Source: Tubulanus polymorphus (lineage: Eukaryota; Animalia; Nemertea). From it: 64,000 nt of DNA. Shown piece after piece: positions 1 to 64,000 of this stretch (position 1 is its first letter; each line of letters begins with the position of its first letter). Location of the stretch: positions 8,668,275 through 8,732,274 of the forward strand of contig NC_134032.1 of the NCBI RefSeq assembly GCF_964204645.1. Reading direction: 5' to 3'. The notes under the pieces are model-generated. The model saw nothing but the letters and a program-made list of their open reading frames with translations, was not told the origin of the DNA and did not search any database. A program made the position numbers and the translations under genes.

Positions 1-1088
1 ACGGGCAGACTCGCTCCGATGTACAGAAACGTGAATTTCAGTTTGTTTTCGACCGGTTTATCGCTAGCAAATCCCCGAGCGAAAACAGCGTGAAGCGAAC
101 AAATTAGTACACCTAAAACTACAGCGACCGTCATCGAAATACCTTGATAAAACAACAGAGCTCGCTTAGCCGTCTGACCGTCCCTGGATGATAACAGGAA
201 ACCGACTCTTATACAACACGCTTCTGATATACCCCAAATTATATTCAGGTTTATATAAATCACTTGCAACGAGACGCTTAGCGTTACGAGTTCGACCATA
301 CCAAAAGTACCGGTCAAAATTATACCGATTGTCAGAGATGTAGAAATAGACATTAGTGACACTACTGACCCGAGAGCCATACTAATGATCTCCCATAGAT
401 TCTTAAATATGTCCGCATTAACTCTGTATACAGCCATTGTATCTTTATTTACCAGAGAAGACGCAATAGCCATGGTAACCGTTCCGAGGACAAAAAATAC
501 AAGCAAAGAGATGGCCCCTAGCCTGGGCAAACGTAGGACGATGACTGTGACGTAACAGATAACTGCGCTGACAACGTTATTACATATCGCTACTGTAACG
601 ACTGGTATAACAATATTCTGAGACATTAGAAAACGCGTGAAAATGTCATTCGCGAGCACAAAAATGTTAGCGGGTGACATCACCATCAGTATCTTTCCAG
701 CCTCTGCGGCAACGGTTGCATTTTGGCCGAGCAGTACGAATATTCTATCAGCAGTAAAATTTAGCGGTAGCATAGCTAAACTGATAAAAACCAGTATCAG
801 CAACCCTCTCTGTAACAACAAGCGTAAATAACGATAGTTTTTGGCGCCGAAAGCTTGCGAGAATAATCCTTCTATACCCATCGCCATACCCATACCGAAA
901 GTGTATATGAGTCCGAGGAGCGTGTCTACCAGAGAAAAAGCGGCTTGCGAAATCAAATTCGATTGCGCAACTATCATACAACACGTTATATACGGTAAAT
1001 CGATTAAAACAGGAACGACTACAATCGGCCAAGACGCCACGAGAAAGAAACGCAATTCCTCGCCTAACCAATCCGGAAGCGCGTTCAT
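1..1088 (-). CDS. MATE (SLC47-like) multidrug/toxin efflux transporter, intronless, 3' end beyond the window edge
   Basis: Manual translation from ATG 1088 is open to position 1 (absent from the ORF track because it has no stop): MNALPDWLGEELRFFLVASWPIVV...GMGMAMGIEGLFSQAFGAKNYRYLRLLLQRGLLIL...LLGQNATVAAEAG...GISEACCIRVGFLL. SQAFGAKNY..LQRG and RVG..L are MATE motifs; many hydrophobic segments. Confidence 0.85.
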   Translation of the reverse strand, partial: MNALPDWLGEELRFFLVASWPIVVVPVLIDLPYITCCMIVAQSNLISQAAFSLVDTLLGLIYTFGMGMAMGIEGLFSQAFGAKNYRYLRLLLQRGLLILVFISLAMLPLNFTADRIFVLLGQNATVAAEAGKILMVMSPANIFVLANDIFTRFLMSQNIVIPVVTVAICNNVVSAVICYVTVIVLRLPRLGAISLLVFFVLGTVTMAIASSLVNKDTMAVYRVNADIFKNLWEIISMALGSVVSLMSISTSLTIGIILTGTFGMVELVTLSVSLQVIYINLNIIWGISEACCIRVGFLLSSRDGQTAKRALLFYQGISMTVAVVLGVLICSLHAVFARGFASDKPVENKLKFTFLYIGASLP

Positions 1089-2362
1089 TTTCGATTTGTA
1101 TCCTTTTGCCCCTTGTTTTCTTGTTGAATCGCTGTTTTGGAATTCGATATCCACATGTAGCCAACTACACTCTGCTTTCCTTCTGGTAGGCTATATACCT
1201 GAATTTGAGCCGTTTATATTCTGTGCACAGCAGTTAAGAGTATAAAACGTAATATATTTATGCTGATCTATTCAACGAAGAAAAAAGTCATATATGATAA
1301 AAAGAAACGTTTAATTGCAAATGCTGGAATTTTGTTATAAGCTGTTTTTCAATTGGCCGTTGAAATGAATACCGTTTATTACATGTAGGCGTCTACAGCC
1401 GCGTGTCACATTTTCCTGTCGTTTCTATATCAGTTCATTTCTACGGATATGTCTGTAGGCCTACCTCTGGACTGACTCAACTGGTTCTACAAACAACACC
1501 CACCCGGTGGCACATCTAGTGAGTGAATATTTATTTACCCGAATCAAAAAGTCTGAATGAAGCATCGGTTTTCACATCCATTGTGTTAATTGAAGAATTG
1601 GCCAAAAGTCTTCTTTGATTCAAGTTGACTAAAGAGACTAGAAAAGTGGCACCATTTTTTTTTGAATGTTTAACAATATGTTTGGCCTGGAAATCGAGGG
1701 GCGGTAGACTCAATTTCACATCTAGTCATATCAAAGACTGATTTGAGGTGTGTACTCCAAAAATGCGGAGGCCGGACGGATCCTTCTCCGCAGAATCCGG
1801 TCCCCATTCCCCACCGCCACTTGTTCGGCACCGTCGATGCAATCATCCGGTACAAGCGTCTATTCAATTTTTCTGTTTTCTCCCTTTTGTAAGGTGCCAG
1901 CGTTGTGTAACCATGCTTTGCTTGGCCTGCATGTTCCAACTGTGTGCGAAAAATGTATTTGTATTGTATTGTATCCAGCACTGGCACGTGAGTCTCGACA
2001 GCTGACACTACCGAATATCTCCTAGGCGTGAAAAATCAAATTAATCAGTAATAGAAACGATGCAAAAAGTCTTATTTGAGGTATTTGTTTTGAAAATTAA
2101 AACAAAAGTCGTATTTTCAAATAACGATGAAATTGGTCAATAGCGTAGTTACTAGATGACGTAAGCGCTAACAAACGAGCACCTGGCAAGCGAGTCTCCA
2201 CGACTGACGAAAATCGCCGGGGCGAAAAACTATCAATAGTCTGAAAGAATTTATTAAAAATTCAAGACAGAGCTTACGAAAAGCCGAAGATTTGAAAATT
2301 ATTCGGAGGCATCTTAATTGTAATTAGCTCCGAATTAACCCGGGATCGAAATTAATTAAAGA

Positions 2363-2402
2363 TGACGTCACCGCGCGAGCGGTCACGTGATTCCGCCATA
2401 TT
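2363..2402. promoter_or_regulatory. Housekeeping-type promoter cluster upstream of YTHDF exon 1, in the divergent MATE/YTHDF interval
   Basis: CRE TGACGTCA (2363-2370), E-box GTCACGTGA (2382-2390) and YY1-like CCGCCATATT (2393-2402) within 40 bp, ~190 bp before the ATG at 2588. Confidence 0.55.
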
Positions 2403-2587
2403 GTCGAGCTCGGTGAGGATTCTCGGTGAATTTTAGTGAATTTCGGACCCGATTTCGGACCTAAGGAGCCACGACAGACTACCGATAGCAACTGATTCGC
2501 ATTCAGACGTCGGCTAGGATTAATTACGGACAGATTTTGACTGTATAAACGGTGTGAATATTGGATTAAACGGCGTGTTTTAAAGTG

Positions 2588-15127
<12,540 letters not shown>

Positions 15128-18100
15128 CTCCGCACGCGTGCGCGGACGTACGTACGTCGAGCCGAGAGATCGCGCGAGTAACGAGCGTCATTTTAATCAG
15201 GAATGAATAAGAAAAAAACTACGCGCAACAATCTACGACTACACTACTACTAAACTACTATTATTGCTATTACTACTACTACTACTACTTATGTTACAAT
15301 GGTTAACGGGATCTGTGTTTATTAACGGAAAAACGTGCTGTAGTCGTATGCCCGCTCCGGCGGCCAGAGATTTTACGTCGTCGCTGTCACACACCGGGCG
15401 GGCGGTTTCGTTAGTTGTTGTTATTGTTGTTGCGTGCGTGTCATCGATGTCTCTCGGCTGCGGACGACAACGTCGACGACGGAAGAAAGATAATAATAAT
15501 GATAATATGTTATACGATTTACGATACGAAAAAAATATTCGACGAATAATAAAGAAAGAACTTCTCTCGGATCGGAAAAAGAGAATAATAATAATAATAA
15601 TGATTATAACGTTTATCTCACGTGAAATTGCGAAAACAATAAGAAGGACGACGGCAACCACTACGACGAGGGGCGTTCGGCAGGAAAACGAGCGAATTTA
15701 TATTTGGTCGCGTTGTTTTTCATCGACGCAACGAGTTCGCTTGCGTTTTCCTTTTAATCTATATATTTTTTGCCTTTTTTTTTAAAGGTCGAAACCTACG
15801 CGGCGACCGATTCCGAAAAATGTTACGACGAATTCTCGATGGAAAAAGAAATGTGATTTTTTTTTTGTTTTGTTTTTTTTACGCTGGCTCGGCAAAAAAT
15901 TTGTGATCTCCGATTGTTATTCGATGTGCGTGGATTTTTTTTTTTTTTTCGTAGTTTTTTCTCGTGCTCGGTTGTGTAAGTTCGTTTAGATTTGTCGCCG
16001 ATAGATGGCAGCACTTACGTGCGTATCCACAACGCCGCTGCAGTAAACGTGGCTGTAGCTCGAGGCACAACTGGGACCGGCTAACTCGGTGCGAGGTAAT
16101 GGAAGTCAGGAGTTAAGGGTAGGAAAAAATAAGTTATGTAGTCGTCAAGTTGGTTTTTACCGAGTTAGTCATAGGGTCCGAGTCGGCCGATGTTTACTGT
16201 ACCAGCGTAACAATGGAGTTGATCCCTGTCCCTTGATTGTTAGATATAATATCGATGATAATTAGTGTTCGGGATTTCTGATAGGGGGGGTGCGGTGGTT
16301 GGGGTTGCCTAATGATTTATAAAACGCCCCCGTCCGGGAAAAATCGGAAGAAATTTTTTTAAAATTGCTGGCGCCTCGGGAGGGGCACTAGAGACATTTT
16401 TTAAATGCGGAAAGAAAGGGTTTGTGGGGTACGTAAAAATGTGCTGGTAAAAATCTACATGTGTGGGGGGGGCGGACGGGAGGAAGAGGGTCTGTTCGTG
16501 TCTCTGTGATTTTAAAATTGGTGAAGCCACAGCAACCACCAGGGGGAGCCATGTGTCTGCTCCTCGTACTGGATTATTATTATTATGAAAATTGTGACGT
16601 CATAAGAACAGTGAAAGAAGCAACGTTATTGTAAAATTATGATTATTATTTGAGTCCAATAAAAATTTGCTTTCAAAAATAGCGTGGGATAAAAGAGTGT
16701 TTAAGTCTTGTGTTTTGATTTTGTTGTTGAAAAGCGAAGGTCCCCGGTACGAATGTCCCAGCCTACTGCTGCGGATTCTGTATCTTAGGATAATGCGGCA
16801 TCCCGCTTCCAAACGCTGTATTTCGACTTCGATGCTGGCTAGAGGATAAACAAGGATGTCCCAGTTATAAACGCTCCGTGCACTGGTACTGATTGTTCAC
16901 AGGGGCGGATCCGGGGTCCTATCTCGAGGGGGTTCATGCGGGAAGGCACTTTCTGTGTTAAATCATGGTAAACAAGGGCACTGAACTTAACATCAAATTT
17001 GTGGTTTTTGAGGGGCACTAACTACGCCGATTAAAGCCCCTTACATGTCTAATTCACGGATTAAGGAGAATCTGGGGCACAGACAAAGCTCGACTGTATT
17101 CTATATTTTGGTGGTGATTCTGATCATTTGGTTGCTGAAAGAGGACCTATAGGATTGGACTAGATTAGAATCTGATGTGTCGAGTTCAATAGACGCTGAT
17201 GCTAAATAGACGATATCAGCCGCGTCCACTAGCGCCAAGTCTATCGAATCAGGGAAGTGTAATCAGATGCCCTGTTTGAATACAGTCCCACCTGAAACGA
17301 ATACGAATATTTTTTACACTCCAACCATTCCCATGGTATATGGAGGAAAATAACAGTATTTACATTTATTTACAAAAACAGTAGATAAAAGCACTTAGAA
17401 ACATAACAAACATTATTTTACAACGTGCTATGTACACACACTACCGGAGGGACCTATATACATCTAGACCTAATATGATAAATTTAGCAAGTTTAAAAGT
17501 TGGATTTTTTAGAACATCAAGATTCCGAAAGGTATTTGAATTTAGGTAGCTTTCACGGAATACGATAAGTAATTCACAGTCAAAAATGAAATGTAGTTCG
17601 TCTGAAATTCCTATGACATGATCGCCATCTATTGGAATATTGCCGAACTATCAAATTTTTAGATTTGACAACTAAAACGTATCCATAATTCGCATTTAAC
17701 AACCGCCACCTATCGTATTTATTTAGAACTTGCAAATGATAGCGGCGGCAAATCGATCCGTTTCTGGGATTTTGCACGCTTAAAGCAAGACCAAGGAATT
17801 TTTACGGGAGGGACCAACATTAGTTAGTTACCTAATCGTTGGTGGTAAGCTTTTTATAATCGGATGGGCACCATGTGGTTTGTGAAAATATCCGATCGTG
17901 AAACTAAACCACAGACAGGTTACTGACTAGACAAAGATATGAAGTGCAGCCTTTTGCGTGGTAAGGGCTACCCCGGCGACGCATACGCGCCCGAAGTCTG
18001 TGGGTCCTCCTAACTAGATTCAGTTTCTTGTCAGATTAACTAGTTTCTCGTTAGGCGCATATGCGTACGAGCAACCCTCCCCTTCGCAGCATAATCCCGA

Positions 18101-19380
18101 GTTCTGCTATGTTTATACACTAAATACTTTCTTTTTGATTTTGATCACGAATCATGAGCCAAAATCATTGTCCATTTCTATTCGTCGAAATTTGGGGGCA
18201 AAATGGCCCCTTGGTACTTTGTATCCGCCCTTGGATCTACGTTGAACTGGTGCAGTGTCTACGTTGAACTAGTGCAGTGGCTAAACAATTACATGCCTCC
18301 GAACATGCCGAGAAACGACTGCATCTGTGTCACAGAAATCCCAACTAATATGAGAAGTGATTATACATAGCCTGACTAACTAAACAAGTAATTCTAATAC
18401 GTAATAGATAGATTTATTCAAAATATTGGAAATCTTTTTAATTTTCGGGATGCCTTCATCTCATTGGCTTAACACAAAGACTGGTGGCCGCTGAGCGGCT
18501 ACCCTTTCGCCCAAGAAATCTTGGCCGGTGTAGGCCAAGGTAGGGTCTGCGTCCAGGCTTTGTGCTGTGGTGCGAGCTTCGTTGGAGGAGGGCAATCAAA
18601 CGCTGGTAAGCGAGGATGGAAATCTATGAAAAGATCATGCGTATATGGGTTTTATACGCACGATCTACAGTCATGAAACCAATTCATCCGCAAAAAATAA
18701 TCTAATCGTTAGATTTTGGATGTTAAAAAATACACAATTTGTAGAAGATTCACTTTAGAGCTTTCGACACAATTCTAATTCTATTGACTGATTAATAGTT
18801 CAGATTCTGAGGTATCCCAGCTTCTGCACACCGACGGCAAATGATACTCCGAAGATATGAAGGACGTGTTCTTGCTCGACTCTTCAAGAAAGGCGAATTT
18901 AAAACAACCATGGCAACTCCGAAGAGAAGGTATTCACAGAAATGGGGGTCTCCCCATGTTCTGGAAAATTCACTACGTATGCATGCGCATGCCTGGGTTA
19001 ACACCCTTTCGTTACGTGGTGCACAGTCACCGATGCCCTGCATTTTCATAGGGAATTGTCATGACACCCATGCGCCATCTTACGGTATCTTTATACCAGG
19101 GTTAGGAAAATCACCAAAAATTTCGATTTCTAGCTCAGTACAGTGAGTGAGTATAAGGCCAGTACCGAAAGGGTTGATCATACGATCCATGGATTTTCTC
19201 TAAAAGAATCAATTTTCAACGTTCACAATATAGGATTTATTGTGTTGTGATAGTTTAATTCGCTGAAAATCGCTGAGAGAGCGCATAAACTCACAGCACC
19301 AGAATCAATCAATATCATTAGACCGGGTTCGGACCTGGGTCACTCCTGGTTATTTAGGCATGAAGAAACCGGTTACAGTC

Positions 19381-19610
19381 ATCGTCGCTTGTCTATATTT
19401 CAAGCCAATCGGATGCGCGTGGCAAAGCTGCCAGTGAAAAACGACGTGTCTGATTGGCTGAATACGTAGACTGTCGGCCGCGTTCACCGGCAACCTGTCC
19501 CCCCAAGAAATCGTGGGCAATGTAATGAACCAACGAAGGGTTTGCGGCCTAGGTTTGTGTTGGGCGTGGAAGGTTCGGCGGGCAGCAATCAAATCCTGAC
19601 AAGCGAGGAT
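19381..19610. mobile_element. MITE family with ATCCTCGCTTGCCA-type TIR; full copy at ~62127-62316, ends at ~9414, ~18618, ~60971
   Basis: ATCGTCGCTTGTC...GACAAGCGAGGAT termini and shared internal CTGATTGGCT / GGCAACCTG / GGCAATCAAA blocks. Confidence 0.65.
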
Positions 19611-21568
19611 AGTTACAATCATCCAATGCACGATCTAGAATTCATTAAATCTATCAATGATAGCTGAAAGCAATTTCTTAATGAATATTTCATCTTTTTC
19701 TTCGGAATATCTTCGGCACATTATTTCCGTTTGCATAGGCCTATAGTCCCTTTCATCAGACCCTCGACTGCCAGAAGTAGATTCTCTCTATTGCCAGAGG
19801 CAAATTCTCTCTTATTTGCCACACGGTAAAACTCTCAGTTCGACTTCATATCATACCAGTAACCTGATTCGGATTGGTGGGGAGGGGCTGACATTCATTC
19901 AATTATTCACTAAAAAAGTATGATACAAAAATACAGTCATCTAGGAGAAAAAGTGTGACTTTCTCAATTCTATGTACCAGGAGCGGCGCAACTTGTTTTG
20001 AATAAAAGGAGGACCCAGAATTTGTCCTCACATGGAACCTGTGCACAGAATAAGCCATTTAAGGCAATTATAGATAATTAATTGATTATGAAAATTTTGT
20101 TGAGACTAGCGGGGGCGCCGCTCTGATGCGCAAATCTAAATAAATGAATTCTCAACAACGTTCGATTGTATAATTTCAGTCAGTATATCGTTTTTCAACT
20201 TACTTACGTCAGAAACGGATTTCGATTGATTCTAATGTAAGACGCATTTTATTTGACACGTAGTTCTATCGACTCAGAGTAGAACAGATGCGAATTGAGC
20301 ATCGAATTCAAAAATGCGGAAAATTCGAATCAATACCTATTGAAATAGGTATTAATAACGGCCGGTTGAATTGTCGATCGGATTTCTCGGACGCCATATG
20401 TTTGTTGGTATGTGTGTCCATTACGCATGTTCCATCCCGCAACACCAGAAGTCTGTTGATTTGGTTTGAGAAATTGCCGAAACTACCAAGGTGTAAGTTA
20501 TAAGCTCTTCATTTTTTTTTCTTTTATCACCAGCTGATATTCGTGTTGTCTCACAGAAACGTTTTGAATCGGATATCAGATGTTATTTAGGTATAGGGCT
20601 AAAAAGATGATACCTTGTTTCTCCTAATCGGCCGGGTCATTTCGTAAAATGCAATAACATTTGTAATCAGTTCATTTATATAGGTGCCGAGTCTGTTGTG
20701 GTTAGCTTAATTATGGTTTAAAAATGTTACGTATGTACAGTGTAGAGGTGACCGGTCGGGTTAACTTTATAGCTCAGAGCAGAAATAAGAAACAATGTAT
20801 CATTTTTTAGCCTTAATTTGCAGCCTGGGACCAACTCCTCTCTCTTCATTAAAGTGTGAAGTTTGGTCAACAATTCTGACAAATGTCTCATGTCTGGTGT
20901 TTGAGGTTCATTTGCAGTTAAAGGTCCCGTTGAACACGTGTGAGGCGTGGGTGATCACATTTTGAAAGTGCGATTCTGGTGAATTGTCAAATGTCTGGTG
21001 TTTGTAGTAGGCCTATATTTGAAACGGAAAAATGACTCCTTTTTGAAAACCTTGTGAAGCTCTGAAAGTGCGCTCCAGATAAATTGCCCAATGGCGCGGC
21101 AATGAGCAAGAAAACTAACTTGAAAGTTTTTTTGATGCCTTGAAAAATAACACACATATTGCTAAATACGGTCGACCTTAAAAAATGATGATATTAACTA
21201 TATTCACATGTAATACCGTGGTTCATTTAAGTTGCTTTAGATTTGAATATATCAATGATTGAATGGAATTGACCGGCAACCAGTCTAACCCCGATATATC
21301 GATGACGTAGCACACATCCTCTCGAATCCAAATTTATCAAAAACAAAATAAGAGTTATGAAATATATTTAGTTGTTCTAAAATCCTTCTCTAAATATTTT
21401 ATTTCAAGGTTTTTTTAAACGTAAAAATAAACACCTGCCTCGTTCATCACTTTTTAGAAACCAATGTGATCAAAAACACGGTCATCAATTTTGAATGGCC
21501 TCAAGGAACAGTATTTCAAAGTTAAACTAACTAAAACATCGATTATCTTTTAGATTATAGATTTGAAG

Positions 21569-24500
21569 ATGAATCTCGTGAAAATCGTCTGCGTGTTGCT
21601 TTTGTCTGCGTTGTTCCTCACAGGTAAAAAAAAAAGGTTTTGAAAAACAGCTTTGAATATCTCACGTTGCGACTCATTCGCATTCGAGAGAGCCCCATGT
21701 GGCGATGACGTAATTGTCCATACGCGCTACAGAGTAAGTTCAAACTACGAGCAAACATGTCAAATGATTGCCCGTAGGTCCAAACGAAACTTGTATTAGG
21801 AAAGTTATATTCATTCAATAATTTATGAGTAACAGCAGCTATAGGTTTAGAGCAAAATTCATAGTTCCTGGTATCGTTGATAAACTCAGTTTGAACCGAA
21901 CTAATTCAGCCGTGAAAACCATTCAGTTTTGGGTCGCAAGTTCTTCATAAATCATTGCTTTAATATCAGATCAGCATATGGTTTTCACATTAGTTTCAGT
22001 TGCTACCAGGGACTATAATCACTGAATTAATAAAGTTAAACAGTTGCTGTTATCATAAAAGGGAATTCATATAGTTGGTGCTCGCGCGACGTGGCAGTAC
22101 TGCGACGTGGCAGTTTCGTGGCAGTTTCCGAGTGCCTATATAAGGGAGGTCCCTGAAACAGAGACACACAGAAAGAGAGGGACAGAGACCGAGAGAAACA
22201 CCGGAACCTGGAGCAGCCATAAGTAGTATAAAAATAAAAAGCATATATCAACTGGAGAATAGTCTTCCAACTTTCATTTACTATCACTTGCAACAAGTGG
22301 AATCCTTGATTGCCGCAGCAGTTTGAGTTCAATTCAAAAAGCAATTCAAAAAGTTTTGAATTCTTGCGCGAGAAAGTAAAGTCCCTCCTCTGAATTCTTC
22401 CACAGGTCACGTGAAAGGACGACGTGGAAAAAAAGCCAACGTGGCCACGGGTAAGTTTGGGATCCCGATAGCTAGCCGCGTAAATTTTCGAATAAATTCC
22501 AAAAATTTAATAATCGTTTTCTACTTTGTTTTCTTTTTAAATTCAGATCAGAGGTTATTTTCCCCACCAGGTAGGTCCCGAATCGACATCGTGGTGCCAG
22601 TGATTTGTCGGAGTGACCTGTCGATCTTAGAGCTAGAAGCGGTATGAGTGTTATGAAATGAGTCATCTTGTTGCTTATGGACGCAACAAAGAGACGTCGT
22701 GTGTGTGCGTTTGTGTGCGTGCGTGCGTGTGTTTTGGCTGCGTGCGTGCGTGTGTGGAAAAGCCCTTCGGGTATTGCTTGGAAATCCCTCTAGAAGGGTT
22801 TTCCCAGTGACATCATTATCAAGAACGTTTTACCATGTACCTGTGCCTTATAGCGGATGAATCCCTATCCAAACCAAGACATTTCAGCTAATCCTTATCT
22901 ATTCATCGTAGAAACATTGTGTACCGAAGATTACTGCAAGAACGACGGTCTATGCGAATTCGACAGCGAAGACACGCGTCGCGCTACCTGCCAGTGCCAG
23001 GATGGTTTCAGCGGTGTTCGCTGCGAAATCGGTAAGCGGCCAGATTTTCTGATCGGTCAATCGTGTGTCGCGTGCCTATTCGAAATCCAACCCGTTAAAA
23101 ACTATAGAGTGGAATATATTAGCTTTATATTTGTTTTTTTTTTGTTTTGTTTTCGTATTACAGATCTGGCGCAGTGGTCTAACAAAGGTTAGTTACACAA
23201 TACCTACCTTCCATGACCAGGTTCCACAGTCCTGTATTCACTCAATTTCTTCACTCAATTGGCGGAGTTACAACTAGAAGTACAGTCAAAATCCGTTATG
23301 AATTATCCTTTATAACGGATTTTGTAATCAAATGTTTTTCCTATCCTATCAAACATCACATGTATCACATGAAATACTTTCTTGCTCAAAGTTTTCCCTG
23401 AAAAAAATACTATATGAAATGTAAAACATTCATTATGGTAGATAACAAGTAGGTTGCTATGGAGACGGATTGTTGCATGTGACCCCCTATATCAGATAAA
23501 TTGTTGCACTATCCTGAAACTAGAGATGATAGGCTTTCAAATTATGCCAGTCGCTATCTAATAATACTCAGTCATACGGAATTCCATATTTTGCGGGGTC
23601 GTGTTCCTGACTATAACGCTATTGCCCGCTTAACGCCAACATTGATTTTGCAGAGAACAAAATTAGTTTGCCCAACCTTACTCAAATTAATGAAAGTACC
23701 ATTGCCACTGATAGCTTTACCGTGAAATTTGCCCCGGCGATTATACAACGAGCAATCTGATTGGTGCCGTACGTTTTCGTGCGGCCACCCTGCGCATGTA
23801 TCCGCGCAGCTGGTATAGTGTGGAAGGGGTTCGTGCCGTGGCTGAGTCTAGCTACGACATTAGGTTCGAATCCCAGCCAAGGGAGGATATGACAGGTCAC
23901 GACGGCCATTTTTGTTCCGCTTGCAATTTAACCGATTTACAACCTGAGACTAGGGACCAGTTGTATATTCATAGCTTTGATTTAGCACCAGTTTAAGCCA
24001 TCTCAGTTCTTAAGTTAGTCTAACGTAACAAGTTAAGACCTGTCATAAGACTGTCACGACTGGGTCGTCATGGCATTAATATTAGATCAGCCTAAGACTA
24101 TCAGTGCATGTTCTAACGGTTTAAGCCTTTGTCTTTGACGAGTCAATCTCTAAGTCCAGTGTTGTAAGTTTAGACCGCTTTTGGGACTATGACTCGTGTA
24201 AATGCTCTCACGGCAGTTGTTTTTAGGTTTATGATCGTTGTATTACAGAATGTGCTACTGGTTGGATTGTCACGGGTAACGTACGCACTTGTATCGGAAA
24301 GGTACCCATGACGAGAGCTGCGGCGCGTGATGAATGTGAAAAGCAGGGATTGACGTTTTTCGGGTACGATCTCCAATCAACCGAAAAAGATATCATCAAT
24401 GAATTTACGCGTAAGTAAAATACCTCTAGCCACCATTCACGAGCTATGTATCATTAAATTTCCCGATGTTCCTTTCTCGAAAAACGAGCCTCTCAATGCT

Positions 24501-26211
24501 CCCCTTTCAAAACGCCATATGAAAATAAAAGCGAACATTTGTAATTTTTTTTCACTGCTACATCATCTTTGACATCACACACAGATACACGACGGAGTAC
24601 AATGGCGTTCTATATTGGATAAATTTGTCGGGTCCGTTCTGTAAATAGCGTCACTTGCAAAAATGGAGGCGTCAGTTGTGAGTGTAGGCAGTAAAAAGAC
24701 AATATTCAGGCTAAAAAATGATACCTTGTGTCTCCAGTCTGCCCGGCCGTCCGCCTATCGACCTTGTACATTACTTTTTCATAAACATGATCAGCCTAAC
24801 CATAACAGATCCGGCAGCCATAGAAATGAACTGATTACAAATTCTATTGGAATTTAGAAAATGCTTTATTAGAAACAAGTAATCATTTTTAGCCTCATAA
24901 TCTAAAACGATCTTCAAAAAAGCAACTTTTCAAATCCCCTCTCCGATCCGAGAAAATAGCTACGAATTCAATGTTTTAAGAAAAACATTATGAAAAAGAT
25001 TTTTGACCACCTCTGCAATTATTTCAAGTCCATCAAATCCGTAATCCAACTTATAATTAAAGAATGGCCTGATGGGTAGTGTGCTGATGATATCATAGGG
25101 AATATATGGAGGCAGGCAGCCGTTTGCACCCTACTGCAATAAATAGCCTAAGAATTCAACATTCAAACTGGGATCATCATAACTTACGTGATTTAGTCTG
25201 GTAATCTAGGTTTTTCATATTTTATCAGGTGAAGCATATGACCGAACATACGGGATGTTTAGTGTTCAAAGGAACAAGAGATCGAAAAGTCCGGTATAGT
25301 ATGATATAAATGTGTGGAACCTATAATAGTGGCTGATAAGGGCCATCGCGAAAAATTTCTCGTATGCAAAACAGGGCACCAGAACGCCAGAACGCCAAAA
25401 CGAAAAAAAATGTCTAATTTTCTCTGAAAGTCCGTTTTGGCGCGCCAAAACAAAGAAAATTCCATTTTGGCGCCCCCGCCAAAACAAACATTCAACCACA
25501 GTGAAATTATTTTTCAATTTTGCGCGTTGACCCTGAGTTTAATTTGCATAAATTTGCATGAATTATTTTACGTGGTTGAAAGTTCGTTTTGGCGGGGACG
25601 CCAAAACGAAAGTTTGTTTTGGCGTGGGTGCCAAAACGGAATATTCTTTGTTTTGGCGTGCCAAAACGGATTTTTAGAGAAATTTCGACGTTTTTCGTTG
25701 TTTTGGCGGGGGCGCCAAAGCGAAAGTATCACCAATTTGTATAACCTCGAAAATCCACGACCAGGGGTGATGCTCAAAAGTTACTTAGATATCCAGTTCC
25801 ACAGTTCTGAGTTAAGATTTGACTCAGAGTTAACTCATTGAAAGTAAATTTATTTTATCTCAAAGTTAACTCAAACTCACAGAACTGTGGAACTGAGCCA
25901 AGGATAGTTGGTACATTGACTGTCTTTTATTAGATACTTTGTATTTATCCGACGGTCATCTTTTGCGAACATTTGAACAACTGGCAACAAAATTTCTCAT
26001 TGTCTACTTCTAAAAAATTGAAGGAGTTTTAAACGAGTTTTGGGAATTTTGCACATATTCAAGGAGTTTCAAACACCTCTTAAATCATTTTCCGTTTAGA
26101 AATTATTTCTAAGCAATCAAGGACTAGTTGGTTAATAATAATGATAATGATAATAACAATAACAATAACAATAACAATAACAATAACAATAACAATAACA
26201 ATAACAATAAC

Positions 26212-26281
<70 letters not shown>

Positions 26282-26824
26282 TGCCAGCGTACAGTAGGTC
26301 AGTAGTAACTTATTGTGGCAATAACGAGTTCCCCTTGTGGCAAATGAGGGTCAATCAGGTACCCCACCCATTAGCATGGCTGCCAATTTCTGAGAAGTGG
26401 AATCAGTAACAAATCAAAAAATTTTCCAGTTACATTTGTTAATCACTGAAATATGAAAGAAAATGTTCGAATTAATCAGTAATCCACATCTTTCGTGTTC
26501 CAGTATGCATCAAACAAATCGAATCAACATTTCTCGTTACAGAATAGTAACAAATACTGAAAATCAGGAACAGTCCGCAGCTCTGCGTTATTAGATTTTC
26601 TGACAGCTGGAGTGCCCCGTTCTAAATGATCTAATTCTGCAGGAATCAAATAAAATATTGCGTCTGAAATCGGGAAAGTTGTCAAAACGGTTAGGTCAGA
26701 TGTTTCTTCTTTTTGTTTCTAGAAAAAATGCTGGGTTTTAGACATATCCAGCGGCAAGCCTAAACCTAGACAGGAATTGTGTACAGTAGTTAACAGCTAC
26801 GCATGCTCAGAAGTCAAAGCGTAA
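21569..26824 (+). CDS. Small secreted protein: signal peptide + EGF domain + divergent C-type lectin domain (~229 codons; possible premature stop)
   Basis: Predicted exons 21569-21623 (MNLVKIVCVLLLSALFLT), 22406-22450, 22547-22570, 22912-23031 (EGF: CTEDYCKNDGLC...CQCQDGFSGVRCE), 23164-23187, 24249-24410 (CATGW...C...AAARDECEKQG), 24585-24677 (FYIG*), 25229-25293, 26723-26824 (CWVLD...ELCTVVNSYAC). GT-AG introns with consistent phases; the small exons are less certain. Confidence 0.7.
23711..23892 (+). repeat. Dispersed repeat with a B-box-like GGTTCGAATCC; inverted copy ~45040-45215, partial copies ~45285-45365 and ~57935-58045
   Basis: Clear similarity between copies (AACGAGCAATCTGATTGGTGCC, TAGTGTGG.AGGG, GTGGCTGAGT). 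Class (SINE vs MITE) unresolved. Confidence 0.65.
26133..26280. repeat. (AACAAT)n/(AAT)n microsatellite
   Basis: Direct reading. Confidence 0.98.
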
Positions 26825-27371
26825 ACAAGGAAGCAAGGACTTATTCTTAGCGTGTCAAGGTCGATATTCTTTCAAACTGTCTCATGAATAAGATCTTGGA
26901 TCTTTCATTCTTCATTAATTCAATATATTTCATTTCTTGCAGTTTTGCCAGTTCTGACCCGATCTTAACTTTTTTTGTCCGTTCCATTTTCTTTCGAATA
27001 TCTCATCTGAATGAAATAAACAACTCGCCTGAGAACAAGAAACCACATTTCTTTCATCCATTCTTATGACGTCATCCAGTTGTCCGTACTGTCGTAGTTT
27101 CCTTAGTGAGCAGATGAAATATAGACCCGCAAAAGAACGAACGAACGATGCTGATTCTCTATACAGAACAGGACAGCGCACCGAATGTAAACTTTATTCC
27201 TCAAATATATTCAACCCAAGATGATCGGTGTGAAATCCATGTATTTCTTTTGCAGGATTATCTGACACATTTGTCTAATACAATATTCAGTTTTACGATA
27301 CATTCTATATACTATTCAGTACTGTATAGCTTACAATCGAAAGAAACAATTCAACCTTCGACAAGTATAGA

Positions 27372-27460
27372 AGTAATTAGGAAGTAGGCTTTCATACCAG
27401 AGGTCGAGCGGTCGAGACACCACTCATCACCACAAGTAATTTTTTTTCCTAATAAATGGG
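27372..27460 (+). repeat. Left terminal inverted repeat
   Basis: AGTAATTAGGAAGTAGGCTTTCATACCAGAGGTCGAGCGGTCGAGACACC...CCTAATAAATGGG, reverse complement of 44939-45028. Confidence 0.95.
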
Positions 27461-30400
27461 GGAGAATGAACACCAGCCAGAAAACAATAATGTTAATAAA
27501 AATCAATATTATTGCCAATATTGTAAAAAATACATCGATAAATCCCAAAAATCACGACATGAAAAAACTGCAAATCATATAAAAAATGTAATAGATTTTG
27601 AAACTCCAGAAAATTCCAATGAAAGAAAAGAAAGATTAGAAAATATGAATGTGGATGAAATAAAATGTGAAGTTTGTAATGAATTTATAGTAAAAAGGAA
27701 TTATAATAGACACCTCGAATCACAAAAACACCGCCAAAATTTGAGTAATAATGTTTTAGGAAAACATTATTTTGATGATAAACCTCAACAAGTAAAAAAA
27801 CCAACTTCAAAAACTAAATCCATTTCAAATAAACCTTACATGGAAAATGTTAGAAATTATATTGATTCACTAGAAATAAAAGATACAATTGAAATTTTAG
27901 AAACATTAAATAGTAAAATTGGTCCTGCAGCTATTATATTTAGATTTTTCAAAGGAACAACAATAGAAGATTATAGTAAATTTAATGAAATAATAGAAAA
28001 AATACTAGATTTGATAACAGATGTTGAATATCCAAAAATTAGTATCTCTGGGAAAGTAAGTTTTATAAAGTCAGAAGAAAAATTAAATTATAATATTCAA
28101 ACACACTCTGAAGAAATAATTTCAAAAACACAAATAAAAGAGAAGTTAGAAAAAATATTTAATGAATTTAAACGTCATATTGAAGAAAGATATTTTGAGG
28201 GTTCTGGCTTAACATTGAATGAAATTATATATTTAGATTTAAATGTTTACAATACAAAAAGGAATAAAACATCAAAAAGTAATAAAATGTTTAAAAATGA
28301 TTCAAACTTTACAACAGAAAAGGATATTAAAGCATCATCTTATATTAAATTACCATTTACAACAAAAGCAGCAATAAATGTTCAAAATGAAGATAATAAA
28401 TGTTTTCTATGGTCAATTATTAGCTGTTTACACCCAACAGAAGATATGACGCATAGTTTTAGAATAACAAATTACCCGAAATATGAAACATTATATAAAA
28501 TTGATCAATATCCAGTAACTATAAAAATGATTCCTAAAATAGAAAAAGTTAATAATTTAAAAATAAATGTATTTGAATTAATGCAATTACCAAAGACAAA
28601 AGGTGAAAATATTAAAGATTATACATTGGAAGCTTTATATTTAACAGAATATTATGATGATGAAAATTCTATAGATTCTTTATATTACAAAAAAGATGAA
28701 AATGAACATTATATGTGGTTAAAACAAATTGATTTATGCTTTAGAACAGAAAGTGATCACCATAATAAAATTTATCTATGTAGAAAATGTTTATCTAAAT
28801 TTATGACTGAGAATACATTATTAAAACATAAAGAATTATGTGATAATAAAGATTTCTGCAAATAAATAATGCCAACAGAAAAAGATTATAAATTGAAATT
28901 TACTAATCATAAATTTAAGAATATTGTTCCATTTGTAATTTATGGGGATTTTGAATCGTTGAATAAAGAATTAACCGATCAAGATAGAAAAGAAATATAT
29001 AACAAAAAGCAATTATTAAAATCAATGGATAAAGGAAATGAATTAAATGAAGACACAACACAAGACCCACCAATTATAAATACAATTAAAAAAGTTCATC
29101 AAAGAGCTGCTGCTTATGGAATTTACATCAAATCAAATTATCCCGAATTATATGAAAGTCAATATATTTCTTTTAGAGGTGAAAATGTAGTTAATGATTT
29201 TTGTGATAAAATGATTGAATTAGAAAGTGATTTTGCAAAATTATTAAACAAAAATAAAAGAATAGTTATGAAAAAAGAAGATGAAATTGATTTTAATTAT
29301 GCAACTCATTGTTGTTATTGTGAAAAACGTTTTTATTCATTTGATCAAAAAGTTAGAGATCATGATCATTTAAATTCAAAATATCGTGGAGCTGCTCATG
29401 AAGATTGCAATTTACAAGCTAAGAAAGTTAATTTCGTACCAATATTATTTCATAATTTATCAGGCTATGATACCAACAGTATATTTATAAAACAATTATC
29501 GGGAAAATTGGGTGCAATTAATCAAGAAATAGAAGAATATAATGCTACGAATGGTGTAAATGTAAGAAAATATGATTTTAAACTATTAGCTAAAACATCT
29601 GAAAATTATATTTCATTTCAATTTGGTTGCATTAGATTTTTAGATTTTTATAGATTTCTAGCAAGTTCATTAGATAATTTATCAAAAAGTTTAGTTGATA
29701 ATGATTTTGTTATAACTCGATATTATTATCCAAATGAACAAGATTTTAAATTATTGAGATATAAAGGTGCAATTCCTTATTCATTTTATAAAACACACAA
29801 TGATTTTAATGTAACAGAATTATTAAAAGATCAATTTTAAGATCAATTAAAAGAGGAGTATGTGAAAGACGAAGTGTTTAATAGAACATTAAATATTTGG
29901 AACCATTTTAAGATGAAAAATCATGGTGAATTAGTTGATTTATATTCAAAATCAGATGTTATGATATTGGCTGACATATTTGAAAAATTTAGAGAAGTTA
30001 ATTTGAATCATTTTAATGTTGATCCTTGTTATTGCTAGTCCTGGTTTAACCTGGCAATGTGGTTTAAAATATACAAATGTAGAATTAGATTTATTAAAAG
30101 AACCAGATATGGTTTTATTATTTGAAAAATCAATTAGAGGTGGAATTAGTGGTGTTATGGGAGATAGGTATTTTAAAGCAAATGATGAATATAAATTATT
30201 ATATATTGACGCCAATAATTTATATGGTTGGGCAATGATGCAACCTCAACCATATAAAAATTTTATATTAACAGAAGTTGAAAATGATGATAAAACTAAT
30301 TGGGAAAGCGCAATTATGAGTTTAGAAGATGAAGCACCAATTGGTTATTTCTTTGTAGTTGATTTAGAATATCCTGAAAATATAAAGTTTAAAACAAGAA

Positions 30401-32519
30401 ACTTACCTTATTGCCCAGAACATTTAACTGTAGATGATAGTTATTTAAGTGAATACCAGAAGAAAATAAAACCGAAAGATCATGTTTTTACAGAAAAATT
30501 AATACTTACTCAAAATAATAAATACAATTATATTGTTCATTATAGAATGTTAAAATTTTATCTAAAACAAGGAATGAAATTAAAGAAAGTACATAGATAT
30601 ATTGAATTTAATCAATCGAAGTGGTTAGAAAAATATATAGATTTCAATACTCAACAGAGAACAATATCAAAAACAGATTTTGAAAAAGATTTCATCAAAT
30701 TAATGAATAGTAGTTTTTATGGTAAAACATGTGAAAATATTAGAAATAGAAATGATATTGAATTAGTAAATAATTCTGAACGATTAAGACATTTACAATC
30801 AAGTCCTAGACATTTAGGAAATAAAAGATTTGAAGATTATTTAACAGCAGTTAAATTAAAAAGAACGTCAATGAAATTTAATAAACCTATATTTATTGGT
30901 TCAACTGTTTTAGAAGTATCAAAATTATTAATGTATGATTTTTATTATAATGTTTTAAAACCACTTTTTGGGGAAAAGCATATTGAAATATTATATTTTG
31001 ATTCTGTAACAGCTGACACCCCAATATTATTAAAATGTAATGATAAAATATTGATAAGAAGAATTTCAGAAATAATTCCAAAACAAAATGTTATATTTCA
31101 TATGGTGAAAAAGAATTAATACAAATAAATGGTTTAATAGATGTTTGGACAAGAAATGGATGGAAAAAATTAAAGAATATTATTAGGCATAAAACAAATA
31201 AGAAAATCTATAGAGTTAGAACTAAATTAGGATTTGTAGATGTTACAGAAGATCATAGTTTAATTAAACGAAATGGTGATGAAATAAAATGAACTGATAT
31301 AAAAATTGGAGATGAATTATTACATAAAAGATTTTTCCAAAGAATGAATCATATGTCATTTGATGAAATAATTGATAATATTTATAATATAGAACCCGAA
31401 ACATTAGAAGAAAAAAAATATTTTATCAAAGGATTTTTCATGGGTGATGGTTCAGCAGGTGTGTATAATTATGTTTGGGGTAATAAATATTGTTGGTATT
31501 TATGCAATAAAGACTTAAAATTATTAGAAAGAATTAAGAAATTCTGTGAAGAAGTTTATCCAAATAAAACATTTAAAATCATGGATGTTATGAAATCAAC
31601 AGCAGTTTATAGAATACTTGTAAATAATCCTAAAGATTTTGCTATAAAATATAATGATGAATTCTATATTCATGCAATAGTTAAAAGTAATACTTCAACA
31701 AAAGAAAAGATAGTTCCAGATTATGTATTAAATGCAAAAAATAATTTAAGAAAATGGTTCTTCATTGGATTCTATGCTGCAGATGGTTCAAAAAGTTTCA
31801 AAAACCGCAAAACAATATCTTTAGCTCAAAAAGGAAAAGTTGCTATATCAGGATTGAATATATTATGCAGTTCATTAGGATTTAATATGAATATAGAATT
31901 AATTAAATCTAAACCAAATTGTTTTAATTTAAGGCATGTAGAAAAAGATTTAACTGAAGAAGTTAAAGATTTATTTGAAATATATAACCCAACTGACTAT
32001 GTTTATGATTTATCAACAGATGATGGAACATTCAATTCTGGGTTCCCATTAATCCAAAAAAATACCGATGCGTACATACTAAAAATCAAGACAAATGACA
32101 TAACAAAAGACTTAAAAACATTAAAACATCATTTTGATTTTAGCAATTATCCCAAAGATCATGAACTATTTAGCAATGATAATAAAAAGATTCCTGGTAA
32201 GTTTAAAGATGAATTAAGGGGTGATGAAATGATTGAATTTGTTGGGATAAGAAGTAAAATGTATAGTTACAGAACAAAAGATCATGAAGCTAAAAAGTTA
32301 AAAGGAATAACAAAACATGTGGTTGATAAACATATAGAATTTCAAGATTATTTAAAGTGTTCATATAACTCAATTGTAATGAAACACAAAATGAATTGTT
32401 TAAGATCAGAAGATCATGAGATGTACATTAATGAAGTTGAAAAAACTAGTTTAAATCCATTTGATGATAAAAGACATATTTCAGATGATGGTATAAAAAC
32501 ATTACCTTATGGCCATTAA
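27456..32519 (+). pseudogene. polB: Protein-primed family B DNA polymerase with N-terminal C2H2 fingers, OTU-like region, inserted endonuclease VII-like HNH domain and an intein; disrupted
   Basis: INVQNEDNKCFLWS..HY; ExoI VIYGDFES; VRDHDHLNSKYRGAAHEDCNL; ExoII FHNLSGYD; YIDANNLYGWAM; KLMNSSFYGK; YFD/TD; PGKFKDE; GIRSKMY; KLKGI; PFDDKR..TLPYGH. In-frame stops at 28863, 29838 and 31290; frameshifts near 30030 and 31085. Confidence 0.93.
31003..32063 (+). other. Intein (~354 aa) with LAGLIDADG homing endonuclease inside PolB motif C
   Basis: ILYFD|SVTADTPILLK (block A); VDVTEDHSL (block B TxxH, ~31235-31262); IKGFFMGDG and FIGFYAADG (two LAGLIDADG motifs); YVYDLST (block F); LIQKN|TDAY. Excision restores YFDTD. 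Confidence 0.92.
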
Positions 32520-33841
32520 AACAGAAAATCAATATCATCATACTCGAAATCACTATTGGCTTCTTCATTTTCATCTAATTGTTCTTGTATAATTTGTTTA
32601 GGTTCTTCCATTTCATTTTTCTCATTTAAATAACGTGTTATATTATTCCACATTTCATCTCGCTCTCTTTGTTTCTTTTTGTTTGTTAATTCATCAAATG
32701 GAATTATAATATCTATGTTTAAATAATTTACAATCTTATTTAAAAAGAATTCATAATTTATTGAATCTGTTATTCTATTTTCCAAATGATACATTAATAT
32801 TTGTTTAAATATTTTTTTTATATTTTCCATATCTTCTTCTGTTAATTTAGGTTTTTCATAATAATCGTTAAATAATAAATATAAATACATTTTCTTTTGT
32901 TTTGTGTTAAATGTTGACGGAATAATTGTTTTTATAATATCTTTTTTAGTTATTTCCCCATTTTTATTTTCTATTATTTTCATTTTTTCAAGCCATTGCT
33001 TATATTCTGGTGTATAATCCTCTGTAGAAAATATTTTAAAAATTTCATCTACATAATTTAATTTTGGTTCTATGAGAAAATTTCTAGTTTTTTCTTCACC
33101 CCATAAATTCTTTTGCCATCCACAATCAACACAAAATAACACAGTACCTTCTTGTCTTAAGGCCGCATAACTACATTGTGGACATTTTCGTTTATAATTT
33201 ATTGGTAATAGATCTTCATTAAGCTCCTGGTATTTTCTTACGTATTCTTTATGTTTTATTGTTCTATTATGTAGATTTGAATTACTTGTTGTAATAATCA
33301 ATTTACAATATTTACAATAATATGTTTTTCTTGTTAATTCATTATATTGTTTTTCTAACTTTTCAACTGTTTCTTTATTATCTGGTAACGTTTTCTCATA
33401 TTTTATTTTTTCTAATATATTATTTTTTCTTTCATTGAATTCTGCTTCAAATTTATTAGAAATTTTATCTATATGTGCTTTACGAAATTGATGATTCTCC
33501 CAATCTTCTATATTTTCAGGGTTATATTTTATTCGACAAGGCTCGCAGAAATGATCTTTTATATTATCCTTATCATAGAATAAGAAAGGTCTTTTCCAAA
33601 TAATATCAGGTTCAACTTCAACAGAATTACTATTACTTTCATTACTATCAACATTAGCCGTTGCGCCATTAATTTTACACTTCTCTGAATGTTTTTTAAC
33701 ATAATTTCTTGAGAATAATTTATTACATTTTGGGCAGTTTAGTTTAGGGGGTTTATTTTCATCATGTTTTTTCATATGTCGAGCCATATTACTTTTTCTT
33801 AGAAGTTCACCACAAATTTCGCATGGTATCTTCTCATCCAT
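32516..33841 (-). CDS. Polinton multi-zinc-finger protein (several C2H2 + C4 ribbon, acidic tail)
   Basis: CEICGELLRKSNMARHMKKH, CPKCNK..H..KC, CEPC..H....H, CKYCK..HNRTIKH, CPQC..CVDC; intact 441 aa; TAAATG start. Confidence 0.75.
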   Translation of the reverse strand: MDEKIPCEICGELLRKSNMARHMKKHDENKPPKLNCPKCNKLFSRNYVKKHSEKCKINGATANVDSNESNSNSVEVEPDIIWKRPFLFYDKDNIKDHFCEPCRIKYNPENIEDWENHQFRKAHIDKISNKFEAEFNERKNNILEKIKYEKTLPDNKETVEKLEKQYNELTRKTYYCKYCKLIITTSNSNLHNRTIKHKEYVRKYQELNEDLLPINYKRKCPQCSYAALRQEGTVLFCVDCGWQKNLWGEEKTRNFLIEPKLNYVDEIFKIFSTEDYTPEYKQWLEKMKIIENKNGEITKKDIIKTIIPSTFNTKQKKMYLYLLFNDYYEKPKLTEEDMENIKKIFKQILMYHLENRITDSINYEFFLNKIVNYLNIDIIIPFDELTNKKKQRERDEMWNNITRYLNEKNEMEEPKQIIQEQLDENEEANSDFEYDDIDFLF

Positions 33842-33909
33842 TTATTAAGGAAAAATTTTATTAAAATTAATCTTTAGTGATGAGCGGTAATTTTTTTATG
33901 TTATAAATA

Positions 33910-34666
33910 ATGGTAGAATTAAAAGAATACAGAATATTTGTTGATTCTAGAAAACTTACAAATAATAAATCATATAATTTAATAGTTCAATTAGATAGAG
34001 AATTTAAGAATTGTGTTGATTTAAAATTAGTAAATATAAGTTTATGTAACTCATTTTACAATATATCGGATAAAAGTCTAGAACATTTAATTTTTTCAAT
34101 CTTTTACAAAAAAAGGAATAAATGGTTTTTTATATATTTAAAACTAGGATTATATAATTTAGATACATTAGCACAAGAAATTAATAGAAAAGCTCGAGCT
34201 AAATTAGGGAGTGATTCCGGATTTAGTATTAGAATTTTAAAAAGTGATAGTTCTAATAAAATAAAGATTAGGTTAGCTAATGACGAACAATTTAAATTTA
34301 CAGTAAGAAAACCTTTAGGTAAACTGTTAGGAATTAACCCAGATATTGTTACAGCATACGCAGAAGGTAGATCAAACTTAATACCTTTTACACACTTATA
34401 TTTATTGCAATTTAATTGATCCTACAAAAACATTCGAAGCAACTAAAGATACAATTTGTAATTCTAGTATATTAAATATTTTACCATTAAAGAATGTCAA
34501 ACAATTTGGAACGCAAATAAATTATAATTTGACCGAATGTGATTTTAAACCTTGTATTCCTCAATTTAATATTTTTAAATTAGAAATAAGAAATCATAAT
34601 GGTTATTCAATTGATTTGAATAACTTTCCTGTGATATATGAATTAGTTATAAGATGTAGAGAGTAA
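33910..34666 (+). pseudogene. Minor capsid (penton, single jelly-roll)-like gene with one frameshift
   Basis: IFVDSR, NISLCNSFYNI, GLYNLDTL; after a shift at ~34400 it continues YCNLID...KLEIRNHNGYSIDLNNFPVIYELVIR*, the pattern I associate with Polinton pentons. Confidence 0.65.
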
Positions 34667-34682
34667 TTTTTTCACTATATAA

Positions 34683-35039
34683 ATGAATATAACTGTTGGA
34701 CCGAGTATATGTTTTGGATTTGATTTTAAACGTGAGAAAGAAATGAAATTTAACATTAATGATGTAATTACACATATTAAAAGTATTGCATTTACTAATG
34801 AAACAACATTTGAGTATGAAACAACAATAGATAAAGAAACTTTAAATGTAGAAAAGATTACTAATTTAATTAGAGAATCTTTAAGATTTTATGAATTAGA
34901 TGAAGATTTTATCATAGATGATATTAAAAACATATTAACCGAAATATATGATAATCATAAAAGTAGTAATGAAATAAATGTTGAATTAATCATAAATAAG
35001 TTAACTAAATATTTTGAAGATAGTAATTTTTTTGATTAA
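34683..35039 (+). CDS. Polinton hypothetical protein (118 aa)
   Basis: Intact ORF with TAAATG start in the compact gene array. Confidence 0.6.
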   Translation: MNITVGPSICFGFDFKREKEMKFNINDVITHIKSIAFTNETTFEYETTIDKETLNVEKITNLIRESLRFYELDEDFIIDDIKNILTEIYDNHKSSNEINVELIINKLTKYFEDSNFFD

Positions 35040-35741
35040 TAAATGAGTGATAATAAGTGGATAATAACAGGATTATATAATGGAGCATTACTATCAGTTG
35101 GAACTGTTGGTTATTCAATGGTATTAAAAAAAGTATTTAAAATGGGAAGTGTTAATGTTGATAGATTTGTTCTAAATCGACGAAACGAATCCTCGAAAAT
35201 CTATTGAACACGAAAGCACAGCTACATTTCAAACTCAGCGTGTTTATTTTAGCAACTAACGATGCTGCACTATGCCATATAATGCCGGTTTGCTACAAAT
35301 ATGAAAATATATATATAAGTAATCAATTCAATTTATGCAAAGAAAACTAACCCACAGCAAATCTAAAAATTCGTTACTTACAATTACTGTAGCTCCTCGA
35401 GCAAGTTTCTACGAAAATGACCAATGCTCAACTGTGAGATATTCAATATATACTGTATATATAATGTACTAGACTTAGTAACAACAAAGCATGGAGAGGT
35501 TCAATGAAGGGTTACAAATCCTACAGTACTAAAGCTAAACTCGACTACAATAAAATTCTATAGCAGCAAACCGGACTTCAATTTACAACACAGCACCTCC
35601 TAAACATCCGTATCAGACGGTGTTTGAAAATATAACGATATCATATTACAAAGATTACATGATTACTTCAAATACATATTATTGTCGTATCAAATATAAG
35701 TAATTATCTCGCACATACAAATACAAATTTAATCAAGATAA

Positions 35742-37396
35742 TTATACAATACTCTCTTCCAATACGCAAAGCTTAACTACTGGTCGAACATATTCTGACG
35801 AAGAGGTTTTTACTTTTACCGAACGAATTCGTCCATCATTAGGACTAGGATAAACTTCAATAATACGACCCAATGGCCAATGACCACGAGGAATGTCTTT
35901 GTCTTTGATTAACACTAAGTCACCTAATTTGACATTTTCTGTATTTTCTAGCCACTTGCTTCTCATGGTTAAGGGTGGCAAATACTCTTTCAGCCAGCGA
36001 CGCCAAAAGTGGTCTGCCAGAACCTGGGACTGACGCCATCTTTTTCTACTGTTGATTTCACGCTCATGAAATACTCCAAGGGCCACGACAGAACTAGCAC
36101 CCCCGTGTAAAAAGTGGTTTGGTGTAATGGGTGTAAAATCTGCAGGATCCACGCTATTATAAGTTAAAGGTCGACTATTAACAGATGCTTCCACCTCTAT
36201 AAGCGTTGTTCGCAGCACGTTTTCAGGAAATGATTGTCCTTTAAGGACTGATTTGATAGCCGCCTTTACCGTTCGAACCAATCTCTCCCAAACCCCACCA
36301 AAATGGGGGGGCACAGGGACTATTAAAGGTCCATTTAATACCCTTTTCATGACAAAAATTAGAAATACGAGATTGATTTAATTGTGTTAAACATTCTCTT
36401 AACTCTCTCTCAGCTCCAACAAAGTTGGAACCATTGTCACTATAAATATGACTCGGCTGACCACGTCGCCCAATGAAATTCCTCAGAATTAGTAAAAATG
36501 TGTCAGTTTCCATTGAGTCAGCTACTTCCAAATGTACTGCACGAGTTACTAAACACGTGAATAAGCAAACCCATACTTTGATTGTAGAACGCCCTCTTTT
36601 GATATATAAAGGGCCAAAATAGTCTACCCCACTAAATTGAAAGGGTCTGCAATGGCTAGTAATTCTATGTGCGGGTAAATCCGACATAAAAGGAACTCTA
36701 GGCTTAGCTAATCGACGACGACAACCGAAGCACCGCGAAATCGCACGCTTTGCGACAGATCTAGCTTTAATTGGCCAGTACTTTTGACGAACTAATGAAA
36801 TCAAGTGCTCTGGACCAGCATGGAAATGAATAAGGTGTTCTTTTCGTACAAGAAGCTCCGTGATATGATGAGAGAAAGGGAGAAGCAACTGATGGCGCGC
36901 CTCTGCGGAAACATTTGGAGCATTGTGAATCCTTCCACCTACTCTGATACAGGAGCCATCAAAACTGGATCAAGACAGCGCAAAGAACTATGATCCTTTA
37001 ACTTCCCCTTTTTAAGGAAAGAGAACTCCTCTGGGAATGAGTCACGTTGGGCTTGAGAAACTAAGCATGTTTCCGCAAAATCAAAATCTTCCACTGTCAA
37101 AGTTTTTGCTTTTACAGCTTAACGTGGAACGTGTGAGGCAAAATTCCTGATAGCCCTTAAAATCCAAGCTGTTCTGCGTAACAAAGGGTACCAACGAGAA
37201 TAATCCTCCGGCTGTACAAGACCCGTTAAGTCAATGACTGGCTCAGCCTGAGGAAATGCTAAGACTTTATTCACTAGCTTAGTTTTCTTGAGATTTTCAT
37301 CTATATCTGAAATGATACCTAGATCAGGCTGAGACGGCCATTGCTTTTCAGGAACACGGAGAAATTCTGGACCTGCAAACCAACGATGCGAAAAAG
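35742..37396 (-). pseudogene. BEL/Pao end of RNase H region + integrase, fragmented
   Basis: RWFAGPEFL; H...HAG...RQKYW...CFGC; GVDYFGP, FTCLVTRAVHLE, SDNGSNFVGA, PHFGGVWERLV, WPLGRI; frameshifts and stops. Confidence 0.88.
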
Positions 37397-39565
37397 TCAG
37401 ATCAGAAAGTTCTCAATTTGTCGTGAGAGTGAATTTTCATCAACAAGAGAGCATTCCGAAACAATTGAATGGACGTGAACATCGCACAAGTCATTTGACA
37501 TGTTCCCAAACAAACACCACCCTAATCTAGTCCGAATAGCTAAGGGCTGATTTGATGTCCCTTCCCTTACCTCTAATTGTATATGTGCTCTAGGTACATT
37601 TGCACCCAAAAGTACTTTAACCTGACGTGGGAATGTATCAGGAAATCGCAGACCCTCTAAATGTTTCAACTTATGAGGAGAAAATTCATTATATTTCTGA
37701 AGTGGACAACTGATATTACCAGATGTAGTCCATGCTTGGGACACATGAATGATTTCTGACAAAGGATCATTGCTTCGAACGGTAAAGGAAACACGGCGAG
37801 ATAACTGTGCATCGCTTGAGTGAAGTGTGTTGATAGTCAATACTTGTTTTTTACCAGACAACCCTAAATCAATAGCCAGATCTTCACGGATTAATGTCAC
37901 GTCACTCCCAGAATCCAGCAGACCATACGTCGATATACGTCTTCCGTTAGCACCCTGAACCACAATCGGCAAAACCTGAAAATACACGTCAGAACAATTA
38001 CTATCGAGACCAAGAACTATATTGCGTTCTATTGCGCTAGGTGCTACACCTTGACTACTACTGGCTTGCGATTCACTATTACAAGTGTCTAGATTCTGAG
38101 TTTGATTCTTTTGTTCAATATCATTAATTTTGATTTTACGTTTAACATGAAGCAGTGTATGATGTCTCTTGCCACACCCTGGTTCTTTACAGCAAGAAAG
38201 AGATTTGCAAGTCGCAATGAAATGACCAGGTGACAAACAATTAATACACAAACGTAATCTCTTGACTAGAGCAAATCTTTCATCTACCGATTTATCAATG
38301 AAATCTCCACAATTACTCACAGAATGACTACCTGAACAAATAACACATTCAAATATTTTCCCACCTGACACGCAACTGCTAGACATCTGTTTCGTGGAAT
38401 TATTCACATTGATTTTCCGTGATCCTAAAGCATTACTAGAAAAATTATTACGTTTCAATTTCAACCTATTTTGTTGTAATGAAAATGGACCGAAGTCAGC
38501 GTCAACACAATCTTTGAGCCAACTTTCTAGATCAAACAATGTAGGATCTCGTTGTCGAGATATACGTCTAACGAATTCGTTCCATTTTGAACGCTTGTCA
38601 ATCGGGATACGTTTTACAACTTTCTGTAATAAATCACTACTGCCAATTTCAGAAAGATAATTCATTTGTTTTAGAGTAATTAAGCAATCTCTCACACTAA
38701 TGTAAAAGGAACGTAATGATATTGAATCATATGAATTTGTGGGTGGACCGTTCGTAATTGATTCAATATAAGCCCTAGCTACGTGTACTCTGTGTCCAAA
38801 CACAAACTTTAGCTCCTTAAGGGAGCGTGCATAATTACAACCACTAAACCCAAGACCTTGAATGAGCTCTCTGGCCTCACCTTTCACATGCGACTGCAGA
38901 AGGTCTTGACGTCTGGAATCTTTGATCCCGGGACGATTATGTATATATACTTGCACATAAAACTGCTCAATGAACCTTGGCCATACAAGTGGTGAACCGT
39001 CGAACATCGGGAGACCAATTTTCGGTAAATCTCGATCAATCTCCATCTTGATAACGGCTTCTTCCAGGGAGGTTGATGATTCCACATTTACTATAGTTTC
39101 GACTCCTTCGACCAAATCATCGATCCACGCATCAATGGTCCTAAGCGACGAGTTGTTTACAGCATTCGTCACGACATTCTCTGAAAGATCCTCTGCAAAT
39201 GGATGCGACACGGAAGATGTAGACGACGCTTGGAAAACGGGTGCATTCGGATCAAGAGACGAGTCTCTTTTAGCAAAATTGTCTAACCTTTCTAAAGCAA
39301 CCATAGCTTTATCGAAATAACACTCCATCCAACGCCCAGCGGTTTCGATTTCTTCTTCATTCTCGAGTACAGACATGAACTTGTCGTGAGCAGTTTGCAG
39401 ATTTTGCAAACATCCAGTGATACGTTGCTTTGCCGGTTCAACAGCCGCCGATATGCGAACTGAATCCGCAGCATCAATAGCACGAGTAAGCCAACCAGCG
39501 AGACTTGTACGAGTGGCTTTCAACGACTTACTTTTACTAGTATTTGAATCTTCGTTATCGGTCAT
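37397..39565 (-). CDS. gag-pro: BEL/Pao Gag + aspartic protease
   Basis: LPMFDGSPLVWPRF (DUF1759-like), triple Cys-His cluster CVIC..H...C / CINCLSPGH..C / CKEPGCGKRHHTLLH, protease LLDSGSD, RTRLGWCLFG. Confidence 0.9.
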   Translation of the reverse strand: MTDNEDSNTSKSKSLKATRTSLAGWLTRAIDAADSVRISAAVEPAKQRITGCLQNLQTAHDKFMSVLENEEEIETAGRWMECYFDKAMVALERLDNFAKRDSSLDPNAPVFQASSTSSVSHPFAEDLSENVVTNAVNNSSLRTIDAWIDDLVEGVETIVNVESSTSLEEAVIKMEIDRDLPKIGLPMFDGSPLVWPRFIEQFYVQVYIHNRPGIKDSRRQDLLQSHVKGEARELIQGLGFSGCNYARSLKELKFVFGHRVHVARAYIESITNGPPTNSYDSISLRSFYISVRDCLITLKQMNYLSEIGSSDLLQKVVKRIPIDKRSKWNEFVRRISRQRDPTLFDLESWLKDCVDADFGPFSLQQNRLKLKRNNFSSNALGSRKINVNNSTKQMSSSCVSGGKIFECVICSGSHSVSNCGDFIDKSVDERFALVKRLRLCINCLSPGHFIATCKSLSCCKEPGCGKRHHTLLHVKRKIKINDIEQKNQTQNLDTCNSESQASSSQGVAPSAIERNIVLGLDSNCSDVYFQVLPIVVQGANGRRISTYGLLDSGSDVTLIREDLAIDLGLSGKKQVLTINTLHSSDAQLSRRVSFTVRSNDPLSEIIHVSQAWTTSGNISCPLQKYNEFSPHKLKHLEGLRFPDTFPRQVKVLLGANVPRAHIQLEVREGTSNQPLAIRTRLGWCLFGNMSNDLCDVHVHSIVSECSLVDENSLSRQIENFLI

Positions 39566-40142
39566 GATGAGCTTTCGAGTAATTCAAACTATAATGTTCT
39601 AAATCGACGAAACGAATCCTCGAAAATCTATTGAACACGAAAGCACAGCTACATTTCAAACTCAGCGTGTTTATTTTAGCAACTAACGATGCTGCACTAT
39701 GCCATATAATGCCGGTTTGCTACAAATATGAAAATATATATATAAGTAATCAATTCAATTTATGCAAAGAAAACTAACCCACAGCAAATCTAAAAATTCG
39801 TTACTTACAATTACTGTAGCTCCTCGAGCAAGTTTCTACGAAAATGACCAATGCTCAACTGTGAGATATTCAATATATACTGTATATATAATGTACAAGA
39901 CTTAGTAACAACAAAGCATGGAGAGGTTCAATGAAGGGTTACAAATCCTACAGTACTAAAGCTAAACTCGACTACAATAAAATTCTATAGCAGCAAACCG
40001 GACTTCAATTTACAACAGATTTGATATAAATGATATTTCAAAATTAACATTAGCAGTTACTTTATCTAATTTAACTATTGATTATTTAGAAAAACAAAAA
40101 TATATTCCTCCCATATAAATGCATAATTTTTTTGCTAAATAA

Positions 40143-40565
40143 ATGGCTTCTGCAATTATAACTATTATAGGATCGGCAATTGTTAACGCTTTAGCATTTA
40201 CTGGTGGCGGTTATTTATTTAAGCATATTGATAAAAATAGTTCATTAGGAGAACAAAGAAGACATAATTTAGCATTAGAGAAATATAATAAAGCAGCAGA
40301 AGAATACAGAGAAAAACGACAAAACTATATGGATTATATTAACAAGGAATTATATGATCAGAAGATTTCACATAGAGATTTTCAATCAGTTGATGATGCA
40401 ATGAGTTTATATAACGCAGTAACCAATAAAGAAAAATTACATCTATACAAACCTAAATTATCAGATTATTATACCCCAAGTAAAGAACAACAGAAATATG
40501 AAATAATTTGGATTTTAGGTGGAACAGTTATTGTTATATTTGTAGCATATAAATTTACTAATTAG
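40143..40565 (+). CDS. Polinton small membrane/coiled-coil protein (140 aa)
   Basis: N-terminal hydrophobic VNALAFTGG, EQRRHNLALEK, C-terminal TM; TAAATG start. Confidence 0.75.
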   Translation: MASAIITIIGSAIVNALAFTGGGYLFKHIDKNSSLGEQRRHNLALEKYNKAAEEYREKRQNYMDYINKELYDQKISHRDFQSVDDAMSLYNAVTNKEKLHLYKPKLSDYYTPSKEQQKYEIIWILGGTVIVIFVAYKFTN

Positions 40566-40584
40566 TAATTTTTTTTCTAAATAA

Positions 40585-41019
40585 ATGGAAGATAAAGTTG
40601 ATAGTATTGATATTATTCCTCATGATATAAATAAAACTAAATTAAAAATATATTTAGAAAAACAAATATTAGAATTTGAAAGTGACTTAAAGATAAAAAA
40701 GAAAAAATATTTAAAAAGTAAAATTATATATTATCTTATTATTAGTGGTTCGGTTACAATTAGTTCTGTAATAACATTTCTAGCAATATTCAGTCCATTA
40801 ACACCTTTAACTATATCAATTGGTGTATTAGGATTAACTTCAAGTGTTTTAACTGGTATAAGTTCAAAATTAAATATAAAAAGTAATAAAGAAATAATTA
40901 AAACTAATATAAAAGAAATTAATAAATTGAAGAATACACTAGATTATATAATAAGTTTAAATGGTCATATAACAGTTGAAGAACAAGATAATTTATTAAA
41001 AGAATTAATAAATTATTAA
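40585..41019 (+). CDS. Polinton two-TM protein (144 aa)
   Basis: Central hydrophobic hairpin flanked by Lys-rich coils; TAAATG start. Confidence 0.7.
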   Translation: MEDKVDSIDIIPHDINKTKLKIYLEKQILEFESDLKIKKKKYLKSKIIYYLIISGSVTISSVITFLAIFSPLTPLTISIGVLGLTSSVLTGISSKLNIKSNKEIIKTNIKEINKLKNTLDYIISLNGHITVEEQDNLLKELINY

Positions 41020-41035
41020 TTTTTTAATTAAATAA

Positions 41036-41566
41036 ATGGTAGATAGTTTTCCAAAAGCTTTCCAATATAATAAATCAATTAAATATAATATTCCTGCAAT
41101 AGATTTTAATAAAGATATTACATATAGAAATGAAGTTTTAGATTCATTAACTAATTTAGAAATTTATGTTACTGAAACTAATAATTTTAATGCAAAGATG
41201 GAAAATATATTTCATGTATATTTAATTAATTTTAAAAAATTGAAAGATGAAAAACAATGGTTATTAAAATCTAATATGAAGTATTGGCAGAACCAATTAA
41301 ATTTTGCTGTTTATTGTGCAACAACAGGTTGTGGAATTAGTTGGAATGATCATTTGAATAATTCTAAATATAAATTAATTCAAAGTTTATTTAGATTTCA
41401 TACATACTTTCAAATCAGAATAATATTAAATGAATTAGAGTGCGCTTTACCAAAATATATATATAATTACACTCATCCATTCATCCACTCATCCAATTCA
41501 TCCAATTCATCCAATTCATCCACTCATCCATCAATATACAGTGAATTCTATAATATTTTGAATTAG
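41036..41566 (+). pseudogene. Polinton-associated protein, apparently truncated at ~41452
   Basis: YWQNQLNFAVYCATTGCGIS...FRFHTYFQIR..L.EL.CALP, then runs into TCATCCA simple repeats. Confidence 0.6.
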
Positions 41567-41588
41567 GATTTTATTTTATAAATTTATA

Positions 41589-41731
41589 TTCTTGTTAAAT
41601 CTATTTGAATAGAAATCAAAAAGATTTAAATAAAAAAACAATAAGTTACTTTATCTAATACTAACTTATTTAACTTATTGTTTTTTTATTTAAATCTTTT
41701 TGGATTTCTATTCAAATAGATTTAACAAGAA
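41589..41731. repeat. Long hairpin (60-bp arms, ~22-nt loop)
   Basis: 41589-41648 pairs with 41671-41731 with one indel. Confidence 0.9.
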
Positions 41732-42109
41732 ATTCAATAACTTTAACTGTTAGTATCACTCTTGTATTATTTCATTGTTTCTCTTATTGAATAAGCCAAC
41801 TAACTAATATCACTCTTGTATTATCCTAGTCAATTGTAAAGAATTTACAATATCATACTTGAATGAATTAAAACATAAATTACTTCTGTTACTTCATTTT
41901 CAGAAATAAAGCATAATATGTATTCAATACCATTAATACGTATTTAATACCATCAATACGTATTTGATACGTATTTAATACATGGTATTAGGGTATCTAA
42001 TAGGGTATCTAATACATTGATACCTCAACCCCCCTTTTTTATTAACTTTTATTTTCATACATTTCAACTAATATATTTTATATTTTCAGCTAATTTAACA
42101 GTCGATTTC

Positions 42110-42412
42110 TTATTTTGATTCATATAATTTTTCATCAAGTTCATGAATATACATGTGATTTCTCAAACTCTTTTTATTTTTATATCTTTTATTGCATATT
42201 TCACAGCATTTAATATTATTCAATCTATCTGAAATATAATTCATATTTTCTATTAATTCAGTGTATCTAATTTTACAGCAATCATAGAATTCTAACAACT
42301 GTTTTATACTATAAATTGAAAAAGAAAATAAACCTGTAAGCATAATAATTGATTTAATATTCTGTTGATTTTTATATATTAGATGTAATAAGTTTAATAT
42401 ATTTTCACTCAT
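42110..42412 (-). CDS. Polinton small protein with C-terminal C2H2 finger
   Basis: CEICNKRYKNKKSLRNHMYIH; hydrophobic N-terminal segment; TAAATG start. Confidence 0.65.
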   Translation of the reverse strand: MSENILNLLHLIYKNQQNIKSIIMLTGLFSFSIYSIKQLLEFYDCCKIRYTELIENMNYISDRLNNIKCCEICNKRYKNKKSLRNHMYIHELDEKLYESK

Positions 42413-42432
42413 TTATTTATTTAATTAATTCA

Positions 42433-42630
42433 CTAATCTGATTCAATAACTTTTTTATGATTATTTTTATTTCCATTTAATTTTTTCAATTTCTTGCTCA
42501 ATTTTATATTTTCATTCATCAAATCCTTACTAATATTCTCATAGTATAAATAAAGCGCAGCCAATATTAATCCTCCTGCTACAAGATAATGTTTCAAATC
42601 ACTTTTCCCAGTTGGGATGAAACCATCCAT
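42433..42630 (-). CDS. Polinton small single-TM protein (65 aa)
   Basis: YLVAGGLILAALYLYY; TAAATG start. Confidence 0.6.
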   Translation of the reverse strand: MDGFIPTGKSDLKHYLVAGGLILAALYLYYENISKDLMNENIKLSKKLKKLNGNKNNHKKVIESD

Positions 42631-42756
42631 TTATTTAAGAAAGAAATTAAACAGTTTATAAAATATTTGCTAGTTTTTAATTAAATATTTTATAATCATT
42701 TTAAAAATATTAAATTTTTAAATGATTAAATCAAATAACAATTAAATTTACAGCCA

Positions 42757-43035
42757 AACAATTTAACATTTCAACTGTCAAACAATTTATCATTTCAACT
42801 GTCTTATCATTTCAACTGTCAAACAATTTATCATTTCAACTGTCAAACAATTTATCATTTCAACTGTCAAACAATTTATCATTTCAACTGTCAAACAATT
42901 TATCATTTCAACTGTCAAACAATTTATCATTTCAACTGTCAAACAATTTAACATTTCAACTGTCAAACAATTTATCATTTCAACTGTCAAACAATTTATC
43001 ATTTCAACTGTCAAACAATTTATCATTTTAACAGT
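42757..43035. repeat. 24-bp tandem repeat (~11 copies)
   Basis: (TCATTTCAACTGTCAAACAATTTA)n. Confidence 0.95.
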
Positions 43036-43088
43036 CTATTAGATATTTAAATCATTTAACTCAATTCAATAATTATAATGTAGAATTG

Positions 43089-43739
43089 TTACTCTTTACA
43101 CCAGTTTTTATGTTGAATTGTTTCATAATGCTTTGATTTATGTGATTTTAAATATTTACCTCCGCAATAACAATGCACTTTTTCATTAGGATTGAATTTT
43201 CTAAATTCATCATCTAATTTACATTGAACTGCAATATCTTTAAATGATTTTTCATTATCTAATTCACATTGAATGCCAATATTTGATGAATTTTCATTAT
43301 AGATAATTTGTTTATTATCAAAATTGAAATAATATAATTGTCTTTTTTCAATTCTTAAGTTAATCAAATCATTGTAATCTTTTGAAAGTATTATATCATC
43401 ATTTCTTTCATTGAAAGGAGTTTTAAGAATATTAATTATGTTTTCATCTAAAGTTCCTTTAAAATTTAAAACTGTATTGAATACTTTAGGATTTTTAACA
43501 CCATTATCAAAAGTATCTACTAGTTCAGTAATTAAATATGTTTCATTTGATAATATTTGATTAATTACAGTAATATTTTCAATTTTATAATACCTTGCGG
43601 ACACTAAATTTGTTGCCGAAATATAATTTTTAATGTAAAACTGTGAAAATGATTTATTGGTTTCATTGATTTCGATTTTAAAGTTGGGTTCTTCTTCTTC
43701 TTTCTTCATTTTTACAACAAAATTTTTATTAAAACTCAT
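43089..43739 (-). CDS. Polinton protein with C-terminal CxC..H..T..H zinc finger (216 aa)
   Basis: VHCYCGGKYLKSHKSKHYETIQH; intact ORF. Confidence 0.65.
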   Translation of the reverse strand: MSFNKNFVVKMKKEEEEPNFKIEINETNKSFSQFYIKNYISATNLVSARYYKIENITVINQILSNETYLITELVDTFDNGVKNPKVFNTVLNFKGTLDENIINILKTPFNERNDDIILSKDYNDLINLRIEKRQLYYFNFDNKQIIYNENSSNIGIQCELDNEKSFKDIAVQCKLDDEFRKFNPNEKVHCYCGGKYLKSHKSKHYETIQHKNWCKE

Positions 43740-43859
43740 TCAAATATAAATATTCAATGTTTTAAATATGAATTATTTCACTCACACTTTTATATTGAAT
43801 AATCTATCAATTTATATGTTATTCATATATATTTTATTCATGTATATGATTATTTTAAG

Positions 43860-44202
43860 AGTAATAGGGGTAATGGGCTTTCAGGTTAAAGGTTGAATGG
43901 TCGAGTTCATTAAAAAATGAAAAACATGAAAATAATAACAATTTCTACTTGAATTAGGAGTGAAACTCATAAAAAATGAAAAATAATTCTCACACGCTCG
44001 AATTTATTTCACTCACACTTTACTCACACTTTTTTCTAGCGAGTAAAAATGAAAAATAAATTCGAGTGTGTGAGAATTATTTTTCATTTTTTATGAGTTT
44101 CGCGACTAATTCAAGTAGAAATTGTTATTATTTTCATGTTTTTCATTTTTTACGAGCTCGACCGTTCGACCTTTGGCTTGAAAGCCCATTACCCCTATTA
44201 CT
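43860..44202. mobile_element. 343-bp foldback mini-element with Polinton-like termini
   Basis: ~150-bp arms; AGTAAT...ATTACT ends; the first ~46 bp align with the host Polinton TIR; imperfect 6-bp flanks TTTAAG/ATTAGG. Confidence 0.75.
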
Positions 44203-44616
44203 ATTAGGCGCCTTTAATATAATGTGTTTCCTGTCAACCATTGAAGGAGAATTGGTGAGGTGTGGGTCACAGGGGTGTAATTAGAAATGCTTGGGGATAG
44301 GTATCTCGTGGCGCCTCTCAATAACGGGATGCTTATCCCCTAAAAACTCTGTGAGTCAAGTCGGGTGGTTTTGCTAAAACTTACCGTAAAAACATTGAAA
44401 TATTCCTTTTAATCACGAGAGAGAATGTATCCTCCTGTCCTGTGTGTGTTGTATGTACTGCGTGCTTATTATATAACTGCTATAACAACAACGTTGAATT
44501 GCAACACCTGTTTGATCGATCAATATGTAACAGATGTTTGACTGTATGATTGTAGTTGTTTGTAAAACGACTAAGGTCATTTTGGATTCTAGATATTCAT
44601 TATTTTTATCTCTTAT

Positions 44617-44943
44617 TTAATCAACAATTTCTAAATCATGATGACCGTCTTCATTTTTCCCATGGTGGATTATTTTAAATCTTTCTAAATCTTTTAATTC
44701 CTCTGTACTCAATGAAACCCATTTATCAGGTAAAAATACTTTAAATTCTCGCGATGTACTAACATTACAGTAGCTTAAATTCGCTGATACTTTCTCTCCA
44801 TATTTAGTTTTTATCTTTTCTAATTTCAATATTTTATGTTCAATTTCTTTTGTAACATCAACTAACTTTTTTATTTCAAATTGTTTTTTTGCTGGTTTAA
44901 TTCTGTTATTTATTGTTGCTAAGAATGCTTTTCTATCTCCCAT
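44617..44943 (-). CDS. Polinton 108-aa protein, possibly OB-fold ssDNA-binding
   Basis: KIKTKYGEKV..L...FKVFLPDKW pattern; ATG lies inside the right TIR. The fold is inferred. Confidence 0.6.
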   Translation of the reverse strand: MGDRKAFLATINNRIKPAKKQFEIKKLVDVTKEIEHKILKLEKIKTKYGEKVSANLSYCNVSTSREFKVFLPDKWVSLSTEELKDLERFKIIHHGKNEDGHHDLEIVD

Positions 44944-45028
44944 TTATTAGGAAAAAAAATTACTTGTGGTAATGAATGGTGTCTCGACCGCTCGACCTCT
45001 GGTATGAAAGCCTACTTTCCCAATTACT
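44939..45028 (-). repeat. Right terminal inverted repeat
   Basis: Ends ...CAATTACT followed by TSD TATAGA. Confidence 0.95.
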
Positions 45029-45542
45029 TATAGACAATTCCATCCTCCCTCGGCAGGGATTTGAACCTGATGGCATCGCTACACTCAGCCACGGCACTAA
45101 CCCCTGCCACACTAGACCGGGTGCGCAGGTACATGCGAAGCTTTGCCGCACGAAAACTTGCGGCACCAATCAGATTGCTCGTTGCATAATCGCTGAGGTA
45201 AATTTAACGGAAGAACTATAAATGGGAAAACCCGGGCTGAAATAAAACGGGATATCTGATCGGCTAATAATGACATCATCTAGGCTGCGCATGTAGCTGC
45301 ACACTCGGTCTAGTGTGGCAGGGTTTCGTACCGAGGCAATCTCAATCTCGGGGGAGGATGAGACAAATCTGGAAAGGATGGCTGCTTCAATAAATCGCCC
45401 CAAGTACATAAAACCCATAGATAGATTTTATCGCATTAGGCGGATTACACAATAGAGCGGTCCGAATGGATTACCGGCCAGACCGGTACCGGTTTAGGTG
45501 CAGACTGTCCGATAAAATATACATACCACCAATCAAAAATCT

Positions 45543-46828
45543 CGGCGCTAGTCCAGTATACGACATTATAGTGCGTGCGTAGAGTTACACTGCGTTATTC
45601 GGTCAGTGTTCACAGCAGTTGACCGTTGACAGTCGACACCTAAAGTAAACTATGAGAACAGGTGGCAACCTATCAACCCGTCATCCAGCACTGAAGTATA
45701 ACAGTTTTTCCACCCCTTTAATTGCTATTTGTCTTCATAATTTTCATCGTCTCTCATAAATCCATTGCGTATTATGAAGTTGCGGATGATTCGGATGATA
45801 TCGTCATTTCGAAACACAAAAAGGCATGTATATATAACATTCAAATATAATATATCTAGATAGCTATTAAAATTGGTGGAAGGGTGGTTTTTTATGTTGA
45901 TTTGACAAATCGTTGGTCCTAAATAACCTTGGGAAGGTTTTTAGCATAGTTTAAAATGTGAATGATTAGGGTTAGGGTTCGGGTTAGGTTTAGAGTTAAG
46001 GGTTACTATGAGGCTTCAATTCAGGAATCAGTGAACTATACTATTGGCAGTTGGGATACTTTTTCTCTGTTAAGGAACATGAATATATCATTTAATATTA
46101 TAGACATGTGACGCTGCTGTATGTCTCCACTGATGTGTATGTCTGCACATCAACCAACCTATCGAAGACAAGTTTCCGGCAAGTATATAATTAAATGATA
46201 TATAAAATATTATATCAATTGATTTTTGGGAATAATTGATTAGGAAGATGTCCTCGAAACAGAAGACTAGACGATTAGTATACGCGTTCACACGGAATCT
46301 AGGTGAGAGGCCTGTCGTTAACCGTCCGGTACAGTTATCACCTTACTGAGGGTGTCTACCTGTCATCCATTCTGTGCGATCATCACCTAACTGTTGTGTA
46401 GGGTGTCTACCTGTCAACCGTCCTGTGCAGTCATCACCTAACTGTTGTATTGGGTGTCTACCGGTTAACCGTTCTGTGCAGTCATTACCTTACTGTTGTA
46501 TAGGGTGTCTACCTGAAGTCCGTCCTGTGCAGTCATCACCTAACTGTTATGTAGGGTGTCAGCTGTCAACCGTCCTTTGGAGTCGTCACCTAACTTGTGT
46601 GTAGGGTGTCATCTGTCAACCGTCATTTAGAGTCATCACCCTAGTATGTAAGGTGTCGCGTGTCATCAGCTGTAAAATATGATCCCCATCAAGGATCTAT
46701 TTTCATGGAACTTCTTTTAGTTCCATATTACTACGCTTTTATATTTCAGCTTGCGCATTAATTCCCCGATTTACTCCAAAAGTATCTCTACACGTTGCAC
46801 TATAATGTCGTATATCGGACTTGGGCCG
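45543..46828. mobile_element. Non-autonomous TIR element with an internal ~60-bp minisatellite (copy 1)
   Basis: Imperfect ~42-bp TIR CGGC..AGTCC..TATACGACATTATAGTGC..GTAGAG; AAATCT on both flanks; tandem GTAGGGTGTC..CTGTCAACCGTCCTGTG.AGTCATCACCTAACT at ~46305-46640. Confidence 0.8.
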
Positions 46829-48132
46829 AAATCTCGTTAGATTTTCGGGTTTAACCATGAAATTTTCCTGGGCGATTATACAAAGGTCAATCTGATTCCA
46901 TCAGGTTCGAACCCTGCCCAGGGTAAACAAGGATTTCCGGCGTATAAATGGAAATGATAGGAAAATTTCAAATATATTACATTCAGTCGACTCCGCTCAT
47001 GTCGGATATTTTGGGACCGTAAAAAATGTGTCCGACTATAGTGATATCCAAGTTGGTGATACGTATTTCTTAAATATTGTCACAAAAAATATTTCAACAA
47101 ACATCTGAATTGAACGGTTATTCGATTCGGTTGGATGATTCACGTATCAGGCTGGGTGGGTAAAATATCAGGTGTCATCGCTCTTATGTTTGCGCTTGTC
47201 AGTGAAATGTAATTTTGATTGTGGCGTAAATCAAATTTCAGCCGTTCAGCAATAAAGAATCAAACTTCCAACGCGTTAGAGTTACGTGCATTGGGAATGT
47301 CGTATGCTGTTGTTGTTGTTGCATTCATCGGAATCATTGCCTAATATTTATGCAATGTACAAAGTTATCGGTCAGGCGCCGATTCAGACGGTAGCACCGT
47401 AGGTACGTGCTACCGCCGCAATAATCTTGTGCCCTTTTTTCACGCCCAAAGCAGAAAAGGGCACTTTTTACAAGACGAGGTAGATAATTTTAAACAAAAA
47501 GCACATAATTCTTCAGGATTTTGTCTTTATATAAATTGATAACATTATTAGAGTACACTCCCAGATTCCTGACAGTGGTTGTCTCCACAGTGACCTTTGT
47601 CGCTCTACGATCCTAGTATACCTATCTGTGGTACATCAGACACTAAGGTTCCAGTGAACGGTTAAGGTGCGGTAGATTCATGTATGGTCTTTTTATTCTA
47701 ATATGTCTAATAGTAAATTCAGACTTGCTGTCGTTGGGTTGATGACCACTAATGTAAGAAATGTAAACCTTGTCGCGTTCAAGAAGGAAAGTTAACCGAG
47801 TAAAAGTTAATGGTAAATTTGGAAGTGGGGTCTAATTTTCTCAAGAATGATTAAAGCGTTTATTACCGATTAGCTGTCTAGGTGGTGGACTGTGCTCCAC
47901 TGAATCCATGAGGTGGCGCTGTGATCAAGCCATGTCGGTATTTTTCCTCTCGTAATATTCTATAAAGTAATTCAAGTTCCACGTTTCTGAACTGCTCAAC
48001 AGTAACGTCGTCAAATAGCCAACAGTAGTAAGAGCTCCTCGTATATCTATGTAAGTCACTACCAGTTATTTTTAGAGTGATTCTCCGCCGAAATCCGGTC
48101 TTCACGCCGCGCGTGTTTCAATAAAATCAAAT

Positions 48133-50337
48133 ATGGCGCCGAAAGTCTCCTTTTTTGCCGTCGCCGTCGGTCGCCGAATCAGCCTATTCGTAGACTGGGA
48201 CTTTTGTGAACAAAGTGTGAAGGGTTTCTCGAACAGTGTACACAAGAAATTCCCGTCCATTAAACTAGCCTGCGAGTTTTTGAATGTGGAAGCTGGCCTC
48301 CAGGTGCCCGATATTTTCGTGCATACGATCGATACGTTGGGCGCAGTGAAATCGATCCCTTCACGTGAATACTGTATTAATAACAATTTTGAGATTCCGC
48401 GTCTCCCAAGCTACGACCAGGGGTCACCTGTAAACAGCCCCCAGCCGGACGAGGGGCTAAGCCTACCACCTGATGGTTGCATTTGCGGACGGCTGGATGA
48501 TGACGAACTTATGATACAATGCTTTAAATGCGCACACTGGGTACATTACGGATGTACGAAGCTGCCAGTGTACCAGCTGTTCCTTCTGTGCAAAACCTCA
48601 AGGAAATTCCAGTGTGAAAGTTGTACAGACGTAGACTGTGATTTCGCCGCGAACTGTTCCGTCTCAAGTGCTGCGGCACCACATGACTTGCTTTTATCCG
48701 ATGCCGGAACACAATGTTGTCTTAAGCCAAAATCTGTCTCGTCCGGAATGCAATGTTGTCTTAAGCCGAAAACTCTCGCGTCCGGAACGCAATGTTGTCT
48801 CAAACCGGAAACTGCCTCGTCGGGAACGCAATGCTGCGCACCGATTGCTGCCGAGCAGGAGACTGCCTCGTCTAGATTGCAATGTCTTCCCAGCACAGTA
48901 TACCCGACTAACGACGCAATCCGAGATCTAGAAACACGTCTTGCGGATAAACTCCTTAAAGCAACCCAAGATATCGAGGTGCTGAAAAAACAGACGCTGG
49001 AAAAAGAACTGTCACACGCAAACAAACGAGTAAAGGAGCTGACCACTGCCTTGCGCTCCGCGGAGGAGAAAAGTGGGGCCCTGGAAATACGCCTTGTTAG
49101 TTTGTGCGATAAGATCCTGAGTCTCACACCGGGTAACCATTCATGCAATCGCTGCACCGAGCTTGAGGCCAAATGCTCGGCGCTAGAGCTGGAGGCTTCG
49201 CAAGCTCTCTCCCTGAGGGACAACGCTATGAGAAAGCAAGACGACTTGAACAGTGCATTGATCAATAGCAGAGAAGCTGCCGCTAAAGCTGAGACTAACC
49301 TCAGGGACAAACAGATCTCTATAACATCGCTGGAACACGCCGTGAGCGAAGCGAATAAGAAAATGAACTCTATGTCAAATGAGTTGCTCGCGTTAAAAAC
49401 GGCCTCCAATGCGGGTGCAGATCTGCGCACCTTTGAGGAAGTTCCATACAGCCGCCAGGGCGCGGACATTATAGTTTTGGGTAACTCTCATACGAGACCC
49501 CTCATTCCTTCAAGATTGTTCCCGAGAACAAAAACGCGTATAAATACCCTACACGATAAGACAATCAGTGGTGCTATCGAGTTCGTAAAGGGTCTGACAC
49601 CAGACAGCAGAGTTAAGTGTATTATTCTGCAAGTTAGCGATAACTCGTTGATTAACCTGTCTGTAGACGAATCAGTGTCACAATTATCAACCCTCATCTC
49701 AGACTGTGCCGCCAAATTCGAAAACGCCAAGATATTCGTAGTTGAGCCTTTACCGCGTAGCCTGGCAACGAGTCAGCAATCCCTATCGCATCAACACAAG
49801 ATAAATGACTTTAACAGCAAAGTCTCTGAATTGGAGTGCTTCACCATCGTTTTACCGCCGCCGCTCCGTGAAGTCACTAAGAACTTCTTTAAAAGTGATT
49901 GCGTACACCTGAACGGTGACGGGGTGCGCGCACTCGTAGACTGCTACCGTAGGTCCATAGCACCTAACCGCGAGACATCGAATGATTCCAGGGCGAACAA
50001 CAATGACCCACCGAACCAGGGTATGGTAGTCAGGGACCGCGCGGACCTGAACCATCACACTCCGCAACAGGATACACACTATACGACGCGAAGCGGAACA
50101 TTCCACAACGCGTGGAATGGTCATCACCGCATGCCGCAAAACAGACCGCGCCACACTTCGCAACATGGATTTAGTGACACACCGCGAAACGGATCTCGTA
50201 ACTCGCCGCGTTTCCACAAAACACCACGAAATGGATTTCCGTCAGAACGAAACCCAATGCATATTGTTTCTCAACTCAGTGATATGCTGAAACACGCATT
50301 CTCCGGGCTGCCGTATCAGTACCCACAACAATTCTGA
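48133..50337 (+). CDS. LINE ORF1p: RNase H1-N/Cauli_VI-like domain, PHD finger, TQC repeats, coiled coil, SGNH esterase
   Basis: FFAVAVGRRISLFVDWDFCEQSVKGFSNSVHKKF; CICG..MIQCFKCAHWVHYGC..FQCESC; heptad region; IIVLGNSH ... DCVHLN. Confidence 0.85.
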   Translation: MAPKVSFFAVAVGRRISLFVDWDFCEQSVKGFSNSVHKKFPSIKLACEFLNVEAGLQVPDIFVHTIDTLGAVKSIPSREYCINNNFEIPRLPSYDQGSPVNSPQPDEGLSLPPDGCICGRLDDDELMIQCFKCAHWVHYGCTKLPVYQLFLLCKTSRKFQCESCTDVDCDFAANCSVSSAAAPHDLLLSDAGTQCCLKPKSVSSGMQCCLKPKTLASGTQCCLKPETASSGTQCCAPIAAEQETASSRLQCLPSTVYPTNDAIRDLETRLADKLLKATQDIEVLKKQTLEKELSHANKRVKELTTALRSAEEKSGALEIRLVSLCDKILSLTPGNHSCNRCTELEAKCSALELEASQALSLRDNAMRKQDDLNSALINSREAAAKAETNLRDKQISITSLEHAVSEANKKMNSMSNELLALKTASNAGADLRTFEEVPYSRQGADIIVLGNSHTRPLIPSRLFPRTKTRINTLHDKTISGAIEFVKGLTPDSRVKCIILQVSDNSLINLSVDESVSQLSTLISDCAAKFENAKIFVVEPLPRSLATSQQSLSHQHKINDFNSKVSELECFTIVLPPPLREVTKNFFKSDCVHLNGDGVRALVDCYRRSIAPNRETSNDSRANNNDPPNQGMVVRDRADLNHHTPQQDTHYTTRSGTFHNAWNGHHRMPQNRPRHTSQHGFSDTPRNGSRNSPRFHKTPRNGFPSERNPMHIVSQLSDMLKHAFSGLPYQYPQQF

Positions 50338-50635
50338 AAGTCTCTCGTGCGTTTGTCTGGTGCTCTCAATTTACCCTGCTGTCGTGTTATGCTGCTGTGC
50401 CTGTAAACCTTTACGTTTATTTTTTCTACAATATGTATGATGTATTAATATATGTGGTAAAGTATATATCTTAATGTCCCAACGAAACTGCTGTGTCTAT
50501 AATACTAATTTACTAGTTACTAGATATTCCTATTACCTCAACAACATATATACTCTACTGTTCTGCAAGAATGTTAACTGCGTATACTTGAATTACTTTG
50601 TTTTAGTCTCTTACTTGTACATTTCTCCTATCAAT

Positions 50636-53600
50636 ATGGGATCCAGTGTGCTCAAAAGTAAACTATCACTAGGCTGCTGGAATGTCGATGGCATCCACAG
50701 CAGAATTGCTGGCCATCGTGTCTGTAAACTTATAAATGATGATGTAAAAAACCTATTATGTAAATACGATCTGTTTGGGCTAATCGAGACTCACTGCTCA
50801 AGTAAAGATGTCCTTGAATTAACTGGCTATAAAATCTTTCAGAACACACGGTCCAGAAGCCTTAATGCTGTTCGTAATTATGGCGGCATTGCCATCGGTG
50901 TCAAAGACTGCATTAGGGAGGGAGTCAAGGTACTCCCCTTTTCTTCAACCGAATATGTCTGGATTCGCATCTGTAAAAAATTTTTCAACCTTCAATCTGA
51001 CATCTACTTAGCTGTAGTCTACATTAGCCCGCAGTCGTCCTCTGTCTCAAAGCTGGGAGAGGATATTTTTGACCTACTTGAAAATGATTTAGCCTTTTAC
51101 TCCACTAGAGGTCAATGTCTCCTCATGGGAGACTTTAATGCAAAAACTGCCACTGACCCGGACTACTGCTTAAATATCCCTTCGAACTGTGATATCTTTG
51201 ATTATGTTGACCCCCTGGGTGACCAAAGCTTAAAACGTCGCAACTCTGATCCACACCTGGTGGACAGCCATGGTAGGAAACTACTAAAGCTATGTAAAAC
51301 ATCGGGTGTACGGATACTAAATGGCAGATGCTTAGGTGATTCAGCTGGAAATTTTACATGCTATAGCCATTCAGGCGCCCCAAGTGTCATAGACTATTCT
51401 TTATGCTCAATAGACTTAATGCCGACCATCGACCTTTTCAATGTTGGCCTGCCAAATCTATACTCCATACATAGTGTGCTATCAATCATCCTTTCTGTCC
51501 ACTATTCTATCATGTCAGGCGTCCCTAGCCCCCTCGGTTGTTCCGACAACCGCCCTCCAGAGAAGTACATCTGGAGGCCAGGGGATGATAAGAAATATAT
51601 AGAGGCCCTCAACTCCCAGGAGATCCGCAATGACATTAAGTCCCTCCTAGAAAATGAGACTGGCATAAATGATAATATCAATAGTCTCTGCTCTATTTTC
51701 TCTAAAGCATGTAAGAAATCGCTCAAGCGGAAAAGTAAACTATCGTCTAAGCCAAAAATACATAAAAACCCACAGAAATGGTTCGACTCAGAATGTATAG
51801 CTAAGAAAAAAGAGATACTACGTCTGACACCTCTCCTGCGTAAAAACCCATTTGACCAATTTTTGTTATTCAAATTTAGATCACTGAAGAAATCCTACAA
51901 AAAACTTCTTAACCAAAAAAAGGCCTACTATAAAAATTTTATCCTTTCTCAAATGGACCATCTTCGCTCTAAAGACCCTAGAGAGTACTGGGCCTGTTTG
52001 ATAAACTCAGAAATATCGACAAACGCCAGTTCTCTCCTAATATAACTCTAAATCAGTGGTCGGATCATTTTACTAATCTTTTAAATGGCTCATTTAATAA
52101 ATCCCTAAATCCTCCTGAAAATAATATAGATATTCTCCCTGACCAATTTTACGCTGAGGGAGCTGATAAGCTTGACTCTGAAATAACTACTGTTGAAATC
52201 TCCAAGGCTATCTCAAGACTAAAGAATGGTAAAGCAGTAGGTCCCGATAATATCTCTAATGAAATGATAAAAGCAGGACACTCCCAGCTCCTCCCCCTTC
52301 TCCACAATATTTTCAACCAAATTTTAGCCTCGGGTACCTTCCCAGAAGCCTGGCGCTGCAGCAGTTTGCATCCAATTTTCAAAAAGGGGATAGAAACTCG
52401 TGCTCAAACTATCGGGGCATTGCGATTGGGAGCAATCTGTGCAAATTATTTTGCAATGTTCTGCATGATAGATTATATAACTTTTCGGAATCTAATAAAC
52501 TTATACCCCAGTACCAAATCGGATTCCGCAAAGGTATGCGTACGAGTGATCACATTCTAACACTAAAATCAATCATCGACAAATACATCAATCAGATCTC
52601 CAAACAGATCATCTTCTGCTGCTTCGTCGACTTCAAAGCTGCATTCGACTCTATCCACCGTTCAGCTCTAATCTACAAACTTTCTCGCTTTGGTATCGGA
52701 GGGAAATTCCTTACTTTCATCAAAAGTCTGTACTCTGATGTCCGTTACAAAATCAACTTCCAGGGTAATACTAGTTCAGAAATTAAGTCCCTTATAGGTG
52801 TCAAGCAAGGGTGTGTGCTTAGCCCTCTACTCTTTAACCTTTTCACAGCTGATCTACCTAATATCTTCTCAAACTGCGACCCGGTTACTCTACACGAAAC
52901 AAGTATCAACTGCCTCCTCTACGCGGATGATCTTGTCATTATAAGTAAATCGCACAAAGGCCTACAAAAGGCACTTGATAATCTGTCGTCTTATTGCACT
53001 ACTTGGGGGCTTACAGTAAACCTCCTGAAAACCAAGATAATTATTTTCACCAAATCTGGCAGAGTACTGACCAAGTATAATTTCCGCTTCTCTGGCGCTA
53101 ATATAGAAATCGTTAAAAGCTATAGCTACCTTGGCATTACATTCTGCCCCTCTGGCAAATTCAACAATGCCTGCGAAACTCTCTGCGATAATGCTTCGAA
53201 AGCCCTGTTTAAATTGAAAACCATAGACATCAGAAACAATCTAACCACAGCCTACAGCCTTTTCAATAGCCTCATACGCCCCATCATTCGGTACTGTTGT
53301 GAGATATGGGGCTCCGCCTATATCACTAAATTAGACCCATCTAACTTTTACGATATCTGTAACTCTCTACCCTGTGAAAAATTGTTCATCAAATTTGGCA
53401 AATATCTACTCGGGGTAAAGAAACGCTCCGTTAATGCTGCTGTTCGTGGTGATCTGGGACAGTTCCCTCTACTTGTAACCTTCTTGCCACTCATGGTCAA
53501 TTACTGGCTGCGCATCTGTAAAATAGACAGTTCGACTATTGTATATAAAGCATATCTTGAAAACATAACGTCCATGCACTCAACCCAGAACTGGTGCACA

Positions 53601-54176
53601 AGTCTCCACTCACTTCTGGAATGCCTCGACCTCTCAGGTGTTTGGTGCAATCAAGGGTCAAACCATCCAAAAAAGATAATTAATCTACTGCAGTCTAAAA
53701 TAAAAGCTCTTTATTCTTCCATTTGGCTCAAAGAAATTAATGACTCAAACAAAAACCCAAAACTCCGATCCTACAAACTATTTAAATCACGCTTCATTAT
53801 AGAAAATTATATTGTTGCCAACAACTTCACAAATCGCCGCGAATTCTCCAAATTACGCCTTGGGTCCCATCATCTCCGTATTGAAACTGGACGACATCAC
53901 AAACCTCCAATACCGGTTCCCGATAGGATCTGTCAATTTTGCTCAGATCAATCTGTTGACGATGAACTGCATTTTCTGATCAACTGTTCATACTCCGACA
54001 GTGCCAGGTCTGATATTTTCACGTATTTGGACACTTTTACCGATTTCAGGACCATGTCTCACATTGATAAATTCGCCTTTCTGATGTCTTACAATAACAA
54101 CGATCCCGAAATTTCCACAATTGTTTGCGATTTGGTCAATAAACTGGTTAAGCTAAGACTCGACTCCATTTCATAG
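50636..54176 (+). pseudogene. LINE ORF2 (APE endonuclease + reverse transcriptase) with two frameshifts
   Basis: WNVDG, ETH, GDFNA, ILNGR..GD..G.FT, SVIDY; KAVGPDNI, NYRGI, FVDFKAAFDS, GVKQGCVLSPLLFN, LYADD, YLGI; RIC..C...DELHFLINC. Shifts at ~51990 and ~52385. Confidence 0.92.
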
Positions 54177-54673
54177 TAATTCCTCAGCTTTGCGACTGAG
54201 GGCGCTTTTCTAATTATTTCTTGTATAAGTTCTTGTTTTTTTGTTTTTTTGTTTTTGTTTTTTGATTATGCTACTATGTATTATGTATTCTCTATTTAAT
54301 GTCATTCTTTAATGTTTTGTCCTGTAAATTTATTGCATGTCTTATCCTATGTATAAATGTTATATACGGCGCAATAAATATAAGTTCAAGTTCAAGTTCA
54401 AGTTCAAGTTGTCGAATCTGAATATGGAGCTTATGTAACGAAAAAGAACTTTTTCATTTGGCCTTATACTACTTTATATTCATGCATAGAAAGCAATAAT
54501 ACCCAACAATATGGTGCTTTAGGAATAATCGGTGTAGTTGAACTAGAATTTGCATTATAGCAGCGCAGAAAGCTAGTTCTGATTGTTCTCTACCGATTCC
54601 GTAATTATCTTCGGACGTTCGTTTCGACCACAACATATTTTCTCTTTGGTAAACGACACTTCAGGACAGGAAG

Positions 54674-55570
54674 ATGAATGATATAAAATACAGCGAAGCT
54701 TTCCGATCATTTCGTTTGCATCACAGCGAAAATAATTTCGGACCGAAGCGATTATGTGAAGCCGTTCGCGCTGTCCGTAAGTCTTCTAGCGACAAACTGT
54801 CGGCAACAGACAATAGCAGGTGGAGAGGTTTGAGGCTGCTATCAGTCGGTTCGGCTCACGGATATTTGTTGGAAGACGTGGTGACCGAACTCGGCGATGA
54901 AGTGAGTTTCGAACGCATGGACTGTATTGAACCAAACGACGCTATGGCACGGGAGCTGGAGACTCGAATGAATACACTCGCCAGCAAGTACAACTTCGAA
55001 TCCGAGGTCTATAAACGTAAGTTCTCTAGCGAGGAGGCGCCTTCTTTCTTACCAAATGACTTCTATGATTTGATAATTTTTTCGCACGTGCTCTATTACT
55101 TGGACAACCCGGCAGAATGTTTGGATGTGTCGCTCTATAAGCTAGCTAACGAGTGTGGACGAGTGTTCCTGACTTCTACGACGAATGAAAAGGTTTTCAG
55201 CGTTTGTCAAGAAATCCAAGCTCTCGCCGATGACGGTCAATCCATTCCCTTCATTCGATATGACATAGATGAACTCCTACGCATGAAAGCGGCTAAGATG
55301 AAGGTGGTTTCGCGCTCCACCGATGAGGCCGCACTTCTGATGCACCTAGCTCTGAAAACAGCCAGATTATGCGTCAACAAACAGGAAGCAGCCATTCGTC
55401 AAATGTGCCACGCGATACCGACGTTTATCACTGGCCTAGATTTAGATACCTTAGCAGAAACGTTGCGCGCACAAATTCAGGATGTCATCCGTAAACATGT
55501 CGTATATAGTTATGGGTTCCCGATGTTGCCTATGACACTGGAAAACTTCTTACTGGCCAGAAACGTCTGA
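54674..55570 (+). CDS. Class I SAM-dependent methyltransferase (histamine N-methyltransferase-like), single coding exon
   Basis: Motif I LRLLSVGSAHG, CIEPN, FYDLIIFSHVLYY; candidate splice acceptor TTCAG just upstream (54664). Confidence 0.75.
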   Translation: MNDIKYSEAFRSFRLHHSENNFGPKRLCEAVRAVRKSSSDKLSATDNSRWRGLRLLSVGSAHGYLLEDVVTELGDEVSFERMDCIEPNDAMARELETRMNTLASKYNFESEVYKRKFSSEEAPSFLPNDFYDLIIFSHVLYYLDNPAECLDVSLYKLANECGRVFLTSTTNEKVFSVCQEIQALADDGQSIPFIRYDIDELLRMKAAKMKVVSRSTDEAALLMHLALKTARLCVNKQEAAIRQMCHAIPTFITGLDLDTLAETLRAQIQDVIRKHVVYSYGFPMLPMTLENFLLARNV

Positions 55571-56864
55571 AGAACACGTATGAATAACCATAATTCGAGG
55601 TCCGGTTGAAACCTTGTGTAATTCATCTAACTTATGTTGATCTAGTGTATCCAGAGTGAAAATTACGTCATCATACATTAGTTGGGATAATAATCACGTT
55701 CACGTTCATTTCTTGTATTTTCTTCCATTTAAATTCATTTCTTTATACTCGTATTAGGCCACGCAAAAAATAATAGCTAGCTTGTTTCTCATCGGTTTCA
55801 TTTCGGCGCGCCAAAAATCGTTCTTCAGTAAGAAATAAGCAGAATATGAATATGCGTCCCGTATGCAGAAAGCTGTCTTCGTTTCTTTCTTTAAAGTAAA
55901 CGCATCCCGATAAACAACCTAATGACACTTTTAAATGTTTTTGTCTGACGGTCGATACTTTAATTATGAATGGCAGGTGAGCATTTCGCTAACGAAGTGC
56001 TTTCCGTCGCCATTCAAGGTCGTTGACGCCTTTTATAACGCAATTTCCTCATTTAGGAAATTAGAAATTGTCGCCCTCGTCACTGTTGCTTTTGGAATTT
56101 GGAATGATATAAGGCTTTTTGTTCCTCTTTTATTTTTCTTTCAAAGTTGAGGTGAAAATGAAAACCTGCCTCCCTCGTCACATTTCCCAAAAAAGGACTG
56201 ATGAGAATCAAGGGTATCTCTTTTGCGTAGCCATACAAGCGCGTCTGTTTGTTTAGAATATGGAAACTGTAAGGTGGTGGCCTTTATGCATGAATATTAT
56301 GTAATGGTAAATAATATATGGCAATAAGAAAATTGAATAGAACATCCGGTTTTTTGTGTGAAGCTCGTTGTTATTTGGTCAAGCGAGCGTAACAGTTTTC
56401 CCCTAATTAATTTTTAGCCGCTTATAACAATATATGGTTTTTAAAGATTTCATTATACTCACGATAAATTTAGTAGCACTTGCAGCTAGTGTGTCACTAC
56501 GCTGACATATTCGATTTCAGACATACTATCAGGAAATGCTTTGGGCACAGCAGAAGCAAAAAGCTACTGCCCTACGAAAATACAGTGAAACAGTTGGCAG
56601 CTCTGTAGCGCACCTAACCCTTCCATTAATTCACCAGGGGCCGGTTCCATAGTCGAGACTTAAGTCCAAAAGTGGTCTTAAATCTTAAGACTGGTCTTAA
56701 GCTGTTAGATTAGCTATAGAACTAAGATAGTCTTAGACTGGTCTTAAGTCTAAGCGATGAGTATGGAACCGGCCAAAACTAAACTCTAAAAGTCTCACTG
56801 AAATCTTTTTCCTCTCTCAAATAACAGCGAAATTTTCTCAAAGCGCGACGGGGAGAAGACATTT

Positions 56865-57788
56865 CGGCCCAAGTCCGATATACGACATTATAGTGCAACG
56901 TGTAGAGATACTTTTAATGCGCGCAAGCTGAAATATAAAAGCGTAGTAATATGGAACTAAAAGAAGTTTCATGAAAATAGATTCCTTGATTGGGATCCAT
57001 ATTCTACAGCTGATGGCACGCGACACCTTACATACTAGGGCGATGACTCTAAATGACGGTTGACAGGTGACACCCAACACACCAGTTAGGTGACGACTCC
57101 ACAGGACGGTTGACAGATGACACCCTACACACCAGTTAGGTGACGACTCCACAGGACGGTAGACAGATGACACCCTACACACCAGTTAGGTGACGACTCC
57201 ACAGGAAGGTTGACAGGTGGACACCCAACACACCAGTTAGGTGACGACCCCACAGGACGGTTGACAGATGACACCCTACACGCTTCATGCTTGAATCAGC
57301 TGCTATCTGTGCTGACAGATTGGTTGTTGATATTTCGTTTTTATACCGAAATAACGTAACGCTCAATGCAGCATGAACTTAAATAGGTAAATATGGGGAC
57401 GCTTATTCACGCATGAACTTGCCTGTTTTGACAGTGAAATTGCTAAAGTGCATGCGAATGTGCCCCGGAAATAGATTTGCAATTTTATTCATGTACCTTT
57501 TTTGGTATTTTCGAAATATTAAACATATATAGGCCTATGTCATCCGCAACCTTATGATTCTTACACAATGCATATATGATAAACAATGACAATCTATAAT
57601 GAAGAAAAATATCAGCAAAAGGCAGATGAAATAAAAGCCACACTGCAGTCATGGTTGACAGGTTGCCAGCTCGTCTCGTCGTTTACTCTAACTGTCAACT
57701 GTCAACTGTCAAACGCTGTTAACACTGACCGAAGAACGCTGTGTAACTCTACACACGCACTATAATGTCGTATACTGGACTAGCGCCG
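56865..57788. mobile_element. Second, inverted copy of the minisatellite-bearing TIR element
   Basis: Reverse-complement similarity to 45543-46828, including TIRs and ~60-bp tandem units (~57040-57280). Confidence 0.8.
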
Positions 57789-59146
57789 AAATTTCTACTC
57801 AATCCCATTTTCTAATTGGACGGGACATGTTGTATGTTGTAACGGGTGTTCAAATTGAAGGTTCAGGGCGATGTGGGCTCCACAAAACGACGGGGCTGGC
57901 CGACTTAAACCACATATGTCTCAAAAATGCCTCATGTCATTATCCCTCGGCGAACCTGATTCGAATCTCGAACCTCGATTCGAACCTGATGGCATCGGTA
58001 TACGACTCAGCCGCGGCTGAGAAACCCTGCCACACTAGTCTTGCCCGTGCACTAATTACGAATTAATCAAACTTGACAGTTCACAACACCGAGCGACAGG
58101 GCGATAAACAAGAATCCCATTTTCTAGATGTACTATGCACAGTGAAATTAGGTCACACCGATTTCATCTTACACATATTAAGTCGCAAGGTATACTTGGC
58201 GACTAATAAAACTTAATAAACCTTTATTCAAATCTGATTCCGATTGTGAAATTCAAGTTACTTTCGACTAAAGCATCGCCAACTAAATTATCATGGGTTC
58301 GATTTATTGTGCTGCTTTGTTTAATCTCTTTTTTCTCCCGGCTGGTGAGAATGTGACTCGCATGTGAATCTAACACGGTTCATTTCAGTGTATAGGCCTT
58401 TTTTCCTAATCACTTAGGCATTTTGAATTTATTCCTTTTATTGGAGTATTGTTCAGATACAATCTTGGAAGGACTGCGGAAATGAGATAAAGGAACAGAA
58501 ATTGTGATGTAAGATTGCTGCCTCCATAATTCAGACATCATCAAACGCCAAAATGTTTATCATAACAATATTTCTGCTCGATACCGGCATTCCAAAGTTC
58601 GAACTAGGGTTTCATCATCTAGAATATGCTTTTTGGGGATATTTCTATATAATACACTAGGTACTGCTATCTTTGTGAAGCATGTACTTTCTGCTTGTCG
58701 GAACTTGTGAATCCAGTTTGGAACAGCTGAATCATTTTTCAAAAAGCGGCTTGATCGTCTTTTTCTTTGTAAACTACCGCGACCACCGAAAGTCACCGAC
58801 TGAAAAATGAGGAAATCCATCCGGCCAACGATAACCAAAATGTTTCATCGTGGATTTGGAATTCATCGTTCCCGTACAACAAATTACGAATTCAAGACAA
58901 AATCGAAATATCAATCAATTTGTTGGTGGTTTTTATTGTGTTTCATAATTCAAATTTACAATGCATGCACATGCTCGAAAAACCATCCACTCATGTTACA
59001 CGAATCGAATGTTAATTGAATAAACCTCATTTTTCCCTTAATGCAATTTATAGTATATTCAATTACAGTTACATAATCAAGTGCCCATTAATAGTGTTAC
59101 ATGTCAAAAGAAATGAGCGTCTTCTGAATCCAATGTATGTATACGC

Positions 59147-59369
59147 AGGGCTGCCAACCTCTGAAAAGTGGTATCAGTAATAAATTGAAATTTTTTCAGT
59201 AACGTTTCATTGAAATCTGAAAGAAAATGTTCCCAATTAATCAGCAATCAACAGTCAGACCGTCAGTAACATCTTTTATATTTCCGTACGCATCGAACAA
59301 ATCAAATCGGTAATTCTCGTCATGAAATAGTAGCAAATACTGAAAATCAGGAACAGTTGGCAGCTCTGC
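59147..59369. mobile_element. hAT-like MITE (CAGGGCTGCCAAC...GTTGGCAGCTCTG); relative at ~26375-26585
   Basis: TIRs plus a shared internal TCAGTAA-rich sequence and AAATACTGAAAATCAGGAACAG. Confidence 0.65.
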
Positions 59370-62300
59370 CGTGCGGCCAAACATCATAAACCCACTCAGC
59401 CAGAGCCTTCCTTCCAGCCATCTATGACATCATAAAATTAACCCTACAGACACTATCAGAAAAGGTGTCTGCCCCAATATAAATAACCTTATCGCTTCAT
59501 CAAATTAGCCATTTATACATTTTCAGATAAGTATCATTCATAATCCCTCTATGACATCATCACGTTTTCCCTATAGTCCGCCACCTGGTGGCCACCTAAA
59601 TCCCTTATGACAAAATGAATCAATTCATAAATTCTACAGATTTGATTTAACGAGAAAAACTAGTAAATCTGATTTTAACCCGTTTAATTGAAGTCACGGA
59701 ACACATTCAAAATACATTGGATATCTATGATCGGTGGACGGAAAGCTAGAGTGAATAACATAGAACAAGAAATGATAATATTAGTAACTGTACTTTCTAG
59801 TCAGATGCCAAGAGCCACCATCTTTGAAAATATTTATGCTTTTCTAAAGAGATTTTTCCATATGCATATCTTTCAATAGGTGGCTGCTCTTGTAGTTTTA
59901 ACAATTCGATTCTAAAGGATTCAATGACTACTTATATGAATGAAATGAATATTTTCATATTATGTAAGCATCGTTTTATTTCTGTTAACAATCTGTGATT
60001 GGTCAATACGAGGTTTCTCGTCTAATCGACTAATTCATGAAACAAAGTCTCTGATTGGTCAATCGTCGAGATAATCGGACTAATCGACTAATTACGTCGA
60101 ACCTGTTCTACGAGTGTTCTATGTGTTAAATGATCTTTGATTGATCGTACAGCTAATCAACCAACCAGAACCAGTGCTGGGTGTTCCATATGTAAAAGAA
60201 CGTCCTCTGATTAGTGAATCGTTTTTCACCAATCAGATCGAGTGTTCCATACAGTAACGATTTATGATTGGTCTACTATCTTCATTGTTATCATTCTTTA
60301 TTTAGTGAGGTACCAGTATTAAGTGTTCTTATTCGAAGCTTGTAACCGCCGTAGGAGGCAGCATTGGCCATCGCATAAAAAATCCACATTATTTTTTGGG
60401 GGCATACTGAAAGCCAGTTATTGTGCCAATTTCACGGATCTGAGTATCACAGTGTGCCATATAATATGTATATCTATATACAATGAATACAACGAGTAAC
60501 ATCAAAATATACCGGAGAATATTCCGTAAAAATATTGATCACTGATTACAAAGCAAAAACCTAGCCTCTTATGACCGGTATCAGTCTGCAGCCTGGGCCA
60601 ACCTGCACAGACATTCACCGCTGATGGTGTGAGAAAATGTCAGGACAGCGTGCTGATGAAATATCCGATGGCTTGTGTTGTGAACTTCATCTTCAAATTA
60701 TGAACTTCTCAGGTATCATCTATACTGGATTTGACGACTGGTCAAAAATGAGAAAAATGTTAGTATACTATCAATGGCCGGGGGCTGGAGTGAGTTCAGC
60801 CTGCAAATTGATACCTGCATTATTCAGTCCCATTTTACCAAAGGACTTACTCTACTTATTCTACCTAGAAGCATTTATATCCACTACTTTATCATTATTT
60901 AAAGCATTCACTAGCCAGTCGGTTAAGCATCGAGGAACCGTTAATGGTAGCCTACTTTGGCAAGCGAGGATCGGGTGGCGTTAGTCTGTGTAAATCTCCC
61001 CAAACATTTAAAGATAGAATCAAATGAGCTTACAATTGAAGTAAATCGTATGTCAACCAAAAACCGAGCGAAGAAATTAATTCTTGTATCTTTTACCAGA
61101 TATTTAGGAAAAGTTCCCTTTTTGTAACTGTTATTGTTTTATCCTACAGAACTGCCCTCCCCCCCCCCCCCCCAATGCAAAGATACGGCCCTGGGCACGT
61201 ATGATGATATTCAATTCAGCTAGCCTGATTAAGAATTCCAGATTCAAGCAGGTTGAAAATGAATTTAACTTCACTAACGCAAGGCCGATAGCCGCGTGCC
61301 GGGGCAAGCTGGTTCTAAGAACAAAAAAAACAAGGTTCAATGTAGTATATATAAGTTGTACGTATATAATAATAAACGCTGGTTTTCGCAATAAGAATTG
61401 AAAATTCAACGACAACAAATGGAAATATTTCATAATCGAATCTTTGAATTAAAAGACACGCAAATTATACAAAAAAAAGAGGACACGTTATAAGTCTTCA
61501 GTCTCGGAGAATTCCCATCCGTACATAAATTTACACAAACACAAACGAAACGTAGCGAAATAGAAAATAGGTTTTTTTTCTATTTGTCAGATTTGATCCT
61601 TTTCTTGAATTAAAAACTCTTACACAAAATGTATGATTATGTTTGACAAGTTTCTTTTGATTTATTGATTTTACACTTCGAGTTTCGGCTTCGAGTTTGC
61701 GCCCATTACGAGCACCGCATTTGTTATCACAATTTTCATTCCGACAGTGTCGCCATCTAGATTTCGAAAGTATTCGCTATATATATATATATATAATATA
61801 TAGCGAATACTATATATTTATAATTTTATATTTATATACGAGTGGTGCATTCTAGATTGAAATGAGTGTCGCATCTTGATCTCTGCGACACGGAGTGGAA
61901 CATTTAAACATCGCAAAAAAAACAATGGTTTAAACAAATAACTGAAACGACGATATCAAACGTATAATGAGATGACGTAGTCGGGACGGAAACAAGAAAG
62001 ATATCGGACTCAATTTCACGAAAATCTGACAAATGGCATTACACTTTGTTTCGGTGAATTTTCAAGCTTTGGAACAATTCTCGTCTTTTTTAGTCCGATT
62101 TCGTGAAACGACGTCCACATCAACGCATCTTCGCTTGCCCGGGTTTGAATGATGCAAAGAGATGCATTGTTTTTACCGGCAAGTTTGCTCTATGAATACC
62201 ACGCACCTGATTGGCTAAATTTATAGACTGGTAGGCGCTGAGCGGCAACCTGCTGTCCGCCCAAAATGTTGGCGTAAACTTCAGCGGGCGGCAATCAAAC

Positions 62301-64000
62301 ACTGGCAAGCGAGGATGATATCAACGATACCGTGGACGACGAGAGCGTGCGCCCCCTGTTGGTTGGAATCGACGATACCGGCGCCAGACGATAGTCGGTG
62401 ACGGTGACAACGACAACATACGGATATTTGGATGCGTGCGATTCTCATGAAGGACGCCAAACTCGCGACAGTAACAGGTGCACGATTCCGCTGAACAGAA
62501 GCGATTTTAAGGTCGGAAACCGACTGTTATAGACGGCGCTGCCGGCGTTCTTTACCGCGCTGACCCCTGCGTTTGGCATGTACTTATTTAGTTCCTTGTA
62601 ATGGTACTCTATAAAATATCGAGAAATGGAAAAAAGAAAATGGTTCATTTATTACAATCCTGTAATTTTGAAGTTCGATTGGACATAGTAGACTCCGCCA
62701 AAGTCGGATTCGATAAACTCGGATACCACTCAACACGGCTCTTATTTTTCTTATTTTTGTGGCACCATACATGAAATACGTACCAATTCGGATATCAACC
62801 AAGTCGGCACATTTTTACGTTCCCGCAAGAGCCGACTTGAGCGAAGTCTACTTTATAACTCCCAACTGATAAAGTAGACTCAGCCTTACTCTGGGAAGCG
62901 TAAACATATCATATGAATGATCTCATATCAATTCGTGAGTTGCTTACAATCCAAGCACTGCCTGTCTACAGCGTTTCGGACCGCCCTTTCGATTCACAAT
63001 TACTAACAAACTAATATCGAATATATTGGTTTTAGTAGAACTAATCAGAATCAGGGAATTTAGCACCATAGGTCACTCTGGAAATTCATTTCCACAGACA
63101 TCTTAATTCCAATTTGAGCGGTGTTCAGATCCGACCAGAATCGAGTAAGGAGAAGGAGTCTACTGATATGGGCTGACTGGAGCGGTACACCGAATCGATC
63201 CGCTTTGATGAGTACAATTGAGAATTCTATATATAGGTATTGTATTTCGATAACAAAAGTAGTTTTGAATTTTTAACGTAGAATATATATAAAAATGAAT
63301 AATTACGCACGTAGCTATATGGAAACCAAAAATCGACTACAAATCAGACAACAGAATTTAGAAATTTTAACTTAAAGCTATGGTTTTTCGCGAGTAGTTT
63401 TCAGCTAGCTTTTCCTGGTAGGAAATATGCCAAGTTTCTCAAAAAAAGGAAATCGTTGACAAGAATCTGCTCATCCGCGAATGCTCGCCCTTTTTCATGA
63501 AGCAGCAAAAAAGCCGCCAGAAACCTCTCGCAAAAACCGGCCTCGAGGAGTTTTACGCCGTCTCTAGCATGCGAGGAGGGACGGCGAGTGACAACGCAAA
63601 TCAATCAAGCGAAAAAAGAAGAATTTAGTGCCATATCTTTTTATACACTGATGACAGTGACAGAAGATAAGTAAAAATCAAAAGCCGTGCACAAATTAAT
63701 AATTCAACCAATAATCAATGAACTCAATGTTAAAAATGTCCCTTGATAAGCTCGCTTAAACGTAAACAATTCCATGGATTTCCCCCACGAATTTTCTTAC
63801 CGTATTTTAAGTCAGATATCCGTTTTTTGAAATCAACGGTTAGAGGATCGGAATACTCGGACCACTATAGAGGGGTCGGTAGTGCGTGAAATATTTATGT
63901 GCTTTACAGATCATCAACGGGCATGCGCAGGGATAGCGTTTTGTTGCCGGTTGCACCGCGGGTATTTCCTCTTCTCCAGTCAAACTTCGTCGGCTTGCGG

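Follow-up and report, generated by a model that had tools for sequence, protein, structure and literature searches.

The window, a 64,000-nucleotide stretch of the Tubulanus polymorphus genome, contains at positions 27372-45028 a Beta-type Polinton inserted with terminal inverted repeats (TIRs) and a 6-bp target-site duplication (TSD). The duplicated target, TATAGA, abuts the element on the left (27366-27371) and on the right (45029-45034), and the TIRs of ~92 bp (left, 27372-27463, forward strand; right, 44936-45028, reverse strand) differ from each other at four positions and by one gap. The element opens with AGT and closes with ACT, and these AG/AGT-type ends together with the 6-bp TSD are those of Polintons/Mavericks. 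The first-pass annotation had described an integrated TIR element that carried a DNA polymerase B of the protein-primed kind (pPolB) and was flanked by a 6-bp TSD, and these boundaries bear it out. The GC content is 0.24 in the element versus 0.42 in its flanks, and a reading of the sequence, without RNA, gave no sign of introns in the element genes. The family to which this copy belongs numbers ~40 copies.

The pPolB gene (27456-32519, forward strand) begins inside the left TIR, which holds its promoter-like motif and its ATG, and its product has zinc fingers at the N terminus as well as an insert resembling endonuclease VII. Its reading frame is disrupted by stops or frameshifts near 28865, 29840, 30030, 31100, and 31290. 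The remaining fragments are 67-87% identical to the intact homolog L027/P0060, and the identity of the gene follows from such matches to intact homologs, some of which have PF03175 matches (P0006 and P0067). Comparison of the polymerase core with that of L027 revealed 61 synonymous and 41 replacement codons among 320, which indicates that the gene was under purifying selection until recently.

Facing pPolB on the reverse strand lies a gene for a 441-amino-acid zinc-finger protein (32516-33841) whose L027 homolog (42%) also adjoins pPolB. A frameshifted gene on the forward strand (33910-34666) is a candidate minor capsid gene: its product has a weak DUF5901 match (E = 0.009) and is 25% identical to protein P0183 of L029, for which the structural model is beta-rich at low confidence. 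This product may be penton-like. The forward strand continues with a 118-amino-acid orphan from the list of open reading frames (ORFs; 34683-35039), a small hydrophobic gene (35043-40117) with a similar-looking 76-amino-acid ORF in the same gene block of L029, a 140-amino-acid ORF with hydrophobic ends (40143-40565; L032 homolog, 43%), and a 144-amino-acid ORF with two membrane segments and a weak SLATT match (40585-41019; E = 0.01). The next gene (41036-41566) is the 5' part of a conserved protein of ~440 amino acids (the QLNFA..CA..CG family), truncated by a simple repeat. We considered this family as a divergent major capsid and found no support for it, the low-confidence model being helical with a C-terminal membrane segment. 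Two structure predictions had mean pLDDT values of 37 and 36, too poor for a fold search; the Atlas search gave no usable match, and PHROGs gave only two weak matches of unknown function. The remaining genes lie on the reverse strand: a 100-amino-acid C2H2 zinc-finger ORF recognized by domain search (42110-42412), two entries from the ORF list encoding a 65-amino-acid membrane-type product (42433-42630) and a 216-amino-acid product (43089-43739), and a terminal 108-amino-acid ORF (44617-44943) that starts within the right TIR; in L023 and L026, its homologs (33-36%) lie upstream of pPolB.

Several genes expected of a complete Polinton are missing. Domain searches of ORFs and tblastn found no rve integrase in the element outside a nested retrotransposon, and tblastn with 3219 ORFs from 182 loci, carriers of the double-jelly-roll (DJR) major capsid and A32 ATPase included, gave no match to the DJR capsid, the A32 ATPase, or the protease in the window. 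The absence of capsid, ATPase, and protease matches identifies this copy as a deleted derivative and not a full member of its family. Related pPolB elements do carry an rve integrase, an A32 ATPase, and a Polinton-type DJR capsid (PF21738), and in the close relative L024 the integrase adjoins pPolB. The Polinton-type capsid argues against membership in the ICTV virophages (Maveriviricetes/Virophaviricetes). With its polymerase broken and its major capsid, ATPase, protease, and integrase missing, the copy in the window is dead.

The retrotransposon accounts for 4.85 kb of the Polinton interval and went unmentioned in the first-pass annotation, as did the broken polymerase and intein frames and the absence of major capsid, ATPase, protease, and integrase. 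It is a BEL/Pao LTR element (35168-40017, reverse strand) with 423-bp LTRs that show one difference and a 5-bp TSD, AGATT. It divides the small hydrophobic gene at 35043-40117 and is not part of the Polinton. The insertion is young, and 513 X6 reads bridge the Polinton without it. In all, 86,177 X6 reads were placed on the stretch, 3,570 of them at an identity of at least 99% and most at 90-95%. Reads of runs X7 and X8 covered neither the element nor the host YTH gene that served as a control. Over 41442-42095 the X6 depth drops to ~66, and an internal deletion is likely near the truncated gene at 41036-41566.

We then asked how the genes of this family begin. Ten of 12 genes start with TAAATG, one (33910) starts with TAAATAATG, and only the 216-amino-acid ORF whose start is at 43739 lacks a start motif, compared with a background of 42/528 ATGs in the element and 9/127 short nongene ORFs (~7-8%; Fisher P ~ 1e-8). 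The claim that almost all genes share TAAATG thus holds. The motif is part of a longer layout. In poxviruses, the late promoter consists of a T-rich core, a 5- to 7-bp spacer, and TAAAT(G/A) (PMC5294985). The element core holds 12 instances of the corresponding pattern, T5+ N5-7 TAAAT(G/A), nine of them at a gene start (9/12 genes). In 200 simulations, the number of matches averaged 2.2 and never exceeded 6; ~46 kb of flank contains two matches and the BEL/Pao element none. The pattern heads every gene class, pPolB included, and tandem genes are 3-25 bp apart. Among the relatives L023, L024, and L026 to L029, 18 of the 20 ORFs listed start with TAAATG, one exception being a pPolB truncated where its contig stops, and some relatives combine intact pPolB frames with intact motifs. 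The predicted promoter layout matches the poxvirus late promoter on most genes and is of the kind that a helper virus would use. The argument from helper-type promoters made in the first-pass annotation is strengthened to this extent, with a full two-part late layout on all gene classes that is kept in relatives.

The polymerase gene also contains an intein, a predicted self-splicing insert. A sequence with the S...N|T arrangement and a LAGLIDADG homing endonuclease lies at 31003-32063 (forward strand), between YFD and TDA, with its frame broken in this copy. The LAGLIDADG_3 match is significant (E = 1e-7), and the match to the intein N-terminal domain is weak, below the cutoff (E = 8e-4). The features of a motif-C intein are present: an N-terminal S, a C-terminal N, a +1 T, Hint blocks, and a site of the YxD|TD form; K occupies the penultimate position, a trait shared with several viral alleles. 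Intact frames occur in the relatives P0006, P0067, and P0077. Homologous inteins outside Polintons lie at YGD|TD(S/C) in 103 of 125 cases, which confirms the earlier placement of this intein at the PolB site used by giant viruses. A search of the PDB with the intein returned nothing significant.

In phylogenetic analysis, the intein clusters with six other Polinton pPolB inteins with 100% support, one of them in an Alpha-type polymerase, and this clade falls among the PolB inteins of giant viruses and well apart from prokaryotic inteins. The intein belongs to this giant-virus PolB family. The nearest viral relatives are ~41-43% identical; of six GVMAG names two could be classified, both as Imitervirales. 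An approximately unbiased (AU) test did not reject a placement of the Polinton inteins outside the viral clade (P = 0.28), so the transfer may have run either way. The putative exchange of inteins between Polintons and giant viruses is an old one.

Do the intein and the promoters point to the same virus? Giant-virus loci with related inteins have TAAATG at only 92 of 865 ORF starts, and the form with a T run plus TAA occurs in only 6/876. None of 120 viral loci was rich in TAAATG, save one locus with three of six; when viral contigs were scanned for the motif, the 80 loci listed of the 120 showed a single match each. Scans of viral contigs confirmed no relatives of the pPolB piece, the 41036 family, or the L024 integrase. 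The intein-related giant viruses thus do not use TAAATG, and intein and promoter do not indicate one virus. With ~42% identity and an old, Polinton-specific intein clade as well, the first-pass proposal of a helper of this animal is not upheld as the single source of both, and ongoing gene exchange has no support here.

Poxvirus-style starts on nearly all genes and a giant-virus-type intein suggest that a large DNA virus assists the family in its multiplication. Our preferred reading, which we consider about evenly balanced between right and wrong, is that the element is a dead copy with an internal deletion and that its multicopy Beta-type Polinton family would be helper transcribed and virophage-like. 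Transcription of the family's genes, behind their poxvirus-late-type starts, would probably fall to the RNA polymerase of a large, cytoplasmic DNA virus. The late-stage polymerase of this helper may initiate at the AAA of TAAAT and yield leaderless or 5'-poly(A) mRNAs; pPolB would copy the linear genome from its TIRs, and intact sister copies may supply integrase, capsid, and ATPase. The family would then replicate as a virophage-like parasite whose integrated copies persist between infections. The intein may go back to a single, ancient exchange with the PolB of a giant virus and have later been kept, lost, and homed among Polintons, so that its source and the present helper are possibly different viruses. 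A single promoter class on all element genes is the pattern of endogenous virophages, and we count it in favor of the helper model. Among EMALEs, only those with helper-like late promoters are reported to be reactivated (10.1101/2025.10.09.676808). Polinton-like viruses (PLVs) are present in entomopoxvirus occlusion bodies (PMC11296320), and the high-AT cytoplasmic pPolB elements of yeast use a TAAA initiator and are fragmented by nuclear polyadenylation (PMC6211774).

One potential explanation that dispenses with a helper is that the element is a nuclear Polinton of the ordinary kind, relying on host RNA polymerase II for its transcription; the motif would then be a compact junction signal of an AT-rich genome (T-rich spacer, poly(A) signal, in-frame stop, and A-rich start context) and the intein an ancient passenger. 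Five tandem junctions have an AATAAA inside the start motif or adjoining it, where it could act as the poly(A) signal of the upstream gene. AT-rich starts are general among Beta elements: more distant ones have looser forms, TATATAAA(A)ATG among them, and the unrelated branches L010 and L098 show strict TAAATG again, so the motif may be one version of a compact start in general use. The ~40 integrations of the family call for access to the nucleus. High AT content, a lack of introns, and a lack of an RNA polymerase gene had been cited as evidence for a helper; all three stand as observations, with only a subthreshold Pfam Rpb1_5 match in the ORF at 43739 (E = 0.016; 15 bits versus a cutoff of 28.5), but they do not discriminate, and we rejected them as evidence, since intact vertebrate Mavericks of the ordinary kind share the last two, being intronless and without an RNA polymerase among their eight core genes (PMC8097293). 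However, the two terminal genes and the divergent pair 33841/33910 bear the motif at fixed spacing with no same-strand gene upstream, which makes it more than a stop-start overlap. AATAAA is also undepleted in coding DNA (5.6 per kb), with 53 sense-strand sites observed versus 48.6 expected in 9.5 kb, 103 versus 105 in relatives, and 325 versus 318 in giant-virus genes, a comparison that lacks an AT-rich nuclear control because such sites are too scarce in the BEL/Pao and LINE ORFs. Where the pPolB and zinc-finger genes converge, they share 4 bp, and the 70 bp past either stop are free of AATAAA, one ATTAAA overlapping the pPolB stop. Taken together, we regard nuclear transcription of this kind as rather unlikely. 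The sense strand is also poor in TTTTTNT (7 observed versus 15.1 expected), which we rejected as a poxvirus-specific signal because giant-virus genes are depleted too (79 versus 130).

Host polymerase could also be recruited by TBP, TFIIB, or VLTF3-like factors or polymerase parts supplied by intact sister copies. Coral Polintons carry VLTF3 homologs (PMC11131425), and the copy in the window lacks an internal block, but no such gene was present among its 14 ORFs or the 28 ORFs scanned in relatives, and the motif heads pPolB as well, which is not the behavior of a late-only switch; we find this explanation improbable. Alternatively, the promoters may be relics of a virophage-like ancestor, in a family that has no helper today and spreads only by vertical inheritance and duplication. 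The broken genes of this copy and the small share of near-identical X6 reads are consistent with such a relic. The nearly perfect TIRs and TSD, the relatives with both frames and motifs intact, and the excess of synonymous changes in the polymerase core argue against it, and we give this explanation very little credence.

The helper-transcribed Polinton family that we favor has likenesses among several known systems. Beta adintoviruses and Maverick-Polintons of animals share the divergent pPolB class (weak or no PF03175 match), AGT TIR ends, the 6-bp TSD, and intronless genes (PMC8502044, section 3.1; PMC8097293), whereas this copy lacks their integrase, major capsid, ATPase, and protease; in the main texts of these two papers, the word "intein" is absent and element promoters are not described. 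The entomopoxvirus-associated PLVs of Barth et al. (2024; PMC11296320), proposed hyperparasites of poxviruses, are TIR elements of ~12-13 kb, some with pPolB and no detectable integrase and one in an animal genome. These were cosequenced with a poxvirus, whereas no helper was seen with our element, and the likeness is one of description, the terms promoter, motif, TAAAT, and intein being absent from the main text. Mavirus/EMALE endogenous virophages and Tetraselmis PLVs, as far as the sources consulted describe them, are likewise pPolB elements in an integrated state, with one helper-type late promoter common to their genes; they differ in having protist hosts, Imitervirales-type helpers, another motif (TCTA in CroV late promoters), and experimentally shown activation. 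The yeast cytoplasmic elements pGKL (PMC6211774) resemble ours in TIRs, pPolB, ~75% AT, and a poxvirus-promoter-like initiator but encode an RNA polymerase of their own and stay unintegrated.

For the intein, the closest counterparts are the giant-virus PolB inteins at YGD|TDS (DdDP; Mimiviridae, Phycodnaviridae, and Iridoviridae; PMC5784728, in the sections consulted), which share the motif-C site, the S...N ends, LAGLIDADG, and the level of identity given above, whereas here the intein resides in a protein-primed polymerase encoded by an element integrated in nuclear DNA. In the pPolBs of Polintons, inserts of homing endonucleases have been reported as probable intein remnants, with no complete intein at the motif-C site (PMC11161782). 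Within a literature search at the level of titles and abstracts, with many subscription papers outside its coverage, we found neither a complete motif-C intein nor TAAATG promoters described for Polintons, and the intein clade appears to be undescribed in the literature searched.

These findings bear on the mode of transcription of animal Polintons and on their possible dependence on giant viruses; in the portions of the literature consulted, no virions of animal Polintons have been seen to date. A poxvirus-type promoter on nearly every gene offers a signature for hunting the helper virus. The intein clade is a separate line of evidence that Polintons and giant viruses exchanged genes long ago and that there was movement between the deepest two classes of Polinton polymerase. 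With this clade, complete inteins are also placed in apparently animal nuclear DNA, from which the published survey, in the parts consulted, lists none, its nuclear inteins being those of fungi and some protists (PMC5784728). It is possible, if somewhat doubtful, that this animal Polinton lineage consists of endogenous virophages whose helper is an invertebrate poxvirus-like virus yet to be discovered, its promoters predicting transcription by the helper and the jumps of the intein between Alpha and Beta types marking repeated coreplication in shared virus factories. If so, animal nuclear genomes would harbor a working intein family, and the insertions would be candidates for an inducible antiviral defense. 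The element further contains a palindrome of ~343 bp (43860-44202) with Polinton-like AGT...ACT ends, and an Rfam search gave no match.

The element at 27372-45028 is a genuine Polinton. It is bounded by two copies of TATAGA, a 6-bp target site duplication (TSD), and its terminal inverted repeats (TIRs) are ~92 bp long and start with AGT. Nested within it at 35168-40017 is a BEL/Pao LTR element, whose 423-bp LTRs show a single difference and whose TSD is 5 bp; without this insertion the core measures ~12.8 kb. Sister copies lack this insertion, since 513 reads of run X6 skipped it. The first-pass annotation had described an integrated pPolB element with TIRs and a 6-bp TSD, AT-rich unlike its host; our data bear this out, with pPolB pieces between the TIRs and a GC content of 24% in the core versus 42% in the window flanks.

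The pPolB gene (27456-32519) is fragmented; its pieces share 67-87% identity with the unbroken gene of L027, a closely related locus. Its product has N-terminal zinc fingers and a weak endonuclease VII match, and PF03175 was not matched in a Pfam domain search; this predicted profile fits the Beta class as set out in section 3.1 of PMC8502044. Among the further ORFs, one encodes a zinc-finger protein of 441 aa, another is a penton-like gene disrupted by a frameshift, and several are small ORFs of membrane or orphan type. The truncated 5' part of a conserved ~440-aa protein lies at 41036-41566 (homolog, L029:157-1476). This family, function-unassigned and without a Pfam, PHROG or Atlas match, has a C-terminal membrane segment and adjoins the penton-like gene in L029. 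Comparison of the window with all 3219 ORFs of loci L001-L182, among which are genes for DJR capsid, A32 ATPase and rve, revealed no match to these three in the core; this copy is therefore non-autonomous. X6 read depth falls across 41442-42095, the likely site of an internal deletion.

As previously claimed, almost all genes begin with TAAATG: 10 of 12 starts carried it, one had TAAATAATG and one had no motif, compared to 42/528 ATGs and 9/127 short non-gene ORFs (P = 1e-8). A passage of a review (PMC5294985) describes the poxvirus late promoter as a T-run, a spacer and TAAAT(G/A). The full layout (5-8 T, a spacer of 5-7 bases, TAAAT(G/A)) was present at 9/12 gene starts; the core held 12 occurrences of the pattern, whereas 200 simulation runs averaged 2.2 and never exceeded 6, and the flanks held two. 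Both TIRs contain the motif, it stands in front of each gene of the divergent pair, and tandem genes are spaced by 3-25 bp. At the six closest loci, TAAATG was found at 18/20 listed ORF starts. These data show a predicted promoter layout of the poxvirus late type.

How might such genes be transcribed? The most likely reading, to which we give about an even chance, is that a helper virus would transcribe them in the cytoplasm. To our knowledge, all mavirus genes carry a late-type promoter. Endogenous virophages are likewise described, in passages of 10.1101/2025.10.09.676808, with a single late-type pattern across their genes, polymerase included, as in our element. Counting against a helper, AATAAA falls inside the motif or next to it at five junctions of tandem genes. 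Host Pol II acting with a compact junction signal is thus a possible, though clearly less probable, explanation. Sense-strand AATAAA showed no depletion in the element (53 versus 48.6 expected), as in giant-virus genes, in a comparison made without an AT-rich nuclear control.

Also counting against a helper, only 71/604 ORFs of all 102 pPolB loci together start with TAAATG, starts in distant Beta elements are looser and AT-rich, and strict TAAATG recurs on unrelated branches, e.g., at 7/9 genes of L010. It is rather doubtful that transcription factors encoded by the element family drive these genes, and quite unlikely that the promoters are relics. L010 (an IMG/VR contig), L049, L055 and L098 are unrelated Beta Polintons with many TAAATG starts, and they carry ATPase, integrase or capsid genes.

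The intein (31003-32063) separates YFD from TDA, at a position where relatives lacking an intein have an uninterrupted YFDTD; an intein at the PolB site used by giant viruses had been proposed, and this position agrees. Over its C-terminal part it shares ~60% identity with the intein of the pPolB homolog P0006, and the best viral contigs reached 41-43% identity. A search of the region returned 1302 proteins, and PF00136 (RNA-primed PolB) was found in nearly all of the 120 matches listed. A tree was built from every profile match longer than 250 columns and above 100 bits, 132 inteins altogether. In it, the window intein paired with that of P0006 (support, 95) inside a clade of eight rows (seven distinct, one duplicate) consisting solely of pPolB inteins (support, 100%), which establishes a Polinton intein clade at the sequence level. 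The clade includes an intact intein at YLD|TD in P0077 (ENA), an Alpha-type pPolB (PF03175, E = 9e-32) whose BLAST comparison with the Beta-type P0013 gave no significant match (best E, 0.38). The intein has therefore crossed from one polymerase class to another. Carriers and relatives without the intein are intermingled in the pPolB tree, the latter including P0010 and P0060 (87% identity).

When prokaryotic inteins served as the outgroup, the Polinton clade nested among giant-virus inteins (support, 95); an approximately unbiased test on a 43-row subset was also compatible with a sister position (P = 0.28). Prokaryotic matches were at most 30% identical, except for three bacterial-MAG contigs (L183-L185). 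Their PolB inteins, at YGD|TDS, nest among giant-virus rows, and the contigs are probably misbinned viral DNA. Two of six GVMAG names were classified in the supplement of PMC8575486, both as Imitervirales. The proposal that intein and promoter point to one helper was not borne out: the intein is of giant-virus type, but the viral inteins are distant, and TAAATG was found at only 92/865 ORF starts in 80 giant-virus loci. The window intein thus records an old exchange with giant viruses and does not tie the element to a present-day helper that uses a TAAATG promoter.

Entomopoxvirus-associated PLVs have been published (PMC11296320); promoter, motif, TAAAT and intein do not occur in the main text of that paper. 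Likewise, "intein" is absent from the main texts of PMC8502044, PMC11131425, PMC8097293, 10.64898/2026.06.19.733378 and 10.64898/2026.10.13.758929. Inteins are treated in general terms only in PMC12220804 and PMC3671162, and homing-endonuclease inserts in Polinton pPolBs were considered likely intein invasions in PMC11161782.

Bins of a host YTH-domain (YTHDF-like) coding exon (13282-15084) served as single-copy control (X6 depth, 8.6 and 10.2). The pPolB bins had depths of 366-468, corresponding to about 40 copies of at least 85% likeness. Depth was 235 (about 25 copies) in the intein bin and also low (288) in the adjoining non-intein bin, and no intein-skipping joint was among the 15 listed; the lower intein depth is therefore no proof of intein-free sisters. 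Calculated from contig depth sums, which do not equal copy numbers, the ratio of X1 to X6 was 12-61 over five element positions of low depth. Of five positions in other repeats, four gave 4.5-8 and one gave 1.2; the single-copy value was ~3. Relative to other repeats, the element is over-represented in X1, which could reflect free copies, differences among individuals or AT bias.

The window also holds a LINE, and TTAGGG-repeat reads are present in the read data; together with the YTH-domain gene and the BEL/Pao element, these suggest that the host is an animal. Long inverted repeats with 50-51-bp subrepeats span 45537-57794, probably a separate TIR element, and enclose LINE-like ORF1/ORF2 (48076-54176) and a methyltransferase-like ORF (54653-55570). 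Within the Polinton, a 24-bp tandem array of ~10 copies occupies 42790-43030. A near-perfect palindrome of ~343 bp (43860-44202; fold z, -30) has AGT...ACT ends like the Polinton TIR and no 6-bp TSD; it is either a mini-Polinton or the terminus of another Polinton. At 44202, 1691 X6 reads continue into diverse sequence, and the palindrome end thus belongs to a high-copy family.

Follow-up and report, generated by a model that had tools for sequence, protein, structure and literature searches.

A pol-c LAGLIDADG intein in the protein-primed DNA polymerase of a Polinton integrated in an animal genome

How does an intein come to lie in the polymerase of a mobile element in an animal chromosome, and what keeps it there? 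The question is raised by a 64,000-nucleotide stretch of DNA (the window) in which a sequence-only reading had seen a full-length LAGLIDADG intein splitting the catalytic motif of a Polinton PolB. Our answer, to which we give a probability of about 0.7, is that this is a pol-c LAGLIDADG intein related to those of giant viruses, sitting in the protein-primed PolB of an animal-integrated Polinton, captured long ago from a large virus, kept by homing and predicted to splice so that the polymerase is restored. What is directly observed comprises the insert at its exact site, with its motifs and relatives, the multi-copy state and the empty alleles; capture, homing and splicing are the parts that we propose.

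The element, its polymerase and the insert

The whole element occupies positions 27372–45028 of the window (17.7 kb), between two identical 6-bp target-site duplications, TATAGA, at 27366–27371 and 45029–45034 (both plus strand). Its terminal inverted repeats (TIRs) lie at 27372–27463 (plus strand) and 44936–45028 (minus strand); the left one (82 nt, 96%) starts with AGTA and reaches the TAAATG start of the PolB gene (27456–32519), which begins within it. The N-extein (27456–31002, plus strand) runs through zinc fingers, an endonuclease-VII-like insert and the exonuclease into the palm as far as YFD, with profile matches to zf-U1 and Endonuclease_7 (E=0.0028), and the C-extein (32064–32519, plus strand) runs from Thr-Asp to the stop. 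The palm piece in the window has no direct Pfam match, and the protein-primed class rests on a relative, P0001, with 58% identical exteins, which carries PF03175. The closest whole polymerase, L001, is intein-free and is 87% identical in the palm part of the N-extein and 83% in the C-extein. Stops at 28863–28865 and 29838–29840 and a frameshift near 30007–30037 interrupt the N-extein; these three breaks outside the intein went unmentioned in the sequence-only reading, and the whole gene has five.

Convergent with PolB is a zinc-finger ORF of 441 aa (32516–33841, minus strand) that starts at TAAATG and is 41% identical to the same neighbour in L001, followed by a frameshifted ORF with a weak DUF5901 match (33910–34666, plus strand; E=0.009). 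A Polinton ORF starting at 35043 is disrupted by a nested LTR retrotransposon (35168–40017, minus strand; LTRs 99.8% identical over 423 nt), which we take, from its ORFs, to be Bel/Pao-like. The remainder (40143–44943) holds small ORFs at 40143, 40585 and 41036 on the plus strand and at 42412, 42630, 43739 and 44943 on the minus strand, six of the seven starting at TAAATG; an Atlas look-up gave no explanation for the one at 41036.

Outside PolB and the retrotransposon, Pfam was matched against 10 ORFs and 12 six-frame read-throughs and recognised no integrase, ATPase, protease or capsid, a negative that applies to the window's copy and to profiles that divergent capsids can escape. The copy looks deleted or non-autonomous, and because none of these four genes is recognised in it we regard it as a dead, retrotransposon-hit and probably deleted member of its family. 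A protein-primed PolB, TIRs and a 6-bp target duplication are what it has in common with Polintons/Mavericks as the accessible parts of two accounts describe them (Barreat and Katzourakis 2021, PMC8097293; Starrett et al. 2021, PMC8502044), the repeats and the duplication being the marks of Mavericks in the first; it differs from the known elements in having ends that begin with AGTAAT, not (AGT)2 or (AG)3, and in showing no recognisable autonomous gene set.

Within the palm, the YFD|TD motif (YFD at 30994–31002, with the Asp codon GAT at 31000–31002) is split by an insert of 1061 nt (31003–32063, plus strand) with SVTADTP at its N-terminus and FPLIQKN at its C-terminus. Its first residue, Ser, is read from 31003 and its last, Asn, from 32061–32063, and Thr-Asp resumes the motif at 32064. 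We assign it to class 1 (Ser1/Thr+1), with a LAGLIDADG homing-endonuclease domain, at the pol-c allele. All its blocks are on the plus strand: block A, SVTADTP, with the Ser1 nucleophile (31003–31023); block B, TEDH (31245–31256); the two LAGLIDADG motifs, FIKGFFMGDG (31422–31451) and FFIGFYAADG (31758–31787), each with its acidic residue retained; and blocks F and G (32001–32063), from VYDLS (32001–32015) to FNSGFPLIQKN. The splicing residues of class 1 (Ser1, TxxH of block B, Asp of block F, terminal Asn and Thr+1) are thus all found; the accessible text on the Mimivirus intein describes residues of the same Ser1/Thr+1 type (PMC549080). The histidine of IIRHK (31188–31190, plus strand), which lines up with a His in 9hth, the chain of a PolB intein, and is kept in 11/11 Polinton inteins, probably corresponds to the motif-NX histidine that is described, in the part available to us, for cysteine-less inteins (PMC10189870).

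The coordinates, the blocks and the KN|T end lie where the sequence-only reading had put them, and the one frameshift (near 31086–31090) and one stop (31290–31292) that it counted inside the intein are both there. Where it erred was in treating the penultimate Lys as a departure from the norm: His is usual in class 1 inteins, though not obligatory, yet Lys stands at this place in 20/83 RNA-primed site-c inteins and in Mimivirus (VKN|T), so that it is no special feature; the Polinton inteins have His in 8/11.

Profiles agree with the assignment, include a Hint-domain match and speak against a chance resemblance. LAGLIDADG_3 matches the window intein at E=9.5e-8 and passes its Pfam cut-off; Intein_splicing matches at E=5e-7, its 30.1 bits (under a cut-off of 35.8) coming from a query that lacked block A, which lies in the other frame. 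NCBIfam matches are intein-containing proteins, and among solved structures PI-PkoII is the closest in sequence (E=2.5e-6). The uninterrupted P0001 intein, 62% identical to the window's over 356 aa, has a predicted structure (pLDDT 93.3) whose best PDB matches are endonuclease-bearing inteins (TliVMA, E=2e-18; PI-PkoII, E=2e-17); it also matches the fold of I-DmoI (rmsd 2.7), and in a viral structure library the named ranks 2–5 are giant-virus DNA polymerases. This model, together with the Intein_splicing match on the window sequence, argues for a Hint fold in the intein family.

The uninterrupted relatives carry the insert in frame; the window copy itself is frameshifted. An RNA intron was considered for the skipped stretch and rejected, given that frame and the occurrence of the joined form in DNA reads. 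The polymerase needs splicing because the insert splits the catalytic aspartates: in intein biology, an insert at such a place makes splicing obligatory for a functional product. The intein of uninterrupted copies would be cut out through Ser1, the histidines of block B and motif NX, the Asp of block F, the final Asn and Thr+1, and the predicted excision would rejoin YxDTD, the polymerase being functional only after splicing.

Filled and empty alleles

A search of longer proteins gave 15 matches: two Polinton-type polymerases with the insert at the same site (P0001 and P0002), 12 RNA-primed PolBs, Mimivirus among them, and one topoisomerase II. Fourteen are PolB site-c inteins and the fifteenth is the topoisomerase II intein, which, with the Y.D|TD site shared with Mimivirus, bears out the earlier assignment of the insertion to pol-c. 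Among the best 120 of 1026 matches to the P0001 intein, five belong to protein-primed polymerases (P0001, P0017, P0027, P0031 and P0032); with P0002, these are the uninterrupted intein-bearing protein-primed PolBs, about six lineages in public data. Shorter proteins (106 matches) include many Polinton fragments, such as P0312 (75% identity over 153 columns), and the fragment P0380 has the same N-terminal junction as the window's intein.

Beside the giant-virus form, the Polinton form is rare as judged from the best 150 of 3158 matches to 50% representatives, because these contain no protein classed as a protein-primed PolB and only one Polinton-like item, the 190-aa fragment P0189. Viral contigs gave no match to the window intein, the L001 PolB or the 41036 ORF; an alignment of protein-primed PolBs found six more distant loci there, with the intein in 0/6, and an alignment of Polinton inteins found two giant-virus contigs and zero Polintons.

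The two nearest whole polymerases, L001 and L002 (palm 87% and 73%), are empty and both read YFDTDS. In the P0017 cluster (136 members, 15 listed), 13 of the listed members span the site, 7 filled and 6 empty, so that intein-plus and intein-minus alleles, which the sequence-only reading expected of Polinton PolBs, do occur side by side. Between the 7 filled alleles and the 5 empty ones that are long, exteins are 93.8–98.7% identical; within ten residues of the site the two states differ at 0.42 and 0.40 of positions on its two sides, against only 0–0.03 at −70 to −11. A background of 0.17 upstream of −80 comes from an indel offset in one allele and was discarded as a signal. The empty alleles also vary among themselves at the site, two of them reading YTDCD, and YGDTD is another variant empty site in this cluster. 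Such divergence next to the site fits co-conversion of the flanks, escape of the target, or both, as read from aligned sequences.

For the window's own family we used 4/11 listed sequencing runs, among them the raw DNA run X6, chosen by its species label and read to ~12%; the marine metagenome run X5 gave short scattered pieces only and was left out. At 92% likeness, depth in X6 is 4.3–4.6 in the flank, ~220–310 in the exteins and ~195 in the 5′ half of the intein, which suggests ~55 copies of the polymerase, ~40 of them with the intein, on a baseline of three low-depth flank bins in a single run read at 12%, and with a possible contribution from free genomes. Loose ends at the TIRs show low agreement (0.57–0.71) and mixed flanks, as expected with many insertion sites. 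The intein stop has other letters in 217/223 covering reads, the two extein stops in 234/242 and 242/242, and at the two frameshifts 82/146 and 132/215 reads differ from the window. The breaks are private to the window copy; the family itself is not decayed.

At 82% likeness, depth falls from 350–700 in the exteins to 150–260 in the intein, halving at the boundaries, and 33 reads (21 starts) skip exactly the 1061 nt of the intein. Being DNA reads, they show that empty alleles are present in the same species, as the sequence-only reading had predicted; in 40 further reads (27+10+3) the intein is skipped too, but a few letters at the joint are different. At 92% likeness, 15 of 31 joints were displayed and the exact skip was not one of them, so the empty alleles may be sister subfamilies that the nuclease no longer cuts.

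Descent, homing and donor of the intein

In a tree of 133 inteins (FastTree), 17/19 Polinton inteins form one branch with support 100, within a set made up mainly of RNA-primed PolB inteins at site c. IQ-TREE places 13/15 Polinton rows in a clade of 100/100 among 50 rows (bootstrap not fully settled) and 12/14 in one clade of 100/100 among 24 rows, both sets being hand-picked subsets. The trees exclude cluster near-copies, fragments under ~150 model positions and RNA-primed inteins more than 58% identical to a kept row (for the 133-row tree, 214 reduced to 114), and their rows were found by Polinton-intein queries, which favours clustering of the Polinton inteins. P0297 and P0310 fall outside the main clade. 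The placement among site-c inteins agrees with the kinship to giant-virus RNA-primed PolBs that had been suggested for this intein.

The exteins tell of long company between intein and polymerase. Filled and empty alleles interleave on the extein tree, with 5 state changes, and a single filled-only lineage of polymerases is rejected (p-AU 5e-7); inside the main clade, the order of lineages matches that of the intein tree. The main pattern is therefore one old capture, long co-descent and lasting polymorphism. We propose a single capture at the base of the Polinton clade, followed by co-descent with repeated loss and re-invasion. A further entry would have taken the intein into a distant class of Polinton polymerase: P0027 has a different class of polymerase (with an end branch of 5.2 and 26% identity in the C-extein), yet its intein, 46% identical, lies inside the main clade, and an AU test does not reject placing it outside the others (p=0.109). 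P0297 and P0310 may represent a second capture. The jump between PolB subfamilies proposed by the sequence-only reading is supported as a move; it was no one-off event in the window copy, the intein being an old lineage in several Polinton lineages. Across that jump, Polinton inteins remain 37–41% identical to those of RNA-primed PolBs, with exteins that barely align.

Could the intein be a mere passenger, which entered once, was inherited vertically and still splices but no longer homes, the empty alleles belonging to sister subfamilies from which it has gone or which it never entered? The congruence of the two trees in the main clade would suit such a history, as would the missing exact skip among the joints displayed at 92% and the similar divergence of inteins and exteins between the window and P0001, P0017, P0031 and P0032 (58–62%, 45–48%, 41–51%). 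We nevertheless think it unlikely. Homing endonucleases without use are expected to decay, whereas both acidic LAGLIDADG motifs are intact in 11/11 full-length Polinton inteins that are only 37–62% alike; the filled and empty P0017 alleles are up to 98.7% identical, with their differences concentrated at the site; and 5 state changes would require repeated precise loss. That the nuclease has been retained across such divergence, and that empty alleles coexist with filled ones, are signs of homing that is still going on. In the reading that we prefer, of an old capture kept by homing, the endonuclease would cut the empty YxD|TD coding site in sister Polintons, which may be other copies in the chromosomes or free genomes that replicate alongside, and a filled copy serving as template for the repair would pass on the intein plus some flanking sequence. 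A multi-copy element would supply donors and targets within one nucleus, a partner virus being required only for the first capture.

As to that virus, the sequences narrow the probable donor to RNA-primed viral PolBs, mostly of giant-virus type. Of the giant-virus donor that had been suggested, the kinship with RNA-primed viral PolBs stands and the precise source does not: the sister branch of the Polinton clade has weak support (81/48) in the 24-row tree and is not fixed in the 50-row tree, and some near rows are T4-type. The same homing could have begun from a bacteriophage with a T4-like PolB, or from another RNA-primed polymerase outside the giant viruses, with the TAAATG starts unrelated to the capture. 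Three proteins nearest to a T4-like extein (P0158, P0159 and P0177) have inteins among the best scores, two of them (P0158 and P0159) with the FNxG.PL end common to Polinton inteins, and the weakly supported sister branch leaves room for them. We hold this to be quite improbable: 93/114 non-Polinton rows of the 133-row tree are site-c inteins with giant-virus-type exteins (a label that mostly means PF00136/PF03104 architecture, the few named cases being P0008, which is Mimivirus, and the GVMAG contigs L003 and L004), and the 5 rows with T4-like exteins are scattered, some among near relatives of the Polinton clade. There were also zero matches in 50,697 phage records or, with Polinton-specific patterns, in GTDB genomes, and it is eukaryotic cells that Polintons and giant viruses have in common.

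The host side of the question is answered within the window, where an exon of a YTHDF gene (13333–14868, plus strand) lies 12.5 kb upstream of the element. Its YTH domain is closer to YTHDF1/3 structures (287 bits) than to the yeast protein (131 bits), and an Atlas look-up places it in Eukaryota, commonest in Chordata; this YTHDF-type domain marks the contig as an animal one, an assignment made for this window only. That the element is misassembled symbiont, protist or free-virus DNA from outside the animal genome, for which its G+C of 22–27% against ~40% outside might speak, is highly improbable beside the perfect 6-bp duplication at both ends, the nested LTR retrotransposon, the animal-type YTHDF on the same contig and, in a run whose reads cover this flank too, the many different flanks at the TIR.

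A further hint comes from the gene starts. The element has 17 ORFs of at least 50 aa, three of them internal pieces of the broken PolB; TAAATG, mostly after a T-run, starts 9 of the 14 others, against 42/528 ATGs in the element (p ~ 2e-7). The same start is found at 2/3 ORFs in L001 and 3/3 in L002, and at 2/66 in six distant relatives, for which length cut-offs differed. According to the accessible part of one source, TAAAT is the initiator of intermediate and late genes in vaccinia (PMC6211774). The element shows no RNA polymerase gene, and for this reason it may borrow the RNA polymerase of a large DNA virus, which we offer as a hint only. With a poxvirus-type initiator at most genes, the donor would perhaps have been met in a large-virus factory. 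In its fullest form, that of a Polinton clade living as a virophage-like parasite of a poxvirus-like invertebrate virus, catching the intein in the factory and then homing actively among dozens of germ-line copies (invasion, target-site escape and re-invasion), the idea is possible though doubtful, and we entertain it tentatively; no large virus of this sort turned up, and nothing links the nearest inteins to a poxvirus-like group. If true, it would mean a working intein and homing endonuclease inside an animal nuclear genome.

Known systems and what the locus means

The closest described counterpart is the Mimivirus PolB intein (Ogata et al. 2005, PMC549080), which, in the accessible text, shares with the window's the Y.D|TD site, Ser1, Asn and Thr+1, Thr and His of block B, two LAGLIDADG motifs, a KN end and a length of ~350 aa, at 37% identity. 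The differences lie in the host protein and the carrier: here the PolB is protein-primed, with exteins that barely align, and is borne by a 17.7-kb Polinton with many animal chromosomal copies. The distance from Mimivirus to archaea was already too great, in the view of these authors, for direct homing to be plausible. The archaeal PolB intein PI-PkoII and the cysteine-less PolB16 intein, as far as the available part of PMC10189870 goes, also share a class 1 Hint fold with an endonuclease, the Ser1 and Ser/Thr+1 chemistry and the probable NX histidine; identity to them is only 14–18% in structure alignments, the window intein is contiguous, not split, and its host polymerase is of another class.

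Viral polymerase inteins have reached nuclear chromosomes before, through endogenization, in the algae Klebsormidium and Tetrabaena and in one labyrinthulid (Gallot-Lavallee et al. 2023, PMC10710043). Those, in the accessible material, are inteins of giant-virus-like genes, whereas here the carrier is a multi-copy Polinton of an animal with filled and empty alleles coexisting; Polinton or animal terms are absent from the two supplements of that paper that were available. HNH and VSR nuclease inserts are on record in Polinton protein-primed PolBs (Jeong et al. 2023, 10.1101/2023.08.22.554363; Krupovic et al. 2024, PMC11071308), and the second of these papers proposes that they stem from intein invasions. 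Unlike them, the window's insert has a full Hint domain, a LAGLIDADG nuclease and a catalytic-motif site; the accessible texts mention no Hint domain for the HNH and VSR inserts.

The word "intein" is absent from the main texts, as available, of PMC8502044, PMC8097293, 10.1101/2023.08.22.554363 and PMC11131425, and the available parts of PMC12220804 and PMC13768754 mention inteins in general terms only. A eukaryote-wide survey counts, in its accessible part, 0 inteins in Metazoa and places the viral ones in four families of giant viruses and in unclassified viruses (PMC5784728), and metazoan genomes are said to have no inteins in the portion available of another paper (PMC8529194). Searches of the open literature, a scope that excludes subscription journals, InBase, Repbase and the bioRxiv supplements to the nematode study, turned up no account of an intein in any protein-primed polymerase, those of Polintons included, in line with the sequence-only reading, which knew of none as common in animal Polintons. 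As the comparisons of sequences present it, the intein allele itself is thus a known one; what appears new is the class of polymerase, the vehicle and, for this window, the animal nuclear genome, together with population-level signs of homing.

The locus thereby presents a full intein with its nuclease in many animal chromosomal copies, carried by an integrating virus-like element and not by a cellular gene, and with it the pol-c allele, so far one of RNA-primed polymerases, reaches protein-primed ones too. In this intein, gene flow between large DNA viruses and animal-associated, possibly helper-dependent Polintons has left a physical trace. Finally, with filled and empty alleles of a multi-copy family in one genome, the homing cycle becomes measurable directly from sequence.

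Structure and surroundings of the Polinton copy

Near the right end of the Polinton, at 43856–44206, lies a long internal inverted repeat with 99-nt arms that are 96% complementary and are separated by a 44-nt loop. A recent LTR retrotransposon, with LTRs 99.8% identical, is nested at 35168–40017 and splits a small Polinton ORF. At 41036–41566, the ORF of an unnamed family extends into a 9-bp tandem repeat (41473–41530), possibly the trace of an internal deletion in the Polinton. Outside the Polinton are the host gene for the m6A reader YTHDF, in which one exon (13333–14868) holds most of the coding sequence, and a two-ORF element (48076–54176), a putative non-LTR retrotransposon. After this element comes a 305-aa ORF (54653–55570) for a putative methyltransferase.

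Gene starts

Most genes of the Polinton start at a TAAATG preceded by a T-run (the starts are 27456, 33841, 34683, 35043, 40143, 40585, 41036, 42412, 42630, and 44943), as do those of its close relatives L001 and L002, and these starts resemble the intermediate/late initiators of poxviruses. Unlike these three elements, the six distant relatives on viral contigs (L005–L010) do not have mostly TAAATG at their gene starts.

Variation among copies in the host

Host reads show variation among other Polinton copies, with a short duplication within the TIR (27421–27447) and skips of 282–292 nt where PolB has its N-terminal zinc fingers (27537–27837). At 92% likeness, the 5′ half of the intein is covered to a depth of about 195, but 31782–32015 to only about 75, and replaced stretches are visible in contigs at the latter positions. 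There may thus be several intein subtypes in the host, distinguished by the second half of the nuclease.

Other intein sites and empty alleles

The intein family also occupies other sites: inteins of the same family are found in topoisomerase II (P0015 and P0278) at QD|...N|TD, and in the RNA-primed PolBs P0026, P0043, and P0149 at SAN|...N|SMY, which is a second insertion site in PolB. Among the Polinton polymerases of the P0017 cluster, the empty alleles P0138 and P0140 carry YTDCD in place of YxDTD, so that the +1 position is cysteine, and this replacement is possibly an escape from the nuclease.
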